In this document: positions 1 to 56,802 of the stretch, piece by piece
Position numbering within the stretch: position 1 is the stretch's first letter
Layout of the letters: each line of letters begins with the position of its first letter
Source: Crocinitomicaceae bacterium
GTDB lineage: Bacteria > Bacteroidota > Bacteroidia > Flavobacteriales_D > Sanyastnellaceae
Assembly (NCBI GenBank): GCA_002720375.1
Contig: PBIE01000044.1
Location: forward strand, 1 to 56,802
Reading direction: 5' to 3'
Length of the DNA stretch: 56,802 bases
Program-made: the position numbers and the translations under genes
The notes under the pieces: model-generated
Database searches by the model: none
What the model saw: the letters and a program-made list of their open reading frames with translations, nothing else
Told to the model about the DNA's origin: nothing

Positions 1-180
1 AAATTATGAACGGGATGATTGTTGCGCCTGAAGTGGTTGAGCTTGGAAAGCGCTAAACATCGAGGTTCCGAAAAAGATGTTGTATTCTTGCGGAGCACTT
101 CAGTTGCATTTGGTCTTGAAAGAGACGCTTCCTCCGGGATTTTTGAAACAAAATGACGCCCACCATGGTGGGAGCCCCAC

Positions 181-1878
181 ATGTACGACATCATTGACCT
201 GAACAGCCGAAAGGTTGCCGAGCTCCGGGACATCGCCAAGAAGCTCAATATCGCCCGCGTTGATAAACTCAAGAAGCAAGAACTCGTCTATGCGATCCTC
301 GACGAGCAGGCTGTGAACACCTCCTCGTCTGGAGGTGAAGCCACGACAGAAGGCAAATCCGAAAACAAAGCGGATGCGCCAAACGAAAAAGACGGAGAAA
401 AGCAAAGAGGCAGGGGCAGACAGCGTGCTGCCGCCAAAAAAGATGCCCGTTCTAAAGAGGATGGCAAGCCAGAATCAAAGGATCGAGACGACCGCCGACG
501 CGGGAAGGACGGAAACAAGGATCACAAAGACGGAGACCGCAGATCCAGAGACGATCGAGGAGACCGCAATGAAAAAGGCGATCGCGGAGACAGAAATGAC
601 CGTGGCGATCGCGGAGACAGAAAACGGGATAGTGATCGCCGCGGAGACCGCAATGACCGCGGAGACCGAAATGACCGTCGCAATCGAAATGACCGCAACA
701 ATCGAGACCGTCGAGATCGAGACCGGGATCGCCTTGGAGAGCCTGAGGAACACGGCTTCAACTTTGATGGGATTGCCCAGGCAGAAGGTGTCCTCGAGGT
801 CATGCCTGAAGGATTTGGATACCTGCGCAGTGCCGATTACAACTACCTCAACAGCCCCGATGACGTCTATGTGAGCAACCGACAGATCAAAGCAGCTGGC
901 CTCCAGACCGGGGACAATGTGGTTTGCTCTATCCGTCCACCGCGCAAGGGCGACAAATACTTCCCCATGGTGGAAGTTCTGAAGATCAATGGCCGCGACC
1001 CCTCTTGGGTCCGGGACAGGGTCCCATTTAAATATCTGACCGCCCTCTTCCCCCAAGAGGCATTTAATCTGGCTGGCAAAGGCAACAATATCTCCACTCG
1101 GGTTATCGATCTCTTCTCCCCAATTGGAAAGGGACAACGCGGTATGATTGTCTCTCCCCCGAAGGCGGGAAAGACAACACTTCTGAAAGATGTGGCCAAC
1201 GCCATCGCTGAAAACCACCCGGAGACCTACCTCATTATTCTACTCATTGACGAGCGGCCAGAGGAAGTCACTGACATGAAGCGCAGCGTCAATGCAGAAG
1301 TGATCGCCTCCACATTTGACGAGCCAGCCGATCGGCATGTCAAAATCGCAGAAATCGTGCTCGAGAAGGCACGGCGTATGGTCGAGTGTGGCCATGATGT
1401 CTGCATCCTATTGGACTCCATCACTCGCTTGGCAAGAGCTTACAACACCGTGGCCCCTGGTTCTGGAAAAGTGCTGTCCGGTGGTGTTGAATCCAATGCA
1501 CTACAGAAGCCAAAGCGCTTCTTCGGCGCTGCGCGAAACATCGAAAACGGTGGATCCTTGAGCATCATCGCCACCGCGCTGGTCGAAACCGGGTCCAAAA
1601 TGGACGAGGTCATCTTTGAAGAATTCAAAGGAACGGGCAACATGGAACTGCAGCTCGACCGCCGCATCGCCAACCGGGGCATTTACCCCGCAATCGACAT
1701 ACTGGGATCAAGCACACGCCGGGACGATGAACTCATCCATCCGCAAATGCTCCAGAGGATTCGGGTCCTTCGCCGCCATTTGGCCGACATGAATCCCATC
1801 GAAGCCATGGAGTTCTTAAAGGATCGTCTCAGTCGGGCCGAATCCAATGAGGAGTTCCTTATCTCGATGAACGGCTGA
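181..1878 (+). CDS. rho: Transcription termination factor Rho, Bacteroidota type with long Arg/Asp-rich N-terminal insertion
   Basis: 565-aa ORF. Rho_N helix [27 protein letters not shown]-binding region [14 protein letters not shown]. Walker [19 protein letters not shown] and Walker [11 protein letters not shown]-terminal [22 protein letters not shown] ~145-aa low-complexity insertion spans aa 44-188. Confidence 0.95.
577..675 (+). repeat. In-frame short tandem DNA repeats inside the rho low-complexity insertion
   Basis: The 27-nt unit GGCGATCGCGGAGACAGAAATGACCGT (577-603) repeats at 604-630, with the first 20 nt identical. The 18-nt unit CGCGGAGACCGCAATGAC (640-657) repeats at 658-675 with one mismatch. 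Both encode GDRGDRNDR-type peptide repeats. Confidence 0.8.
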
Positions 1879-1879
1879 C

Positions 1880-2428
1880 GTGAGGGCCTCCTCCAGGAGA
1901 ATTTGGTTTCTTCCCGCACTGGGCCTCATTCTATGGTGGGGGGCAAGATTGGGTATTGCGGGCAATGTTTCCTTCGAAATGGCCATTGCATTTGGGTCTC
2001 TCGTCAACTTTGGGCTCCTGCTGCTCATTCCGTTCATCTCGGACTTTCAAGCACAATCCGATGCTCACTTTGCGGTGAGGTTCAAGCACAACCTGAGGGG
2101 AGCTGTCGTCTATGCCTGCTTGGCTGCTCTTAGCGTGGGGGTCTTTTATCACGTTGTGGCAGCAGATCAAACGGCTTTTCGCAAATTGGAGAGGGAACAG
2201 TTTATCGAACAATCGTTGTCTGATGCAGACGCATTCGCAGCATTGCAACAAACGGACCCTCGCCTTGCCGCCATGGATCGCGCGACGGCGAAAGCGCGCG
2301 CCTTAGACAGTCTTAGGTTTCAATTTGATCCAAGGTGGCACGTGACAGCCAGTCTCATTCTCCTTGTGGCCACATCAGCTTGTTGCGCACTTTTTGCGAC
2401 CCTGATTTGCGGATTCTTGCGCTCTTGA
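1880..2428 (+). CDS. Hypothetical integral membrane protein (about 4 TM helices)
   Basis: 182-aa ORF with a GTG start 1 nt after the rho stop. Hydrophobic segments: WFLPALGLILWW, FGSLVNFGLLLLIPFI, AVVYACLAALSVGVFYHVV, ASLILLVATSACCALFATLICGF. No family recognised. Confidence 0.55.
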   Translation: MRASSRRIWFLPALGLILWWGARLGIAGNVSFEMAIAFGSLVNFGLLLLIPFISDFQAQSDAHFAVRFKHNLRGAVVYACLAALSVGVFYHVVAADQTAFRKLEREQFIEQSLSDADAFAALQQTDPRLAAMDRATAKARALDSLRFQFDPRWHVTASLILLVATSACCALFATLICGFLRS

Positions 2429-2477
2429 CCGGCATTCTGCAATTTCACCCTGCCGTTCGCGTTTCGCATTTGACCCC

Positions 2478-3209
2478 ATGAAGATGACCCATCCCAATCA
2501 ACTCAGGAAGGCTGCATTGCTTGGGATTCTGCTCTTTTTGTCGTGGGGCTTGTCTGCTCAAACCGCCAAGCAGAATTTGGCCAAGTTTGACTACAGACCG
2601 TACCATTTCGGATTTCTTCTGAGTGGAAACACCAGCAGTTTCAACTTTTCGCTTCGCCCGGATTTCACCTTCGCCGACAGCTTGCTTAGCGTTGAAAACA
2701 ACAGCCTCGCTGGATTCAACTTGGCCCTTCTCGCCTCTGCCAATGTCAATCCTGTGGTTCATGTGCGGTTTATCCCAGGCTTGAGTTTTCAGGACCGCAG
2801 CTTGCTGTTTCGATTTAGGGCTAATGATGGCACCACAGAATCCATCAATGTGAGAACCGAAAGTGTGTACCTCGACTTCCCCCTTATCATCAAGCTCAGG
2901 ACCGAACGCATTGGCAACTTCGCTCCTTATGCCCTACTGGGGGGGAAGCTCAGCAGGGACATGCAGAGCCAAGAGGATGTCAATCAAAGTCTTCAGGACG
3001 GCTATATCCTAAAACTAGCAAGGGGCAATTCCAGTATTGATATAGGCGCTGGAGCCGATTTCTTTCTCCCTTTTTTCAAGCTCTCTGTCGAGATGAAGAC
3101 CGAGTTCGGTATGCGCAATGTCTTAATTCAAGACGACACGCCATTCAGTGCCGCATTTGATCAACTGCGCACCCGGAGCTTCATCATCAGTTTCACTTTC
3201 GAAGGCTGA
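2478..3209 (+). CDS. porT: PorT/SprT-like outer-membrane beta-barrel protein (T9SS-associated family)
   Basis: 243-aa ORF with a signal peptide ending LSAQ. The segment NLAKFDYRPYHFGFLLSGNTSSF matches my recollection of the PorT/SprT N-terminal consensus. Alternating beta-strand pattern, C-terminal FIISFTFEG. Not verified by a search. Confidence 0.6.
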   Translation: MKMTHPNQLRKAALLGILLFLSWGLSAQTAKQNLAKFDYRPYHFGFLLSGNTSSFNFSLRPDFTFADSLLSVENNSLAGFNLALLASANVNPVVHVRFIPGLSFQDRSLLFRFRANDGTTESINVRTESVYLDFPLIIKLRTERIGNFAPYALLGGKLSRDMQSQEDVNQSLQDGYILKLARGNSSIDIGAGADFFLPFFKLSVEMKTEFGMRNVLIQDDTPFSAAFDQLRTRSFIISFTFEG

Positions 3210-4047
3210 GCACACGCCACTCCCCTTCTTCTCGTAAAGCTTTCTGTTTCAACCCCAAAGACCTCCCCTTCTCGATAAGAGGATCCACGTCTGGTGCCAT
3301 AAATCCACTCAATATCAGCGTCGATTTGGCCTTCATCGTAGATTCATATGCTGCCATGTCCTCCAGAAGAATATTGCGGTTGATGTTGGCGATGACAACA
3401 TCAAAGCGACCGGCATCCAAAGGCCCCAAAACGCCAGCTCCCCCCTCGCGAACCTCAACGGAAGGCCCCTCCGAAAATCCATTTAACGCGATATTCTCCC
3501 GGGTATTCCGGATGCTCCACGGATCGATGTCGACAAGCAACACGTCCGATGCACCCCGCATGGCCGCATAAATTCCAAGCACGCCAGAACCACAACCCAT
3601 ATCCAACACACGCAAACCAGTCCACTCCATTGCTGCCATCTCATGGAGCAAGCCCCGTGTGGTCTCATGGTGGCCAGTACCAAAGGCCATTCGCGGTTGA
3701 ATGACCAATTGGTGTGCGAAACCATCTGGTCCTGTCCTTCCATGAAATGGAGCAGAAACCCGAACGGCATTTTGGACTTCGACCTCGGGGTAATCTGCTT
3801 CCCATCGGGCATTCCAATTTTCCTCGTTCACCTTGTGGATGCGCCAGGTAATCAAGCCCAGCACTGAGAGTTTTTCTTTGGCCTCCTCCGCTGCATCTCG
3901 ATCGAATTCCTCCTCTTGGACAAATGCATGCAAGGCATTCAATTCATGCTCAAACATGCTGCAGCCAGCCTCAGCCAGCCATGCTGTGGCAATGTCCCTT
4001 CCCGGCTCAACGGGTTGACACTCCACTTGAATGCAAAGCCACCCCAC
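3193..4047 (-). CDS. prmA: Ribosomal protein L11 methyltransferase
   Basis: 284 aa. Motifs AFGTGHHETTRGLL, SAM motif VLDMGCGSGVLGIYAAMRGA, and DIDPWSIRNTRENIALNG. The 3' end overlaps the convergent porT-like gene by 17 nt. Confidence 0.9.
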   Translation of the reverse strand: MGWLCIQVECQPVEPGRDIATAWLAEAGCSMFEHELNALHAFVQEEEFDRDAAEEAKEKLSVLGLITWRIHKVNEENWNARWEADYPEVEVQNAVRVSAPFHGRTGPDGFAHQLVIQPRMAFGTGHHETTRGLLHEMAAMEWTGLRVLDMGCGSGVLGIYAAMRGASDVLLVDIDPWSIRNTRENIALNGFSEGPSVEVREGGAGVLGPLDAGRFDVVIANINRNILLEDMAAYESTMKAKSTLILSGFMAPDVDPLIEKGRSLGLKQKALREEGEWRVLSLRK

Positions 4048-4051
4048 GTGG

Positions 4052-4825
4052 TCAGGCTTTGGGCTTCTCCCGGTTCATCACGGCCCTGCCAGCTGCCTCT
4101 ACCAAGGCCTGAAAGGACTCTGGGTCGAGAGAAGCTCCTCCGATGAGGCCGCCATCGACATCCTGACAAGCGAAGAGCTCATCGGCATTAGATGGTTTAC
4201 AGCTGCCTCCATAGAGCAAGGGGATACGCTTGGCGATGTCGGTGTCATAGGCCTCAGACAACCATTGGCGAATGGCCGCGTGCATTTCTTGGGCCTGCAG
4301 TGCCGTCGCTGTCAAGCCAGTTCCAATGGCCCATATCGGCTCGTATGCCACAACCACCCGGCTCATGACTTCAGCTGAAAGGTGAAGCACCCCAGACTCC
4401 AACTGACGCAGCACCTTGTCAAAATGAACGTCGGACTGTCTGTCATGTAAACTTTCTCCGCAGCAGAACACCACCCGAAGTCCAGCATCCAATACCCGGT
4501 TAACCTTTTCCGCCACCCGGTCATCATCGTCTCCGTGCCCGTCTCGTCGCTCGCTGTGACCAACAATGACATCCGTAACACCGCAACCAGACAGCATATC
4601 CGCAGTGAATTCCCCGGTTTGTGCCCCGGGGCCAGTGGAAGACACGTTCTGAGCACCCAACAAAAAAGGCACCCCCTTGGTCCCTAAGGCAGCCAAATAA
4701 GGTGCTGGTGGAGCCACCATAACCTCCACACCAAGCGGGGCTTTTGGAAATCTTGCAAAAGCGTGTGCAAATTCTTGCGCTTCATTGAATGACTTATTGC
4801 TCTTCCAATTGCCTGCTACGAGCAT
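4052..4825 (-). CDS. tpiA: Triosephosphate isomerase
   Basis: 257 aa. N-terminal VAGNWKSNKS, catalytic His context VIVGHSERR, catalytic Glu context VVAYEPIWAIGTG, and phosphate loop GGASL. Confidence 0.95.
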   Translation of the reverse strand: MLVAGNWKSNKSFNEAQEFAHAFARFPKAPLGVEVMVAPPAPYLAALGTKGVPFLLGAQNVSSTGPGAQTGEFTADMLSGCGVTDVIVGHSERRDGHGDDDDRVAEKVNRVLDAGLRVVFCCGESLHDRQSDVHFDKVLRQLESGVLHLSAEVMSRVVVAYEPIWAIGTGLTATALQAQEMHAAIRQWLSEAYDTDIAKRIPLLYGGSCKPSNADELFACQDVDGGLIGGASLDPESFQALVEAAGRAVMNREKPKA

Positions 4826-4912
4826 GTTTCGGTGGTTTGTAGTGTGGAATTCTTAAAATACAGTCGGCAAGGTACTTCGTCCCCCTGAGCATCCTCGATT
4901 TGAAAAACGGCT

Positions 4913-6817
4913 ATGCCATCTAACACTGCATCGCACCCTACTCTGCACCAGCTCGAGCTGCTCCTTCAACAGCATTGGGGACATGACCATTTCCGCTCTG
5001 CGCAAGAGCCCGTGGTGATGGCTGCGGCTTCAGGAAAGGATGTCTTGGCGATTCTTCCCACAGGGGGAGGCAAATCCATTTGTTACCAAGTTCCCGGTCT
5101 GTTTAGGGGCGGTGTGTGCTTGGTCATCACCCCGCTAGTCGCACTAATGGCCGATCAGGTTCAAGGGTTGAAACGAGCAGGAATTGAAGCCGCCGCAATC
5201 TCTGCGGGACTTCATCCAAAAGAAACCGAACGCACGCTGTCTCGCTTCCAGCATGGTCGGGGCGGTTTTTTGTTTGTTTCACCAGAAAGGCTGGCTCAAG
5301 CCGCTTTTGCATCAGCCTGCCAGGCCATGCCAGTGAAAACCATCACAGTGGATGAAGCCCACTGTGTAAGCCAATGGGGTCATGCCTTTAGAAAGGACTA
5401 CCTGGGTCTTTCTATACTCAGACAATGGCATCCAAAAGCCACTTGGATTGCGCTAACTGCTACAGCCACACCACGTGTTGCTGAGCACATCGCATCGTCG
5501 CTTCAACTCAAGGATGCCATTCAATTTCGGATGCCCATTCGCAGGGCGAATTTGTCCTTCCATGTCGAACAGGTTCCCGATAGACATGAAGCAGTGGCTG
5601 ATTGGGCGAGGAAAACCAAGGGTAGCGCAATCCTCTATGTCAGAACCCGGCGAGATGCTGAGGCCATGGCGTCACTCATCCAACGGGCGGGCATAAAAGC
5701 AGGAGCCTATCACGCTGGCATGGACCGCAAGGTTCGCGATGACCACCAATCACGATGGATTGCCGGCGACCTTAAAATTTTGGCCTGTACCAGTGCATTC
5801 GGAATGGGCATTGACAAGCCTGATGTACGCGACATTGCCCATGCCCATGTGCCAGAATCACCTGAATCCTATATCCAAGAAGCAGGTCGAGCTGGGCGAG
5901 ACGGGCTACCAGCAAAGGCGGTCATATTGGTCGATAGTCGCGCACTGTCCGACGCAGACTCCCTTGTGCGCCTTCAATGGCCCACTCCAAACCAGATCCA
6001 ATCGGTGCTTCAATCACTGGCCAATGCGCTGGGCTTGGCCATTGGCAGCATCACCGACATTCCCGGTGAGGTTGACATCGGTGATTTGGGTCGCAAAACG
6101 GGCCTGTCGAAACGACAGGTCAAGACTTGCCTTGACCTTATGGAGCGTCATGGAACATTGGCGTTTCATCCGACTCGACCCCTTTGGTGGTTCCAGTGGC
6201 AACAAAACGAGAAGTCTTTGGCCATCAAACCGAGCGAAATGTCTCTCGAAGATCGCTGCATGCGCTTACTGCCCCAGTCGCGATCCCGAAAGAAATGGTG
6301 GCGATTGAATCTTGTTGATTTGGCTTTGCGTCTAGGCTCGAATGAGTCGGTGCTGAAAAATGCATTGATGCAACTACAGAACATGGCTTTTATTTGGATC
6401 TCCACACCGGATGAGCGATGCGCTGTGACCTTTCCCTTGGGCCGCCCTGCGGCAGAATCATATGTCCTTCCCTCTGATGTTTTGTCTGATAGAATTGCAG
6501 AAAGTCAAAGCAGATGGAATTCTATGCGGGATTACATCACAGGCACATCCTGCCGCGCTCTTCTCCTAGAATCCAATTTCGAAGCGGATCCATCTGAGTC
6601 CTGCGGCGTTTGCGACCTCTGTGCCCCCTCACCCCTACCGACACAAGCCGACATTCTCGCCATCATCGGCAAGGGAATCCGAGCTGTCGAACTGCAACGC
6701 ATTGTGCACATCGCCCACAAGCCTCACGTCAGAATGCTCCTGGAAACCATGCGCGCCTCCGGAGACATCCATTGGGACCAAGATCACTTTCGCCCGGGCC
6801 GCTTCTCGCACAGATAA
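4913..6817 (+). CDS. RecQ-family ATP-dependent DNA helicase
   Basis: 634 aa. Motif I LPTGGGKSICYQVP, DEAH box VDEAHCVSQWGHAFRKDY, TATATPRV, and QEAGRAGRDG. Cys cluster SCGVCDLC near the C-terminus. Confidence 0.9.
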   Translation: MPSNTASHPTLHQLELLLQQHWGHDHFRSAQEPVVMAAASGKDVLAILPTGGGKSICYQVPGLFRGGVCLVITPLVALMADQVQGLKRAGIEAAAISAGLHPKETERTLSRFQHGRGGFLFVSPERLAQAAFASACQAMPVKTITVDEAHCVSQWGHAFRKDYLGLSILRQWHPKATWIALTATATPRVAEHIASSLQLKDAIQFRMPIRRANLSFHVEQVPDRHEAVADWARKTKGSAILYVRTRRDAEAMASLIQRAGIKAGAYHAGMDRKVRDDHQSRWIAGDLKILACTSAFGMGIDKPDVRDIAHAHVPESPESYIQEAGRAGRDGLPAKAVILVDSRALSDADSLVRLQWPTPNQIQSVLQSLANALGLAIGSITDIPGEVDIGDLGRKTGLSKRQVKTCLDLMERHGTLAFHPTRPLWWFQWQQNEKSLAIKPSEMSLEDRCMRLLPQSRSRKKWWRLNLVDLALRLGSNESVLKNALMQLQNMAFIWISTPDERCAVTFPLGRPAAESYVLPSDVLSDRIAESQSRWNSMRDYITGTSCRALLLESNFEADPSESCGVCDLCAPSPLPTQADILAIIGKGIRAVELQRIVHIAHKPHVRMLLETMRASGDIHWDQDHFRPGRFSHR

Positions 6818-6846
6818 GCCGGCTCCCCTCAGGCTACCTTCGCACC

Positions 6847-8082
6847 ATGTCAACGTCCACCTCTGCACTGACCACCACGGAGGTGCACCTTCTGCCGGGA
6901 AAGGCCAAGAACATTCTTCGGGGTCACCCTTGGGTATTCTCTGGTGCAATTGCACGGCTCGTTGTAGAAGATTCAGAACCCCAACCTGGAGAGTGGGTTC
7001 GGGTGATGGATGATCGAGGGGTCTTTTTGGGATGGGGCCACTGGGGCTCGGGTTCCATTGCTGTCCGCATCATTTCCAAAGTACCAGATGCCATTCCTGA
7101 TGTGGACTGGTGGACGCAACGGCTCAAGGCTTGTTTGGCGGTTAGAGAGGCAGCAGGATTGTGGAGTCCTAACTCACCGAACCGGTCAGGTTTTCGCTGG
7201 GTTCACGGAGAAGGCGATGGGTTGTCAGGATTGGTCGTCGATTGTTATTCAGATATCGTTGTTCTACAAACACATTCCATGGGAATGCACAACGTCAGGC
7301 ACGACATTGTAGAAGGCATCCGTTCCGCCTTTGGACCTGCACTTCGAGGGATTGCAGACAAGAGCGCGTTCCTACTTCAGAAACTTGAAAAAAATCAAGA
7401 GAAACAGATGACGGACGGTTGGCTTTATGGCGAGCCTGAGTCCGGAATAACCGAATTCGAGGAGCATGAAATCACATACACCGTCGATCCAATTGCAGGG
7501 CAGAAAACAGGCTTTTTTCTCGACCAAAGGGACAACCGTCGCTTGCTGATGGAGATGGTCGGTGACCGAGATGTGCTCAATGCTTTCAGCTACACCGGGG
7601 GATTCAGTCTGGCTGCACTCCGAGGAGGGAGCGGACATGTAATTAGCCTCGATGCTTCGCAAGCGGCTGTTGACAGAGCACACCACCATGCCGAAATGAA
7701 TGGTGTTGCAAAACGGCACACCTCCGTCTGCTCGGATGTAATGTCGTACATCAGCAAAGTGGACCACCTTCCTCCTGTTGTCATTCTCGACCCGCCTGCA
7801 TATGCCAAGAGTCGAGCCAACCGGCACAAGGCTGTAAAAGGATACCAGAGACTGAATGAAGCTGCCTTGAGAAAGATGCCAGCCGGTGGTCTGCTATGGA
7901 CATTCAGTTGCTCACAGGTAGTGGATGCCAAGCTGTTTGAAGACACCCTTGTTTCAGCTGCCATCCGATCTGGAAAAACTGTACGGATTCTCCGAAGGCT
8001 GGGGCAACCGGCCGATCACCCAACATGGTCAGGACACGCCGAAGCACGTTATCTGAAGGGGTTGATTCTTTACGTTGAGTGA
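6847..8082 (+). CDS. rlmI: Class I SAM-dependent 23S rRNA (cytosine-C5) methyltransferase, RlmI-like
   Basis: The ORF track opens at 6610. ATG 6847 (MSTSTSALTT) lies 30 nt after the recQ-like stop and removes an Arg/Pro/His-rich overlap with it. PUA-like GHPWVFSGAI, SAM-MTase core VLNAFSYTGGFSLAAL, and ILDPPAYAKS. Confidence 0.85.
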   Translation: MSTSTSALTTTEVHLLPGKAKNILRGHPWVFSGAIARLVVEDSEPQPGEWVRVMDDRGVFLGWGHWGSGSIAVRIISKVPDAIPDVDWWTQRLKACLAVREAAGLWSPNSPNRSGFRWVHGEGDGLSGLVVDCYSDIVVLQTHSMGMHNVRHDIVEGIRSAFGPALRGIADKSAFLLQKLEKNQEKQMTDGWLYGEPESGITEFEEHEITYTVDPIAGQKTGFFLDQRDNRRLLMEMVGDRDVLNAFSYTGGFSLAALRGGSGHVISLDASQAAVDRAHHHAEMNGVAKRHTSVCSDVMSYISKVDHLPPVVILDPPAYAKSRANRHKAVKGYQRLNEAALRKMPAGGLLWTFSCSQVVDAKLFEDTLVSAAIRSGKTVRILRRLGQPADHPTWSGHAEARYLKGLILYVE

Positions 8083-8101
8083 AGGGGATGCATCCCCCTT
8101 T
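8082..8101. terminator. Candidate bidirectional hairpin between convergent rlmI and pdxH
   Basis: Perfect 14-nt palindrome GGGGATGCATCCCC at 8084-8097, flanked by AA and CTTT. It fills the 17-nt gap between the two stop codons. Confidence 0.45.
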
Positions 8102-8732
8102 AGGGCTGAAGTCGGTCTTGGCCCCAAACGCCGTCTTTGTGCAGATATCGAATGCGGTCGTGGAGTCGACCAGGCCGACCTTGCCAGAATTCAATCGCCT
8201 CTGCCTCTAGGCGATACCCCCCCCAATGTGGAGGCCTCGGCACCTCGTTTGGGAAACGGGTTTCAGCCGCCGCTCTGGCCTGTTCTAATGAATATCGATC
8301 AGCGATGACTTCGCTCTGTTCCGAAGCCCATGCGCCAATCCTGTTCGGCCGAGGCCGGCTTTGGAAATAGAGGTCGGAGGCTTCAGCCGCCAAGGGTGTG
8401 ACATGGCCCCGTACACGCAATTGTCTTTCCAGCCCCGGCCAAAAAAATGTCAAGGCCGCTGCTGGACATGCGCTCAATTGTTTGCCTTTTGCACTGCGGT
8501 AGTTGGTATAGAAAATAAAGCCTCTGCCCTCTTGATCCATGTCGCGCAACAACACAATTCGGGCATCGGGACGTCCTTCTGAATCTACCGTTGACAGGGT
8601 CATGGCGTTGTAATCCTGCGGATCTGATTCCCTGGCTTCATCTAGCCACGCTGTCAGCCGCTGAAGCAGAGTCTCACCGCTCCCCTCCAAAGAACCCGAG
8701 ACGTAGTCTTTTCTGTCCTCATAATCTCCCAT
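8100..8732 (-). CDS. pdxH: Pyridoxamine/pyridoxine 5'-phosphate oxidase
   Basis: 210 aa. Motifs RIVLLRDMD..FIFYTNYRSAKGKQL, FWPGLERQLRVRG, SRPRPNRIGAWASEQS, and WGGYRLEAEAIEFWQGRPGRLHDR. Confidence 0.92.
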   Translation of the reverse strand: MGDYEDRKDYVSGSLEGSGETLLQRLTAWLDEARESDPQDYNAMTLSTVDSEGRPDARIVLLRDMDQEGRGFIFYTNYRSAKGKQLSACPAAALTFFWPGLERQLRVRGHVTPLAAEASDLYFQSRPRPNRIGAWASEQSEVIADRYSLEQARAAAETRFPNEVPRPPHWGGYRLEAEAIEFWQGRPGRLHDRIRYLHKDGVWGQDRLQP

Positions 8733-8763
8733 ATTTCAAGAAGTGTCTTGAGCCCCTGCTTGT

Positions 8764-10155
8764 TCAGGTATATGGTTTTTCTGCCACGAGCAGCAGGTTG
8801 CCGCACTCCTCTTCCATGCCCAAGCACTCTCCTGGGCGGTCTACGTAACCAATGCGGTGAACGTGAACAATGGTGAATCCGCAGGACTCCAAAAGGTCTA
8901 TAATGCCTTGCTTTGAGCAATAATGAAGAAAGGCCACCGTCTCTCCACCATGTCGTTTGTAAAATAAATCTCCTCTCTCATACCCTTCATTTCCAAGCTC
9001 CAACTCCTCAAAGAGATTCAATGCCTCAGGCCCCCACTCGTTGGGGTTTTCGAGATTGAACACATCCACATAAAATTTTCCACCGGGGCGCAATGCTGTG
9101 AATACTTTTTTAAGGCTTTTGCTTCTTTCTACGATGTTGGGAATGTGTCCAAATGCGTACAAAAATGTGATGGCGTCGAATGCACTTTTCTCTACATCAA
9201 TTTCATTCCAATGGCCAATGCGCGCATCCAAGCCTCGCTCCTTGGCCGCTTGCACCATGCCCAAGCTGATGTCCACCCCCTCCATTTTGTAGTTCCGCCG
9301 GGAACGCGTTTGGATATCCAAAGGACGCCGACCAGTGCCACATGCGATATGCAGAACACGACTGGGGTTTAGTTCGCCAAAGTCGGCCGCGATGATTCCA
9401 TTGATGCTGTTCGTGTATGCCCTGCGCTTCTCACTGCCCTGATCCAAATGATCATAGGTTTCGGCCTGTTCAGAATAATAGGCACTGATTGAGTGCAAAA
9501 TCTCCAAGCTCTTGGGCTTGGGAATCAAAGGGTAAAGCCTGTGGGTGCGATTGCCTCTCATTTCACTGATGGGGACAAAGGTGAAGGCATCCTTCTCGAG
9601 CCTTCTAAAACCAGCAGGGTCTTGCTCGAAGGAAGCTGTGGTGGCCTTCTCGTTGAGTTCTCCCAACCAACCATTTTCTGCATCGAAAAGGACCATACCG
9701 TCTAAGGTGTCCAATGCAGGGGCATAGAAATGAACCGTAACAAGCGGCTGATTGGCGCTCGGGTTTACAATCTTGTGAATGGTTCCATCTGGTTCTGGTA
9801 AAACCCCTCCAGCCCGGACCCGCAAGGCTTGTCCCTCTCTCAACTCCCTCCGCTCCTTGTCATATGTGTATTCCACATTTTCCACCTCGCCCTGAACGCA
9901 GAGTACGTATCCCCAGAAGCCCTCGTGATGGTGAATGGCGCTCTCCACACCAGGTGGCCAGTGGAGTACCACAATCTCGAAGGGGTTAAGCAGCAATATG
10001 TTGCGGGCATAGTTTGTGGTCATGCCCTCAATGGAGGGGATGCAACCCCTAAGGTCCAAGTCCTCAAGTTTTATGGAGCGAACCAACCGACCGAGCCAAT
10101 CGAAATCGAATCTCTCTGGCGTCGTTTTGCGTATGGTCTCAATCAAAGCTTGCAT
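8764..10155 (-). CDS. Fusion protein: cysteine-dioxygenase-like cupin domain plus class I SAM-dependent methyltransferase domain
   Basis: 463 aa. N-terminal half: YARNILL, VLHWPPGVESAIHHHEGFWGYVLCVQGEVENVEY, TIHKIVNP (cupin, CDO-like His cluster). C-terminal half: motif I VLHIACGTGRRPLDI, GVDISLGMV, FLYAFGHI, LRPGGKFYVDVF. Confidence 0.75.
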   Translation of the reverse strand: MQALIETIRKTTPERFDFDWLGRLVRSIKLEDLDLRGCIPSIEGMTTNYARNILLLNPFEIVVLHWPPGVESAIHHHEGFWGYVLCVQGEVENVEYTYDKERRELREGQALRVRAGGVLPEPDGTIHKIVNPSANQPLVTVHFYAPALDTLDGMVLFDAENGWLGELNEKATTASFEQDPAGFRRLEKDAFTFVPISEMRGNRTHRLYPLIPKPKSLEILHSISAYYSEQAETYDHLDQGSEKRRAYTNSINGIIAADFGELNPSRVLHIACGTGRRPLDIQTRSRRNYKMEGVDISLGMVQAAKERGLDARIGHWNEIDVEKSAFDAITFLYAFGHIPNIVERSKSLKKVFTALRPGGKFYVDVFNLENPNEWGPEALNLFEELELGNEGYERGDLFYKRHGGETVAFLHYCSKQGIIDLLESCGFTIVHVHRIGYVDRPGECLGMEEECGNLLLVAEKPYT

Positions 10156-10302
10156 CTCCCGTGGATTCCATTGCCAAACAGGGGTTGACGCTAAGGTACG
10201 CAGGGACAGAATTTGGATGCAATGATACAGGGTGCGCCGAGCCGGCTTGAAACCTTAGTGAAGCAGGGGGAGTATAGGACGCCGATTCCAACTTGTTTGC
10301 CC

Positions 10303-10521
10303 ATGTCCAATCGACGCATCGTGAGCTATGAGAAGCTCGACCAGTCCATTCGAAAAATGATCAAGTCCAATTACCCAGATGGGTTTGATGGACAAACATT
10401 TAACCTCCGCCTACCTGCTAGCAAGGAGGTCTTCAAAATGATCAGGTTCGAAGCGGACAATATCCAATACATGATTAAAGTCGGCCCCGCGATAGAAGGT
10501 GTTGACTACACAATGGATTGA
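10303..10521 (+). CDS. Small hypothetical protein (72 aa; 102 aa if started at 10213)
   Basis: ORF MSNRRIVSYEKLDQSIRKMIKSNYPDGFDG... lies in the gap between divergent genes. No family recognised. The call rests on ORF and position only. Confidence 0.4.
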   Translation: MSNRRIVSYEKLDQSIRKMIKSNYPDGFDGQTFNLRLPASKEVFKMIRFEADNIQYMIKVGPAIEGVDYTMD

Positions 10522-10586
10522 AATATCCGCTGATTCACATGAAAGAAAAGGGGTTGGTTCCGAACTTGGGGCCAACCCTTTTTCGC

Positions 10587-11921
10587 ATGAAGCGTCTTTT
10601 TCTCCTGTTCTCTTTTCTATTTCTCTTCCACGTCGGACTTCATGCTCAACTGGCCTGTCAGCCTATGGTGGGCCATGTCGGTCTGCGGGATGCGAGAATC
10701 TGGATTCAAGCCGAGGATGCAGCAAAGGCACAGATTGAGTTTTGGATTACCGATGCTCCCCAGTCTGCAGAAGTCTGCAGGAGCGAAGTTCAAATCTTGA
10801 AGCCCGCCCGAGCGAAAACCGCCACCTTCGATCTCGGCGGTCTCGAGCCGGGCACGCCCTATTCTTTCCGAATTCTCATCAATGGTCAGGAGGTGACAAA
10901 GGGAATCGATTTTTCCGCACTTCGATTTGAGACTCAGCCCCTGTGGCAACATCGGACTGACCCGCCCGAATTCACAATCGCACTCGGGTCTTGCAGCTTC
11001 ATCAACGAAACAGCCTACGATAGGCCAGGTAAGCCATATGGCGGGGGCTATGGCATCTTCAACACCATTGCCGATTCAAAGCCAGACCTGATGCTATGGC
11101 TCGGTGACAACGTTTACTTCAGGGAGGTGGACTGGGCGTCTAAATCTGGCATGCACCACCGGTACTCACACATGAGGAAGCTTCCTGAACTACAAAAATT
11201 GATCGGTGCATGTCCCCATGTTGCCATCTGGGACGACCACGATTATGGACCAAACGATGCCGATGGAAGCTGGATTCACAAGGACTGGGCAGCAGAGGCC
11301 TTTCGCAACTTCTGGCCCAACCCATCTCAAGGGCTCCCCGATGCAAATGGTAAAGGCATCACCAGTGGGTTCAGCTTCATGGATGTAGAGGTGTTCCTTC
11401 TGGACAACCGAACCTTCCGCGTCAACCCAGACAATCTGACCCGCACACCACAAATGATTGGCAATGTGCAACTGGACTGGCTGATTAGTGCGCTGAAATT
11501 CAGCCAGGCGCCATTCAAATTGATCGCAGTTGGTGGGCAGGTTGTCTCAGATTTTGCCGAGTACGAAAACATGGCAAAGTTCGAAGAGGAGAGAAGCGAA
11601 CTCCTCCGCCGCATCGACGAGGAGGAGATTCAGGGGATCGTTTTTCTCACGGGGGACAGACACAGCTCCGAATTGAGCCAACTGACCTTACCCGGTGGAA
11701 GAACGGTTTTGGATTTCACATGCAGTGCACTGACCAGTGGCGCATACGACCACAGTGCTGAGCCGAATCACAACAGAATTGAAGGAACCAGCGTAGGCAT
11801 TCGCAACTATGGAACATTAGGTTTTAGCGGTCCTCTGGACAATCGGATCATGACCATCCGCACGATGGACGCAGAAGGTAATCTTCTTTGGGAGCGAGAA
11901 TTCGCCGCCTCCGATCTCTGA
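10587..11921 (+). CDS. phoD: PhoD-family alkaline phosphatase (secreted metallophosphatase)
   Basis: ATG 10587 gives the signal peptide MKRLFLLFSFLFLFHVGLHAQ (the ORF track opens at 10518). Metallophosphatase motifs WLGDNVY, IWDDHDYGPND, and FLTGDRHSSE. Confidence 0.85.
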   Translation: MKRLFLLFSFLFLFHVGLHAQLACQPMVGHVGLRDARIWIQAEDAAKAQIEFWITDAPQSAEVCRSEVQILKPARAKTATFDLGGLEPGTPYSFRILINGQEVTKGIDFSALRFETQPLWQHRTDPPEFTIALGSCSFINETAYDRPGKPYGGGYGIFNTIADSKPDLMLWLGDNVYFREVDWASKSGMHHRYSHMRKLPELQKLIGACPHVAIWDDHDYGPNDADGSWIHKDWAAEAFRNFWPNPSQGLPDANGKGITSGFSFMDVEVFLLDNRTFRVNPDNLTRTPQMIGNVQLDWLISALKFSQAPFKLIAVGGQVVSDFAEYENMAKFEEERSELLRRIDEEEIQGIVFLTGDRHSSELSQLTLPGGRTVLDFTCSALTSGAYDHSAEPNHNRIEGTSVGIRNYGTLGFSGPLDNRIMTIRTMDAEGNLLWEREFAASDL

Positions 11922-11950
11922 ACCCATCAGGCTCTCCACCCAACCAAGGA

Positions 11951-14527
11951 TTAATGCATGAGGGCCAGGCGCAAAACAGATCCACTTCCTGTGTGCTCGA
12001 TAGCGTGCAGGGTGTAGACACCTGTTGGATGGTGCGACAAGTTCCAATCTAGCGATTGACCCGACATCCACATTTGGTCGACCATTCGACCCGCACCATC
12101 CCTCAAAACAAGATGTCCTTCGAAGTGGATACCAAATGTCAGATATAGCGACTTCCGAACGGGGTTCGGTGACGCCAGCATTTTGATGCCCGCCTGCTCG
12201 GAAATGCCCACCGGTACTTCCACCGTAATCGACACCGAACAACCGGTGTCGTCGGTCACTGTCAAGGTCCACTCTCCTGCCCCAAGGTCGTCTGGATCTT
12301 CCTGGCCAGCGTTACCATTGGGACCGGACCAAGAGAAATCATATGGCTCCGCACCTCCGGTTACTGTCACCGACACTTCACCATTTTCCTCATTGAGATT
12401 GGACCCTTCAATCGAATCGACCGTCACAGTCATTCCCGGCGGATCGACCACAGCAATGCTCGCCATATCAGTACATGTCGTTCCTGACGTCATCAAGACA
12501 GTCACTTCCACCGCATATTCACCAGCCGACAATTCGAGGAAGTTGCCTCCAATATCAGCCGACACGCCGTTCAAGGAATAGCCGATCACTGTCACGGAAT
12601 CAGATACGAAGGCCGAGATGTTGCCGTCATCTCCCCCGGCGCACTGCGGCGCAGAGGCCAAAAGAAACAGGGCCGGGTCCGGTGCGGGTTCGATTGTGAA
12701 TACCACCACTGCTCCACAGGTGGAATCTCCGTCCAACACTTCAAGTAAATAGTCTCCCGGGGCCAGAGAGTCAAAGGGTTCTCCCGTCCACTCCCCATTT
12801 AGCGTCACGGGTCCGGCCAAACCAAAAAATACGGAATCTGTCAACGCAGAATCCACTGTTAGTTCAGCTGAGCCATCCGACTCACCAAAACAACTTTCGC
12901 CCGCTACAGAAAGATTCGACAGAACCAAGTCACAATACGTACAACTGCCATCTTCCGTGGTGGCTTGAGGATTGAAATTCGAGGCAGCCGCATCCGTGCA
13001 CCCCACGCAGGAAGTGAATTCACAGTTGTCTGCATTAATGGTTGCCTCTTCGTCAAAATTGCAAGCCTCTGGGTTCAAACATCCAGCGCATGAGGAATAC
13101 TCACAAAGGCCGCTTTCAATGGTGGCCTCAGAACTGAAATTGCAGGCAAGAGGGTCCGTACATCCATAGCACGTAAAGTCGCACAAATCAAAGTCATTGA
13201 TGAATGCCGTGCTGTCGAAATTGCACGCCGAAGCGAGGCCACAACCGGCGCAAGTGGCATAATCGCATGATCCGTCATCGAAGGTCAAGAATGGATTGAA
13301 GTTGCAAGCCAAAGAGTCTTGGCACCCTCCAACTTCTGCCCCATCGCAGACGAGAACGAAATCGAAGCCCCCCACGGCTGGTGTAACTGCATTGGATCCA
13401 CTAACATGAAGTAGATACTCCACCCCTTCCTCACTCTCCCACTCTATTTCAGAGGCGAGAAAATTTTCGTAGCACGGTTCAGCAAAAAAGTCAGCCTCAT
13501 CCTGATCGTCATTTCCCGCCACACAGTCCAAGTTGCCACACTCTCCTTCGTACACGCTCAGATAAGTGTCGTAGCCAGTGTCCTCAAAACACATGGTGGC
13601 GCGTAAAGTGTCACCAGTTCCAGTGATGGTATACCAGAGCCCGCCATGGAAATATTCGCCGATGTTGTACTGGTCACAGTACGCACTCTCAGTTGTATCC
13701 GCGCAAACTGTGGTTGCCGTTACAATTTGACTGCAGGCGATGGGCTCTGCCATTGCACATTCATCGTTGGCCACCGGAAGGCAGAATCCATTGCAATCAA
13801 ATCCGCCTGTAGCGTAATAGCAACTGCCGTCCTCTTCAGTGTATACTGGGGCCCAATTGCATGCTTCCGGATCCGTACAGCCGGGAAACTCAAATGGATC
13901 ACAAACGCCATCTGCATCGACATCGCACAGACAATTCCCATCACAATCAAAACAGAAGAATGGATGCTCACAGCTGCCATCATCATCCGTTGCCAACGGA
14001 TTGAAATTGCACGCGTCTTCTTCCGTGCATCCCGGCACAGAACAGTCGGGAATTAGAACACCCGCCAGCAAAATGTCGCCAAGGCTGTCTGGAAGCGCGA
14101 GTGACGTGTCAGTGAGCAAGTCCACCGTAAGCAATGAGCCGTCCTCTTCCCAAGTCATGCTGGCTGAATCAAGAGGAATGTCGCCCAAATCCACAAAGAG
14201 AGACAACGGTTCGTCACCAGTGGAAATTTCGATCGTGAAATGAACCGCAGAGTCACCATTGGAAGGGACGTGGTTTGTTTCAAAAAGCAGTCCTTCTGAA
14301 AGCAAGCATGCGTGAGTTCCGTTGGAATTCGAAGCGCAGATAACATCAATTCCATCATCGTAGCCTGCGGTCCCTGCCGTGTCCAGTACGAGTGTACATC
14401 CTGAGGTTCCCGAAACAAATTCAGCCAGAAAGGAAACGGTGCCTTGAGGCACGCAAAGTGAATCCTGCGCCATTCCGCCAATTGATCCGAAAAGGAGTAA
14501 CACAAAAGTTGAAATATTCGACTTCAT
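11951..14527 (-). CDS. Secreted mosaic T9SS cargo protein A (858 aa): 7 Cys-rich motifs, PPC-like domain, SprB-like repeats, type-A T9SS C-terminal domain
   Basis: ATG 14527 gives the signal peptide MKSNISTFVLLLFGSIGGMAQ. Cys motifs such as GCTEEDACNFNPLATDDDGSCEH lie at 13808-14035 and 12932-13327. PPC-like block NDECAMAEP...GLWYTITG...DTYLSVYEGECGNLDCVAGNDD at 13343-13771. SprB-like units (TVTGGAEPYDFSWSGPNG) at 12212-12931. CTD LASPNPVRKSLYLTF...GVYTLHAI at 11954-12190. Confidence 0.85.
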   Translation of the reverse strand: MKSNISTFVLLLFGSIGGMAQDSLCVPQGTVSFLAEFVSGTSGCTLVLDTAGTAGYDDGIDVICASNSNGTHACLLSEGLLFETNHVPSNGDSAVHFTIEISTGDEPLSLFVDLGDIPLDSASMTWEEDGSLLTVDLLTDTSLALPDSLGDILLAGVLIPDCSVPGCTEEDACNFNPLATDDDGSCEHPFFCFDCDGNCLCDVDADGVCDPFEFPGCTDPEACNWAPVYTEEDGSCYYATGGFDCNGFCLPVANDECAMAEPIACSQIVTATTVCADTTESAYCDQYNIGEYFHGGLWYTITGTGDTLRATMCFEDTGYDTYLSVYEGECGNLDCVAGNDDQDEADFFAEPCYENFLASEIEWESEEGVEYLLHVSGSNAVTPAVGGFDFVLVCDGAEVGGCQDSLACNFNPFLTFDDGSCDYATCAGCGLASACNFDSTAFINDFDLCDFTCYGCTDPLACNFSSEATIESGLCEYSSCAGCLNPEACNFDEEATINADNCEFTSCVGCTDAAASNFNPQATTEDGSCTYCDLVLSNLSVAGESCFGESDGSAELTVDSALTDSVFFGLAGPVTLNGEWTGEPFDSLAPGDYLLEVLDGDSTCGAVVVFTIEPAPDPALFLLASAPQCAGGDDGNISAFVSDSVTVIGYSLNGVSADIGGNFLELSAGEYAVEVTVLMTSGTTCTDMASIAVVDPPGMTVTVDSIEGSNLNEENGEVSVTVTGGAEPYDFSWSGPNGNAGQEDPDDLGAGEWTLTVTDDTGCSVSITVEVPVGISEQAGIKMLASPNPVRKSLYLTFGIHFEGHLVLRDGAGRMVDQMWMSGQSLDWNLSHHPTGVYTLHAIEHTGSGSVLRLALMH

Positions 14528-14587
14528 GAGGGTTTCCGAGGGTATTTCTTTAGCCATTAAGATACCTCGCCAGCCGATAATAAAGCA

Positions 14588-14615
14588 GAAACGCCGACCC
14601 AAAGGCCGGCGTTTC
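14588..14615 (-). terminator. Rho-independent terminator after cargo gene B
   Basis: Minus strand reads AACGCCGGCC-TTTG-GGTCGGCGTT, a 10-bp stem with one G-U pair, followed by TCTGCTTTATT. It lies between the stop at 14642 and the next start at 14527. Confidence 0.6.
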
Positions 14616-14641
14616 CAGAAACAACTGTAATGTCTGAATGA

Positions 14642-17600
14642 TCAGTGACGGATGATCAACTGCTGATTGGCAAAGGATTGTCCCGATGTCAGGCGTACCT
14701 GGTAGACTCCGTCGGCCAGATTAGAGAAGTCCATTTGAACCTTTCCAGATAGGGTCATGCCTTCTTGACGGAAGACCCTGCGTCCGGCGCCATCAAATAC
14801 CTCGATAGTCGCGTCCTGAACAAGCTTGTTCATTTCCATGACCAGTTGGCCGTCTGTTGGATTTGGCATCAAGGCAATTTCAAGATCGCCTACCACTTCG
14901 GTCAAGCCAACAGTGGTGAGTATTACCACTTCCGTCTCCTCACATCCGTTCTCGTCGGTCACAGTTAAGGAATAGGTTCCGTCCGTGAGTCCAGCGATGT
15001 CCTCTGTGTCATAGTTTCCTTCTGGGCCTTCCCAGGCGAATCCAAGATCGCCAGTTCCACCTTCAACAGATATAGAGATTTGACCGTTTGGTGCGCCATC
15101 AGGGTCAATCGTTTCATCCACGGTGATGACAATAGCATCAGGCTCCTCGACCGTGGCGTTGATGTCTGCCTCACAACCATTTTCGTCTGTAGCGAATATG
15201 GTGTAAGGGCCTGCATCCAAGTCTTGAAAGTTGCCGTCAACGCTGGTTTCACCTGCAAGCTCGTAGGTAATGAGACCGGTTCCACCTTCTGATGTAGCTA
15301 CAATAGAACCGTTGCTGTCTCCATTGCAATTGACATCGTTGGCAAAGGCGAAGAGCATGATTGCCGCTGGCTCATTCACCAAGACTTCGAGAGTATCTGT
15401 ACACATCAGTGAGTCCATGGCAATGATTTTGTACGAGTCACCAGCCAATTGCTCAAATGTGAGGTTGTTTTGGAACAGGCCATCATTGAGTGCATAATTC
15501 ACGGAGCCGTATCCTCCTGTGGAGCCAGACACCATGATGCTACCATCCATGTCGCCAGCACACGTAACATCAAAAACAATTGCCGCAGTATCTATCGCAA
15601 GCTCACAGTAGAGACAAGTCTCATCGTCGACTGTTGCTGTAGGATCGAAATTGGCCGCGTCGGCATCGGTGCATCCAAAACAGCTGTAATCGCAAAGGCT
15701 CACATCATAATCAGTGGCGGTTGAATCGTAATTGCATGCCGTATCATCCAAACATCCGGCGATTTCGTCTTCGTCACAGATCGTGTCTCCGTCTGCGTCA
15801 TTAACACAGTTGCCATCGCAATCCACATTGTCCGTTCCATAAAGGTCAATTGGGAACAAGCAACCCGCATCAATGGTGGCGGTAGAGTCGAAGTTACAGG
15901 CCAAAGCTTGCATACATCCTGCGCAGCTTTCGTATTCACAACTGCCATCATCTTCTGTTGCATCTGGGTTGAAGTTGCAGGCCTCTTCATACACACAGCC
16001 ATTTACTTCAGCCTCATCACACGTCCCATCGCCGTCTGCGTCGTTCAAGCAGTTGCCCAAGCAGTCATAATAGGCTGCTCCGTAAATGTCTTCAGGGAAA
16101 AGGCAAGACAACGCCACATTGATGGTCGCTGTACTGTCGTAGTTGCATGCCAATTCATTGAGGCAGCCAGCACAACTCTCGTATTCACAAGATCCATCGT
16201 CGGTGTCTGCTGCGGGATTCCAATTGCATGCATTGAGGTCCAAACAACCATCGATGGAGGGAAGTAGCACCGCGTCAATAACGTGTACCACACCGTTTTC
16301 TGCATACAAGTCTGCAATGATGATTTCCGCATCGTCAATAAAGACAGAGCCACCACTGAAGGTGATGGTGGCCATTTGACCGTTAATTGTTTCAACCATC
16401 ATGCCGTTTGTCAGCATGTCACTTGTAACGGAATCGGCCACAACGTGGTAGGTCAGAACACTTGCCAAGCTCAATGGGTCAGCCAAGAGAGCATCGACAA
16501 CGTATGAAGGCAATGCTTCAACAGCGGCATCGGTTGGTGCAAACACTGTCCATGCACCGCCGTAAGTAAGGGTACTGTCCAATTCTGCAAGCACAATCAA
16601 ATCTTCTAAAACCGTGTGAGCTTCGCTGTCCGCAATGATATCGAATACACTGGCTGCTGGGTATTCACACATGCCATCATCGTCTGTTGCAGCAGAGTCA
16701 TAGTTGAGTGCAGCACTGTCTGTACAACCAGCGACTTCTTCCTCGTCACAAACACCATCGGCATCAGCATCGTTCAGACAGTTGCCATCGCAGTCGAGAT
16801 AATCGACCCCATACACATCCTCCGAATAGAGGCAATCGTAATCTGGAGCTATACAAGCATCTCCGATGTTGAAGTTGAGGTATAGCGAATTGGCACCGAC
16901 TCCATTTTCAAAGATCTGAACGTAGAAATTGCCTTCAACCTCTCCATCCGTCGTCAATTGCGCAATCAAGACCTCATTGTTGGGGTGGCTCGCTGCAATT
17001 CCATTGTTGTCCCCGTTCAATGCAAACCAGCTGCCTCCAACAGCATCATCCATAACGATGTTACCTCCTGGTGTTCCAAACCCAGGGTCGAAGTTGACTG
17101 TCCATGGATTATCCGCACTTTCCACTGTAGATATGGCTGCCTCACCAATGGTCGAGACAGGAGACTCGCTTAAACCAATGGTCACCCAGCTGTCATACTG
17201 CAAATCGGGGAGCGTGCCGAACAAAAAGGACACAATCGAATTGGGCGTCACGCCTCCAACTTCGTCCTGATAGAATTCTGTAGTGGTCGTGACGACCGTT
17301 GGATTGTTAACGTCTCCGGACACAGAACTCACAAAATCCGCTGGGTTAGCGCACTTTACATAGTACCTATATGTCGTCATGCCCGCGAGGTTACCTGCGG
17401 AATGGACAAGCACAGTGTCAATGACCAAACAGTAATCATCTTCTTCCACCGCTGCAGTTGGATCATAGTTACAAGCGTAAGGGTCGCCACAGCCTTCCTC
17501 TTCATCACACAAACCGTCACCATCCTCGTCATTTATGCAATCGCCGTTGCAGTCCAAATAATCCGCAGCTGGGTAAGTACAAGAGCCATCGTCGTACACA

Positions 17601-18712
17601 GCATCCACATCGTAGTTGCACGCCATTGAATCCATGCAACCAAAGATTTCGGTCTCATCACAGACCCCATTGCCGTTGACATCATTGAGACAATTGCCAT
17701 CGCAGTCCTCATAAAGGTCGGCGTACGTGCAGCTGTCGTTGTCATCAATCGTGGCTGTGTCATCGTAATTACAAGCGGAAGCATCAGTGCAACCCACGCA
17801 CGAGTCATATTCGCATGAACCATCATCATCGGTGGCACTGGCGTTGTAGTTACAGGCTCCTGCCGTGGTACAACCAGATGTTTCGTTTTCGTCACAAATG
17901 CCATCCATATCGGCATCGTTTATGCAGTCCCCGTTACAATCCAAGTACGCCTCTTCTGGATAGGTGCAAGAACCATCATCAGCGTCTGCCGCCTCGTCAT
18001 AGTTGCATGCTGCGGCATCAGTGCAGCCCTCGACAGCGCCAGTAGGCCATACAAACGTTGGAAGGTCTCCATCAACTAGGTATTGGTCAGTTCCCACTCC
18101 TCCCATGAAAATCTGAGTGTACAAGGACACACTGAGTTCACCTGTTGTAGTGAATTGTCCGACCAGCACCTTGAGGTCTTCACCCGCGAAACCATTAGCA
18201 TCGCCATTCAATGCATACCATGCACCGCCAATTGCGTCATCAATTATAATGTTGCCTCCTGCTAAGCCTCCACCGGGATCAAACGTGGTTGTCCAGGGGT
18301 TGATGCTCGACTGCACTGTTGATATAGCAGCCTCTCCAGCAAGAGCATCGGGTATTCCCTGCAGCCCAATCGTGACCCAACTGTCGTATTCAGTATCAGG
18401 GAACGCCCCAAAAAGAAGGCTGTTGATCCCGTTCGGTGTCGCAGCACCCAAGACAGCATGAAAAAAGTCGGTCGTCGTCGTCACTGATGTCGGATTTGGC
18501 GCGTCACCAGATATGGAACTGAGGAAATCATTTTCATTTTCCATGGTGATGTAAGCCCGATAACAACTGTAACCGGTCAAATCAATCGTTGCCGTCGGAC
18601 CGACCAGAAGGCCAATATCATCAGAGACAACCTCCACTTCCAGACCATAAGTCTGGGCGGATATTAAGGATGGTAATAGGCACAGGGCCAAAAGGAGCTT
18701 ATGCAGCTTCAT
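14642..18712 (-). CDS. Secreted mosaic T9SS cargo protein B (1356 aa): two copies of unrecognised ~180-aa module, 12 Cys-rich motifs, 6 TSP3-like acidic inserts, FAS1 domain, SprB-like repeats, T9SS C-terminal domain
   Basis: Signal peptide MKLHKLLLALCLLPSLISAQ. Module copies at aa 21-210 and 430-610. FAS1 at aa 688-818. SprB-like units such as VTCAGDMDGSIMVSGSTGGYG and ISVEGGTGDLGFAWEGPEG. CTD LMPNPTDGQLVMEM...GVYQVRLTSG at 14645-14890. Confidence 0.9.
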   Translation of the reverse strand: MKLHKLLLALCLLPSLISAQTYGLEVEVVSDDIGLLVGPTATIDLTGYSCYRAYITMENENDFLSSISGDAPNPTSVTTTTDFFHAVLGAATPNGINSLLFGAFPDTEYDSWVTIGLQGIPDALAGEAAISTVQSSINPWTTTFDPGGGLAGGNIIIDDAIGGAWYALNGDANGFAGEDLKVLVGQFTTTGELSVSLYTQIFMGGVGTDQYLVDGDLPTFVWPTGAVEGCTDAAACNYDEAADADDGSCTYPEEAYLDCNGDCINDADMDGICDENETSGCTTAGACNYNASATDDDGSCEYDSCVGCTDASACNYDDTATIDDNDSCTYADLYEDCDGNCLNDVNGNGVCDETEIFGCMDSMACNYDVDAVYDDGSCTYPAADYLDCNGDCINDEDGDGLCDEEEGCGDPYACNYDPTAAVEEDDYCLVIDTVLVHSAGNLAGMTTYRYYVKCANPADFVSSVSGDVNNPTVVTTTTEFYQDEVGGVTPNSIVSFLFGTLPDLQYDSWVTIGLSESPVSTIGEAAISTVESADNPWTVNFDPGFGTPGGNIVMDDAVGGSWFALNGDNNGIAASHPNNEVLIAQLTTDGEVEGNFYVQIFENGVGANSLYLNFNIGDACIAPDYDCLYSEDVYGVDYLDCDGNCLNDADADGVCDEEEVAGCTDSAALNYDSAATDDDGMCEYPAASVFDIIADSEAHTVLEDLIVLAELDSTLTYGGAWTVFAPTDAAVEALPSYVVDALLADPLSLASVLTYHVVADSVTSDMLTNGMMVETINGQMATITFSGGSVFIDDAEIIIADLYAENGVVHVIDAVLLPSIDGCLDLNACNWNPAADTDDGSCEYESCAGCLNELACNYDSTATINVALSCLFPEDIYGAAYYDCLGNCLNDADGDGTCDEAEVNGCVYEEACNFNPDATEDDGSCEYESCAGCMQALACNFDSTATIDAGCLFPIDLYGTDNVDCDGNCVNDADGDTICDEDEIAGCLDDTACNYDSTATDYDVSLCDYSCFGCTDADAANFDPTATVDDETCLYCELAIDTAAIVFDVTCAGDMDGSIMVSGSTGGYGSVNYALNDGLFQNNLTFEQLAGDSYKIIAMDSLMCTDTLEVLVNEPAAIMLFAFANDVNCNGDSNGSIVATSEGGTGLITYELAGETSVDGNFQDLDAGPYTIFATDENGCEADINATVEEPDAIVITVDETIDPDGAPNGQISISVEGGTGDLGFAWEGPEGNYDTEDIAGLTDGTYSLTVTDENGCEETEVVILTTVGLTEVVGDLEIALMPNPTDGQLVMEMNKLVQDATIEVFDGAGRRVFRQEGMTLSGKVQMDFSNLADGVYQVRLTSGQSFANQQLIIRH
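16259..16651 (-). other. Fasciclin (FAS1) domain inside protein B
   Basis: aa 688-818: VFDIIADSEAHTVLEDLIVLAELDSTL...WTVFAPTDAAVEAL...LTYHVV...NGVVHVIDAVLLP. These match the FAS1 H1, H2 and YH conserved blocks. Confidence 0.8.
16883..17425 (-). other. Unrecognised ~180-aa module, copy 2 of protein B (internal)
   Basis: MTTYRYYVKCANPADFVSSVSGD...LQYDSWVTIGLSE...GGSWFALNGDNNG...VLIAQLTTDGEVEG. It can be aligned along its whole length to copy 1 by eye. Confidence 0.7.
18083..18652 (-). other. Unrecognised ~180-190-aa module, copy 1 of protein B
   Basis: Shared motifs with three other copies in the window: T(Y)R.Y, DF[LV]S[SA][IV].GD, P[DE][LT].YDS[WFY]VTIG[LM], GE..I..V, W...F[DE]PG, GG[AS]W[FY].LNGD.NG.AG....VL[IV][GA]Q[FL]TT.G. 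Confidence 0.7.
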
Positions 18713-18834
18713 GGGTTTGGGGTTGGTTCAAATCGAGTGTAAAATGACCCGTTTGTGAATGCGTTTCATCATGCGTTCCCTTATGCTTTCAACAAGTGAT
18801 GTTGGAAGACCTGAATTCAAAAAACCGGAGAAAC

Positions 18835-18865
18835 AAAAAGGGCGACCTGAGGCCGCCCTTTTTTT
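18835..18865 (-). terminator. Rho-independent terminator after cargo gene C
   Basis: Minus strand reads AAAAAAAGGGCGGCC-TCA-GGTCGCCCTTTTT, an 8-bp GC stem with one G-U pair and a T5 tail. It starts 18 nt downstream of the stop at 18883. Confidence 0.65.
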
Positions 18866-18882
18866 AAATCTTAAAGACCGAT

Positions 18883-21336
18883 TTACTGCTTGACCACACG
18901 AATCACCTCCGTGGTGTTGGCCACATCAATACGCAAGAAATAAACACCGGACTCAAAACCGGCCAAGTCCATTCGTTCCATATGTGTTCCATTCAAATTA
19001 CCCAAGTCGTCACGGCTCACTTCACGGCCGAGGGCATCCACGATTACGGTGGATACAGACTCACCGGCAAGCCCAGAAAATTGAATCTCCACGTTGCCAC
19101 GGGTTGGGTTTGGAAACAGGGTCACCTCAACCAAGTTGAGAACCTCGTCAAGTCCACTCACCACGACAATCGTCGTGCTTGTGAACTCACATCCATTAGC
19201 GTCGGTAACGGTTACCGTGTAGTCACCTGCCGCAACACTTGAGGCGTCCTCATCTGTGCTCGTGAATCCTGGGCCTACCCAACTGTAGGAATATGGCGCT
19301 GTTCCGCCCGTGACGGAAATGTCAATCACACCGTCAGCCTCAGTCCCAGTGGCACCGTCATTGGCATCCACCGTTACCTCGATGGCGTCAGGAGATTCAA
19401 TGGTGACCGTTGTCGCGTTGCTGCACTCATTGTCGTCTTGGACCTCAATTGGGTAGGATCCTGCTGCCAATCCGCTTGCTTCGTTGCCGGGTCCGAAACC
19501 TGCATCGTTGATGTTGTAGGCATACCCCATTCCGCTGCCGCCAGTAGCGCTTACCACGATGGCTCCAGTTTCGTCTCCGTTGCAAAGAACATCCGTGACA
19601 GACGCATCAATTGTAATGTCTGCTGGCTCTTCAAGTGTGAGACTCGCATCGAAAATGCAACCGTTGCCATCAACAACTTCAATGGCAAAGTCTCCGCCTC
19701 CGACCATGCTCAAAATGACGTTGTCAAGGCTATCTCCATTATAAACATACACAAGCGGTGCGGTGCCGCCTTGGACCTCTAAGGCAACGGAACCGTCTGT
19801 ACCGCCGAAACAAGTGGGGCTCACAAGCTCAGCGAGCGACTCAAATTCAGATGGACTGCCAACTGTGACATCCACGAGCGTATCTGCACATCCATTCACA
19901 TCCTGAGCATAGAAGGTGTAGGTCCCTGCAGCCACTGTGAAGGTGTTTTCTGCGCTCATCGGCAAACCATCGGTGCCATATGTTGTGCCATTTCCACTGC
20001 CTCCAAAGTAGTTGAGGACAACAATCCCGTCCTCAGATCCCGGACAAAGGGTCGGGGCAACACCTTGGGCGTAAAGGTTGAAAGGTTGAGGCTGACTCAC
20101 CTGAATTCCAGGCGTATTGTCCATGCAACCATTGGCGTCCAACGCATATACGGTGTAAAGGCCAACACCCACATTTTCGAAAAGAAGTGTTTCAGACCCC
20201 ATTTCGAAATAAAGGCCTGCACCTGTATCTACTGGAGCTGTCATGCTGTACATCACAACACCTGTTCCGCCGGAGCTCATGCCACTCAGGACAGCGTCAG
20301 ATTCACCATTGCAGCTGATTGGGTCAGCCAAACTGGCAGTCACCACCAAAGGGTCAGGCGTTCCAACACCAAGGGTGGTGTCGACTGAACAGCCCACATT
20401 GTCAGTCACCGTTATTGTGACATCTCCTGCTGGAACTGAATTGAAAAGTCCAGTGGCGTTGGAGCTTACTCCGGTACTGAACATTAAGCTCCCCTGTCCC
20501 CCGGAGACTTCCAATGAAATCGTGCCGTCTGCATAGCCGCTGCATGTTACATCTCCAGTCGCAGCGGAGGTGATGACCAACTGAGTAGCTTCAAAATCAC
20601 AAGCGAAAACACAGGTTCCATCATCGTTTGTGGCGTCCATATTGAAGTTTGTGGCAGCCATGTCTGTGCAGCCGAAAATGGCGCCTGGGATACTGCTAAA
20701 AGGGAGCGTGATCAGCGTATCATTGTTTTGGTCCCCTCCTACGAAGGTCGCTACGCTTACAACGCCGAACAACGTCGTGTCCGTCGTGAATTGACCAATG
20801 AGCACCGTGCTGTCGGGTCCTGCGTATCCATTGTTATCCGGATAAAGAGGAAACCAACTGCCACCCGTTTGGGTATCGATAATCAAGTCAGATCCCGTCA
20901 TACCAGCGCCTGGCTCAAACGCAGGAACCCAATCGGACAAAGGATCACCAATGGAGTTAATTGTTTGCTCTCCAGCCTCACTGTTTGCTGGGGAATCCAT
21001 TCCGATGGTCACGAAACTGTCGTATTCCAAATCGGGAGATACAGGAAAGACCAGTGAGTTATAACCCTCATTTGTTAAGCCCCCTAAAGCGCTATGGAAA
21101 AAGTTATTGCCCCCCTGTATGATGGTGGGGAAATCAGCATCGCCGTATACGGCAGTCAAGAAATCGTCTGGTGAATTAAATTTTACGTAGAGACGATACG
21201 TGTTGTAACCTGTAAGGTCTACAGTTCCTACAACACCGATGTTTTCGGCATAGGTCTCCACGATAATTTCCGTGGCTTGAGAATAAGCAAGGGTGCTGCA
21301 GAAAACTGCAATCACACCGAGTAGCAATCGCTTCAT
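18883..21336 (-). CDS. Secreted T9SS cargo protein C (817 aa): unrecognised ~180-aa module, one Cys-rich motif, about 6 SprB-like repeat units, T9SS C-terminal domain
   Basis: ATG 21336 gives the signal peptide MKRLLLGVIAVFCSTLAYSQ. Cys motif GCTDMAATNFNMDATNDDGTCVF at 20605-20673. SprB-like units (VTCSGYADGTISLEVSGGQG, LCNGDETGAIVVSATGGSG, ISVTGGTAPYSYSWVGPG) at 19165-20601. CTD LFPNPTRGNVEIQF...GVYFLRID at 18886-19134. Confidence 0.9.
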   Translation of the reverse strand: MKRLLLGVIAVFCSTLAYSQATEIIVETYAENIGVVGTVDLTGYNTYRLYVKFNSPDDFLTAVYGDADFPTIIQGGNNFFHSALGGLTNEGYNSLVFPVSPDLEYDSFVTIGMDSPANSEAGEQTINSIGDPLSDWVPAFEPGAGMTGSDLIIDTQTGGSWFPLYPDNNGYAGPDSTVLIGQFTTDTTLFGVVSVATFVGGDQNNDTLITLPFSSIPGAIFGCTDMAATNFNMDATNDDGTCVFACDFEATQLVITSAATGDVTCSGYADGTISLEVSGGQGSLMFSTGVSSNATGLFNSVPAGDVTITVTDNVGCSVDTTLGVGTPDPLVVTASLADPISCNGESDAVLSGMSSGGTGVVMYSMTAPVDTGAGLYFEMGSETLLFENVGVGLYTVYALDANGCMDNTPGIQVSQPQPFNLYAQGVAPTLCPGSEDGIVVLNYFGGSGNGTTYGTDGLPMSAENTFTVAAGTYTFYAQDVNGCADTLVDVTVGSPSEFESLAELVSPTCFGGTDGSVALEVQGGTAPLVYVYNGDSLDNVILSMVGGGDFAIEVVDGNGCIFDASLTLEEPADITIDASVTDVLCNGDETGAIVVSATGGSGMGYAYNINDAGFGPGNEASGLAAGSYPIEVQDDNECSNATTVTIESPDAIEVTVDANDGATGTEADGVIDISVTGGTAPYSYSWVGPGFTSTDEDASSVAAGDYTVTVTDANGCEFTSTTIVVVSGLDEVLNLVEVTLFPNPTRGNVEIQFSGLAGESVSTVIVDALGREVSRDDLGNLNGTHMERMDLAGFESGVYFLRIDVANTTEVIRVVKQ
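20725..21276 (-). other. Unrecognised ~180-aa module, copy in protein C
   Basis: TVDLTGYNTYRLYVKFNSPDDFLTAVYGD...LEYDSFVTIGMDS...GGSWFPLYPDNNGYAGPDSTVLIGQFTTDT. Confidence 0.7.
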
Positions 21337-21449
21337 GCGTTGTTTGGTGTTAATTGTGAATCGATGCGCAATATAGACGCATCGAAGCACTCGTTCTATT
21401 CAATTCGTCTCATAGTAATGAAGGAATTTTCAAAGTGTCGGTAAGAGAA

Positions 21450-21480
21450 AACGAAGGGGGCCAATTGGCCCCCTCCTAAA
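21450..21480 (-). terminator. Rho-independent terminator after cargo gene D
   Basis: GGGGGCC-AATT-GGCCCCC at 21456-21473, followed on the minus strand by TTCGTTTTCTCTT. It lies about 25 nt downstream of the stop at 21499. Confidence 0.6.
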
Positions 21481-21498
21481 AAATTCAGTTCGCACTCC

Positions 21499-23253
21499 TT
21501 ACTTCACCGTTAGACGCAACGTGCTTCTGCGCATGCCATTCCGAACCTCGAAGAGATAAACACCAGATCGAAAGGCCTCCAGACTGTAGACTGACACCAA
21601 TCCAGGCACCACACGGGTGCGTTCGAATAAGACAACCTTACCGAAAAGATCGAATACGCGGATGTCCACGAGACCATCAAATCCATCAAAACGGACATTG
21701 AGCTGATCATCTGCGGGATTGGGGTATGCCTGCAGCCCTATAAAGTCCCTTACCTGCTCTATATCAACAACCGTGCTGACGGTGTCTCCATAGCAATCGA
21801 GACAACTTCCATAGCAGTAAGCGCCGAGCACTTCAGGTTGTCCTGATCGGACATGACTCCGATTAAATTCACCGAAAGGATTGGCCTGTCCACATCCACC
21901 TGATTCGAAATCGCCTAGCTCAGCGACGCTGTCGTCTTGGACACCATCGGGATAAGGGTCACCATTGCAAAATCGATATTCAAAAAACGCTGCTCCGGAC
22001 ACCTCGTAGGTCACATCGAATACGTTGTCTCCGTCTGTGTCGCTCATCTCCAAGGCACCCGCTTGCCACTGAGGCGATGTCATTCCACCAATCAACCAAA
22101 CTCCGTTTTCCGATACTGTTTCGTTGGTCATGTCCACTTGAAATACAATCGTTGCAGGCTCTGGATCTGCCACGCAGGTCTCAGAGCACTGATTGTAGCA
22201 ATATTGAACGGTGAGCGGATCACCCGTAACTGAGAACGCGCGGTTGCCATCTGTTGTGCATTCTCCCGGAGGGTTTTCATTGTCGATGTTGCCTTCTCCG
22301 TCCCCTCCCCAATTGTTGCCGTTAATAAACTTGAACTGATGATTCCCGGGAACCACGTCGATGGTAGCCTCATATATAAGGTCTCCATCATCATCGCTAA
22401 GAAAATCCACGCCTGGGGTCCACCCTTGGAAACTGCCGGCCACACAAACACCATTTCCAGAGACAGAAGCTTGTGTGCTCATGTCCACGCGGAACGTGAC
22501 CGCGCTCGGAGCGATGCATCCTCCGCACTGGTTGTAACAATGTGCTTGGCCAGCCGCAACCTCATACACCAAGTCTCCCCCATCAAGAGGCAAAAACCGA
22601 TTGCCCTGATTGGCGCACTCCCCTTCTAGATTTTCATCGAAGCCCCATGCATTTCCATTGACGAACTTGAACATGGCAGTGTCTACGGGATCGGTTGCCG
22701 CCCCATCAATGGTGGCGACATACGTATAAACCAGATCACCATCAGCGTCGTCCATCATCAGGAAGTTTGCTCCATCCCAAGCATTGAAGTTTCCATTCAT
22801 GTGCACGCCTACTGGGTTGATGGCATCCTCTTGACTCATGTCGACTTTAAACAAGACCGTGGTCGTGCCGCAGGCGCCACATTGACCAAAGCAAGGTGTG
22901 TCCAACGCCATCTCCCCCTCCAATTCGAAGTACCGGTTGGAGCCTCCATTCCAAGCACATGCTTCAGGCGCTGATTCATCCGCCCCCCATGCGTTTCCAT
23001 TGATGAACTTATACTCCACGATGTCGATTGTATCCGCCACATCTACAGTGACTTCATAAACCCCATCCATGTTGGTATCGGCCATTGGTGTCAAGGCGGG
23101 ATCCCAACCTTGGAAGTTGCCAGCGACATGCACGCCTACCGCATCATCGACGGCCTGATTGTTCATATCCACGCTGAATGTCACGGATACAGTCTGTGCC
23201 TGCACGGTCCATTCTAGAACCATTGCAAGCCAAAAGAAGGATGTTAATCTCAT
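21499..23253 (-). CDS. Secreted T9SS cargo protein D (584 aa) with four tandem CBM48/CBM20-like (AMPK-beta glycogen-binding-like) modules
   Basis: Signal peptide MRLTSFFWLAMVLEWTVQAQ. Four ~110-120-aa repeats, each F.VDM...GV.[VM].G.F..W......M.D.DGD.[VI]Y......G...FKF[IV]NGN.WG..E...C....NR...C[YF].[QS]C..C. CTD AYPNPADDQLNVRF...GVYLFEV at 21502-21747. Confidence 0.88.
   Translation of the reverse strand: MRLTSFFWLAMVLEWTVQAQTVSVTFSVDMNNQAVDDAVGVHVAGNFQGWDPALTPMADTNMDGVYEVTVDVADTIDIVEYKFINGNAWGADESAPEACAWNGGSNRYFELEGEMALDTPCFGQCGACGTTTVLFKVDMSQEDAINPVGVHMNGNFNAWDGANFLMMDDADGDLVYTYVATIDGAATDPVDTAMFKFVNGNAWGFDENLEGECANQGNRFLPLDGGDLVYEVAAGQAHCYNQCGGCIAPSAVTFRVDMSTQASVSGNGVCVAGSFQGWTPGVDFLSDDDGDLIYEATIDVVPGNHQFKFINGNNWGGDGEGNIDNENPPGECTTDGNRAFSVTGDPLTVQYCYNQCSETCVADPEPATIVFQVDMTNETVSENGVWLIGGMTSPQWQAGALEMSDTDGDNVFDVTYEVSGAAFFEYRFCNGDPYPDGVQDDSVAELGDFESGGCGQANPFGEFNRSHVRSGQPEVLGAYCYGSCLDCYGDTVSTVVDIEQVRDFIGLQAYPNPADDQLNVRFDGFDGLVDIRVFDLFGKVVLFERTRVVPGLVSVYSLEAFRSGVYLFEVRNGMRRSTLRLTVK
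21793..23190 (-). repeat. Four tandem protein-level repeats (carbohydrate-binding-module-like) in protein D
   Basis: Repeat boundaries are about aa 22-128, 131-246, 251-360 and 368-487. Each has the GSF.GW / HQFKFINGNNWG-type signature and four conserved Cys. Confidence 0.8.
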
Positions 23254-23290
23254 GTGTTGCTTCTGCTTAGGGCGAATTTAACTTGCCCAT

Positions 23291-25192
23291 ATGCCTGTTG
23301 CACTTCGTCGATTGGAGTTATTGACCGTCGCCATTGGATTCTTCCTCGCTGGAGGTTTAGCACCTCATATTTGTCTTGCTCAATCCGAAAGTCCCACAGT
23401 GGTCAAGATGGAGCCCCCCCACTGGTGGAATGAGGGGACCGAAATGGCTTTTGTCTTGGTTCTTCATGGCGAAAACCTAGCCGATTGCACGGTGTCAACA
23501 CAAGCGCAAGGAATTCGTGTTTTATCCAACGAGCGCAGGTCCAGCCCCGATTTTCTCTTTGTTCGACTTGGAATCGAGTCTGGATGCCTGCCTGGAGACA
23601 AATATTTAATCCTCATGGATAACAGCGGCCACCAGCGCGATATCGTCTACCCCATCCGCGATGGGCGCATGCGTCCAATATGCGGTCAAGGCGTGGAATC
23701 AGGCTCTACCATGTACCTCATTATGCCCGATCGCTTTGCCAATGGCGATGAAGAAAACGACATGGGAGATGACCTTTTAGAAACCGGGGTCGATCGCGAG
23801 ACAATCGATGCGCGGCATGGGGGTGACCTGATCGGAATCAGTTCAAACGTGGATTATTTGGACGCATTGGGAGTGGATGCCGTCTGGCTGAACCCGGTTC
23901 TCCTTAACGACCAGCCTCGATGGAGCTATCATGGATATGCAGTGACAAACCACTACAAAGTCGACCCCAGGCTCGGCGGAAATGATGCCTACAAAAACAT
24001 GATTTCTATCTTCCACACCAGAGGCATACGGGTCATTCAGGACATCATCCTTAATCATTGGGGGCGCAACCATTGGATGCTGAACCCCCCTCCGGACAGC
24101 AGCTGGCTTCACCACTGGCCAGAATTTACACTGACCAACTACAACTGTAACGTGATGACTGACCCCCATGCAGTTGAACAAGAGGTCCTTGAGTTTAATC
24201 GGGGGTGGTTTGTCAAAGAAATGCCTGACTTGTCACCGAATGAAGATGCCATTCTCGCAGACATCCTGGTCCAAAATGCCCTCTGGTGGATCTCAGAGGC
24301 CGGTGTGGATGGATTTCGAATCGACACCTACCCATACTCCGATCAAGATTTTATGGTCTCCTTTGCCGACCGGATTCTCCGGCAACACCCGAATGCCTTT
24401 CTGTTTGGTGAATGCTGGGTGTCGAGCCCTTCTGCACAATCCGTATACCTTTCAGGAAGCGCGCTAGCATCGAGGGACACCCACCTGGAGAGCATTAAGG
24501 ATTTCCAGCTGTATTTCGCCATTCGGGACATGATTCAAGAGCCCCCTTCATGGCGAACGGGCATAACCCGCGTACACGGCATTCTGGGCCAGGATGGCGT
24601 CTACCCAAATCCTAACCGCTTGGTCACCTTTGTAGACAATCATGATACGGACCGCTGGCGGAGCACTGCTGGAGACCTCCAAAGAACCCGGTATGGCATT
24701 GGACTGGTGATGATGACCCGAGGCATTCCTTGCCTGTACTATGGGACAGAAATTGGAATGACGGGATTCGCAGCACCGGACGGCTTGGTGCGATGCGATT
24801 TTCCTGGCGGATGGACAGGAGACGCCAAAAATGCCTTCAACTCAACAGATCGAAACAAGGAGCAAGAGTCCCTTTGGCAATTCACGGCTTCACTCGGTCA
24901 GGCCCGTCGACGCTTTCGCGATGCCTTCTCTTCCCCGATGTCCCACCTCATTCCCAGAAATGGTCAGTATCATTTTTTGAGATCAGATGGCGAGCACCAC
25001 CTTTTGATTTTAACGAATGCGTCGGATAAGTCAACCGATTTGGATTGGTATCAGGTCGATCCACTCCGCAATGGTGCCAAGACATGCACTTCTCTCCTCG
25101 GGGAGTCTGGAGATGGGCCCGATTACCTCGACTGGGGCGCGCAACTCAAGCTAGAGCCTTGGCACTTCCAAGTCTACCTCATTGAGGACTGA
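23291..25192 (+). CDS. GH13 alpha-amylase-family glycoside hydrolase (cyclomaltodextrinase/neopullulanase-like) with signal peptide
   Basis: 633 aa. Motifs DRFANGD, HGGDLIGISSNVDYLDALGVDAVWLNPV, YHGYAVTNHYKVDPRLGG, region I VIQDIILNHWG, nucleophile region GVDGFRIDTYPY, acid/base FLFGECW, and region IV FVDNHDTDR. Confidence 0.92.
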   Translation: MPVALRRLELLTVAIGFFLAGGLAPHICLAQSESPTVVKMEPPHWWNEGTEMAFVLVLHGENLADCTVSTQAQGIRVLSNERRSSPDFLFVRLGIESGCLPGDKYLILMDNSGHQRDIVYPIRDGRMRPICGQGVESGSTMYLIMPDRFANGDEENDMGDDLLETGVDRETIDARHGGDLIGISSNVDYLDALGVDAVWLNPVLLNDQPRWSYHGYAVTNHYKVDPRLGGNDAYKNMISIFHTRGIRVIQDIILNHWGRNHWMLNPPPDSSWLHHWPEFTLTNYNCNVMTDPHAVEQEVLEFNRGWFVKEMPDLSPNEDAILADILVQNALWWISEAGVDGFRIDTYPYSDQDFMVSFADRILRQHPNAFLFGECWVSSPSAQSVYLSGSALASRDTHLESIKDFQLYFAIRDMIQEPPSWRTGITRVHGILGQDGVYPNPNRLVTFVDNHDTDRWRSTAGDLQRTRYGIGLVMMTRGIPCLYYGTEIGMTGFAAPDGLVRCDFPGGWTGDAKNAFNSTDRNKEQESLWQFTASLGQARRRFRDAFSSPMSHLIPRNGQYHFLRSDGEHHLLILTNASDKSTDLDWYQVDPLRNGAKTCTSLLGESGDGPDYLDWGAQLKLEPWHFQVYLIED

Positions 25193-25203
25193 ACTTTCTC
25201 AGC

Positions 25204-25701
25204 TCATCCACCGGAAATGGTTTTGCGCCATGGCTCGTGCACGCGACAAACTTTTCCAGCCTCAGTGTCCCAGCTCACAAGAGTGGTTGCCCCCCGAAAA
25301 GCGAGTTCCGTATTGTCTTCCCTCCCCCCCTTCATGACAAAACCTTCGTATTTGACATTGATGCTCGTGTTGCCCATTCCGGAGGCTCCAACTCTAATGA
25401 TGAGTCTGTCATTGGGTTTCACAGGCTGGATGTAGTCCATCTCATTGCGCACCACCAATACCCCGTGCTTTTCAAAGTCCCACTTCTCTGGAACACAAGC
25501 CTCAAACCACGCAATGCGTGCCTCTTCCAGAAAGGAGAAGTATTTGGCGTTGTTGACATGGCCAAACAAGTCCATGTCGCTATATCGCAGTGTCACTTCA
25601 AAATCGATACTAGGCCCCATGGAATCAAAGGGCAAACGGAGTGGGTTGACCGGGTCGGATGGGGGCAAATCTGATGACATGGAAGGACAAATTTCGATCA
25701 T
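25204..25701 (-). CDS. Acyl-CoA thioesterase, 4HBT/YbgC-like hotdog fold
   Basis: 165 aa (start could be the internal ATG at 25680). Motifs RYSDMDLFGHVNNAKYFSFLEEARIAWF and VVRNEMDYIQPV. Confidence 0.8.
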   Translation of the reverse strand: MIEICPSMSSDLPPSDPVNPLRLPFDSMGPSIDFEVTLRYSDMDLFGHVNNAKYFSFLEEARIAWFEACVPEKWDFEKHGVLVVRNEMDYIQPVKPNDRLIIRVGASGMGNTSINVKYEGFVMKGGREDNTELAFRGATTLVSWDTEAGKVCRVHEPWRKTISGG

Positions 25702-25817
25702 CCCCCGGGAACCCGCGCCATTGCTGCAATTCTGGGTTTTTCCAAAAATGATAAAGGTTTATTCACAAACTGAATAAAAAGGCCCTGCAACCCGCTAAGG
25801 ACGGGGGATTTCGCATA

Positions 25818-25825
25818 TACATTTG
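25818..25825 (+). promoter_or_regulatory. Candidate Bacteroidota -7 promoter element (TAnnTTTG) upstream of hup
   Basis: TACATTTG ends 28 nt before ATG 25853. No convincing -33 TTG was seen at the expected spacing. Confidence 0.3.
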
Positions 25826-25852
25826 GGACGTTCACAACCCAAAAAGAATATC

Positions 25853-26125
25853 ATGAACAAATCAGAACTCCGTGATGCCATGGCCGAAGGCGCTGGCATC
25901 AGCAAGGCCGACGCCGGCCGCGCCCTCGACGCTTTCATCGATGCCACCAGCGGCGCCCTCAAAGGTGGTGAGCGTGTGGCCCTCGTTGGCTTTGGCTCTT
26001 TCTCCGTGACGCACCGTGAAGCCCGTAAAGGCCGCAACCCGCAAACCGGTAAGGAAATCACAATCGCAGCGAAGAACGTGGTTAAGTTCAAGCCAGGTGC
26101 TGAACTGAACGCGAAAGTCAAGTAA
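25853..26125 (+). CDS. hup: HU-family nucleoid-associated DNA-binding protein
   Basis: 90 aa from ATG 25853: [28 protein letters not shown]...[37 protein letters not shown]. Confidence 0.93.
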
Positions 26126-26145
26126 TCCTATTCGCAAACGAAAAC

Positions 26146-26183
26146 AAAATCCCCGAACTGCCTTGTGCAGTTCGGGGATTTTC
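26146..26183 (+). terminator. Rho-independent terminator after hup
   Basis: Perfect 15-bp stem AAAATCCCCGAACTG (26146-26160) / CAGTTCGGGGATTTT (26168-26182) with a 7-nt loop. The T tract is at the 3' end of the stem. Confidence 0.75.
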
Positions 26184-26191
26184 ATTGCCCT

Positions 26192-26869
26192 ATGGACGAC
26201 CGTTACGCCCTCCTTTCTCCCTACCTAACGGATGCGCGAAAACAGCGCTTTGGAGACGTTTTGGGCCAGCGTACCAATTGGGTAACTGCTGTAACCGAAG
26301 ACCTTTTCGATTCACACAACATCTCTGCGGTGCTGCGAAGCTGCGATGGTTTTGGGATTCAAACGGCACACGTCATCGAGGTACAAAATCCATACAGGGT
26401 ATCTCCAGGAGTGGCCAAGGGGGCTGCAAAATGGCTGGACATTGAACGCCATACCGACACAATCCATGCCCTCCGCGATTTGAAAAGCAGGGGGTATATC
26501 ATTTGTTGCACCACCCCACACACAAGTGATACCACGCCAGAAGAAATGCCCATCGACCGGCCTGTGGCCTTGGTCTTTGGCTCGGAAGGACCCGGTATAT
26601 CGGAGGCCGCCCGAGCAGAAGCCGACCTTTTTGTTCGCATTCCCATGTATGGGTTTACGGAAAGCTTCAACATCTCGGTTGCCGCCGCCCTTACCCTTCA
26701 AACAGTCACACACCGAGTTCGCCTGAGGGAAGACTTGGATTGGAAAATCCCTGAACAGGAGCATCCCCGCATTCTCGGCGATTGGGCATCCCGGACGGTG
26801 AAGGACGCCCACAATCTGATCGAGCGGTTGAAAAATGGCGGTGATTCCCCCTCGCCTCGGCCCGAATGA
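26192..26869 (+). CDS. trmH: SpoU/TrmH-family RNA 2'-O-methyltransferase (tRNA Gm18-type)
   Basis: ATG 26192 (MDDRYALLSPYL) was chosen because the upstream in-frame start at 26165 lies inside the hup terminator hairpin. Motifs NISAVLRSCDGFGIQ, LVFGSEGPGIS, and IPMYGFTESFNISVAAAL. Confidence 0.85.
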   Translation: MDDRYALLSPYLTDARKQRFGDVLGQRTNWVTAVTEDLFDSHNISAVLRSCDGFGIQTAHVIEVQNPYRVSPGVAKGAAKWLDIERHTDTIHALRDLKSRGYIICCTTPHTSDTTPEEMPIDRPVALVFGSEGPGISEAARAEADLFVRIPMYGFTESFNISVAAALTLQTVTHRVRLREDLDWKIPEQEHPRILGDWASRTVKDAHNLIERLKNGGDSPSPRPE

Positions 26870-26878
26870 GCCCCTGCC

Positions 26879-28204
26879 ATGGAGCCGCTGAAAACTGATT
26901 ATCGGTCCATCTTGAGTTTGGCCCTTCCCGTCTCAGCGGGCACATTTATGCAGTTTCTCGTTGTCTTAACAGACAACTATTTCCTGAGCCGCACATCTGA
27001 TGTGGCGTTGAACGGAGCAGGCAATGCCGGATTGCTCTACATCACACTGGCCATGATTGGAGCTGGATTCTCCAATACCGGTCAAATTCTCATCGCCCGG
27101 CGCACGGGAGAGGGGCAACAAAACGAAGGGCTCAGCATCTTGTCTAGCGGACTTGTGGTCGTCGCTTCTGTGGGGCTCTTTCTCATCCTCATTGTGGAGG
27201 GCGCTTTGACAGCTGGCTTCTCCAATGTCTTTCGAGACGCCACAACAGGGCTTGTCTTTTCAGAATTCTTGAGCATAAGAAAATGGGGGTACGTCCCCTC
27301 CTTTCTCATGATGATGCTCAACGCATTTTTCATGGGCACAGCGCGCTCTCGTATTCTGATGTGGTCCATGATCACCACGGGGGCTGTCAATGTCATTGGA
27401 GACGCATTGCTGATGGGAGGACATGGCTTTATTCCCGCCATGGGGGCCCGAGGTGCTGCATGGGCAAGCCTTGCGGCCGAATGCACAGGCCTGCTGGTCT
27501 TGATTGGTTATGCCCTCCGCCATCACGGTCGAGCCATCTGGACCTCACCGCTGCTCAATCGAGACAAAATGCGAGATTGGGTGAAGCTGGCAGGGCCAAT
27601 GGTTGCTCAACTGACCTTGACTCTGGGCACGTGGAGCATGTTCTTTTTTCTCGTGGAACAAGTGGGTGTACTTGAACTAAAGGTGAGTCACATCGTTAGG
27701 AATTTCTTTATGCTCGCTTTTGTGGTATCGCAAGGCATCCAGCAAACCACAAGAACCCTTGTCAGCGCTCTCATCGGCGCAGGGAGACAAAACGAGCTCC
27801 ACCAAGTCATGCTTCGGCTTTTCGTTGTCAACCTTTGCGGCATCTTTATGATGACACACGGTGGGGTCTTCTATCCTGCAGTGCTGGCTTCCCCCTTTTT
27901 CGATGATTTAGCGGGTACAGCTGCGGCGGCACGGACGCTGCCCGTTATTTTCTTTGCAATGCTCATCTACAGCGGGAGCTCGGTTCTGTTGAGCACCATA
28001 CAGGGCAGTGGCCACACGAGGACAGCCCTTGTTATCGAGCTTTCCTCCTTAATGGTCTACACCCTATTGGCCATTTATGTGACGCTGATTCATCCTCAGC
28101 CCGTCTGGCGTATTTGGTGGGTTGAATTGTCATATTTCAGCGGTCTTGGTTTGGGGTCGGTCTTGTTCCTTCTTCGGTGGGAATGGAAATCAAAGGTCCT
28201 TTGA
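26879..28204 (+). CDS. MATE-family efflux transporter
   Basis: 441 aa, about 12 hydrophobic helices. N-terminal YRSILSLALPVSAGTFMQFLVVLTDNYFLSR is typical of MatE repeats, and there is an internal duplication. Confidence 0.88.
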   Translation: MEPLKTDYRSILSLALPVSAGTFMQFLVVLTDNYFLSRTSDVALNGAGNAGLLYITLAMIGAGFSNTGQILIARRTGEGQQNEGLSILSSGLVVVASVGLFLILIVEGALTAGFSNVFRDATTGLVFSEFLSIRKWGYVPSFLMMMLNAFFMGTARSRILMWSMITTGAVNVIGDALLMGGHGFIPAMGARGAAWASLAAECTGLLVLIGYALRHHGRAIWTSPLLNRDKMRDWVKLAGPMVAQLTLTLGTWSMFFFLVEQVGVLELKVSHIVRNFFMLAFVVSQGIQQTTRTLVSALIGAGRQNELHQVMLRLFVVNLCGIFMMTHGGVFYPAVLASPFFDDLAGTAAAARTLPVIFFAMLIYSGSSVLLSTIQGSGHTRTALVIELSSLMVYTLLAIYVTLIHPQPVWRIWWVELSYFSGLGLGSVLFLLRWEWKSKVL

Positions 28205-28238
28205 CCGCCCTCCCGGTGGCTAACTTTGCGCCAGCACC

Positions 28239-29207
28239 ATGAGCTCCTCCAGTTTGCGCATTGTCTTTTTTGGTACGCCCGATTTTGCGGAGGCGGGACT
28301 CAGGGCACTGTATGAATCAGACCACGAGGTGGTTGGCGTCGTCACCGCACCGGACAGAAAAGCCGGCCGCGGGCAACAACTTCTTCCATCGCGGGTCAAA
28401 ATGGCGGCTCAGGAACTCGGGCTTCCAATCGCCCAGCCCGAAAGATTGCGTGCGCCTCAATTCTTATCGCAACTCGAAAGGTGGAACGGAGACCTGTTTG
28501 CAGTCGTGGCCTTTCGCATGATCCCCGAAGCCGTCTGGGCAATGCCTCCAAAGGGAACAGTCAACGTACACGGAAGCCTCCTGCCTGACTTTCGAGGCGC
28601 GGCCCCCATCCAGCACGCCATAACAGCCGGTGTAAGCCGGACCGGCGTCACGTCATTCTTTATCACCAAAGACATCGACACAGGAAGATTGCTCCTCCAG
28701 CGCTCCACACCAGTTTCGGAATCAGATACCGCAGGCTCGGTCTACGAACGACTGATGCACGCTGGCGCAGGATTGGTGGTGGACACAGCAGACGCTTTGG
28801 CAGCCCATCGTCTCAAAGGTGTGCCCCAGTCGCTATTGGTGCGCGGTGATGAGCGTGACGCCCCCAAACTTTCTAGACAAGATGGACGTGTGGATTGGCG
28901 CAAATCTCCTCAGGAAGTCGCCAATTTTATAAGGGGAATGACACCATTTCCTGGTGCTTGGACCACCTTGAATGGGGCCACCATCAAAGTGAAGGAACCC
29001 CGTCTGCCCAAACCAACTGAACACATTCCAGAAGGGTTAAAGGCGGGGGACTGCACGGTCGAAGGCGGTCGATTTTGGGTCGGAACAGCCAATGGTTGTC
29101 TCGAAGTGGTGAAGGGCCAATTCTCCGGAAAACCCTTCATGCCTGTGGTCGAAATTCTCCGTGGCTATCGCTTTCCCGTGAGCTCGCTGGGAACGGACGG
29201 ACACTGA
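28239..29207 (+). CDS. fmt: Methionyl-tRNA formyltransferase
   Basis: 322 aa. Motifs RIVFFGTPDFA and VNVHGSLLPDFRGAAPIQHAI, plus a C-terminal Fmt_C-like domain. Confidence 0.95.
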   Translation: MSSSSLRIVFFGTPDFAEAGLRALYESDHEVVGVVTAPDRKAGRGQQLLPSRVKMAAQELGLPIAQPERLRAPQFLSQLERWNGDLFAVVAFRMIPEAVWAMPPKGTVNVHGSLLPDFRGAAPIQHAITAGVSRTGVTSFFITKDIDTGRLLLQRSTPVSESDTAGSVYERLMHAGAGLVVDTADALAAHRLKGVPQSLLVRGDERDAPKLSRQDGRVDWRKSPQEVANFIRGMTPFPGAWTTLNGATIKVKEPRLPKPTEHIPEGLKAGDCTVEGGRFWVGTANGCLEVVKGQFSGKPFMPVVEILRGYRFPVSSLGTDGH

Positions 29208-29213
29208 CACGTG

Positions 29214-32200
29214 TCAATCCACTCCTCCATAGGCCTCCAAGAGCAAGTCGAGTATTTCAGTGGCGGACTGGACCACAGGGGTTCCAGGCCCAAAAATGGC
29301 AGTGGCTCCCTCATCGTACAACGCGGCATAGTCTTCCCTCGGAATCACGCCGCCCACCACGATCAACATGTCTTCACGGCCATAATGCCGGAGCGCCTCC
29401 ATCAAGGCTGGCACCAAGACCAAATGGCCTGCAGCCAACGTAGAAACTCCGACCACGTGAACATCATTCTCCACAGCTTGACGCGCCACTTCATCGGGCG
29501 TCTGAAATAGGGAACCCAGGTCCACATCGAAGCCCAGGTCTGCAAAGGCACTTGCGATAACCTTGGCCCCGCGATCGTGACCGTCCTGGCCCATCTTGGC
29601 CACGAGTATTCTGGGCTGTCGCCCCTCCAATTCGGCAAACTTCTCTGCTTTCTGCACAGCCATCCTGAACTCTTCGCGTTCTCCCAGTTGCTTTCGGAAA
29701 ATACCCCGAACTGGTCGAACAACCGGCACATGCCGACCAAATACGCGCTCGAGCGCATCAGACATTTCGCCAAGGGTGCAACGCAAGCGAGCAGCTGCAA
29801 CGGCCGCAGCCAACAAGTTTCCATCACCCCTAGCGGCTGTCTCCATCGACTTTAAGGCTGATTGGGCTGCCGATTCATCCCGCTCATGCTTAAGGAATTT
29901 GAGCTGCTCTACTTGCCCCTTCAAAACGGCCTTATGTTCGACCTTAAGCACATCCATGTTTTCAGGTGCTCGGCCGGCAAACAGATTCAAGCCCACAATG
30001 CGATCAAGGCCCGCGTCAATTCGAGACTGTTTTTCTGCGGCTGCTGTTTCTATTCCCTGCATCGGCAGACCCAAATCAATTGCACGAGGCATCCCTCCGG
30101 CTGACTCCATCTCTTGAATGATGGCCTCTGCAAGCTGAATGAGTTCTCGGGTTTTTGCCGCCACTGTCGGGTCACCTCCGAGAGGATCGACCCAACGCGT
30201 TGTCCCCGCCTCCTGTTGCAAAATCAACTGGGTATTACGGGCAATTCGTGCAGAATCCTCAGTGGGCAGCGCAATGGCCTCATCAAGCGAATTGGTATGA
30301 AGGCTCTGGGTGCCTCCCCAGACAGCCGCAAGTGCCTCTAAGGCCGTCCTGGATACGTTGTTGATGGGGTCTTGTTCGGTCAAGGTCCAGCCGCTGGTCT
30401 GGCAGTGCGTCCTCAGCATGGACGACCTCGGATTTTTTGGGTTGAAGCGAGCCATGTGTTGCGCCCACAGGACCCGTCCTGCCCGGAGCTTTGCTACTTC
30501 CGTTATCAAGTCCATTCCAATACCCCAGAAGAAACTGAGGCGTGGCGCAAATCGGTCCACATCCAATCCTGCATCAATTCCGGCTTGAACGTATGCCAAT
30601 CCGTTGGCAATGGTGTAAGCCAACTCAAGCTCGGCAGTGGCCCCCGCCTCCTGCATGTGGTAACCTGAAATGCTAATCGAATTGAACTTCGGCATGTTCG
30701 CCGCAGTGAACGCGAAAATGTCGCTGATAACGCGCATGCTCGGTGCAGGCGGATAAATGAAGGTGTTCCGCACCATGAACTCCTTCAGGATGTCGTTCTG
30801 GATGGTTCCAGCCAGCAATTCAGATGACACTCCCTGTTCTTCTGCGGCCACGATGTAAAAGGCCATGATTGGAAGCACGGCCCCATTCATTGTCATCGAC
30901 ACACTCATGCGGTCGAGGGGAATACCATCAAACAATCGCTTCATGTCCTCGACACTGTCTATTGCCACACCTGCCTTTCCCACGTCGCCCGACACCCTCG
31001 GATGGTCACTGTCGTATCCACGGTGCGTCGCTAGGTCAAATGCGACACTCAAACCCTTCTGGCCCTCCGCAAGGTTCTTGCGGTAGAATGCGTTTGACGC
31101 CTCTGCTGTACTGAATCCAGCATATTGGCGAATCGTCCACGGCCGTTGGGTGTACATACTGGCGTAGGGTCCCCTGAGGTAAGGCGCGTCCCCTGCATCC
31201 GAAGATTCGATGTCTCCACCCTCACCTGAAGAGGGGCATTTAATGAGGACTGGATCAATCTGAGCTGGAAGTTTTCGCGCTGCCTCTGCAGCGGACAAGG
31301 ACCCCCAAGCGACCGAATGGCGTCTCGCTGCCTCACAAAAGGCTGCAGCAAGGCTATCTACAACAGGGGATACAATGGCGTCCGGGTGCTTAAGACCCGA
31401 TTCTTCTCTCAACAAGTGCAAGGCATTCCTAGACCACTTCTTCGGCTCTGAAAGGTCGAGCAGCGTCGCCTTGGGGTCAGGTTGTCCCGCCATCACAGCG
31501 TCAAATCCACTCAAGGCACCACCCAAAGAGCAGGTCATCTGTCGCACCAGATTGTCCCGACCCGAATCAGGAGACAGCCCCGTCGAATCGGGCACAGCGC
31601 GCAACCGGGGCCAATTGTCTTCGCCAAGCGTCTGGATAAGCAGCCGCTTCAGCGCCTCAGCCTGTGCCAAGCCAACCACCGGGTCTCGATCCAATGTCAA
31701 GTCGATGCAAATTCGTGTGGCATCTCCGCCCAGCACTTTCGCCGCCTCTGTAGCGGCCTTGACGGCCAATGCCAGTCTTCCCGACCGAGTCCAAGAAAGG
31801 CAAGGTTTGTCGGTGATTAGGCAAGCACGCAACCCTTGTACTTCCATCGCATCGAGGGCAAGAACATGCGATTGAAAATCCTGACACGACCACCAATCAA
31901 ACAGGACGCCACCCTGAATGGGAAGCCAATCTCCAGGCAATGCAGCGGCTTGTTCCGCGCTGCCTACCCATTCAATGTCCACGTAATCCCGAATGACCCC
32001 TTTGAGCCATACGTCTGGATGTTGGCAGTCCACCAGCCGCATGGCCTCTGCGCCACCCTCCAAAGCGGGCATCACCTCCTCGGCTGATTCGATGTCCACT
32101 GAAATCTGCCATGGCTCCCGCGACTGTAACCTCGCCGATTCAACGGTCCGAAAAGGATGGTATGCCGGAATAAAGATCTCTCCACCATCGAGTTCGACAT

Positions 32201-32294
32201 GCGTTCGGGGCGGATTTCCCCCTCTCCATCCTGCCTCAACGGCTTCCTTCCATGCCTTCCATCCCTCCGGCTTGCTGGATGATGTGGATTCCAT
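29214..32294 (-). CDS. Methylmalonyl-CoA mutase, single-chain fusion of MutA-like N-terminal region, catalytic barrel and B12-binding domain
   Basis: 1026 aa. aa ~1-360 is a degenerate small-subunit-like region ([14 protein letters not shown]). Catalytic core [61 protein letters not shown]-terminal cobalamin domain [30 protein letters not shown]. No P-loop seen. Confidence 0.9.
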
Positions 32295-32333
32295 GCCCCC
32301 AAGTTAAACGCCCTTGCGCCCTAATTTCGAAGC

Positions 32334-32690
32334 ATGGACAGCACGAATGGCCCAGTGGAGCCTCTTGTGGACATTTCAGCGTTTTCCGCATCCGATATAC
32401 GTGTCGGTACCATTTTGGAAGCCAGTCCATTCGAAGGTGCCCGACGCCCTGCGTATGTCATTCAAATTGATTTTGGCCCATTGGGCGTTTTGAAGTCCAC
32501 GGCACAAATCACAGAAGACCATTCACCCGAAGGGCTTTTGGGCAAAAAAATAGTCGCGGTGGTCAACCTTCCGCCCAAGCAGGTAGGGCCGCACACCAGC
32601 CGGTGTTTGGTCCTCGGTGCAGTACACGGCAAGCACGTTGGGCTGCTCTCTGTGCCGGAAAATGTACCCAATGGAACTCGAATTCGTTGA
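32334..32690 (+). CDS. tRNA-binding domain protein (CsaA/EMAP-like)
   Basis: 118 aa. Motifs DIRVGTILEASPFEGARRPAYVIQIDFGPLG and KIVAVVNLPPKQVGPHTSRCLVLG. Confidence 0.85.
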   Translation: MDSTNGPVEPLVDISAFSASDIRVGTILEASPFEGARRPAYVIQIDFGPLGVLKSTAQITEDHSPEGLLGKKIVAVVNLPPKQVGPHTSRCLVLGAVHGKHVGLLSVPENVPNGTRIR

Positions 32691-32694
32691 CCTG

Positions 32695-33222
32695 ATGGCG
32701 ATGGAAACCTCAATCCCTCCTGTTTATGACCGAGCCATTCTGTTGGATCGGGACGGCATCATCAACCATGACCCAGGCGATTACACAACGTGCGTGGCTG
32801 AGTTTCACATTCTTCCCACTGTCTTGGAGACACTCCGCAAATGGAAGGCGGAAGGTTTTAAGCTGATTCTGATCACGAACCAAGGGGGCATCGCCAAGGG
32901 GCGATATGGTCACAGCGAGGTAGAAGCGATTCACACCGTGCTGCGCGATGCCTGCGACGCTGTCGGAGCACCTTTGGATGACATCTTCTACAGCCCGCAC
33001 CACCCCGACTGCGGTGCCAGCCTCAGCCGCAAGCCAGGTTCATTGATGGTCGAAAAGGCCTTGGCAAAACACCGCCTTGATCCAGGTCGATGCTGGATGT
33101 TCGGTGATAAGAAGCGCGACATCGAATGCGCCCTTGGCGCCGGTGTTCGCCATGGTGTCCTTTTGGCACCCAATGCCCCCCTTGCCAAATGGGTCAGCCT
33201 GCCGCTTGGAGGTCGGCCTTAA
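32695..33222 (+). CDS. gmhB: HAD-IIIA phosphatase, D,D-heptose 1,7-bisphosphate phosphatase-like
   Basis: ATG 32695 follows the upstream stop at 32690 (ATG 32701 is also possible). Motifs AILLDRDGIINHD, LILITNQGGIAKG, Zn-like PHHPDCG, and MFGDKKRDIECALGAG. Confidence 0.8.
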   Translation: MAMETSIPPVYDRAILLDRDGIINHDPGDYTTCVAEFHILPTVLETLRKWKAEGFKLILITNQGGIAKGRYGHSEVEAIHTVLRDACDAVGAPLDDIFYSPHHPDCGASLSRKPGSLMVEKALAKHRLDPGRCWMFGDKKRDIECALGAGVRHGVLLAPNAPLAKWVSLPLGGRP

Positions 33223-33233
33223 CTTTGCCCAAC

Positions 33234-34085
33234 GTGCCGCACCTCCTCCTCAATGGACAATTGATCCCGGAATCCGCTGGATTGCCGGTTAAAAACCGGG
33301 GTTTCCTCTTTGCCGATGGCATTTTTGAGACCATCCGGATAGCCCACGGAACGCCCCTGTTTTTGGAGGACCACCACCAGCGCATGCGAGAGGGCCTCAA
33401 GGCGCACCGCATCCTTGCGCCTTTAGGGTTTACGCCTACCAGTATTCGCGAGGACATACAAACCCTACTCGATGCGGAGGGCATCACAGGCGGCGCGCGC
33501 GTGAGAATAACGCTTACTCGAAGCAGTGAAGGCTACTTCACACCCAAAGACAGTGCCCTTGACGTGATCATGGTCGCCTCTCCCCTTGAAACAGAGGAGT
33601 ACGTTCTCAATGAAAAAGGGTGGGCCACGGACATCTACCCTGAGATGAAGTGCACGCCAAATCAGTTGTCTCGGTACAAGAACATCGCGTCCAATCTTTA
33701 TGTACAAAGTGGCATTTGGGCAAAGAAAAATTCCCTAGATACGGCATTGATTCAAAACGACAGGATGGGAATAATCGAGGCAACGTCCTCGAACCTGTTT
33801 CTCGTCTCCAATGGCGTTCTCTACACGCCTGGACTGGACTCTGGAGCCACGGCTGGCGTGCTGAGAACACAGGTCATCAACCTGGCATTGTCATCTGGCA
33901 TGAAGGTCTATGAGTGCAACTTGACCCCCCAGAACCTATTGGTGGCCGATGAGGTATTCCTGACCAATGTGATTCAAGGACTTCGGTGGGTGGGCAGCTA
34001 CAGGACCAAGCGTTATTTCAATGGAGCCACAACCGACTTGGTGAACAGGCTCAACAAATTGGTAACCGACGAGAATCAAGCTTGA
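33234..34085 (+). CDS. Class IV aminotransferase-fold protein (aminodeoxychorismate lyase-like)
   Basis: A GTG at 33234, just after the gmhB-like stop, gives VPHLLLNGQLIP...NRGFLFADGIFETIR, typical of PabC/BCAT class IV. The longer ORF from 33126 would overlap gmhB. Confidence 0.7.
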   Translation: MPHLLLNGQLIPESAGLPVKNRGFLFADGIFETIRIAHGTPLFLEDHHQRMREGLKAHRILAPLGFTPTSIREDIQTLLDAEGITGGARVRITLTRSSEGYFTPKDSALDVIMVASPLETEEYVLNEKGWATDIYPEMKCTPNQLSRYKNIASNLYVQSGIWAKKNSLDTALIQNDRMGIIEATSSNLFLVSNGVLYTPGLDSGATAGVLRTQVINLALSSGMKVYECNLTPQNLLVADEVFLTNVIQGLRWVGSYRTKRYFNGATTDLVNRLNKLVTDENQA

Positions 34086-35074
34086 GCAGCCCTGGGGTCG
34101 ACCCACCGGTAGGCAGCATCCGTCATTGCATTCACGCAGACGAAGACGAAACTGACCACGAGTACACCACCCATAACCACAGGAAGGTCTTGCTGCTCCA
34201 GCGCATCAAACAGAAGAAACCCAAGGCCCTTCCAACCAAACACAAATTCGACGAAGACGGCGCCAGCCAGCAGTTGAGCCAACCATCCACTGGCAGAGGT
34301 CAGCACGGGATTCATTGCATTGCGCAGCACATGTCGTCGGAGCACTTCCCCATCCGAGGCCCCAAAAGCCCTTGCGGTTTTCACATGGGGCATGGCCAGC
34401 ACATCGCTTGCCGCCCCCCGGGTCAACTGCGCCAGGACCGCGAGTGGCCTAATGCCAAGGGTCAGCGCTGGAAGCACCAAATGGCGCCAGCGCATCACGC
34501 GCTGCCCTTGATCATTTAAATCCCAAAGGCTCCCGGTCAAGGGCAACCCTGTCCAACTCCCCCATTGCACAGCAAACAGGTAGCCGATGAGCACTGCCGC
34601 AAAGAAGCTTGGTGCACTCATCCCCAAAACGCTCCCCCCAACCACAATTCGATCAAAGAGACCCCCCGGATTCCGTGTGGCGAGCAGTCCCATGGGGATT
34701 CCCAACGACAGGGCAAGTATCAGTGACGTCAAAGCGAGTATGGCGGTTCCTGGAAAGGCGTTTGACAGCAACACCGAAACCGATTCCTGCCGGACAAAGC
34801 TCTCGCCTAAGGAGGGCATGCGGAGACCCCAGCCACCTTCCCTAGGGCCCACTGGACTCAACTGGGTCAAGGCGTTGAAGTATCGCTCATGCCAAGGCCT
34901 GTCTAAGCCAAATTTGATGCGCATATCCGCAATTAGCTCCGCATCAGCATGCTGTCCAGCCAATTGTCTTGCGGGATCGGGTATGGCCGTAAAAATGATA
35001 AAGACAAGGGTAAAGCTGCCCCAAAGCACCGCGAGCCCCCGAAGGCTCTTTTGCAGAAAATGAAGCCCCTTCAT
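34076..35074 (-). CDS. ABC transporter permease (DppB/OppB-type)
   Basis: 332 aa with about 6 TM helices. The loop TARAFGASDGEVLRRHVLRNAMNPVLT matches the binding-protein-dependent permease signature. No ATPase or binding-protein gene is adjacent. Confidence 0.85.
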   Translation of the reverse strand: MKGLHFLQKSLRGLAVLWGSFTLVFIIFTAIPDPARQLAGQHADAELIADMRIKFGLDRPWHERYFNALTQLSPVGPREGGWGLRMPSLGESFVRQESVSVLLSNAFPGTAILALTSLILALSLGIPMGLLATRNPGGLFDRIVVGGSVLGMSAPSFFAAVLIGYLFAVQWGSWTGLPLTGSLWDLNDQGQRVMRWRHLVLPALTLGIRPLAVLAQLTRGAASDVLAMPHVKTARAFGASDGEVLRRHVLRNAMNPVLTSASGWLAQLLAGAVFVEFVFGWKGLGFLLFDALEQQDLPVVMGGVLVVSFVFVCVNAMTDAAYRWVDPRAAQA

Positions 35075-35084
35075 TGCGTCAACT

Positions 35085-36458
35085 TCACTTCAACGCTTCA
35101 CTGCAATCCTTGGGAATATCTCGCCAAGCCCATTTGTCCAGAACCTCTCCATCTTTGACCAAAACGACACCGGGATTGCTTCGCACGATGATCTTGAGTT
35201 CCGTGGGATCCGTGGTAAAGAACGGATAGGAAACCCTGTGCGCCTCGGCGTATGCCTGGGCATCTTCTGCTGTGGCAGGGGTCAAGGCCCCGACACGCCA
35301 CCCTTTGGATTCAGCGTCCTCGAACAATGCGTTGAGTTCAGATTGTCTGCGGGCCTCTGAAGCTTCCAAATCCTTGGATACATGCCACAGCGTATACCCC
35401 TCTGAAAGCATTTCTGCGAGGTGACTTACCCCATCGGCATCGGTTATGTCCAAATCAAAAATGAGCGGTTCGTATCCATCGGAGACCTTGATTTCGACGG
35501 CATTGTCCCAATCCGCGTCGGGGAAGCGCGACTTGAACACGACGTCATCCCAAAGTTTTAAGGACATGTAGTCCGATTGCATGACCACCGTGTCCTGTCC
35601 TGTTGTAGAATTTGAAAACCGAACCTCCTTATCGAAAACTGGCGGCTCTAACCCGAGCTCATCTGCGGAAGCCATGTTCCGGTTGAGGTTCTCTCCCACG
35701 GCGTATGGGCGGTAATCTTTGACTGGCAAATGTTGCAAGGTGTAGACCTGAAAAGCGACTGCCACTGCGAGCACGCCTGCGGCCATGGCCCACTCTTTTC
35801 CTTCCCAATTCCAACGTCTGCGAACGCCCTCTGCTGCAGCGAGTCCACATGCCAAGAAGAGCGTGGGGAATCCCCATTCAAGCATGGCCTCTCCAAACGT
35901 CCAGGTCACCAGCAAGGCCGTTGCATACATCCATAGAGACCTTCTTCTTTCGTTCAAGGCGTAGCCATCAGTCCAAGCGCTGAGCAAAATGGGCAACAGC
36001 AATATGAGCAACACCAGGTCTTTAATGAAGCTTTCATGCGGCGTCAATGGAATGGCATTGCCGAAGCAACCACAGCTGAGAACGCATTGGTTGGGTATGA
36101 CCACCTCGATGCCGTTCTCAACGATGGTTTTACTGCCGAACGGATCGCAATGGTCAGTATACCAGGTCAACCACGTGAAGAACAGCATCAAAACCAGCGT
36201 CAGAGCCGTCGTTAAACGCGGAAACGCACCAACCAGAAGGGCCACCCCGAGCAGCACTTCTCCAATGCTGGCCAGCATTCCCAGTTCGAGCGCCCAAGGC
36301 GTCCAAGCCTCTAAATTGAGGGCGCCAGGCTCGAAGTATTCCTCGAGCTTGTACATGAAGCCAAGTGCGTCGTTAATCTTGATTAAGCCGGAAACGACAA
36401 ACAGCGCGCCGACAAGGACGCGGCAGACATTGGCAATGGAGAGCAGAAGTTGTCTCAT
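35085..36458 (-). CDS. DoxX-family membrane protein with C-terminal thioredoxin-fold-like domain (BT_3928-like)
   Basis: 457 aa. N-terminal DoxX-like helices (VLVGALFVVSGLIKINDALGF). The soluble C-terminal half ends ...NPGVVLVKDGEVLDKWAWRDIP and has no CxxC. Confidence 0.65.
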   Translation of the reverse strand: MRQLLLSIANVCRVLVGALFVVSGLIKINDALGFMYKLEEYFEPGALNLEAWTPWALELGMLASIGEVLLGVALLVGAFPRLTTALTLVLMLFFTWLTWYTDHCDPFGSKTIVENGIEVVIPNQCVLSCGCFGNAIPLTPHESFIKDLVLLILLLPILLSAWTDGYALNERRRSLWMYATALLVTWTFGEAMLEWGFPTLFLACGLAAAEGVRRRWNWEGKEWAMAAGVLAVAVAFQVYTLQHLPVKDYRPYAVGENLNRNMASADELGLEPPVFDKEVRFSNSTTGQDTVVMQSDYMSLKLWDDVVFKSRFPDADWDNAVEIKVSDGYEPLIFDLDITDADGVSHLAEMLSEGYTLWHVSKDLEASEARRQSELNALFEDAESKGWRVGALTPATAEDAQAYAEAHRVSYPFFTTDPTELKIIVRSNPGVVLVKDGEVLDKWAWRDIPKDCSEALK

Positions 36459-36531
36459 GGCATAGATTCTCTCCCGAAATTTCGCTCCGAATTCGAAACG
36501 GTTGGGCCTTCCTTAACGGGGGATTAACACG

Positions 36532-37125
36532 TCAGGTGGTGGATTGCCCTGAAGCGATATGAATCAATGCAAACAGGGCATAGTTGGCCATGTCCATGTA
36601 ACCTGCATCGGCACCCTCACTGACCTTGGCACCGCCTTCTAAATCCTCGAGTTGCTTGATGCGAAGCAACTTCATCAAAATGAGGTCAGTTAGGCTCGAA
36701 ATCCTCATATCCCGCCAAGCTTCCCCGTAATCGTGGTTTTTCCGAAGCATCAGCGCCCTGGTCCTGTCCAACATACCCGCAAACAGTCTTTCCGCTTGTT
36801 TAGGCTCCAGCTCCATGGGCGTGTCTTCTGGCAACTCAATTTGAAGCAGCGCCATCATGCAATAGTTCACGATACCCATGAATTCAGGCTGAATCCCTTC
36901 CTCCACCTTTCGTTCCCGTCCTTCTTGTAAGGTTCGAATTCGCTGGGCTTTGATGAAAATCTGGTCTGTCAGTGAGCTCGGGCGAAGGATGCGCCAAGCG
37001 GTTCCGTAATCGTGCATTTTGTCCAAGAAAAGCGCAGCACAAATTGCCACTTGGGCGTCATATTGCTCTAGCGTCTTCGCCGGGATTCCAGAAGGATCTC
37101 CCTGATGGACTTGCGTTCCACTCAT
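36532..37125 (-). CDS. DUF1599 domain protein
   Basis: Internal duplication KMHDYGTAWRILRPSSLTDQIFIKAQRIRTLQE / KNHDYGEAWRDMRISSLTDLILMKLLRIKQLED. ATG 37125 leaves a 118-nt divergent gap to folP. The track ORF extends to 37317. Confidence 0.75.
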   Translation of the reverse strand: MSGTQVHQGDPSGIPAKTLEQYDAQVAICAALFLDKMHDYGTAWRILRPSSLTDQIFIKAQRIRTLQEGRERKVEEGIQPEFMGIVNYCMMALLQIELPEDTPMELEPKQAERLFAGMLDRTRALMLRKNHDYGEAWRDMRISSLTDLILMKLLRIKQLEDLEGGAKVSEGADAGYMDMANYALFALIHIASGQSTT

Positions 37126-37243
37126 GGTTGCAAGGTCCAATGCATCTGCGTGGATTCGAAACGATCTTTCCCCCACCTCGGCAGTCTTTTCCCACAGGTT
37201 CGCCAATGTTCCTCCACCAAGCGTCACCTTGCGCCTTTCTGCC

Positions 37244-38098
37244 ATGACACCATCTGGACTTTTAATTCGCGACCAGCGACTCGGTGCGGACGTTCCCCGG
37301 GTCATGGGCGTCCTCAATGCAACACCTGACTCATTTCATACCGGAAGCAGAGTAACAAATGACGCGGTAGCGAAATACGCCTGTGACATGGTCTCGCAAG
37401 GGGCTTCCCTGCTCGACCTCGGCGGGCAAAGTAGCCGCCCGGGTGCAGTTCTCGTTGGAGCACAGGAGGAATGGCGCAGAATACAACCGGCTCTGGAGGC
37501 GATTCGAACGGCCCTACCAGATGTCCCCATCAGCATTGACACCTTTCATTCAGACGTCGCCAGAAAGGCCATTGAATGCGGCGCCGATATGGTCAACGAC
37601 ATCTCTGCGGGCACCTTGGACCCCGAACTCCCACTGGTAGTTGCTGAATGCGGCGTGCCTTATGCCATCATGCACATGAAAGGCCTGCCGGAGACAATGC
37701 AAGACCGCCCCAACTATGGAAATGTCGTGAAAGAAGTCTATGGCTACCTCGAAGAACGCTGTGAGGAGTTTCGAGAACTCGGTATACGCCAACTCATGGT
37801 TGACCCGGGCTTCGGATTTGGGAAGCATATAAAACACAATTACCAACTCCTCCAACATCTTTCAGTCTTTGCTGAATTGGGGCATCCGGTTCTGGCAGGA
37901 GTGAGCCGGAAGTCCATGATTCACAAGGTGCTGGACTGCACTTCAGCAGAAGCATTGAACGGCACAACAGCCTTGCATGCATGGGCACTAGAAAGAGGGG
38001 TACACTGGCTTCGGGTACACGATGTTCGTCCCGCTGTGGAATGCATCCGCCTTCACCAATACCTTCGGGCTGCCGCTTCTGAATGGAACGATGATTGA
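37244..38098 (+). CDS. folP: Dihydropteroate synthase
   Basis: ATG 37244 (MTPSGLL...). Motifs VMGVLNATPDSF, LLDLGGQSSRPGA, ISIDTFHSDVA, MVNDISAG, DPGFGFGK, and GVSRKSMI. Confidence 0.9.
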   Translation: MTPSGLLIRDQRLGADVPRVMGVLNATPDSFHTGSRVTNDAVAKYACDMVSQGASLLDLGGQSSRPGAVLVGAQEEWRRIQPALEAIRTALPDVPISIDTFHSDVARKAIECGADMVNDISAGTLDPELPLVVAECGVPYAIMHMKGLPETMQDRPNYGNVVKEVYGYLEERCEEFRELGIRQLMVDPGFGFGKHIKHNYQLLQHLSVFAELGHPVLAGVSRKSMIHKVLDCTSAEALNGTTALHAWALERGVHWLRVHDVRPAVECIRLHQYLRAAASEWNDD

Positions 38099-38900
38099 AC
38101 AACCCGCACTTCAGCTTGGCCTCTGGCAGGTCTTGGACATTGTTGCCGTGGCACTCATCCTGTACCAGCTGTATCGCCTGACCCGCGGCACAGCGGCGAT
38201 TCGAATTTTTCTTGGGGTCTTGGCCATCTATCTCGTTTACCAAATTGTCGATGCACTGCAGATGCGCATGCTCGCAGAGATTCTGGGCCAATTCATTGGT
38301 GTTGGGGTCATCGCCCTGCTCATTGTTTTCCAGCAAGAACTCCGGCAATTCCTTTTGCTGATCGGAAACCGGCAATTTGTGCGTTCAGCTCCACCTTGGA
38401 TTCAAAAGTGGTTTGGTCGCCAAAACGATGGGAACGGACGCCCATCCCAGTGGACCGAACTTAAAAAAGGCCTAGAAGAGTGCCGCCGGCGCCGACTCGG
38501 GGCATTGGTGGTCATTCCCAGGGAGGCCGACCCAGGCCCCATTGCTACAGGATGGGTTCCCATCGACGCAGAAGTCTCAGCCAGTCTGATGGTGTCCCTA
38601 TTCGAGAAGGCTAGCCCCCTCCACGATGGCGCGGTCTGCATCGACAGACAGCGCATTCGGTGGGCATCAGGCATTCTTCCTGTTTCAGGTAGAATGGATC
38701 TTCCGGCTCGATGTGGCACACGCCATCGAGCAGCCGTGGGAATCTCTGAGCAAACCGACGCCTTGGTTGTTGTTGTCAGTGAAGAAACTGGCGCCCTCTC
38801 GATAGTTGAAGAAGGACGGCTGCAACAAGGCATCCCATTCGACGCATTGGAACGGCGTCTAGAAGATGCTATCTCCTCAACAGGCTCCGCTAATCCCTGA
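38091..38900 (+). CDS. cdaA: Diadenylate cyclase CdaA (c-di-AMP synthase, DisA_N domain)
   Basis: ATG 38091 overlaps the folP stop (ATGATTGA). Three N-terminal TM helices. Motifs GALVVIPRE, PLHDGAVCID, and GTRHRAAVGISEQTDALVVVVSEETGALS. Confidence 0.9.
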   Translation: MIEQPALQLGLWQVLDIVAVALILYQLYRLTRGTAAIRIFLGVLAIYLVYQIVDALQMRMLAEILGQFIGVGVIALLIVFQQELRQFLLLIGNRQFVRSAPPWIQKWFGRQNDGNGRPSQWTELKKGLEECRRRRLGALVVIPREADPGPIATGWVPIDAEVSASLMVSLFEKASPLHDGAVCIDRQRIRWASGILPVSGRMDLPARCGTRHRAAVGISEQTDALVVVVSEETGALSIVEEGRLQQGIPFDALERRLEDAISSTGSANP

Positions 38901-38907
38901 TCGAATC

Positions 38908-40332
38908 TCAATAGGTAGAAAATACCTGTGAGTATCCAGAGGCCGTCTTTAATATATACGTTCCAGAAGACCACCCTTCCGTCAGAAAGGTGGACCAACC
39001 CGATGACGACAACGGCCATGTGGCCCGATGGCGCCCCATCAAATCATACACCATGGCCTGGGTGCGACAATTGGATTGAATTTGGACCCTTGCTTCCAAA
39101 ACCCGTATATCAATTTGAGGCAACGGTTGTGGATCGCGTTCTACTGCGTCAACCCACCCGGAAGGACGAACCACAAACATGTGGCTCCGGGTGCTGATGG
39201 CGATGTTGCCACTTTCGAAATAGGGATAAACAGACCAAGCACCACCCGATGTACCTGTCTGATCCAAAAACGGGTTGGTGTCGAAAGAGGAGGACAATAC
39301 GAGTTCAGCTGACGCCGCATCTACAATGTCAAACACATGGATGCCAGCATAATAGTTTGCTGCATAGACCTTGTCTTCTTTGGTGTACAAATTGTGGTCC
39401 GTGACCTCAACTGTACCCTCGTGAAAGCCCACGACGAATGGTGAATCGAGGTCCTCAACGTTCAACACCCAAGTTCTCGTTGTAGCTGCAATTCCCGAGG
39501 TCTCATCCATTTCATCGTTCATGAAAATGAACCGTTGATCCTCGGTCAACCAGCCTTGATGAACATAAACCCATTGCGAATCAGCGAGGGCAGACACAGT
39601 TTGCATGTCTGTCTTGTCCTCTACATCCACAACGTGAAATCCGCTGTATCCAGTAAAAGCAAACGCAATCTCCTTTCCAGCATAATCAATGTCGGGACCT
39701 GAGTAAACGACAACCTGAGCATCGTGAACATCTTGCTCAGACCACGAGCCTACGAGGTTTGGATTGAAGGGATCATTGCAATCAACGGCAAAAAGTCCAC
39801 CGTTGAAAAACTCGGTCCCCACGGCATAGACAAATCCAGTCTCCGGGTTGGCGACCACATTGTGGGCACTACCAAATCCGTCGTAATGCGCCGTGGGCTC
39901 CAATATCGACCCGGGCTCTGTGCTAACAATCTCATTGAGGTCCACAATTTGCATCCCGTGTGAATCTGCTTCACTCACTATAAATGCCACATCCCCAATC
40001 ACTTTGATGTCCCGCCATAAACTGGATATGCTCGCAGTGGGCACATTCGCAACCAGCACAGGATTCACCGGGTCTGTTATTTCCACAATGGATGTACCGT
40101 CGCTTCTCCCGAACAGAACAAACTCCCGACCCTCATAAGTCCAACCCCAGCAATCGTTGCCATCGCCTGAGGAATCACCGCCCAACTCTTCCAAACTTCG
40201 AACACTCATCAAGTCCATTCCAAGACATGGGTACTGGCCAGCAATCCCATTTTCGCACGGAGTCTGGGCCCCCAATTGACTGGCTAAAATGAAGACAAGT
40301 ATGGCTGTCCAAGCACCCCATTTAACCGACAT
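38908..40332 (-). CDS. Choice-of-anchor B / LVIVD-repeat beta-propeller protein with T9SS C-terminal domain
   Basis: ATG 40332 gives the signal peptide MSVKWGAWTAILVFILASQLGAQ. Motifs PCENGIAGQYPCLGMDLMS...GNDCWGWT..REFVLFGRSDGTSIVEITDPVNPV...LWRDIKVIGDVAFIVSEADSHGMQIVDL. C-terminus MVYDLMGR...GTYILKTASG. Confidence 0.82.
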   Translation of the reverse strand: MSVKWGAWTAILVFILASQLGAQTPCENGIAGQYPCLGMDLMSVRSLEELGGDSSGDGNDCWGWTYEGREFVLFGRSDGTSIVEITDPVNPVLVANVPTASISSLWRDIKVIGDVAFIVSEADSHGMQIVDLNEIVSTEPGSILEPTAHYDGFGSAHNVVANPETGFVYAVGTEFFNGGLFAVDCNDPFNPNLVGSWSEQDVHDAQVVVYSGPDIDYAGKEIAFAFTGYSGFHVVDVEDKTDMQTVSALADSQWVYVHQGWLTEDQRFIFMNDEMDETSGIAATTRTWVLNVEDLDSPFVVGFHEGTVEVTDHNLYTKEDKVYAANYYAGIHVFDIVDAASAELVLSSSFDTNPFLDQTGTSGGAWSVYPYFESGNIAISTRSHMFVVRPSGWVDAVERDPQPLPQIDIRVLEARVQIQSNCRTQAMVYDLMGRHRATWPLSSSGWSTFLTEGWSSGTYILKTASGYSQVFSTY

Positions 40333-40336
40333 TCGA

Positions 40337-40609
40337 CTACCAATCCGCAGAACGCTCTTCAAAACTGGCCAGCGATATGTATTCGTCATTTTGAATGTCT
40401 TGAAGAGAATGAAGGAGGCGTCCCAGAAAATTTTGCTTCAGGACTGGGCGACCATTGGATCTGTAACCGATGACCAGTTGGCTTGCCCGAAGAGATTCTT
40501 GAACCCCAGATATGGCGACTTCAATCGCTTCCAAATCTTCTGCCCGCTCAACTGCCAAAATGGCCTCTATTATGGAGCACTTTCGCGCTGCCGCTTCTTC
40601 TTTTGTCAC
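40337..40609 (-). CDS. Possible small hypothetical protein (90 aa)
   Basis: The only same-strand ORF in the 310-nt gap between two minus-strand genes: MTKEEAAARKCSIIEAILAVERAEDLEAIE.... No family recognised. Confidence 0.3.
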   Translation of the reverse strand: MTKEEAAARKCSIIEAILAVERAEDLEAIEVAISGVQESLRASQLVIGYRSNGRPVLKQNFLGRLLHSLQDIQNDEYISLASFEERSADW

Positions 40610-40642
40610 TTGATGAAATGTCTGAGTTGACCGTGAAAAGCT

Positions 40643-42745
40643 TCAGTTTACTCGTGGTAAAAGACCAAACGATGCATCGTAATCCAGCATCTGGCTGGTA
40701 AAATCATCCGGGTATGTGAGGGTCACGTCCAAAATGACACCAGCAGTGTCAGTGGTGGCCACAAGTTTAGGATTGATAAATCCCCCATAAGGAGCAATCC
40801 CAAGGGCCTCTGCGCGACTCAAAACTTGCGCGTGAACTGCAGGGTCCACCTTCACCCCGTAGCCTTCTACTAAAGCCTTGGCTGCCTCATAATCTCCTTG
40901 TGACTTGATGCGCTGTACCTCGCGCAGCAATTCCCCGAAGAGCTCGCGTACACGGTCATAATCCTCGATGTTGTAATAGGTTTTGCCCTCCCGATTGATT
41001 TCTCGGATGCAGTTGTCTTTGGCAGCCTGCTCGACCACCCAATGACTCACCCATGCGCGATTCCGCATGTGTGCCTCTTCAATGTCGTCTCCAATCTTCA
41101 AGCGACGCAACTGCATCAGCATTCCGTTGCGGATATAACTGTCGTATTCACACCGCCCAGTCTCGAGATTTTTGATGAGACCAAGCTCAATCAGCTTCTC
41201 GTCCAACATGAAATACAGTGCAACCAAATCTGCCCGGCCCTCCTCTAAAGTGCTGGCGTATTCCTTGATGGTGCTGGCTGGTTCGCCAACACCGGGTTCA
41301 AGCTGGCCGCTCGCATGTCCTATCACCTCGTGAAACGCCGTGTGGATCTTCCCTGCGAGGTTTCCATGGGACTTGTATCTGCTTTTTTCTACATCATCGA
41401 AGGCGAATTCATCGGTAAGGCCTCCCCCACCGGCTTTGTCATAGGCATCGATGATGTTCCCGAGGCTCACGCTCTTTGAGCCGTGCGTGGTCCGAATCCA
41501 ATTGGCGTTGGGGAGGTTGACACCAATAGGGGTGCTCGGGGACGCATCGCCTGCCTCTCCCACAACATTGACTACGTTGTAGGTGATTCCCACGACCTCC
41601 TTTTTACGGTGCGCATCCATGAACGGCATGTGGTCCTCGAACCACTGCGCGTTATCCATCATCACTGCCATTCGCTCAGAGGCTTCGAAGTCCTTGATCT
41701 GAACCACGGTTTCATAGCTTCCTGTGTAGCCCAGAGGATCGTTGTAGACCTCCACAAATCCGTTGATGTAGTCAATGTCTCCCTCAGTGTCTCTCACCCA
41801 ATTAATGTTGTACAGGCTCCACTTTTCGAGGTCTCCGGTCCGATAATAATCCACCAGATGGCGGAGCGCTGCTTCCTGCTTTTCATTTTCGGCGTATTCC
41901 TGAGCCTGCTCGAGCCAGTAGCACACCTGCTCGAGGGCTTCTCCATAAAGACCGCCCACCTTGTAAACTTCCTCTACAACGGATCCATCCTCGGCCTTGA
42001 CCAATCGGCTGTTCAGTCCTTTTTCCACCGGATTGTTTCGATTCAACTCATAAGCATCGAAATAAGCCTGGGCCTCCTCTGTGGTCACATTTGGCCCATA
42101 GAAATTGACCGCGCTGGCTTCCACAAGGCCTTTGGCTGCGTCCAATTCAACTTTCTTGCTTTCTCTGGCTGGGTCATACAGAGCGTCCAACGCCTCAACA
42201 AGATCCTCCTCGATTTGGATGCCACTCTCTGTCAAGACGTGCTCGAAATAGGTTCGGCTGCAGTCCGGCACAATCTTGGAGTTAGAGTAATGGTGGTGAA
42301 TTCCATTTGAAAACCAGACCCGCTTTGCGAAAGTGTGAAAACGCTGCCAACCCTTGGTGTTTCTGTCCCCATCGAAGTGAAGGTGGGCTTCATCAATCAT
42401 GTGGCGCACCCGCAGATTGTACCGGTTGTTCTGGTCGTACATGATGTCTCGACCGCACAGCCCAGCCTGGGTCAAGCAATACGCCAGCTTCTTCTGTTCA
42501 GATCTCAGTTGATTCCATCCTGGAACTTGGTACCGAATCAACTTCAAATCCGCAAATTGCTCGGTCTTCCAAACAAACCCTTGAGCGTCTGGCTCACCCG
42601 ACGTCGAATCAAGGCTTACGCCTGGCTCACCATCCTCACCGAGGTTGGGTCCAGATGAAGCACAGCCAAAACAAAACATGACTGCGGTCAAAAAAGGGAT
42701 GGTGCGGGCATAAATCATGCCTGCGATGTGGGAATTCTTGTGCAT
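40643..42745 (-). CDS. M49-family dipeptidyl-peptidase III-like zinc metallopeptidase (lipoprotein)
   Basis: 700 aa. Lipobox MFCFGCASS. Zinc motifs FHEVIGHASGQ (HExxGH) and LEEGRADLVALY (EExxAD-type). Confidence 0.88.
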   Translation of the reverse strand: MHKNSHIAGMIYARTIPFLTAVMFCFGCASSGPNLGEDGEPGVSLDSTSGEPDAQGFVWKTEQFADLKLIRYQVPGWNQLRSEQKKLAYCLTQAGLCGRDIMYDQNNRYNLRVRHMIDEAHLHFDGDRNTKGWQRFHTFAKRVWFSNGIHHHYSNSKIVPDCSRTYFEHVLTESGIQIEEDLVEALDALYDPARESKKVELDAAKGLVEASAVNFYGPNVTTEEAQAYFDAYELNRNNPVEKGLNSRLVKAEDGSVVEEVYKVGGLYGEALEQVCYWLEQAQEYAENEKQEAALRHLVDYYRTGDLEKWSLYNINWVRDTEGDIDYINGFVEVYNDPLGYTGSYETVVQIKDFEASERMAVMMDNAQWFEDHMPFMDAHRKKEVVGITYNVVNVVGEAGDASPSTPIGVNLPNANWIRTTHGSKSVSLGNIIDAYDKAGGGGLTDEFAFDDVEKSRYKSHGNLAGKIHTAFHEVIGHASGQLEPGVGEPASTIKEYASTLEEGRADLVALYFMLDEKLIELGLIKNLETGRCEYDSYIRNGMLMQLRRLKIGDDIEEAHMRNRAWVSHWVVEQAAKDNCIREINREGKTYYNIEDYDRVRELFGELLREVQRIKSQGDYEAAKALVEGYGVKVDPAVHAQVLSRAEALGIAPYGGFINPKLVATTDTAGVILDVTLTYPDDFTSQMLDYDASFGLLPRVN

Positions 42746-42824
42746 TTCAAGACGGTTCGAGCCCGAAAAGTAGGCAATCTTACACCGGCACTTGTTTTAA
42801 CGGCCAAACCGAGAACACCCAGCT

Positions 42825-44228
42825 GTGAAGCGCACCACACGATTGCTCCTTAGGTCCTTTATAGGTCCCTTCGTGATTACATTTTTAGTGGCCTTGTTTT
42901 TTCTCGATATGCAGTTCCTTTGGGTCTATGCTGACGAGATGATTGGCAAGGGGCTGAGCATCTTGGTGGTCCTGGAACTCCTGCTCTACGCCTCGGCCAG
43001 ACTGGTCAACCTAGCGCTACCATTGGCCATTCTAATGAGCAGCATCATGACCTTGGGCAGTCTCGCTGAACACGAGGAGTTGACAGCCCTGAAGTCTTCA
43101 GGCATGAACTTGGGCCGCATCCTGCGTCCGCTGATTGTCACCATGGTGTTTGTGGCCGGCGGAGCATTGATGTTTGCAAACTACGCATGGCCCGTGGCCA
43201 ATCTAAAGTTCAGAACGCTTCTCTACAGTGTGACCCGGAAAAAGCCCACACTCAATTTGGAGAACGGCGTCTTCTACAATGGCATCGAGGGGCATGCCAT
43301 CCGAGCATCCAAAGTGGACAAGGAAACGGGAAGGTTGGAGGACATTCTCATTCACCAACATGGCGGAGGCCGGGATGGCGCGGGCCTGGTAATTAGAGCC
43401 CAAGAAGGAACCATGACAACATCAAGAACGGGACGGTTTCTTCACTTTGACCTTCTTGATGGATCAAGCCATGAGGAGCGTTTGGAGCCCGGTGTTAGAC
43501 AAAGGGAGCGCACTTTCCCCCACCTCGTCACGGCCTTTTCCCATCAACAGTTAAGAATTGACCTGAGCAGTTTGGACTTTGCCAAAGCCGACGAGGCACT
43601 CTTCAAGCGCGCCTATGAGATGATGAGTCTGGGACAACTCGCTTCGGCCATCGACTCAATAGAAGGCCAGCGATCACATGCAGCACAGGCCATGCTTGAT
43701 TTCGGTCAGCGCAATCTCAACAAGAAAACACTGGATGCGAGCCACGTCTTCCCTATGGACACTGTACCCGTTAATGAGGTTTGGCTCAGCCGGCTCGGTC
43801 CAGCCGCTGAGCGCCGGGTCTTTGACGCAGCCAGAGACATGCTCCGAAACACAGCACAAACTGCGCGGAACCAAATTGATGAGCGGAACGCCAAGAGAAC
43901 CCTAGCAGACCGTCATGCCATTGAGTGGCATCGGAAGCTGTTTCTCGCTTTTGCGTGTATCCTGCTTTTTCTCATCGGGGCTCCACTGGGGGCGATTATT
44001 CGAAAAGGAGGGCTTGGGCTCCCCACTGTATTGGCCATACTTCTTTTTGTGGCTTATTATATTGTAACCATCGTTGGTGAGCGCATGGTAAGAAGTGGTG
44101 CTTTGTCTCCTGCCCTCGGGATGTGGCTGGGCACTCTGCTGATGGTTCCGGCCGCGGTCATGCTGAACATCAGGGCATCACGAGAGCGCGTTTGGAAACC
44201 GTTTTCTCGCCTCTGGTCCACTCGATAA
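42825..44228 (+). CDS. LptF/LptG-family LPS export permease
   Basis: 467 aa with a GTG start. N-terminal LLRSFIGPFVITFLVALFFLDMQFLW, a large periplasmic loop, and three C-terminal TM helices (YjgP/YjgQ architecture). Confidence 0.85.
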   Translation: MKRTTRLLLRSFIGPFVITFLVALFFLDMQFLWVYADEMIGKGLSILVVLELLLYASARLVNLALPLAILMSSIMTLGSLAEHEELTALKSSGMNLGRILRPLIVTMVFVAGGALMFANYAWPVANLKFRTLLYSVTRKKPTLNLENGVFYNGIEGHAIRASKVDKETGRLEDILIHQHGGGRDGAGLVIRAQEGTMTTSRTGRFLHFDLLDGSSHEERLEPGVRQRERTFPHLVTAFSHQQLRIDLSSLDFAKADEALFKRAYEMMSLGQLASAIDSIEGQRSHAAQAMLDFGQRNLNKKTLDASHVFPMDTVPVNEVWLSRLGPAAERRVFDAARDMLRNTAQTARNQIDERNAKRTLADRHAIEWHRKLFLAFACILLFLIGAPLGAIIRKGGLGLPTVLAILLFVAYYIVTIVGERMVRSGALSPALGMWLGTLLMVPAAVMLNIRASRERVWKPFSRLWSTR

Positions 44229-44239
44229 CGAACATCAAA

Positions 44240-45454
44240 ATGCGCGTTCTACAATTGTGCCATAAGCCACCTAAGCCCTCTGTTGATGGAGGGTGCTTGG
44301 CCATGGACGCCATGACCTTGGGGTTTTTGGAAAACGGAGCGGACGTCAAGGTCTTAACTGCTGCCACACGAAAGCACCCCATTCTGATGGACAAGCTCGA
44401 CCAGACCTATTTGGATTCAACAGACTTGGAGGCGGTCCGAATTGAAACCCAACTCGACATTCGAGATGCTTATATCGCATTGATGAACGGCGATTCGTAC
44501 AACATATCGAGATTTTATGCGCACCATTATGCCATGGTGGTCAAGCGCACACTTTCTAGAAAGCGTTACGATGTCGTACACCTAGAAAGCCTGTATACCA
44601 CACCATATATTGAGACCATCCGCCGGCATGCTCCAAACGCCTTGATTTCGCTTCGCAGCCATAATCATGAGTATCAAATCTGGGAACAGCGTTGGAAAGC
44701 GAGCCGAAACCCGTTTCATCGTCTCGCTTTGCGGCACCTTTCAAAAACGCTTGAACGCTATGAAAAGGATGTTCTCAATAATGTCGATGTCCTCGTTGCC
44801 ATAAGCGAAAATGAAGCCAAAGGCTATCGGGATTGGGGTTATTCTGGTCCAATTCATGTGGCTGGCTTCGGCATCGACATGTCTGCACGTATTTCAAACT
44901 CCCATGGGAATGACAATTCAAAAGACCGTCCAATCCGGCTCTTTCACCTGGGCGCCATGGACTGGGGTCCCAATCGAGAGGGAATTGCCTGGTTTATAGA
45001 TTCAGTCTGGCCTGAGTTGGTTAAACGCCATCCGGGAACTGAATTTCATCTCGCGGGAAAGAGCCTCCCACCCGACCTGCATGCTGGGGTCGAAGGCATT
45101 GTCAATCACGGAGAAGTTGCCGACGCTGACCTCTTTGCTTCACAGTATGACATGCTCGTGGTCCCCCTGCTGCGGGGCGCTGGAATTCGGGTGAAAATCG
45201 TAGAAGCCTTGGCCAAGGGTATTCCCGTGGCAACGACGAAAATGGGCGTGGCGGGATTGGACTTAGAAAACCGGGACTGTATCATTTGTGGAGAACCTGA
45301 TCAGCTGTGCGAATTGATCAGCGATGCCATCGGAAACCAGAGCAACCTCCAAATGCTGAGTCTTAACTCCAGACAAATCGCCATAGACCGCTTCGACAGA
45401 AAAACCATCGGAAAAGATTTGCTTGAATTCTACAGGGGCCATGTCCAAACCTGA
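44240..45454 (+). CDS. Glycosyltransferase family 4 (GT-B fold)
   Basis: ATG 44240 (MRVLQLCHKPPKP). C-terminal nucleotide-sugar domain LVVPLLRGAGIRVKIVEALAKGIPVATT. Confidence 0.85.
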   Translation: MRVLQLCHKPPKPSVDGGCLAMDAMTLGFLENGADVKVLTAATRKHPILMDKLDQTYLDSTDLEAVRIETQLDIRDAYIALMNGDSYNISRFYAHHYAMVVKRTLSRKRYDVVHLESLYTTPYIETIRRHAPNALISLRSHNHEYQIWEQRWKASRNPFHRLALRHLSKTLERYEKDVLNNVDVLVAISENEAKGYRDWGYSGPIHVAGFGIDMSARISNSHGNDNSKDRPIRLFHLGAMDWGPNREGIAWFIDSVWPELVKRHPGTEFHLAGKSLPPDLHAGVEGIVNHGEVADADLFASQYDMLVVPLLRGAGIRVKIVEALAKGIPVATTKMGVAGLDLENRDCIICGEPDQLCELISDAIGNQSNLQMLSLNSRQIAIDRFDRKTIGKDLLEFYRGHVQT

Positions 45455-46667
45455 CCTGAACCGGCCAAAGCTTGCTGTCGTCACACCTCGGTTTCCCCTC
45501 CCACTCAACAAAGGCGACCGACTTCGGATTCACCATCAATTGGCTATTCTCTATCGTCATTTCGAGGTGGATCTTCATTGTCTAAGCTTCGGAAAGGTGT
45601 CCGCAAAGGACATAGAGTCCCTCAATGATCGATGTGACCACATCACTGTTTATCGTCTCCATTGGCTGCGGGCACTGACCAGAATGGTTTGGGCTCCTCT
45701 GTCCCGTCGGCCATTTCAAGTTCTCCTTTTCACGGAGCGCAGACTGATTCTTCGGATGCGAACCAACATCCTCAGAAAAAAGCCCGACGTGTTGCTGGCC
45801 CAGATGGTTCGCACCGCTGAATACGTAAAGGACTTTGACGAGGTACCCCACATCCTCGACATCATGGATACGCTTCACGCTGGCGCCGAGCGAGAGGCCG
45901 AGAAGGCACCGATATGGAAACGGCCCCTTTTGCGAGAGGAAGGGCGCCGATTGGTCCGGTATGAGCACCGGATGCCGAACTACTTTGATGCCTGCACCAT
46001 CATCAGCGCACAGGACCGGGATTTGCTTCCCCATCCAGACAGGCAATCCGTGGCCATTGTACCCAATGGCGTCGATTGCAACTTCTTCTATGCCCAAGCA
46101 GATGTCTCCCCATTGGATGGTACGACCGAAGCTTTTGATGTGGCGTTCTGCGGAAACCTCGGATACTCCCCCAATGTCGTGGCCGCGCGGTTCATTGTCG
46201 AGGACATCGCTCCTGCCTTTGAAGAACTCACCGGTCGTCCCTTGAGAATCCTTCTGTCCGGGGCCCATCCTGCTCAAGCCGTACTCTCACTGAGCAGCCG
46301 TGATGTTCGCATTGCGGCCAATGTTCCGGACATCCGTTCCTCCTATCTAGCGGCACCCTTGTTTGTCGCCCCGATGCTTGTCAACACTGGACTGCAAAAC
46401 AAACTGCTCGAGGCCATGGCACTGGAGCGCGTTTGCATCACCACACCTCGGGCGCTATCAGCTCTGGGCAGGGACCCAGAGAATACAGTTATCACCGGAT
46501 CCACCCCGGCAGAATTTGCATTCCAAATCGCCCATTGGATAGATCGGCCAGACGCCTGTCGCGATAGAGGATCCGAAGCGAGAGCATGGGTGCGAAACGC
46601 CTTTGATTGGGACTCTGCAACGGCCCCCTTGGTGGACCTGCTTCGAAGTCACACCGTGTCTGAGTAA
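45441..46667 (+). CDS. Glycosyltransferase (GT-B fold, GT4-like)
   Basis: ATG 45441 overlaps the preceding gene by 14 nt. Motifs KLAVVTPRFPLPLNKGDRLRIHH and VAPMLVNTGLQNKLLEAMALERVCITT. Confidence 0.8.
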   Translation: MSKPDLNRPKLAVVTPRFPLPLNKGDRLRIHHQLAILYRHFEVDLHCLSFGKVSAKDIESLNDRCDHITVYRLHWLRALTRMVWAPLSRRPFQVLLFTERRLILRMRTNILRKKPDVLLAQMVRTAEYVKDFDEVPHILDIMDTLHAGAEREAEKAPIWKRPLLREEGRRLVRYEHRMPNYFDACTIISAQDRDLLPHPDRQSVAIVPNGVDCNFFYAQADVSPLDGTTEAFDVAFCGNLGYSPNVVAARFIVEDIAPAFEELTGRPLRILLSGAHPAQAVLSLSSRDVRIAANVPDIRSSYLAAPLFVAPMLVNTGLQNKLLEAMALERVCITTPRALSALGRDPENTVITGSTPAEFAFQIAHWIDRPDACRDRGSEARAWVRNAFDWDSATAPLVDLLRSHTVSE

Positions 46668-46697
46668 TACAATTGATATCAGCATTATTTTTGTTCC

Positions 46698-47600
46698 ATG
46701 CAGAAGACCATTCCACTGTTGGATGCCTCCAAGTTTGTCTCTGGAAGCGATACTGACCGGGCCGCGTTTGCCAAGGACCTCAGGATGGCCTTCGAGCGCT
46801 ACGGATTCATCACGCTTGAAAACCACGGCCTCGAACAGGAGCTCATCGACCGTGCCTATCATCAAGCCGAGCGCTTCTTTTCCCTTTCCGAGGAAAAAAA
46901 GCGCGGAGCAAGCTTACCGGGTGTTGGCGGCAACTTTGGCTACACCCCCTTTGGAAGGGAACACGCCAAAGACGAAACCCGTGCAGATCTGAAAGAATTC
47001 TATCATTTCGCACAGAGCCACTATCCCCAACCGGATTGCCCAGACACCCCTGAGTTTGTCGCCGCTGGTCGTGAACTGTATTCTAGACTTCAGCTTCTTG
47101 CCGGTGAGCTTCTCAAGGCTGTTGCCCTGTCCATTGATCTCGATGTCGACTACTTCTCCACTCACGTGACAGGAGGGAACAGCATTTTGCGTGTTCTTCA
47201 CTATCCACCTGCGCCTGATGCGCCTGCAGATGCGCCTCGAGCCGGAAGTCATGAAGACATCAACCTCATCACCCTTCTGGTGGGCAGTTCTGCCGATGGA
47301 TTGGAGGTCCTGGATATGGATGGCGATTGGATTCCAGTAAAGGCACACAGCCAGCACCTCACAGTTAATGTGGGCGACATGTTACAAAACCTAACGGGAG
47401 GACTTTTGCGGTCCACCACCCACCGCGTCGTCTTGCCCGAGGGCAGTGGAAGGGATTCCTCGCGATTCAGCCTCCCATTCTTTCTCCATCCACAAGGCGC
47501 CATGCCACTCGACCCCATCATGGGAGACAAAAATGCCCACCGCTCTTGGACTGCCGCCGCCTTTCTCGAGCACCGACTCAACGAAATCGGCCTCAAATAG
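46698..47600 (+). CDS. 2-oxoglutarate/Fe(II)-dependent oxygenase (isopenicillin N synthase-like family)
   Basis: 300 aa. Motifs FGFITLENHG, facial triad context GSHEDINLITLL...STTHRV, and a C-terminal RFSLPFF. Confidence 0.85.
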   Translation: MQKTIPLLDASKFVSGSDTDRAAFAKDLRMAFERYGFITLENHGLEQELIDRAYHQAERFFSLSEEKKRGASLPGVGGNFGYTPFGREHAKDETRADLKEFYHFAQSHYPQPDCPDTPEFVAAGRELYSRLQLLAGELLKAVALSIDLDVDYFSTHVTGGNSILRVLHYPPAPDAPADAPRAGSHEDINLITLLVGSSADGLEVLDMDGDWIPVKAHSQHLTVNVGDMLQNLTGGLLRSTTHRVVLPEGSGRDSSRFSLPFFLHPQGAMPLDPIMGDKNAHRSWTAAAFLEHRLNEIGLK

Positions 47601-47840
47601 GCACTGATATTCCCGCCCCTTCATTGCATTTCACTTCAAAAGTGAACCGGCCCACCACACATCCATATCGGGCCTGAGGCCCCATTTCACATCACTCGGA
47701 CGCATTTTAGATGCACCTGTATTCGATTCAGGTTGGGCCTTGAATGAATCGTCCGCGCGCCGATTGCATTTGTTAAGACAGCTTGGAGATTTCGATTGAG
47801 CAACGATGCGTTATTTGGGACAAGTACCCAGCAATACTCC

Positions 47841-49304
47841 ATGGCAAGACCGATTCTCATTCCCCTCTGCTCCGCCTTTCTCGGTGGATGGCTCGTCCTC
47901 CAATTTTCTACTTTCCGCTCTGTACCAACAGAACCCATTCCTATGGTTCAAGCCAACTGGTCCCGGCCTGCCAACGTCCCGACCGTGGCCTCCCCCAATA
48001 TCACTTTGCCGGCGCGCACATCCGAAATACCCGTGGAAGGATTCCGGCGCGCAGCAAGTGATGCCCTCGATGCAGTGGTGCACATCCGTACGGTTCAGAC
48101 TTTCGCCAACCAGAGAGGTTGGTCTGGGTTCTTTCCCTCGCCAGAACAAAAGCAAATCCAAAGGGGATCGGGAAGCGGTGTTGTCTTGTCACCGGATGGA
48201 CTCATCATAACGAATCACCATGTGATCGCTGGAGCTGATGCCATCGAAGTTGGATTGAATGACAACAGGTCATTTGAAGCCGAGCTCATCGGGAGTGACC
48301 CATCAACAGACATCGCGGTACTGAAAATTGCAACTGACGGACTGGCCGCCTTATCGTGGGCCAACAGCGACGATGTGCATGTTGGCGACTGGGTCTTGGC
48401 GGTTGGGAACCCCTTTGATTTGACGAGCACAGTCACCGCGGGCATTGTATCCGCAAAGGCAAGGAGCATTCAACTTCTCAGGCCCGACCTCACCAAGGAT
48501 GTCTTTCCCGTGGAGAGTTTCATTCAAACCGATGCCGCGGTCAACCCTGGAAACAGTGGAGGCGCATTGGTGAACACCGAAGGGCGCATGGTGGGAATCA
48601 ACACAGCCATAGCCTCCCGAACGGGAAGCTACTCGGGCTATTCCTTCGCCGTCCCATCGAATTTGGCAGCAAAAGTGGCCCGGGACATCATTGAATTTGG
48701 TGAGGTCCAGCGCGCCTTCTTGGGTGTCCACATCCGCCCAGTCGACGAGATTCTTGCGGAGAATCTCGGATTGCCCGAGGTGAAGGGAATCATGGTCACG
48801 GGATTGGCAGATGGTGGAGGCGCCATAGAAGCGGGGCTTCGCAAAGGAGACGTCATTTTGTCCATAGACGGCACTGCTACTCCCTCTCTCCCCATTCTCT
48901 TGGAAAGGGTGAACCAGCGCAGGCCAGGTGAAGCGTGCAGTATCGAAGTCTGGAGGGAAGGAGAAACGTCCCGGTTTACAGTGTACCTGAAAGACCGCTT
49001 TGAAGGAAGCGAAGTCGCCGGCAGCCTCCACGAAAACACCTTCATCGATGCTTATGGAGGTCGCATCTCAGATGATGAATTGGGCAACGGGGCCAAAGTT
49101 TTAAAAGCCGGACAAGGTGCGCTGGGCCGCTCTGGCATACAGGATGGCGCCACCATTTACTCGGTGGATGGCATCCGTATCGAAACTGCTAAAGGGCTTG
49201 TCGCTGCGATTGAAAAGGCAAATCAAGCCGGCAAGAAAGCGGTCTTATTGGAAGGAAAGCTGCCGAGTGGTCAGACAGCATGGTTTGGCATGGGCATTCC
49301 GTGA
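47841..49304 (+). CDS. htrA: Periplasmic serine endoprotease, HtrA/DegP (Do) family with two PDZ domains
   Basis: ATG 47841 (MARPILIPLCSAFLGGWLVL). Catalytic triad contexts TNHHVIAGA, DIAVLKI and GNSGGALVN. PDZ segments GIMVTGLADGGGAIEAGLRKGDVILSIDG and GATIYSVDGIRI. Confidence 0.9.
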   Translation: MARPILIPLCSAFLGGWLVLQFSTFRSVPTEPIPMVQANWSRPANVPTVASPNITLPARTSEIPVEGFRRAASDALDAVVHIRTVQTFANQRGWSGFFPSPEQKQIQRGSGSGVVLSPDGLIITNHHVIAGADAIEVGLNDNRSFEAELIGSDPSTDIAVLKIATDGLAALSWANSDDVHVGDWVLAVGNPFDLTSTVTAGIVSAKARSIQLLRPDLTKDVFPVESFIQTDAAVNPGNSGGALVNTEGRMVGINTAIASRTGSYSGYSFAVPSNLAAKVARDIIEFGEVQRAFLGVHIRPVDEILAENLGLPEVKGIMVTGLADGGGAIEAGLRKGDVILSIDGTATPSLPILLERVNQRRPGEACSIEVWREGETSRFTVYLKDRFEGSEVAGSLHENTFIDAYGGRISDDELGNGAKVLKAGQGALGRSGIQDGATIYSVDGIRIETAKGLVAAIEKANQAGKKAVLLEGKLPSGQTAWFGMGIP

Positions 49305-49339
49305 TGGGAAAAACCCGCAATTCCGCGTAAATTGATGTC

Positions 49340-49963
49340 ATGGCGAATGTCGCATTCCATATCCCGCTTTTCCCCCTCGGGGTCTTCTTGCTTCCGGGCG
49401 AGCAAACAGGGCTGCACATTTTTGAGCCTCGCTACCGTCAACTCATCGCTGAACTCGAAGACGCCATGATGGAAGGCCGTGAAAAAGACAACCGATTTGG
49501 CATTCCATTCCACCATGACAACCTGACGGCATCCACTGGCAGCCTCGCCAAACTTGTGGAGGTGAAGAAGGTTCACCCAGGGGGACGGAAAGACATCGTC
49601 GTGGAGTGCGTTGGTCACTTCGAAACGCGACGATTCGAGTCAATCTCATCACCCAAACTTTATCCCGCAGGTCAAGTCGTAGCTCGCGATATTGGACTCG
49701 ATTCCGAACTCAACGCACAGCACATCGCGCTGGTCATCCGCATCAAGGAAATACTCGCGGATCGAGAAGTCGATGTCTCGGAACTTCCAAGTTGCACGAT
49801 ATCAGACGTCACCAGTTGGTTGGGACTTCCACCTGCCCACAAACATCGGCTTTTGACCAGCAATCCAGTGGGCCGGTCAGTCTTTCTTGAAAGCGTTCTG
49901 AGATGGACACTCTCAATTCTTCAACAGGAATCCCGAATTGACAAGGGATACTTTCCGAATTGA
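49340..49963 (+). CDS. LON N-terminal substrate-binding domain protein (stand-alone)
   Basis: 207 aa. PLFPLGVFLLPGEQTGLHIFEPRYRQLI is typical of the LON_substr_bdg domain. No AAA+ or protease domain. Confidence 0.8.
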   Translation: MANVAFHIPLFPLGVFLLPGEQTGLHIFEPRYRQLIAELEDAMMEGREKDNRFGIPFHHDNLTASTGSLAKLVEVKKVHPGGRKDIVVECVGHFETRRFESISSPKLYPAGQVVARDIGLDSELNAQHIALVIRIKEILADREVDVSELPSCTISDVTSWLGLPPAHKHRLLTSNPVGRSVFLESVLRWTLSILQQESRIDKGYFPN

Positions 49964-50000
49964 CATGATGCCGGCGTGCTGCCGGCGGTATCTTAGCCCC

Positions 50001-50837
50001 ATGAACAGACGCCGTCCCCATTTGATGCTCTTGCCCTTGTGTATGGGGCTAGCAGGCATGGCCCTTCTCATTGGATGCGCAGGCACCGAAGCGAATGCCG
50101 ATTCGGCTGAGAAAGACACCCCTGTTTTCGATGAATCTTATCTGGATCCAACGGGGCCGAACTACATGACCGGTCCTGTTCAGATTCACTATTCCGATTC
50201 CGAAAACATGCACCTCGAGGACGGGGAGTTTATCGAGTTCAAAAGCCAGCTTCAAGGCTTTTTAGAATCCAATAACAACAGTGAGTTCAAGCGGCATTTC
50301 CGCGACTTTTACATCCCCGAGGTTTTTCCGACGGACTCCTTGCTGGATTTGTATGTCAGGATGTATTTCCAATGGGACAGTATTGGGGTGTCCAACCGTT
50401 TCAATAACTGGTGGGTTCGATATGTCTCCCCATTTGCCTCCGGTGAGTTATACGACGTGGCGCTTGCAGAAGTCCGGATACGTCACCATCAGGTTTTCCA
50501 AAAACATTGGACTGGAAACTACAGAAATTTTGGTCGCACTTTAAGCGAGCGTTATCCGGGCGCCACAATCGAGTACATGGACACGACCTTCACAGAAGAA
50601 AACGGTGATACCGCCTTCCACCGTTTGATTTCAGCAGATGTCGACCGCCTGATCTACTTGGTTCGGGGCCATGGAACTGATAGCCTTCATGATACCCGAA
50701 TCAGGGTGCTCAACGACGGGTGGCAATTGAGCCCAATTATGAAGGGCTTACTGGACTCTGCCGCGGTGGCCTTCGTCGATGATCACCAGCGTCAATTCGG
50801 CACACTACAAGACCGGCCCCTGGTGTCGGGAAGGTGA
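50001..50837 (+). CDS. Hypothetical lipoprotein
   Basis: ATG 50001 gives MNRRRPHLMLLPLCMGLAGMALLIGCAG with a lipobox. No family recognised. Confidence 0.55.
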   Translation: MNRRRPHLMLLPLCMGLAGMALLIGCAGTEANADSAEKDTPVFDESYLDPTGPNYMTGPVQIHYSDSENMHLEDGEFIEFKSQLQGFLESNNNSEFKRHFRDFYIPEVFPTDSLLDLYVRMYFQWDSIGVSNRFNNWWVRYVSPFASGELYDVALAEVRIRHHQVFQKHWTGNYRNFGRTLSERYPGATIEYMDTTFTEENGDTAFHRLISADVDRLIYLVRGHGTDSLHDTRIRVLNDGWQLSPIMKGLLDSAAVAFVDDHQRQFGTLQDRPLVSGR

Positions 50838-50891
50838 TGTTGTGCTGCATTTTGTTTTGCATTCAGGTTCCATTTGTCTCGTCGCAATGCC

Positions 50892-51788
50892 ATGAAAATT
50901 CAAATTGACAATGAGTGGGGCGAATTGAAGCGTGTTGTGGTCGGAAGGGGCGACGACATGGGCCAAGCCACCACAGCAGAGACCTCATTTGATCCCACGT
51001 CCCGTGCTCATTTAATAGATGGAACTTACCCAGCTGCGCGCGATGTAGACGCTCAATTAAAGCGGTTGTCAGATGTTCTTACAGAATGCGGAGTGGAAGT
51101 GCAGCATCCAACGGGCATAGTCGACTTAGAACAGGTCTTTGCTCGGGATGTTGGCCTGGTCATCGAAGACCGTTTTTTTCGTTCGGTGATGATTGGTGAG
51201 CGCCAAAGGGAGTGGGATGGCATCCAACATTTATTGGACGGGCTGGAAATTAATGTGATTCCAGACCATGCTAGAATGGAAGGTGGCGATGTTCTGGTTC
51301 TTGAGCATTGCCTTGCTGTCGGTGTGACCCGGGATCCCGATCTGGTCGGGCTAAAAACCGCAAGGACCAATCAAAAAGCTCTGGATTTTCTCATTTCGGA
51401 GTTTCCCCAACGCGAAGTAATAGGCATTGAACTTCACAAACACGACCAGAACCCATTGAAATGTGCGCTCCACTTGGATTGTGCATTCATGCCTTTGGGC
51501 CGTGGCGAAGCGATGGTCTGCCGGGAAGCCTTCCTTCATGTCGATCAGCTGAACGCGCTGACTGCGCGGTTTTCTCATGTGATTGATATATCGCTGACGG
51601 AAGCAGCCCTGCTGCAATCCAATCTCCTTCACATCGACCCCGAGACCCTGCTCATCGATCCCCGCTTCACCCGGATTTCGGAGATTCTACAACAACGGGG
51701 GTATCGCTTGATTAATGTCCCGATGCACCACGTCGGTAAAATGGGCGGTTTGTTTCGATGCACCACCCTCCCCTTGCTCCGAAACTAA
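50892..51788 (+). CDS. Amidinotransferase-fold enzyme (dimethylarginine dimethylaminohydrolase / arginine deiminase-related)
   Basis: ATG 50892 (MKIQIDNEWGELKRVVVG). Motifs MEGGDVLVL, ALHLDCAFMPLG, and C-terminal catalytic Cys context GGLFRCTTLPL. Confidence 0.78.
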   Translation: MKIQIDNEWGELKRVVVGRGDDMGQATTAETSFDPTSRAHLIDGTYPAARDVDAQLKRLSDVLTECGVEVQHPTGIVDLEQVFARDVGLVIEDRFFRSVMIGERQREWDGIQHLLDGLEINVIPDHARMEGGDVLVLEHCLAVGVTRDPDLVGLKTARTNQKALDFLISEFPQREVIGIELHKHDQNPLKCALHLDCAFMPLGRGEAMVCREAFLHVDQLNALTARFSHVIDISLTEAALLQSNLLHIDPETLLIDPRFTRISEILQQRGYRLINVPMHHVGKMGGLFRCTTLPLLRN

Positions 51789-51791
51789 ATC

Positions 51792-52748
51792 ATGACGGAA
51801 CCCAAAACCCAACGCAACCAGAGCGCCGATCTGCTCTTGATGATTAGGCCCGCCTCTTTTCGAATGAACGAGGAGACGGCAGTCAACAACGCATACCAAA
51901 ATGCCGCCGAAGAAGGGATCGATGCAGTGAAACTTGCCCAAGTCGAGTTTGACGGACTCGTGGATGCGCTCCGAAATCATGGAATCTCTGTCTGTGTCCA
52001 AGAAGAGGACCCCGAAGCAGACACCCCCGATGCCCTCTTTCCCAACAACTGGGTGAGCTTCCATTGGGACGGGCGTGTGGGCCTATACCCCATGTTTGCA
52101 GTCAACCGCAGGCGTGAGCGTAGGGAGGACGTTCTTCTTCGCTTGTCAACGGATTTCCAGCGCGAACTCACTGAGATTGTCGACTTCACTGAATTCGAAG
52201 TGCACAATGTCTTTCTCGAAGGAACAGGAAGCTTAATTCTTGACCGAATCCATGGCTTGGCGTATGCGGCCATTGGCCCCAGGACTGACCAAGCTGCTGC
52301 CCAACATTTCTGTGAGGCGTTCGGATATGAGTTGATTCCGTTTACCGCTAACCAAACCGCTGGAAACACTTCAGCACCCATATACCACACCAATGTGATG
52401 CTGGCCATCGGTTCAGAATGGGCCGTTGTCTGTGACGATATCATCCTTGGGAAAGAGCGTCAATCTGTTCTCAATGTTCTTTCCCAATCCGGGCGCACTG
52501 TTGTGCAGATCACTGCCGATCAAGTCAACGGGTTTTCGGGCAATGTCTTAGAAGTCAGGAACGAAAAAGGCGAACGCTTTATCGCCATGTCGAGCGCAGC
52601 CTATTCATCCTTCACCGAAGACCAACGCAAAACCCTGTCAGGCCTTGCGCGCATCATCCATGCCCCCATTCCTACCATAGAACAGCTTGGTGGTGGCTCT
52701 GTGCGCTGCATGTTGGCCGAGGTGTTTCTTCCCAAAGCTCAATCTTGA
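51792..52748 (+). CDS. ctlX: Amidinotransferase-fold protein, CtlX-like (citrulline utilization hydrolase family)
   Basis: 318 aa. Motifs LLMIRPASFRMNEETAVNNAYQ, PIYHTNVMLAIG, and C-terminal GGGSVRCMLAEVF. Confidence 0.72.
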   Translation: MTEPKTQRNQSADLLLMIRPASFRMNEETAVNNAYQNAAEEGIDAVKLAQVEFDGLVDALRNHGISVCVQEEDPEADTPDALFPNNWVSFHWDGRVGLYPMFAVNRRRERREDVLLRLSTDFQRELTEIVDFTEFEVHNVFLEGTGSLILDRIHGLAYAAIGPRTDQAAAQHFCEAFGYELIPFTANQTAGNTSAPIYHTNVMLAIGSEWAVVCDDIILGKERQSVLNVLSQSGRTVVQITADQVNGFSGNVLEVRNEKGERFIAMSSAAYSSFTEDQRKTLSGLARIIHAPIPTIEQLGGGSVRCMLAEVFLPKAQS

Positions 52749-52750
52749 CC

Positions 52751-54538
52751 ATGCGTCTCGACCCCCTTCTTCAAGACATGGCTGCCGAAGCCTTTGCCAC
52801 CTGCTTTAACACGCGACTGGATGCTGATCAGTTCCCTGTGCAAAAGACGCGGAGTGAATTCCCTGGAGAGCGCACCATTGTGTGTTTCCCTCTCGCTCGG
52901 TACAGCAAAGCTGCACCTGATGCAACTGCCAACACACTGGGCAAGGCACTTGTCGAAGCCGATGGCATCGTGCTCGGTTACAATGTGCTCAAGGGGTTCC
53001 TCAACCTTGAGCTCGATCCCAAATACTGGACAGATTGGCTGCTGGGAGAAGCTGCCGATACCGCCTACGGCTCGCGCGAGGTCGGCAGTGCCCCGCATGT
53101 CATGGTCGAGTACAGCTCGCCGAACACCAATAAGCCCCTTCATCTCGGGCACTTGCGCAACAATTTCCTCGGCCACTCAGTCAGTCGCATTCTCGAAAAC
53201 CGCGGGCATAAAGTGACAAAGGTTCAGATCATCAATGACCGCGGAATCCACATCTGCAAGTCCATGGTGGCTTGGAAGCAATTCGGCAACGGCGAGACCC
53301 CAGAGTCCAGCGGCATAAAAGGCGACAAGCTCGTAGGCAAGTACTATGTGGCGTTCGATCAGGCGTACAAGCAGGAGGTGGCGTCTTTGATGGAGAGTGG
53401 AATGGAGAAGACGGAGGCGGAGTCCCAAGCCCCCATTCTCATGGAAGCCCAAAACACCCTTCTCAATTGGGAACGCGGTGATGCGGAAACGGTCGCACTG
53501 TGGACCACCATGAACGGTTGGGTATACCAAGGCTTTGAGGACACGTATCAGACGATGGGGGTCGAATTCGACAAGCTTTATTACGAGAGCAGCACATACA
53601 TCACCGGACGAGAACGCGTACTCGAGGGTGTTGATCGAGGGGTCTTTTTCAAGCGAGATGACGGGTCTGTGTGGGTTGATTTGACAGGGGACGGACTGGA
53701 TGAAAAGCTGCTTCTCCGCAAAGACGGCACCACAGTTTACATGACACAAGACATCGGCACGGCTCTGCTTCGATTTGAGGACTTCCCAGATTTGGACCGG
53801 CAAGTCTACACGGTTGGCAACGAACAAGAATACCACTTCAAGGTCCTGTTCCTCGTGCTCGCCAAACTCGGGTTCAGTCAAGCTGAACGGTGCCATCACT
53901 TGAGCTATGGTATGGTCGAACTTCCCGACGGCAAAATGAAATCTCGCGAGGGAACGGTTGTCGACGCTGACGACCTGATGGCTGCCATGTTTGATATTGC
54001 CGAGGACATCGCCAAGGAGGCGGGGAAATTAGAAGGTCTAGAAGAAGCACAACAAAAGGAGATATTCCAGCGGGTGGGAATGAGCGCCTTGAAATACTTC
54101 CTCTTGAAAGTGGACCCAAAAAAGAACATGACGTTCGACCCTAAAGCGTCCATTGATTTTTATGGAAACACTGGGCCATTCATTCTTTTTAATTATGTCC
54201 GTGGGCGAAGTGTTTTGAGGAAAATGGAAGCGGAAGCCATCCCTTTGCCGCACTCGGGACTGGCAGCGCCAACCGAAGACGAAATTGACCTCATCGGCCT
54301 GCTCCATGACATGCAAGAGGTTATCGATGAGGCCGCCGACACATACAACCCTTCTCTGGTGGCCAATTGGTGCTACGATTTGACCAAGGCTTACAGCAGC
54401 TATTACCAGGACCACCCCATTCTCAATGCTGATTCGGAGGAAGAAAGAAACCTAAGGTTGGTGTTGACGGAGCGATTCACGCGTTGTCTAAATCGCGGAA
54501 TGCACCTGCTCGGCATCGAGCTCCCCGAGCGCATGTGA
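52751..54538 (+). CDS. argS: Arginine--tRNA ligase
   Basis: ATG 52751 (MRLDPLLQD); a TTG at 52745 is also in frame. HIGH motif SSPNTNKPLHLGHLRN, GKMKSREG, and a C-terminal DALR anticodon-binding region. Confidence 0.95.
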   Translation: MRLDPLLQDMAAEAFATCFNTRLDADQFPVQKTRSEFPGERTIVCFPLARYSKAAPDATANTLGKALVEADGIVLGYNVLKGFLNLELDPKYWTDWLLGEAADTAYGSREVGSAPHVMVEYSSPNTNKPLHLGHLRNNFLGHSVSRILENRGHKVTKVQIINDRGIHICKSMVAWKQFGNGETPESSGIKGDKLVGKYYVAFDQAYKQEVASLMESGMEKTEAESQAPILMEAQNTLLNWERGDAETVALWTTMNGWVYQGFEDTYQTMGVEFDKLYYESSTYITGRERVLEGVDRGVFFKRDDGSVWVDLTGDGLDEKLLLRKDGTTVYMTQDIGTALLRFEDFPDLDRQVYTVGNEQEYHFKVLFLVLAKLGFSQAERCHHLSYGMVELPDGKMKSREGTVVDADDLMAAMFDIAEDIAKEAGKLEGLEEAQQKEIFQRVGMSALKYFLLKVDPKKNMTFDPKASIDFYGNTGPFILFNYVRGRSVLRKMEAEAIPLPHSGLAAPTEDEIDLIGLLHDMQEVIDEAADTYNPSLVANWCYDLTKAYSSYYQDHPILNADSEEERNLRLVLTERFTRCLNRGMHLLGIELPERM

Positions 54539-54880
54539 TCATTCGAGCAGCCGGACAACCTGTTGGTTGCCGAAGTCGAATTGCATCCTGTCCGGAGCTG
54601 TACTTCCCAAGTTGAACTCATATATCTGTTCGCCTTCGGCCAGGGTCAATTCCATGGGGTCGCCCCCCTCCCACCGTACGACACAATGCCCCTTTGTTGG
54701 GGAATCAATTCGGACCTCTGCCTTATCTTCTGTTGCCATTTTGCAGGACACCACGCGCGCATAGCTTCCCGAGATTCGCCCCTTCGTCATCATGGCCAAA
54801 AACCGACGATACAAAACGAAAATGAACATCGCCATCAAGGCGACAAACAAGACTTGGGAGAGAAGGTCCAAGTTGGGCAT
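54539..54880 (-). CDS. Hypothetical single-pass membrane protein
   Basis: 113 aa with N-terminal TM LLSQVLFVALMAMFIFVLY. Its stop abuts the argS stop. No family recognised. Confidence 0.5.
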   Translation of the reverse strand: MPNLDLLSQVLFVALMAMFIFVLYRRFLAMMTKGRISGSYARVVSCKMATEDKAEVRIDSPTKGHCVVRWEGGDPMELTLAEGEQIYEFNLGSTAPDRMQFDFGNQQVVRLLE

Positions 54881-54889
54881 AGTGACAAA

Positions 54890-55162
54890 TCAAAGTGCGA
54901 AGATGCCGCCAATCCTTCCAACCGCCTCATAACGGTCAAACACCGCGTCTGCAGAAGACAGCGTTTCCGTTACGGTCAAGGATACGTACTTGCCTCCCCC
55001 ACTCGACTTTCGCTCTACCTGGACACTGTCGGGAAAGACCGAAAGCACCGCCCCAATTTGATCTTCTTGATTCGGTGCAATGAACTTGAACATGTACTCC
55101 GACGGCCATTGATGATGCGCATCGAGTTGTGCTCTGAGTCCAGCTCTTTTGTCCTCCTCCAT
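54890..55162 (-). CDS. DUF493 (YbeD-like) family protein
   Basis: 90 aa. WPSEYMFKFIAP and an overall ACT-like pattern typical of DUF493. Confidence 0.72.
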   Translation of the reverse strand: MEEDKRAGLRAQLDAHHQWPSEYMFKFIAPNQEDQIGAVLSVFPDSVQVERKSSGGGKYVSLTVTETLSSADAVFDRYEAVGRIGGIFAL

Positions 55163-55188
55163 GGCGTGAAAATACCCGAGGAAAATGG

Positions 55189-55214
55189 AAAGGGGCGCCC
55201 ACGGGCGCCCCTTT
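55189..55214 (-). terminator. Rho-independent terminator after cargo gene E
   Basis: GGGGCGCC (55192-55199) / GGCGCCCC (55204-55211) with a 4-nt loop. The minus strand continues TTTCCATTTTCC. It lies about 50 nt downstream of the stop at 55262. Confidence 0.7.
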
Positions 55215-55261
55215 CACTGGTTCAAGTGAGAAGGATGTGGTCTCCTCCCTTGCAGGTGTTA

Positions 55262-56802
55262 TTATGGACAGGCCGTTCCATAGATCTGGAAGAAGTCCAA
55301 GAGGTCATTGATATTGATTGTGCCATCTCCGTTGAGGTCGCCAGGACATGGGGGAGTGTATTCGCAGCTGCCATCATTGGTATTGGCCAAGGCATTGTAG
55401 TTCTCCGCCATCGGATCCGTGCAGCCTTCCAGCGGAAGGATACAGCCCGAATTGAAGTTGGCATTCGGATCGTAGTTCAAGGCTGTCTCGTTTGTGCAAC
55501 CGGGATAGAGACATGAGCCATTGTCAATCAAGGCGTTCTCATCGAAATTGGCCGCATTTGTGTCGGTACAGCCCTCCGTCGGATAGGAGCAGAAGCCCTC
55601 GACATTGGCGTTCGGATCATAGTTGTCGGCAGCCGGGTCCATACACCCGAGGAACAGGCATGTGCCGTCGTCTTCCACGGCGGTGGCATCAAAGTTCACG
55701 GCAGCAGCATCCGTGCACCCTTCTATCGGATAGGAGCATTCCCCTTCCACATTGGCGGTTGGATTGAAATTGTCCGCTGCGGAATCCATGCACCCCAAGA
55801 GGATACAAGTTCCATCTTCATCTGTGGCAGAGGCCGCGTAGTTGAGTGCGCTCGGATTGGTGCAACCCGCAACTTCGTTTTCGTCGCAGATGCCGTCTCC
55901 ATCGACGTCATTCATGCAGGTCACTCCATCGCAATCGTAGACGCCTGCAAATTCACAACTGCCGTCATCATGTGTAACTGCTTCATCATAATTGCAAGCC
56001 GAAACATTCATACATCCGCACCCAGAGTTGCCAATGGGGAAGGTCATCACGAGGTCATTTTCGCCATCGCCCTCAGGGAAAACCTGAATGCTGATTTGAC
56101 CACTTAGCGATCCACTCGTAGTAAACTGGCCCAAGAGGACCCGAAGGTCATTTCCAGCTTGGGCGTTGGTGGCTCCATTCAAGGTGAACCAAGCTCCACC
56201 GAAGTCGCCTCCAATCACAAGGTCTCCCCCACTCTCAAATGGCTCTATCCAGTTCGAACCTTCACTTTGTACGGCGGTCACTTCAACCTCGCCTGCAAGG
56301 GCATTAGGAGCTTCCGTGAGGCCAATGGTCACATAGCTATCGAATGCCAATTCAGGTTGCAAGTCGAACAAGAACGGGTTGGTTGTCTGACCAAGGACGC
56401 CGCCTAACGGATCCTGATAGAACGTTGTACTTGTGCTGATGTTCGTCTCAAAGCCGCTCTCTCCCACAACGCTGGACAGCACGTCTGTGGAATTCACCAT
56501 CGTCGCATAAAGGCGGTAGGTCGTCATTCCGGGGATGCCACCCTCAGCCACGGTTTCCATCTCAATGCTGTATCCATCGATGGTCGGTGCGTTCAGACAA
56601 CTACAGAAATCGCAAGAGCCGTCGTCGACATTTGCCGCTTCGAAATAGTTACAAGCATCTGGGTCCATACACCCTCCGATTTCAGCCACGAGACATGAAC
56701 CATCATCCTCATCTGCGAGGGGGTTGTAGTTCAAGGCATTTGGATTGGTGCAACCGGCATAGAGGCAAGAACCATCTCCAGCCATCGCGCCAGGATTAAA
56801 GT
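55262..56802 (-). CDS. Secreted mosaic protein E, 5'-truncated by the window edge: at least 10 Cys-rich motifs, one unrecognised ~180-aa module, one TSP3-like insert, C-terminal dockerin/EF-hand-like motif
   Basis: The frame stays open to nt 56802; codons upstream of Met 56785 read FNPGA, continuing a Cys motif. Module at aa 70-245. C-terminus PGDLNGDGTININDLLDFFQIYGTACP. No T9SS CTD pattern seen. Confidence 0.85.
   Translation of the reverse strand, partial: FNPGAMAGDGSCLYAGCTNPNALNYNPLADEDDGSCLVAEIGGCMDPDACNYFEAANVDDGSCDFCSCLNAPTIDGYSIEMETVAEGGIPGMTTYRLYATMVNSTDVLSSVVGESGFETNISTSTTFYQDPLGGVLGQTTNPFLFDLQPELAFDSYVTIGLTEAPNALAGEVEVTAVQSEGSNWIEPFESGGDLVIGGDFGGAWFTLNGATNAQAGNDLRVLLGQFTTSGSLSGQISIQVFPEGDGENDLVMTFPIGNSGCGCMNVSACNYDEAVTHDDGSCEFAGVYDCDGVTCMNDVDGDGICDENEVAGCTNPSALNYAASATDEDGTCILLGCMDSAADNFNPTANVEGECSYPIEGCTDAAAVNFDATAVEDDGTCLFLGCMDPAADNYDPNANVEGFCSYPTEGCTDTNAANFDENALIDNGSCLYPGCTNETALNYDPNANFNSGCILPLEGCTDPMAENYNALANTNDGSCEYTPPCPGDLNGDGTININDLLDFFQIYGTACP
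55433..55873 (-). repeat. Three tandem 147-nt (49-aa) super-repeats, each made of two Cys-rich motifs
   Basis: Units start at aa 305, 354 and 403 of the visible ORF: [VIT][AE]GCT[ND]..A.N[YF]..........[GT][ST]?C..[LP]GC[MT][DN].[AT]A[DL]N[FY][ND]P.AN....C[SI][YL]P. The first two units are also recognisably similar at DNA level (CGGATAGGAGC at 55580 and 55727). Confidence 0.75.
56051..56578 (-). other. Unrecognised ~180-aa module, copy in protein E
   Basis: GMTTYRLYATMVNSTDVLSSVVGE...LAFDSYVTIGLTE...GGAWFTLNGATNAQAGNDLRVLLGQFTTSGSLSG. Confidence 0.7.

Follow-up and report, generated by a model that had tools for sequence, protein, structure and literature searches.

A short cysteine-rich module repeated in four genes of a Crocinitomicaceae bacterium matches the inter-domain linker of MPEG1/perforin-2

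Module copies in four minus-strand genes

The stretch of DNA analysed here, referred to as the window, comprises 56,802 nucleotides of contig PBIE01000044.1 from a Crocinitomicaceae bacterium. Four of its minus-strand open reading frames (ORFs), encoding proteins A, B, C and E, carry copies of a module of about 23 residues with the pattern G-C-[TM]-D-x-x-A-[C/x]-N-[YF]-[DN]-x-x-A-x-x-D-D-G-S-C. A search of all six reading frames with an HMM derived from 18 strict copies retrieved 31 copies, 7 in A, 12 in B, 1 in C and 11 in E (10 complete and one truncated by the window end), and all matches are confined to the coding frames of these four ORFs. An earlier note, made from the letters alone, had counted 12 copies in B, 7 in A, 1 in C and at least 10 in E, in agreement with the HMM; the span that it gave, 12932-18028, takes in the copies of A and B (12935-18028), while those of C and E fall outside it. 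A degenerate DNA pattern allowing up to 2 mismatches matched 17 times, on the minus strand only, against 0.00 matches expected from 100 dinucleotide-preserving shuffles. The features are as follows.

11951-14602, minus: protein A, ORF of 883 aa with seven modules and one putative calcium loop
11954-12169, minus: weak T9SS tail of A (E=0.062)
12935-13327, minus: A array 2, five abutting modules (13259-13327, 13178-13246, 13097-13165, 13016-13084, 12935-13003)
13814-14032, minus: A array 1, module (13964-14032), EF-hand-like loop (13889-13945, regex) and module (13814-13882)
14642-18712, minus: protein B, 1356 aa, MBK12939.1
14645-14866, minus: T9SS C-terminal sorting domain of B (PF18962 / TIGR04183, E=2e-11)
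15608-16249, minus: B array 3, six modules (16181-16249, 16100-16168, 15932-16000, 15851-15919, 15689-15757, 15608-15676)
16007-16063 and 15764-15820, minus: two putative calcium loops of B array 3, the array lying between the fasciclin domain and the SprB repeats
16661-16801, minus: B array 2, putative calcium loop (16736-16792) and one two-Cys module (16661-16729)
17426-18028, minus: B array 1, five modules (17960-18028, 17807-17875, 17726-17794, 17573-17641, 17426-17494)
17882-17938, 17648-17704 and 17495-17551, minus: three putative calcium loops of B array 1 (regex)
18035-18649, minus: NDOM copy 1, B residues 22-226, with a module directly after it
16793-17413 (B), 20680-21273 (C) and 56021-56572 (E), minus: the other NDOM copies
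18883-21390, minus: protein C, one module
18886-19119, minus: T9SS C-terminal sorting domain of C (PF18962 / TIGR04183, E=3.2e-11)
20605-20673, minus: single two-Cys module of C (HMM, 37.4 bits), between NDOM and the SprB repeats
55262 to beyond 56802, minus: protein E, 11 modules, one cut at the window end
55265-55348, minus: C-terminus of E, a Cys-flanked dockerin/EF-hand-like loop plus helix, CPGDLNGDGTININDLLDFFQIYGTACP, where a T9SS tail would be
55358-56017, minus: E array of eight modules (55949-56017, 55799-55867, 55727-55795, 55652-55720, 55580-55648, 55505-55573, 55433-55501, 55358-55426)
55874-55933, minus: putative calcium loop of the E array (regex)
56606-56802, minus: N-terminal modules of E (cut copy from 56759, then 56687-56755 and 56606-56674)

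Proteins A to D are labelled “hypothetical protein” in GenBank, where an exact-sequence look-up places the start of A at 14557 (868 aa, MBK12938.1). Besides its weak T9SS tail, A has one Pfam SprB repeat. Its array 1 modules score 43.4 and 43.8 bits with the HMM, and those of array 2 are joined via C-x-G-C, the last copy lacking Cys8 and being followed by an SprB-like region. Protein B is ordered as signal peptide, NDOM, array, second NDOM, calcium-type loop and module, fasciclin domain (PF02469, residues 700-818), array, SprB repeats and T9SS tail, so that the second NDOM and the fasciclin domain flank array 2. Protein C has four Pfam SprB repeats and a T9SS tail. Protein E has no Pfam match anywhere, and a dockerin-like end takes the place of the T9SS sorting domain; in P0265, a tail related to it matches Pfam Dockerin_1 weakly. 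From 55799 on, modules of the DDG[ST]C type alternate in the E array with a shorter type ending in VEGxC or NSGC.

Both flavours of the module described in the earlier note are present: Cys8 is found in 18 of the 30 complete copies (three-Cys) and absent from the other 12 (two-Cys). The C-x-G-C linkers that it listed (EYDSCVGC, EYESCAGC, EYSSCAGC, FTSCVGC, DYSCFGC) and its acidic inserts, of which a regex finds 8 in the window, are also as described. The same holds for its statement that the module sits between globular domains. Every copy lies between such domains or directly after NDOM, a predicted beta-rich globular domain (AF2 pLDDT 95.3, pTM 0.90), and a module directly follows every NDOM of the window and nearly every NDOM in 17 related ORFs. 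None of 82 NDOM homologues has a Pfam assignment on this domain, and its fold search against the PDB gave no significant match, for which reason a cohesin-like NDOM that would partner the dockerin-like tail of E was not adopted. In the paralogues compared, the linker after NDOM varies from 1 to about 10 modules, with or without calcium-type loops, and ORFs of related genomes carry 1 to 34 copies. The domains that partner the module, all of them extracellular, are very diverse (beta-propeller, PKD, cupredoxin, LTD, LVIVD, YHYH).

Protein-level conservation, cysteine parity and acidic inserts

Tandem Repeats Finder finds no repeat of module length, and nucleotide identity among copies averages 56% with a maximum of 71%. 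Where two copies share a residue, their third bases are identical in 43% of cases, and at the invariant G1, C2, A7, N9 and C21 every synonymous codon is in use among the copies. The copies have therefore diverged at the DNA level, as had been proposed from the letters, with synonymous sites saturated and the module conserved at the protein level.

Among 3,230 modules, Cys2 and Cys21 are invariant while Cys8 is present in 43%. Its presence goes with the parity of the cysteine count in what follows: with Cys8, the next linker contains an odd number (403 of 410 cases), and without it an even number (97 of 102; Fisher p=4e-89). A further set, of 3,127 junctions and with greater diversity, yields an odds ratio of 52, the range over the two data sets being 52-1100; of the junctions in this larger set, 9-17% violate the rule, part of which stems from crude boundary calls. 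This parity fits a Cys2-Cys21 staple to which Cys8, where present, would add a bond with the following linker. The idea of a bead with even cysteine counts, put forward in the earlier note, thus gains strong backing from two data sets, while its word “knotted” goes too far for a core with a single disulfide staple.

The acidic inserts have features of their own. The consensus of 45 of them is YxDCxGxCLNDxDGDGxCDExExxGC, with D11, G16, C18 and E22 invariant, and it fits the 12-residue EF-hand loop consensus (D1, D/N3, D/N5, G6, hydrophobic 8, D9, E12). An insert profile aligns to the calcium sites of anthrax PA and C2-toxin and to lanmodulin in the PDB at sub-significant E-values of 0.6-2.3. 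Homologues carry precomputed matches to PF03495, PF18884, PF00036 and PF13405; the inserts of the window receive no Pfam calcium-loop call at E<=0.1. On this evidence the insert is probably an EF-hand-type loop that would bind calcium.

Identity with the MPEG1 linker and breadth of the family

No curated model describes the module. At E<=0.1, Pfam and NCBIfam place no model on it; all their matches (SprB repeats, fasciclin, the T9SS tail) fall in other regions of the proteins. Six further module-rich proteins have no accepted Pfam model on the module, and PHROGs has no family for it. The SprB profile (PF13573) does not match it either, its hits (B 1124-1152, C 597-631) lying outside the arrays. 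Searches of the literature on the motif and on cysteine-rich repeats of marine Flavobacteriia found no description of the module. The view that it belongs to no named domain is thus upheld as far as database names go; its novelty is qualified by one copy that already sits in solved structures of animal MPEG1/perforin-2, labelled “EGF-like”. Pfam PsaN (PF05479) does exceed its cut-off on some arrays. We rejected this identity, as it sums a weak pattern over many repeats and the PDB match to PsaN, with a three-module profile, has E=1.8.

An AF2 model of B residues 278-381, computed from a 63-row in-register alignment, has a mean pLDDT of 92.1 and a pTM of 0.59: the beads adopt a consistent, confident fold, but how they are oriented relative to one another is uncertain. 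In the PDB, the fold of this model matches two MPEG1 chains only, 6u23_A and 6u2k_B, over 24 columns with an rmsd of 0.5-0.6 A and 42% identity. The brevity of the match, 24 residues, leaves the Foldseek E-values at a non-significant 7.5-8. At the sequence level, a three-module profile gave only weak E-values against the PDB (0.18-0.47), and a single-module profile, made from 127 modules, resolved the matter: it matched only MPEG1, human with E=3.9e-6 and mouse with 9.8e-5. The matching segments are residues 331-353 of the human 6U23 chain and 332-354 and 3-25 of mouse 6SB3 and 6SB1, respectively. In mouse MPEG1 this corresponds to about residues 348-370 and ends where the “MACPF-EGF region (31-371)” of Ni et al. 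2020 ends. We conclude that the module is the same as the linker that joins MACPF to MABP/P2 in MPEG1/perforin-2, a solid fold assignment that rests on the rmsd, on the sequence profile and on the absence of PDB matches other than MPEG1, and not on the Foldseek E-value. Ni et al. 2020 and later perforin-2 papers term the segment “EGF-like” or “truncated EGF-like” and treat it as a small folded linker that is not resolved in the pore state. No MACPF Pfam match was found in A, B, C or E, nor a MACPF signature (regex) in the proteins or loci retrieved; the module is present in MACPF proteins of giant viruses.

The family comprises at least 34,627 protein clusters at 50% identity, with up to 120 copies in one library protein. 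Very common in microbes and viruses of the ocean, it is found in Flavobacteriales, Marinimicrobia, archaea of Marine Group II/III and many viral contigs, and in metazoans in MPEG1. Many viral copies were seen both by Foldseek against BFVD and by a degenerate DNA pattern scan of IMG/VR. With two of the module arrays as queries, tblastn found no match among the INPHARED phages, probably because the repeats are short and diverged and because of the BLAST complexity filter. Two taxa were left out of this breadth: a “Luminiphilus” locus, a probable mis-binning since it carries a T9SS tail, and the “Comamonadaceae” loci, which are doubtful.

Function and relation to known systems

The best overall explanation, which we hold at a probability of about 65%, is that the module is a connector bead that forms, together with the calcium loops, stalks of variable length between the domains of surface proteins. 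Each module would be an independent extracellular mini-domain, about 23 residues long, that the Cys2-Cys21 disulfide closes around a tiny core of Ala7, Asn9, Tyr/Phe10 and Ala14, with an Asp-Asp-Gly-Ser turn. In the three-Cys flavour, Cys8 would bond to a downstream cysteine, in a C-x-G-C junction or in an acidic insert. One bead would cap the C-terminal end of each globular domain, and runs of beads with disulfide-tethered EF-hand-type loops (D-x-D-x-D-G-x-C-D-x-x-E) would form protease-resistant stalks of variable length which, in oxidising, calcium-rich seawater, may keep NDOM, fasciclin and SprB-type repeats off the cell surface. The T9SS tail would direct three of the four proteins there (A weakly). 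The role as spacer or stalk is the part that we infer from placement and copy number.

The most serious alternative, although an unlikely one, is that the main task of the module is to bind a ligand, for instance algal polysaccharides or particles, with the conserved Asn and aromatics as its face and arrays providing avidity. Asn9 (96%), Tyr/Phe10 (99%) and Tyr/Phe23 (58% of the 3,230 modules) are conserved, and a binding site could be marked just as well by Asn9, aromatic 10 and Asp17-Asp18, which are strongly conserved and of surface type. The host proteins resemble adhesins in their SprB repeats and fasciclin, they adjoin a CBM48 protein and an alpha-amylase, and avidity would also favour copy numbers as high as 120. 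However, a 23-residue fold with one disulfide needs conserved small and aromatic residues as its core, no carbohydrate-binding family of Pfam or NCBIfam matches, and the single copy of MPEG1 is described, in the passages available, solely as an inter-domain linker. A common ligand is also unlikely because the partner domains are so diverse, across archaea, bacteria, viruses and animals.

Less probable still is a module that itself binds calcium via Asp4, Asp/Asn11 and Asp17-Asp18, making the arrays cadherin- or TSP type-3-like rods whose folding depends on calcium and not on disulfides. Acidic residues do prevail at these positions (D4 67%, D/N11 85%, D17 72% and D18 82% of the 3,230 modules), and true DxDxDG loops are constant company of the module, archaea included. 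Against this, the spacing misfits DxDxDG, position 14 being Ala, E copies ending in VEGxC or NSGC lack DDG and retain the remainder, and AF2 folds the module confidently without ions; the available passages on MPEG1, which were consulted on other points, do not mention bound calcium.

That the module is a genuine, degenerate EGF-like domain is very improbable, even though the MPEG1 segment bears that label in print. EGF domains (e.g. PF00008, PF07645) have six cysteines forming three disulfides over about 30-40 residues, where the module has, within 21 residues, two invariant cysteines and at most a third. No Pfam EGF family was found in 12 module-rich proteins scanned (thresholds of E<=0.1 for A, B and C and E<=0.01 for E and six other module-rich proteins), and the PDB profile search returned MPEG1 and no EGF-containing chain. 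The label thus misfits the cysteine pattern of the perforin-2 segment. Finally, a low-complexity or compositional artefact, or a recent DNA repeat without structural meaning, is refuted by the shuffles, the restriction to coding frames, the lack of a DNA-level repeat, the saturated synonymous sites and the 34,627 clusters sharing the module, rich in Asp, Cys and Asn as these regions are.

Returning to the connector bead, a wider proposal can be offered tentatively, at odds below even. The MPEG1 linker may be the lone animal member of a vast cross-domain family of one-disulfide beads, plentiful in marine Flavobacteriales, Marine Group II/III archaea, Marinimicrobia, phages and giant viruses, and the junction of domain and bead (MACPF-bead in MPEG1 and giant viruses, NDOM-bead here) may be ancient and mobile; arrays of beads and EF-hand-type loops may then be calcium-tuned stalks that set the distance of binding domains from planktonic cells and virions. 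Defining the family would annotate long stretches of giant surface proteins in abundant ocean microbes and viruses, correct the perforin-2 label, give that linker thousands of natural variants and do away with what is probably an origin of false PsaN annotations. Should the arrays be rigid stalks, the variation in their length would offer a trait with which to test how marine Bacteroidota and their phages reach particles, polysaccharides or hosts.

As a small disulfide-bonded linker repeat, the module follows a familiar principle in a family that is unnamed in Pfam, NCBIfam, PHROGs and the literature searched. It shares with the SprB/T9SS adhesin repeats of Bacteroidota (PF13573) the same proteins and the same T9SS-secreted cell-surface context; the SprB motif, C-x-G-x-x-x-G-x-I, is different and located elsewhere in the proteins. 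With EGF-like domains it has in common a small size, disulfide stabilisation, an extracellular location, tandem arrays between globular domains and, in some cases, an association with calcium, but it carries two or three cysteines over about 23 residues and not six over about 40. TSP3 repeats and EF-hand DxDxDG loops (PF18884, PF02412, PF03495, PF00036) resemble the insert, whose D-x-D-x-D-G-x-C-D-x-x-E is disulfide-tethered as in TSP3; this likeness concerns the insert and not the module, and the window inserts stay below the Pfam threshold given above. The closest relative is the MPEG1 linker. It is a single copy in a eukaryotic pore-forming protein, without calcium loop or array, and its neighbour is a MACPF domain, which is missing beside the modules of the window. 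Yet it has the same 23-residue pattern, G-C-T-[DN]-x-x-[AS]-x-N-[FY]-N-x-x-A-x-x-D-D-x-S-C, in the two-Cys flavour, and it directly follows the globular MACPF domain and joins it to the next, MABP/P2, as the module follows NDOM.

Module copies and the genes that carry them

Proteins A, B, C and D are consecutive minus-strand genes with GenBank accessions MBK12938.1 to MBK12941.1. A, B, C and E carry the 23-residue Cys-rich module (Cys2, Cys8 and Cys21 in module numbering), and B, C and E also contain NDOM, an unannotated, beta-rich domain of ~200 residues.

Module-bearing and neighbouring proteins, and NDOM copies
11951-14602, minus: protein A (MBK12938.1, "hypothetical protein")
14642-18712, minus: protein B (MBK12939.1, "hypothetical protein")
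18883-21390, minus: protein C ("hypothetical protein" in GenBank, within the MBK12938.1-MBK12941.1 series)
21499-23253, minus: protein D ("hypothetical protein" in GenBank, same series)
55262 to beyond 56802, minus: protein E, crossing the window end
18035-18649, minus: NDOM, in B
16793-17413, minus: NDOM, in B
20680-21273, minus: NDOM, in C
56021-56572, minus: NDOM, in E

A profile of 18 strict module copies, searched against all six reading frames of the window, found 31 modules, each in the coding frame of its gene: 7 in A, 12 in B, 1 in C and, in E, 10 complete ones plus one truncated by the window end. These numbers exactly reproduce the counts that the earlier note had made by eye (at least 10 in E). 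A degenerate DNA pattern with up to two mismatches matched 17 times, on the minus strand only, versus 0.00 in 100 shuffles. Tandem Repeats Finder found no repeat of module length, mean pairwise nucleotide identity among the copies is 56%, third bases agree at 43% of positions with the same residue, and invariant positions use every synonymous codon. Thus, no DNA repeat underlies the copies; they are old and maintained by protein-level selection, as had been proposed.

B and C contain a T9SS C-terminal sorting domain and SprB repeats (Pfam/NCBIfam); B additionally has a fasciclin domain and A a weak T9SS tail. Judged by eye, all four N-termini of A-D are putative Bacteroidota-type signal peptides. 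D, another T9SS cargo, carries repeated CBM48/AMPK1_CBM-type glycogen-/starch-binding modules, and a cyclomaltodextrinase-type alpha-amylase (23291-25192, plus) directly adjoins it; the module-bearing, adhesin-like genes therefore lie beside an alpha-glucan utilisation pair. A's two module arrays are separated by a Cys-rich globular region (residues 264-425; 13328-13813, minus) with no Pfam match; in the loci retrieved it has one relative, a weak one at 29% identity in L019. A cysteine-dioxygenase-type cupin (PF05995) and a SAM-dependent methyltransferase domain are joined in one ORF at 8764-10155 (minus). A 317-residue ORF (54563-55516, plus) without a Pfam match runs antisense across the 3' end of E over ~255 bases; most likely it is spurious or truly begins further downstream.

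Cysteine parity and fold of the module

The consensus, taken over 3,230 canonical modules from a diverse range of proteins, is G1 (99%), C2, T3 (74%), D4 (67%), A7 (92%), C8 (43%), N9 (96%), Y/F10 (99%), D/N11 (85%), A14 (96%), D17 (72%), D18 (82%), G19 (80%), S20 (80%) and C21. Cys16 occurs in 13% of these modules (library proteins P0121-P0270), a flavour outside the two-/three-Cys scheme.

The earlier note had remarked on mostly even Cys counts, and these follow a parity rule. Counting Cys from each module to the next in 692 modules of 124 proteins, an odd number follows when Cys8 is present (403/410), being one in C-x-G-C junctions between abutting modules and three in acidic inserts, and an even number, nearly always zero, when Cys8 is absent (97/102; Fisher p=4e-89). 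The odds ratio was 52 in a further set, of 3,127 junctions and greater diversity. Both sets are consistent with a C2-C21 staple in every module and an optional second bond from Cys8 to the following segment.

For structure prediction, we aligned 63 in-register units taken from the window and homologues, each consisting of a module, a C-x-G-C junction, a second module, an acidic insert and a third module. AlphaFold2 modelled B 278-381 with mean pLDDT 92.1, all residues at or above 70, and pTM 0.59; the beads are predicted to be well defined, their mutual orientation being uncertain because of the low pTM. Foldseek against the PDB returned only the animal pore-forming protein MPEG1/perforin-2 (6u23_A, 6u2k_B; 24 columns, rmsd 0.5-0.6 Å, 42% identity), with an E-value that the shortness of the match keeps from significance. 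MPEG1 was also the sole match, and a significant one, when 177,635 PDB sequences were searched with a profile of 127 single modules (human E=3.9e-6, mouse 9.8e-5). The AlphaFold2 weights used are presumably older than the matching MPEG1 entries, so that the agreement between model and structure is probably independent. The fold assignment is solid, and perforin-2 is a previously unrecognised structural precedent for the module.

According to Ni et al., the mouse construct comprises ectodomain residues 20-652 plus three vector residues, a numbering that places the mouse segment at about 348-370; the "MACPF-EGF region (31-371)" named there stops where this segment stops. A later cryo-EM paper describes the segment as unresolved once in the pore state. 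The literature label "EGF-like" does not fit: an EGF domain has six Cys whereas the module has two invariant ones, no Pfam EGF profile matched the module-bearing proteins scanned, and the PDB profile search gave MPEG1 alone.

An uncurated and widespread family

The earlier note could not assign the module to a named domain, and we found no curated name either. No Pfam or NCBIfam family covers the arrays at E<=0.1, E has zero Pfam matches, no Pfam model was placed on the module in six further module-rich proteins, PHROGs holds no family for it, and full-text literature searches with motif strings returned no description. One array has 2,283 homologues; among the best 120, those named by their source are almost all "hypothetical protein", and the few Pfam matches are to calcium-binding families or a T9SS tail. 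Pfam PsaN (PF05479, profile positions 73-100) exceeds its gathering cut-off of 21 on two arrays (24.1 and 44.3 bits; related locus L116:2030-5497, residues 930-957, and library protein P0187, residues 710-735). Individual stretches are all non-significant. Many repeats probably add up to a false positive here, which could mislead automatic annotation.

Searching a module profile exhaustively against 1.84 billion cluster representatives yielded 34,627 proteins (E<=0.001), of which 14,802 pass 1e-10 and 4,587 pass 1e-30. The highest copy number is 120, in a protein of 6,618 residues. Scanning one genome per species with a DNA pattern gave at least 120 matches; among those listed, the majority are Flavobacteriales (Crocinitomicaceae, Cryomorphaceae), accompanied by Saprospiraceae, Chitinophagales, at least seven Neomarinimicrobiota, at least about eight Marine Group II/III archaea and at least two Patescibacteria, with 1 to 34 copies per ORF in related loci. 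Partner domains beyond Bacteroidota, among them beta-propeller with PKD, cupredoxin with PKD, LTD, LVIVD and YHYH, are all extracellular. One contig (CAXPZW010000015.1, L031) from a MAG labelled Luminiphilus is probably mis-binned, since the ORF with the modules terminates in a T9SS sorting tail of Bacteroidota type. MAG contigs labelled Comamonadaceae (L017, L018, L056, L084, L111) carry many modules. Among BFVD virus models, 13 match the module model at E<0.001 (Foldseek), several from Virus NIOZ-UU157, including a crassvirus muzzle C-terminal domain protein, and the remainder from uncultured or unnamed viruses; weaker matches (E 0.1-1.9) are cyanophage proteins and two giant-virus MACPF proteins. 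A pattern scan of IMG/VR likewise gave many viral copies, their number being a lower bound.

Placement and function

In the window and 17 related ORFs, a module directly follows nearly every NDOM copy; the number of modules that then lead to the next globular domain varies between one and about ten, and some of these runs include calcium loops (the acidic inserts), in agreement with the stalk or spacer placement proposed earlier. None of the 82 NDOM homologues, whose named members are all marine Flavobacteriales or Crocinitomicaceae, has a Pfam assignment over it. The AlphaFold2 model is very confident (pLDDT 95.3, pTM 0.90) and has no significant PDB fold match (best E=0.012, TM<=0.35); NDOM may represent a new fold family. 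Its weak matches are cohesin-, pilin- or adhesin-like beta-sandwiches. A single Cys-flanked dockerin/EF-hand-like loop with a helix (CPGDLNGDGTININDLLDFFQIYGTACP; 55265-55348, minus) takes the place of a T9SS tail at the C-terminus of E; homologues P0011 and P0005 have similar tails, and P0265 a weak Dockerin_1 match (E=0.0021). This tail and the weak cohesin-like matches of NDOM hint at a possible cohesin-dockerin-like surface assembly.

The acidic insert, with eight loops in the window, has the consensus Y-x-D-C-x-G-x-C-L-N-D-x-D-G-D-G-x-C-D-E-x-E-x-x-G-C. Within it lies the EF-hand loop pattern of 12 residues (D1, D3, D5, G6, position 8, D9, E12), with Cys at position 8, where EF-hand loops usually have a hydrophobic residue. 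Its alignments to lanmodulin loops and to the calcium sites of anthrax protective antigen and C2 toxin stay below significance, and among the best 120 array homologues PF03495, PF18884 and EF-hand families are flagged. In a Marine Group IIb archaeon, modules without Cys8 alternate with Cys-free DYDLDDDGVLDADEV loops, so that the parity rule is obeyed again. That the module itself binds calcium is a live alternative, as is ligand binding by the module.

We consider a connector or stalk spacer the most likely function (probability about 0.65). The varying module number, the range of partners, the role of the MPEG1 segment as a linker and the low pTM together favour it. The earlier reading was essentially right: the module is real, and forms a distinct, very large, uncurated family of one-disulfide beads. 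Extracellular building blocks of this kind are familiar; the family adds a variant to them, and its structural precedent in perforin-2 had gone unrecognised.

Follow-up and report, generated by a model that had tools for sequence, protein, structure and literature searches.

What is the segment of about 180 residues that recurs in several large proteins encoded on one bacterial contig, and what could it do there? The contig belongs to a marine Crocinitomicaceae MAG, and the window analyzed here is a stretch of 56,802 nucleotides. The segment, termed the module below, occurs in proteins B, C and E at the following positions:

18083-18652, minus strand: module copy 1 of protein B (aa 21-210), starting directly after the signal peptide; HMM envelope 18092-18601, i-E 1.4e-61
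16883-17425, minus strand: module copy 2 of protein B (aa 430-610), internal, with Cys-rich runs on both sides; HMM envelope 16895-17413, i-E 5.3e-61
20725-21276, minus strand: module copy of protein C, starting directly after the signal peptide; HMM envelope 20728-21246, i-E 1.2e-57
56051-56578, minus strand: module copy of protein E, internal and preceded by two Cys motifs (E aa 22-63); HMM envelope 56063-56563, i-E 1.4e-64

A family HMM run against the six-frame translation of the whole window detects exactly these four copies, the next-best match having an E-value of 6. The copies can be aligned end to end over 193 columns, 35 of them invariant, with 41-54% identity to copy 1. Pairwise BLASTP comparisons give 36-55% identity over 164-180 residues (E 5e-35 to 2e-60). 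Thus, the first-pass annotation was right to recognize four alignable segments in three proteins, N-terminal in B and C and internal in E and in the second copy of B. The copies are hardly alignable as DNA (at best 69% over 140 nt), indicating that the duplications are old and that neither recent repetition nor misassembly produced them.

The motif islands that had been picked out by eye hold under proper alignment and persist across 195 relatives (filtered at 80% identity; numbering of copy 1). Residues retained in at least 80% of these sequences are G27, T30, Y31, R32, Y34, D42, G49, P85, D90, S91, T94, I95, G96, F124, G132, G142, W145, N153, V162, L163, Q166, T168, T169, G171, G175, Q180, F182 and G185. 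The best conserved polar positions are Q166 (100%), D90 (99%), T168 (97%) and D42 (96%). Most of the strongly conserved residues are located in predicted core strands and, thus, may simply define the fold.

The proteins that carry the module are built from the following parts:

14642-18712, minus strand: gene B (1356 aa; GenBank MBK12939.1, 'hypothetical protein')
18653-18712, minus strand: signal peptide of B, MKLHKLLLALCLLPSLISAQ, judged by eye from the translation
17417-18037, minus strand: Cys run 1 of B (aa 226-432), read from the translation
16643-16882, minus strand: Cys run 2 of B (aa 611-690), read from the translation
16259-16615, minus strand: fasciclin (FAS1) domain of B (aa 700-818; PF02469, E 8.7e-30)
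15608-16255, minus strand: Cys run 3 of B (aa 820-1035), read from the translation
14903-15607, minus strand: SprB-repeat region of B (about aa 1036-1270; PF13573, E 2.5e-12, two stretches)
14645-14866, minus strand: T9SS type A CTD of B (aa 1283-1356; PF18962, E 2e-11; TIGR04183, E 7.5e-10)
18883-21336, minus strand: gene C (817 aa; MBK12940.1; ATG at 21336, the ORF reaching a GTG at 21390)
18886-19119, minus strand: T9SS type A CTD of C (PF18962, E 3.2e-11; TIGR04183, E 4e-12)
55262-56802, minus strand: gene E, its 5' end cut by the window end
55265-55354, minus strand: C-terminal tail of E, PCPGDLNGDGTININDLLDFFQIYGTACP, a single dockerin/EF-hand-like loop bracketed by Cys

Protein B starts with a signal peptide, presumably cleaved before Gln according to the Bacteroidetes Q-rule, which is followed by a module, a Cys run, the second module, a Cys run, the fasciclin domain, a third Cys run, the SprB repeats and the T9SS CTD. 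Protein C is simpler, consisting of a signal peptide (MKRLLLGVIAVFCSTLAYSQ, also judged by eye from the translation and, like that of B, about 20 residues long), the module, one Cys motif, SprB repeats (PF13573, E 3.6e-26, four stretches) and the T9SS CTD. Both CTDs score above the model cut-offs, at 44.4 bits for B and 43.8 for C against PF18962 (cut-off 27), and at 38.7 and 45.9 bits, respectively, against TIGR04183 (cut-off 23).

In Cys run 1 of B, a unit a, 'GCTDxxACNYDxxAxxDDGSCxY', alternates with a TSP3-like unit b, 'DCxGxCxNDxDxDGxCDExE'. This run has no Pfam match, and an a-b-a segment modeled by AlphaFold2 (AF2; pLDDT 82.7) has no structural neighbor in the PDB. A run of Cys motifs had been described as always following the module. 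A Cys motif does follow all four copies in the window, but that in C is a single motif rather than a run, and across the family a Cys motif lies within 70 residues after the module in 151 of 230 cases, which falls short of 'always'.

Protein E contains Cys motifs, the module, a Cys run and the C-terminal tail; no T9SS CTD was found in it with Pfam or NCBIfam. The tail matches only the EF-hand_1 model of Pfam, below its cut-off (E 0.013). We considered a true dockerin and rejected it, as the tail has one Ca loop instead of a duplicated 22-residue segment and leaves Dockerin_1 unmatched. Tails of this type end 17 ORFs in related loci, 8 of which also carry the module, and are found at the ends of the relatives P0147 and P0034. 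Since E and other members are without a T9SS CTD, anchoring is not uniform in the family.

We compared the module with Pfam-A (24,736 models, 2025-era), NCBIfam (June 2026) and a 2026 copy of the PDB, counting as membership a score above the Pfam/NCBIfam gathering or curated cut-off, a PDB profile match or TM>0.5. The module regions of B, C and E have no Pfam-A or NCBIfam match at E≤0.1. Domain censuses of 79 scanned relatives show only other, recognizable domain types, and precomputed Pfam assignments are blank for almost all of 120 listed homologues, the few exceptions being unrelated domains. Searches of PDB sequences with profiles built from 4 and 43 module sequences (hmmsearch) returned no matches at E≤10. 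The motif strings were found in no paper by literature search, and the named database entries with the module are all annotated as 'hypothetical protein'.

The AlphaFold2 model of the module alone is beta-rich and of high confidence (pLDDT 96.6, pTM 0.91). The fold is probably a beta-sandwich, as judged from this model, with a loop-rich insert of ∼75 residues that carries the PxLxYDSWVTIG and WxxxF motifs. Foldseek finds no PDB match to the model at E≤1e-3 (best E≥0.04, probability ≤0.47), with a best fold score of about TM 0.34-0.36, and no structural neighbor in BFVD (best TM 0.32). A structure prediction and a Foldseek search for lectin or beta-sandwich likeness had been proposed by the first-pass annotation; the former gave the confident beta-rich model, while the latter gave no significant neighbor in the PDB or BFVD. 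Its view of the module as unrecognized stands in Pfam-A, NCBIfam, the PDB (by sequence and by fold) and BFVD, and no confident match to a characterized Pfam family, which it had named as the outcome that would overturn this view, was found. The module is a Cys-free, mostly beta-strand extracellular domain of ∼170-180 residues, and it defines a new domain family, relative to these four collections, in a familiar kind of protein.

The family is large; at 50% identity it falls into 2119 clusters (E≤1e-3), of which 298 reach E≤1e-30. GTDB species genomes contain at least 564 confirmed module stretches; the best 80 of these are almost all labeled as MAGs of uncultured Flavobacteriales, Crocinitomicaceae or Bacteroidota, paralogues being numerous within a genome. 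The module is also widespread in ocean metagenomes. Proteins carry up to five copies, and the longest is 3529 aa. At the other extreme, P0105, P0107 and P0114 (203 aa) comprise nothing but a signal peptide and the module, indicating that the domain is autonomous; other relatives of ∼294-310 aa add a short tail. A T9SS CTD was found in 29 of 54 related genes and in 19 of the 79 scanned members. Partner domains are of adhesion or structural types (SprB, HYR_4C, fasciclin, TSP3_bac, Binary_toxB Ca-binding, LTD and TIG); glycoside hydrolase, polysaccharide lyase and peptidase domains are absent from all 79 members.

The position of the module is strongly biased. Of 54 complete genes taken from related genomes, 51 have a first copy that starts within 60 aa of the start codon, and 137 of 255 full-length copies begin before residue 70. 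Internal extra copies, interspersed with Cys runs, are common, which makes the module both a head and a bead that recurs along the protein. The earlier suggestion of a distal position on stalk-like proteins is strengthened by this bias and by the CTDs of B and C, which place the anchored or processed end at the terminus opposite the module. Passages in two reports describe type A CTD cargo as either anchored at the cell surface or released (PMC9143113, PMC10202324). If B and C are attached to the surface, as such cargo can be, the C-terminus would be the proximal end, and the module, whose start lies 1-3 residues past the point of signal-peptide cleavage, would sit at the distal tip of a stalk made of disulfide-rich/Ca-binding mini-repeats, SprB repeats and, in B, the fasciclin domain. 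Additional copies along the stalk could add valency. The module might then tether the cell or capture material through a ligand common to the paralogues, perhaps a glycan displayed by algae or particles.

We therefore favor, at roughly even odds (about 0.5), a role of the module as an adhesion or lectin-like binding head on modular surface proteins in Crocinitomicaceae-type uncultured marine Flavobacteriales. Position and architecture are what point to this reading; PDB profiles and Foldseek searches of the PDB and BFVD revealed no ligand or recognizable binding site and no fold or sequence likeness to a lectin, CBM or adhesin domain. The genes next to B and C bear on the same question:

11951-14557, minus strand: gene A (868 aa; MBK12938.1), with a Cys run, SprB repeats (PF13573, E 3.7e-09) and a weak CTD; no module
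21499-23253, minus strand: gene D (584 aa), with four CBM48/AMPK1_CBM-like repeats and a T9SS CTD
23291-25192, plus strand: GH13 alpha-amylase/cyclomaltodextrinase-like gene with a signal peptide, divergent from D

Protein A shares the type of stalk seen in B and C, whereas its N-terminal regions differ and are also unrecognized; this apparent swapping of heads on a common stalk agrees with a binding head. D is the first gene of a co-directional cluster D-C-B-A that is conserved in 14-20 genomes and adjoined by the GH13 gene in 8 related loci. The CBM48-like D and the nearby GH13 gene give a weak hint of a glycan. Beyond this cluster, module genes are surrounded by housekeeping genes, and neither SusC/SusD nor any other partner is encoded nearby.

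It is unlikely that the module is a structural element lacking an external ligand, for example one that caps the N-terminus, serves as a spacer bead or self-associates and would thereby stiffen or space the stalk, or bundle neighboring surface fibrils. The bead-like placement of up to five copies between Cys runs, the concentration of conserved residues in core strands and the lack of detectable likeness to binding domains are all compatible with such a role. So is the evolutionary rate, as mean identity among orthologues is 0.69-0.74 for the module vs 0.64-0.77 for the stalk; the module is thus neither under added constraint nor diversifying, patterns often seen in ligand-binding tips. However, secreted forms made of little but the module would be odd for a spacer, a generic one should show no such strong preference for the very start of the mature protein, and the invariant polar residues Q166, D90, T168 and D42 exceed typical packing needs. 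We consider it quite unlikely that the module is a divergent member of a family described elsewhere, for example a CBM added to CAZy recently, an entry confined to InterPro/CDD or a fold cluster of AFDB/TED. Pfam models are lacking for many of the newer CBM families, and a relative outside the four collections compared could be missed, but neither the profile and fold searches nor the annotations and literature described above point to one.

The dockerin/EF-hand-like tails raise another possibility, in which the module is a cohesin-like docking domain that would bind these tails, so that CTD-anchored B and C display CTD-less partners in cellulosome style. Type I/II cohesins and CBM3 recur among the top Foldseek hits (5lxv, 5k39, 2y3n, 1zv9, 4u3s, 4fl4 and 6kgc), and in E, the 17 ORFs and P0147 and P0034 the single Ca loop stands where a T9SS CTD could be expected. 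Yet these insignificant scores (E≥0.04, probability ≤0.47, TM 0.21-0.36) are as expected for any beta-sandwich query, the tail departs from a dockerin as noted above, and this reading is very unlikely. A cohesin/CBM3 beta-jelly-roll was likewise rejected as the fold (Foldseek probability 0.06-0.38, TM 0.19-0.36 for such entries; no sequence match). A broader proposal, that an unseen fold provides the recognition head for an adhesion system specific to this lineage of abundant uncultured marine Flavobacteriales, either as a new class of domain binding glycans or particles (in effect a CBM or lectin family) or as a cohesin-like receptor for E-type tails, is unlikely; if true, its cohesin-like version would amount to a T9SS-anchored, cellulosome-style surface scaffold. 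Least credible is a small catalytic domain, e.g. a polysaccharide lyase or esterase of beta-jelly-roll fold whose substrates are polymers outside the cell. The invariant polar residues R32, Y34, D42, D90, S91 and Q166 could form an active site, stand-alone secreted forms exist, and the genomic cluster includes a CBM48 protein and adjoins GH13. Nevertheless, the model has no fold likeness to PL7/PL18-type jelly rolls or any enzyme in the PDB, the conserved residues of the 195 relatives include no His or other canonical catalytic set, and up to five tandem copies on adhesin-type stalks are atypical of catalytic domains, making this highly improbable.

Among known systems, B and C resemble SprB and RemA of Flavobacterium johnsoniae in having a Sec signal peptide, an SprB-repeat stalk and a C-terminal T9SS sorting domain. 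RemA reportedly carries a lectin domain; a distinct, presumably ligand-recognizing module on the stalk is thus a further parallel, although the module has no sequence or fold similarity to that domain. In contrast to SprB, which has a type B CTD, the CTDs of B and C match the type A model, and both proteins (817-1356 aa) are much shorter. Their stalk, unlike those of SprB and RemA, is dominated by the Cys-rich 'CNYD' mini-repeat outside Pfam. No gld/spr gliding genes and no T9SS component genes were found within the window. Given the CTD type, the small size and the lack of gld/spr linkage in the window, B and C were rejected as SprB-type gliding adhesins despite their SprB repeats.

In size (150-190 aa), mostly beta content, extracellular location and tandem occurrence, the module resembles CBMs (e.g. 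CBM3), lectin-type beta-sandwiches and cohesins; unlike CBMs, it is attached to no catalytic domain in the 79 members. A CBM48/CBM20-like starch-binding module was rejected, as hhalign against the D repeats gave a probability of 0.2% with one aligned column. DUF4466 (PDB 4ei0), the second-ranked Foldseek match, is comparable as a beta-rich, secreted domain of unknown function in Bacteroidota surface proteins that is confined to a lineage and known from sequence alone; the module and 4ei0, however, share a TM of just 0.27-0.28, and no Pfam model matches the module. The giant RTX adhesins, such as MpIBP of the marine bacterium Marinomonas primoryensis, which is said to bind diatoms and ice, project small binding modules on a long Ca-stabilized stalk, as proposed here. 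They differ in using T1SS rather than T9SS and in their unrelated domains, and their polarity is opposite, the distal end being C-terminal in RTX adhesins and N-terminal here.

The window is an entire contig of 56,802 bp from a marine metagenome-assembled genome (MAG) labelled "Crocinitomicaceae bacterium". Its four surface-protein genes (locus tags CL849_05345 to CL849_05360; MBK12938 to MBK12941) are each annotated in GenBank as "hypothetical protein". The remainder is ordinary chromosome, with genes for rho, a RecQ-type helicase, PNP oxidase, PhoD, fmt, methylmalonyl-CoA mutase, LptF/G, glycosyltransferases, HtrA and ArgRS. The genes, and the copies of the ~175-residue module that they encode, are arranged as follows:

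21499-25192, gene D together with the GH13 amylase region
21499-23253, minus strand, gene D, first in the row D, C, B, A
18883-21336, minus strand, gene C, second in the row; module at 20725-21276
14642-18712, minus strand, gene B, third in the row; modules at 18083-18652 (copy 1) and 16883-17425 (copy 2)
11951-14557, minus strand, gene A, fourth in the row
55262 to beyond 56802, minus strand, 3' part of gene E, at the right window edge; module at 56051-56578

The mechanical ORF of C (18883-21390) opens at GTG 21390. Translation very probably begins at ATG 21336 instead: the product then opens with MKRLLLGV... and has a typical signal peptide, and the 817-aa GenBank protein starts at this same codon.

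The first-pass annotation had reported, by eye, a module present four times in three proteins. All four segments can be aligned over their full length; identity to copy 1 is 41-54%, 35 columns are invariant, and pairwise BLASTP comparisons give E-values from 5e-35 to 2e-60. In the window's six-frame translation, a family HMM picks out precisely these four sites (i-E 1e-57 to 1e-64), the next match having E=6. The motif islands that had been picked out (TTYRxY, DxxSxVxG, PxLxYDSWVTIG and WxxxF, as well as GGxW[FY], NGxAG and VLxxQxTTxG) persist in a set of 195 relatives filtered at 80% identity. Together, the full-length alignment, the HMM recovery and the retained islands confirm the original observation. 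The nucleotide sequences of the copies hardly align, which marks them as ancient paralogous domains; on the same ground a recent DNA repeat or an assembly artefact was rejected, and a mobile or phage origin was rejected given the housekeeping character of the chromosomal surroundings. The statement that a run of Cys motifs always follows the module needs correcting: a Cys motif comes after all four copies in the window (a single motif in C) but after only 151 of 230 across the family. The domain is genuine and widespread, its boundaries had been drawn correctly, and it has yet to be annotated.

In B and C, Pfam-A (24,736 models) and NCBIfam detect the T9SS type A sorting domain, SprB repeats and, at residues 700-818 of B, fasciclin, all of them outside the module. 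Searches of B, C, A, E and D with both libraries returned no match within the module, even at E≤0.1, and NCBIfam at E≤1 gave only noise and one sub-threshold C-terminal sorting domain (CTD) for eight short relatives. Domain censuses of 79 relatives contained only other, recognisable domain types. Profiles built from 4 and from 43 sequences had no match at E≤10 among all PDB sequences, which upholds the description of the module as unrecognised. The AlphaFold2 model, computed from a 40-sequence alignment, is very confident (pLDDT 96.6, pTM 0.91) and consists of about 11 strands and two short helices, with the YDSWVTIG and WxxxF motifs within a loop-rich stretch (residues ~60-135). The structural comparison proposed earlier was made with this model: Foldseek found no significant neighbour in the PDB (best E=0.04, TM≤0.34) or in BFVD (best TM 0.32). 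A literature search for the motif strings and for T9SS/SprB/fasciclin architectures found no paper on the domain; a paper on TANFOR polymorphic toxins was set aside, as it deals with another N-terminal domain. The module is an undescribed family among Pfam-A, NCBIfam, PDB and BFVD and, judging from the predicted model, possibly an undescribed fold among the PDB and BFVD structures.

The family is large. A HMMER scan of 1.84 billion representative proteins gave 2119 clusters at E≤1e-3, 298 of them at E≤1e-30; copy number per protein ranges from one to five, and the longest protein has 3529 residues. A search seeded with a divergent member gave one match. A GTDB scan, with one genome per species, confirmed at least 564 stretches. 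Almost all of the best 80 of these are labelled as uncultured Flavobacteriales, Crocinitomicaceae or Bacteroidota MAGs, and individual MAGs among them hold seven or more separate module loci. One module-bearing contig of 147,789 bp (L028) is deposited under a Nitrosopumilus (archaeal) MAG, presumably by a binning error involving a Flavobacteriales contig. No relative was found in viral contigs. All named database entries are "hypothetical protein": despite many paralogues per genome and more than 2000 clusters, the family is completely unannotated.

B consists of a signal peptide, module, Cys run, module, Cys run, fasciclin domain, Cys run, SprB repeats and T9SS CTD. C is shorter (signal peptide, module, single Cys motif, SprB repeats, CTD), while E, with its 5' part cut off, shows Cys motifs, module, Cys run and a short dockerin/EF-hand-like tail. 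The module starts 1-3 residues past the predicted signal-peptide cleavage site; that of B (...SA|QTYGLEV) precedes Q, in agreement with the Q-rule of Bacteroidetes. The proposed distal position is borne out in related genomes, where the first copy lies within 60 residues of the start codon in 51 of 54 complete module-bearing genes. In some family members, such as a 1650-aa ORF (L041:1211-2861 region) and the homologue P0121, ~650 aa of HYR-like 4-Cys repeats precede the first module; these are the rare exceptions (3/54). A T9SS CTD was found in at least 29 of the 54, a lower bound set by the window-derived CTD profile. Some relatives comprise a signal peptide and the module alone (203 aa), others the module and a short tail, which makes the module an autonomous unit. 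In a subfamily of ~294-310 aa (P0047, P0050, P0058), the signal peptide and module are followed by a C-terminal tail of ~80 aa without a T9SS CTD match in Pfam or NCBIfam; on the contig of P0058 (L080), an alpha-amylase with CBM48 lies 2 kb from the gene.

The best-supported reading, to which we assign a probability of about 0.5, is that the module is the distal binding module of T9SS-exported surface proteins. The data show the domain to be real, autonomous, abundant, accompanied by secretion signals and located at the tip; surface anchoring, binding and a glycan or particle ligand are inferred. Two papers (PMC9143113, PMC10202324) describe type A CTD cargo as either attached to the surface via its processed C-terminus or released. 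If the cargo is attached in this way, the mature N-terminus, i.e. the module, would form the far end, and repeated copies along a Ca- and disulfide-stabilised stalk would confer multivalency. In 79 members the module keeps company with domains of adhesion or structural type: Por_Secre_tail (19), SprB (10), Binary_toxB Ca-binding (8), HYR_4C (7) and TSP3_bac (6), as well as LTD, TIG and fasciclin. Catalytic domains of glycoside hydrolases, lyases or peptidases are absent from these members.

One rival is a purely structural or self-associating bead. Mean identity between orthologues is 0.69-0.74 in the module versus 0.64-0.77 in the stalk, and this region-wise comparison revealed neither special constraint nor diversifying selection on the head; set beside the tip position and the stand-alone forms, a bead seems rather unlikely. 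It is less probable still that the module belongs to a family outside Pfam-A, NCBIfam, PDB and BFVD, the libraries searched; it did not emerge as a member of any family tested, and hhalign found no relationship with the CBM48-like repeats of D. The PDB matches of the model are generic beta-sandwiches (cohesins, CBM3, pilins, DUF4466), none significant, and E ends in a dockerin-like tail; a cohesin-like receptor for such tails is nonetheless quite improbable. A small enzyme is the least credible. The distal binding module remains our preferred reading.

D, C, B and A form a co-directional cluster, conserved across 14-20 related MAG loci. D combines a T9SS CTD with four tandem CBM48/AMPK1_CBM/X25-like repeats, each closing with a CxxC-type Cys cluster. 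A secreted GH13 cyclomaltodextrinase-like amylase is divergent to D, and GH13 is present at eight of the cluster loci; D and GH13 may form a surface alpha-glucan capture unit. This context hints, weakly, at glycan or particle capture. Other module genes are scattered among housekeeping genes. A census of 75 non-redundant flanking ORFs revealed no SusC/SusD or other recurrent partner except the D orthologue, and nothing informative emerged from the surroundings of P0114 and P0058, two stand-alone forms.

B and C have the sequence features of T9SS type A cargo, with SprB repeats in both. Their type A rather than type B CTD, modest size and lack of nearby gliding genes indicate that they are not SprB-type gliding adhesins. 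In how they work, the proteins resemble modular adhesins of Bacteroidota such as SprB and RemA, and conceptually also the RTX adhesins of marine bacteria. The module adds a new head domain to a familiar type of protein, and the data show no mechanism beyond what modular adhesins already do. Uncultured Flavobacteriales are major consumers of oceanic algal organic matter, and their way of life centres on attachment to particles and phytoplankton. The module, which merits a Pfam-type entry, lies where the surface proteins of these bacteria make their first contact with the environment. Should it prove to be a binding domain, identification of the ligand would reveal the targets to which these cells attach, the lectin/CBM repertoire would gain a new fold, and thousands of "hypothetical proteins" in marine metagenomes could be annotated as adhesins. 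Should its role be purely structural, the benefit would be the new entry and better domain parsing of T9SS cargo.

The stalks and the tail of E map to the following regions:

17417-18037, 16643-16882 and 15608-16255, minus strand, Cys runs of B
55355-56023, minus strand, Cys-rich stalk of E
about 12950-14040, minus strand, Cys-rich stalk of A
55265-55354, minus strand, C-terminal tail of E, a Cys-bracketed single dockerin/EF-hand-like Ca loop

In the stalk, a ~25-aa unit, GCTDxxACNYDxxAxxDDGSCxY, for which Pfam and NCBIfam have no model, alternates with a TSP3-like unit, DCxGxCxNDxDxDGxCDExE. The AlphaFold2 model of an a-b-a segment of these repeats is moderate (pLDDT 82.7) and shows tiny beta-hairpin knots without a PDB neighbour in Foldseek. 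The CNYD-type repeat is itself undescribed and very abundant in related MAGs. A shares the stalk of B and C (Cys run, SprB repeats, CTD) and differs in its N-terminal domains, two likewise unrecognised regions (residues ~45-190 and ~270-420), the second of which holds 'HGGLWYTITGTGD...'. Comparison of the family profile with the N-terminal 386 residues of A by hhalign detected no relationship. Different N-termini on a common chassis look like head-swapping.

E lacks a T9SS CTD and ends in ...PCPGDLNGDGTININDLLDFFQIYGTACP-COOH. Its tail, which gives only a sub-threshold EF-hand match in Pfam, follows the pattern C-x1-4-D-x-[ND]-x-[DN]-G-x-[IVL]..D[LV]L...C-x0-4-end and may serve as an alternative signal for sorting, anchoring or docking. 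In related MAGs, 17 ORFs (loci L010, L018, L027, L031, L036, L040, L041, L044, L052, L053, L058, L061, L064 and L066) have a tail of this type at their very C-terminus, as do the homologues P0034 and P0147; eight of the 17 ORFs carry the module.
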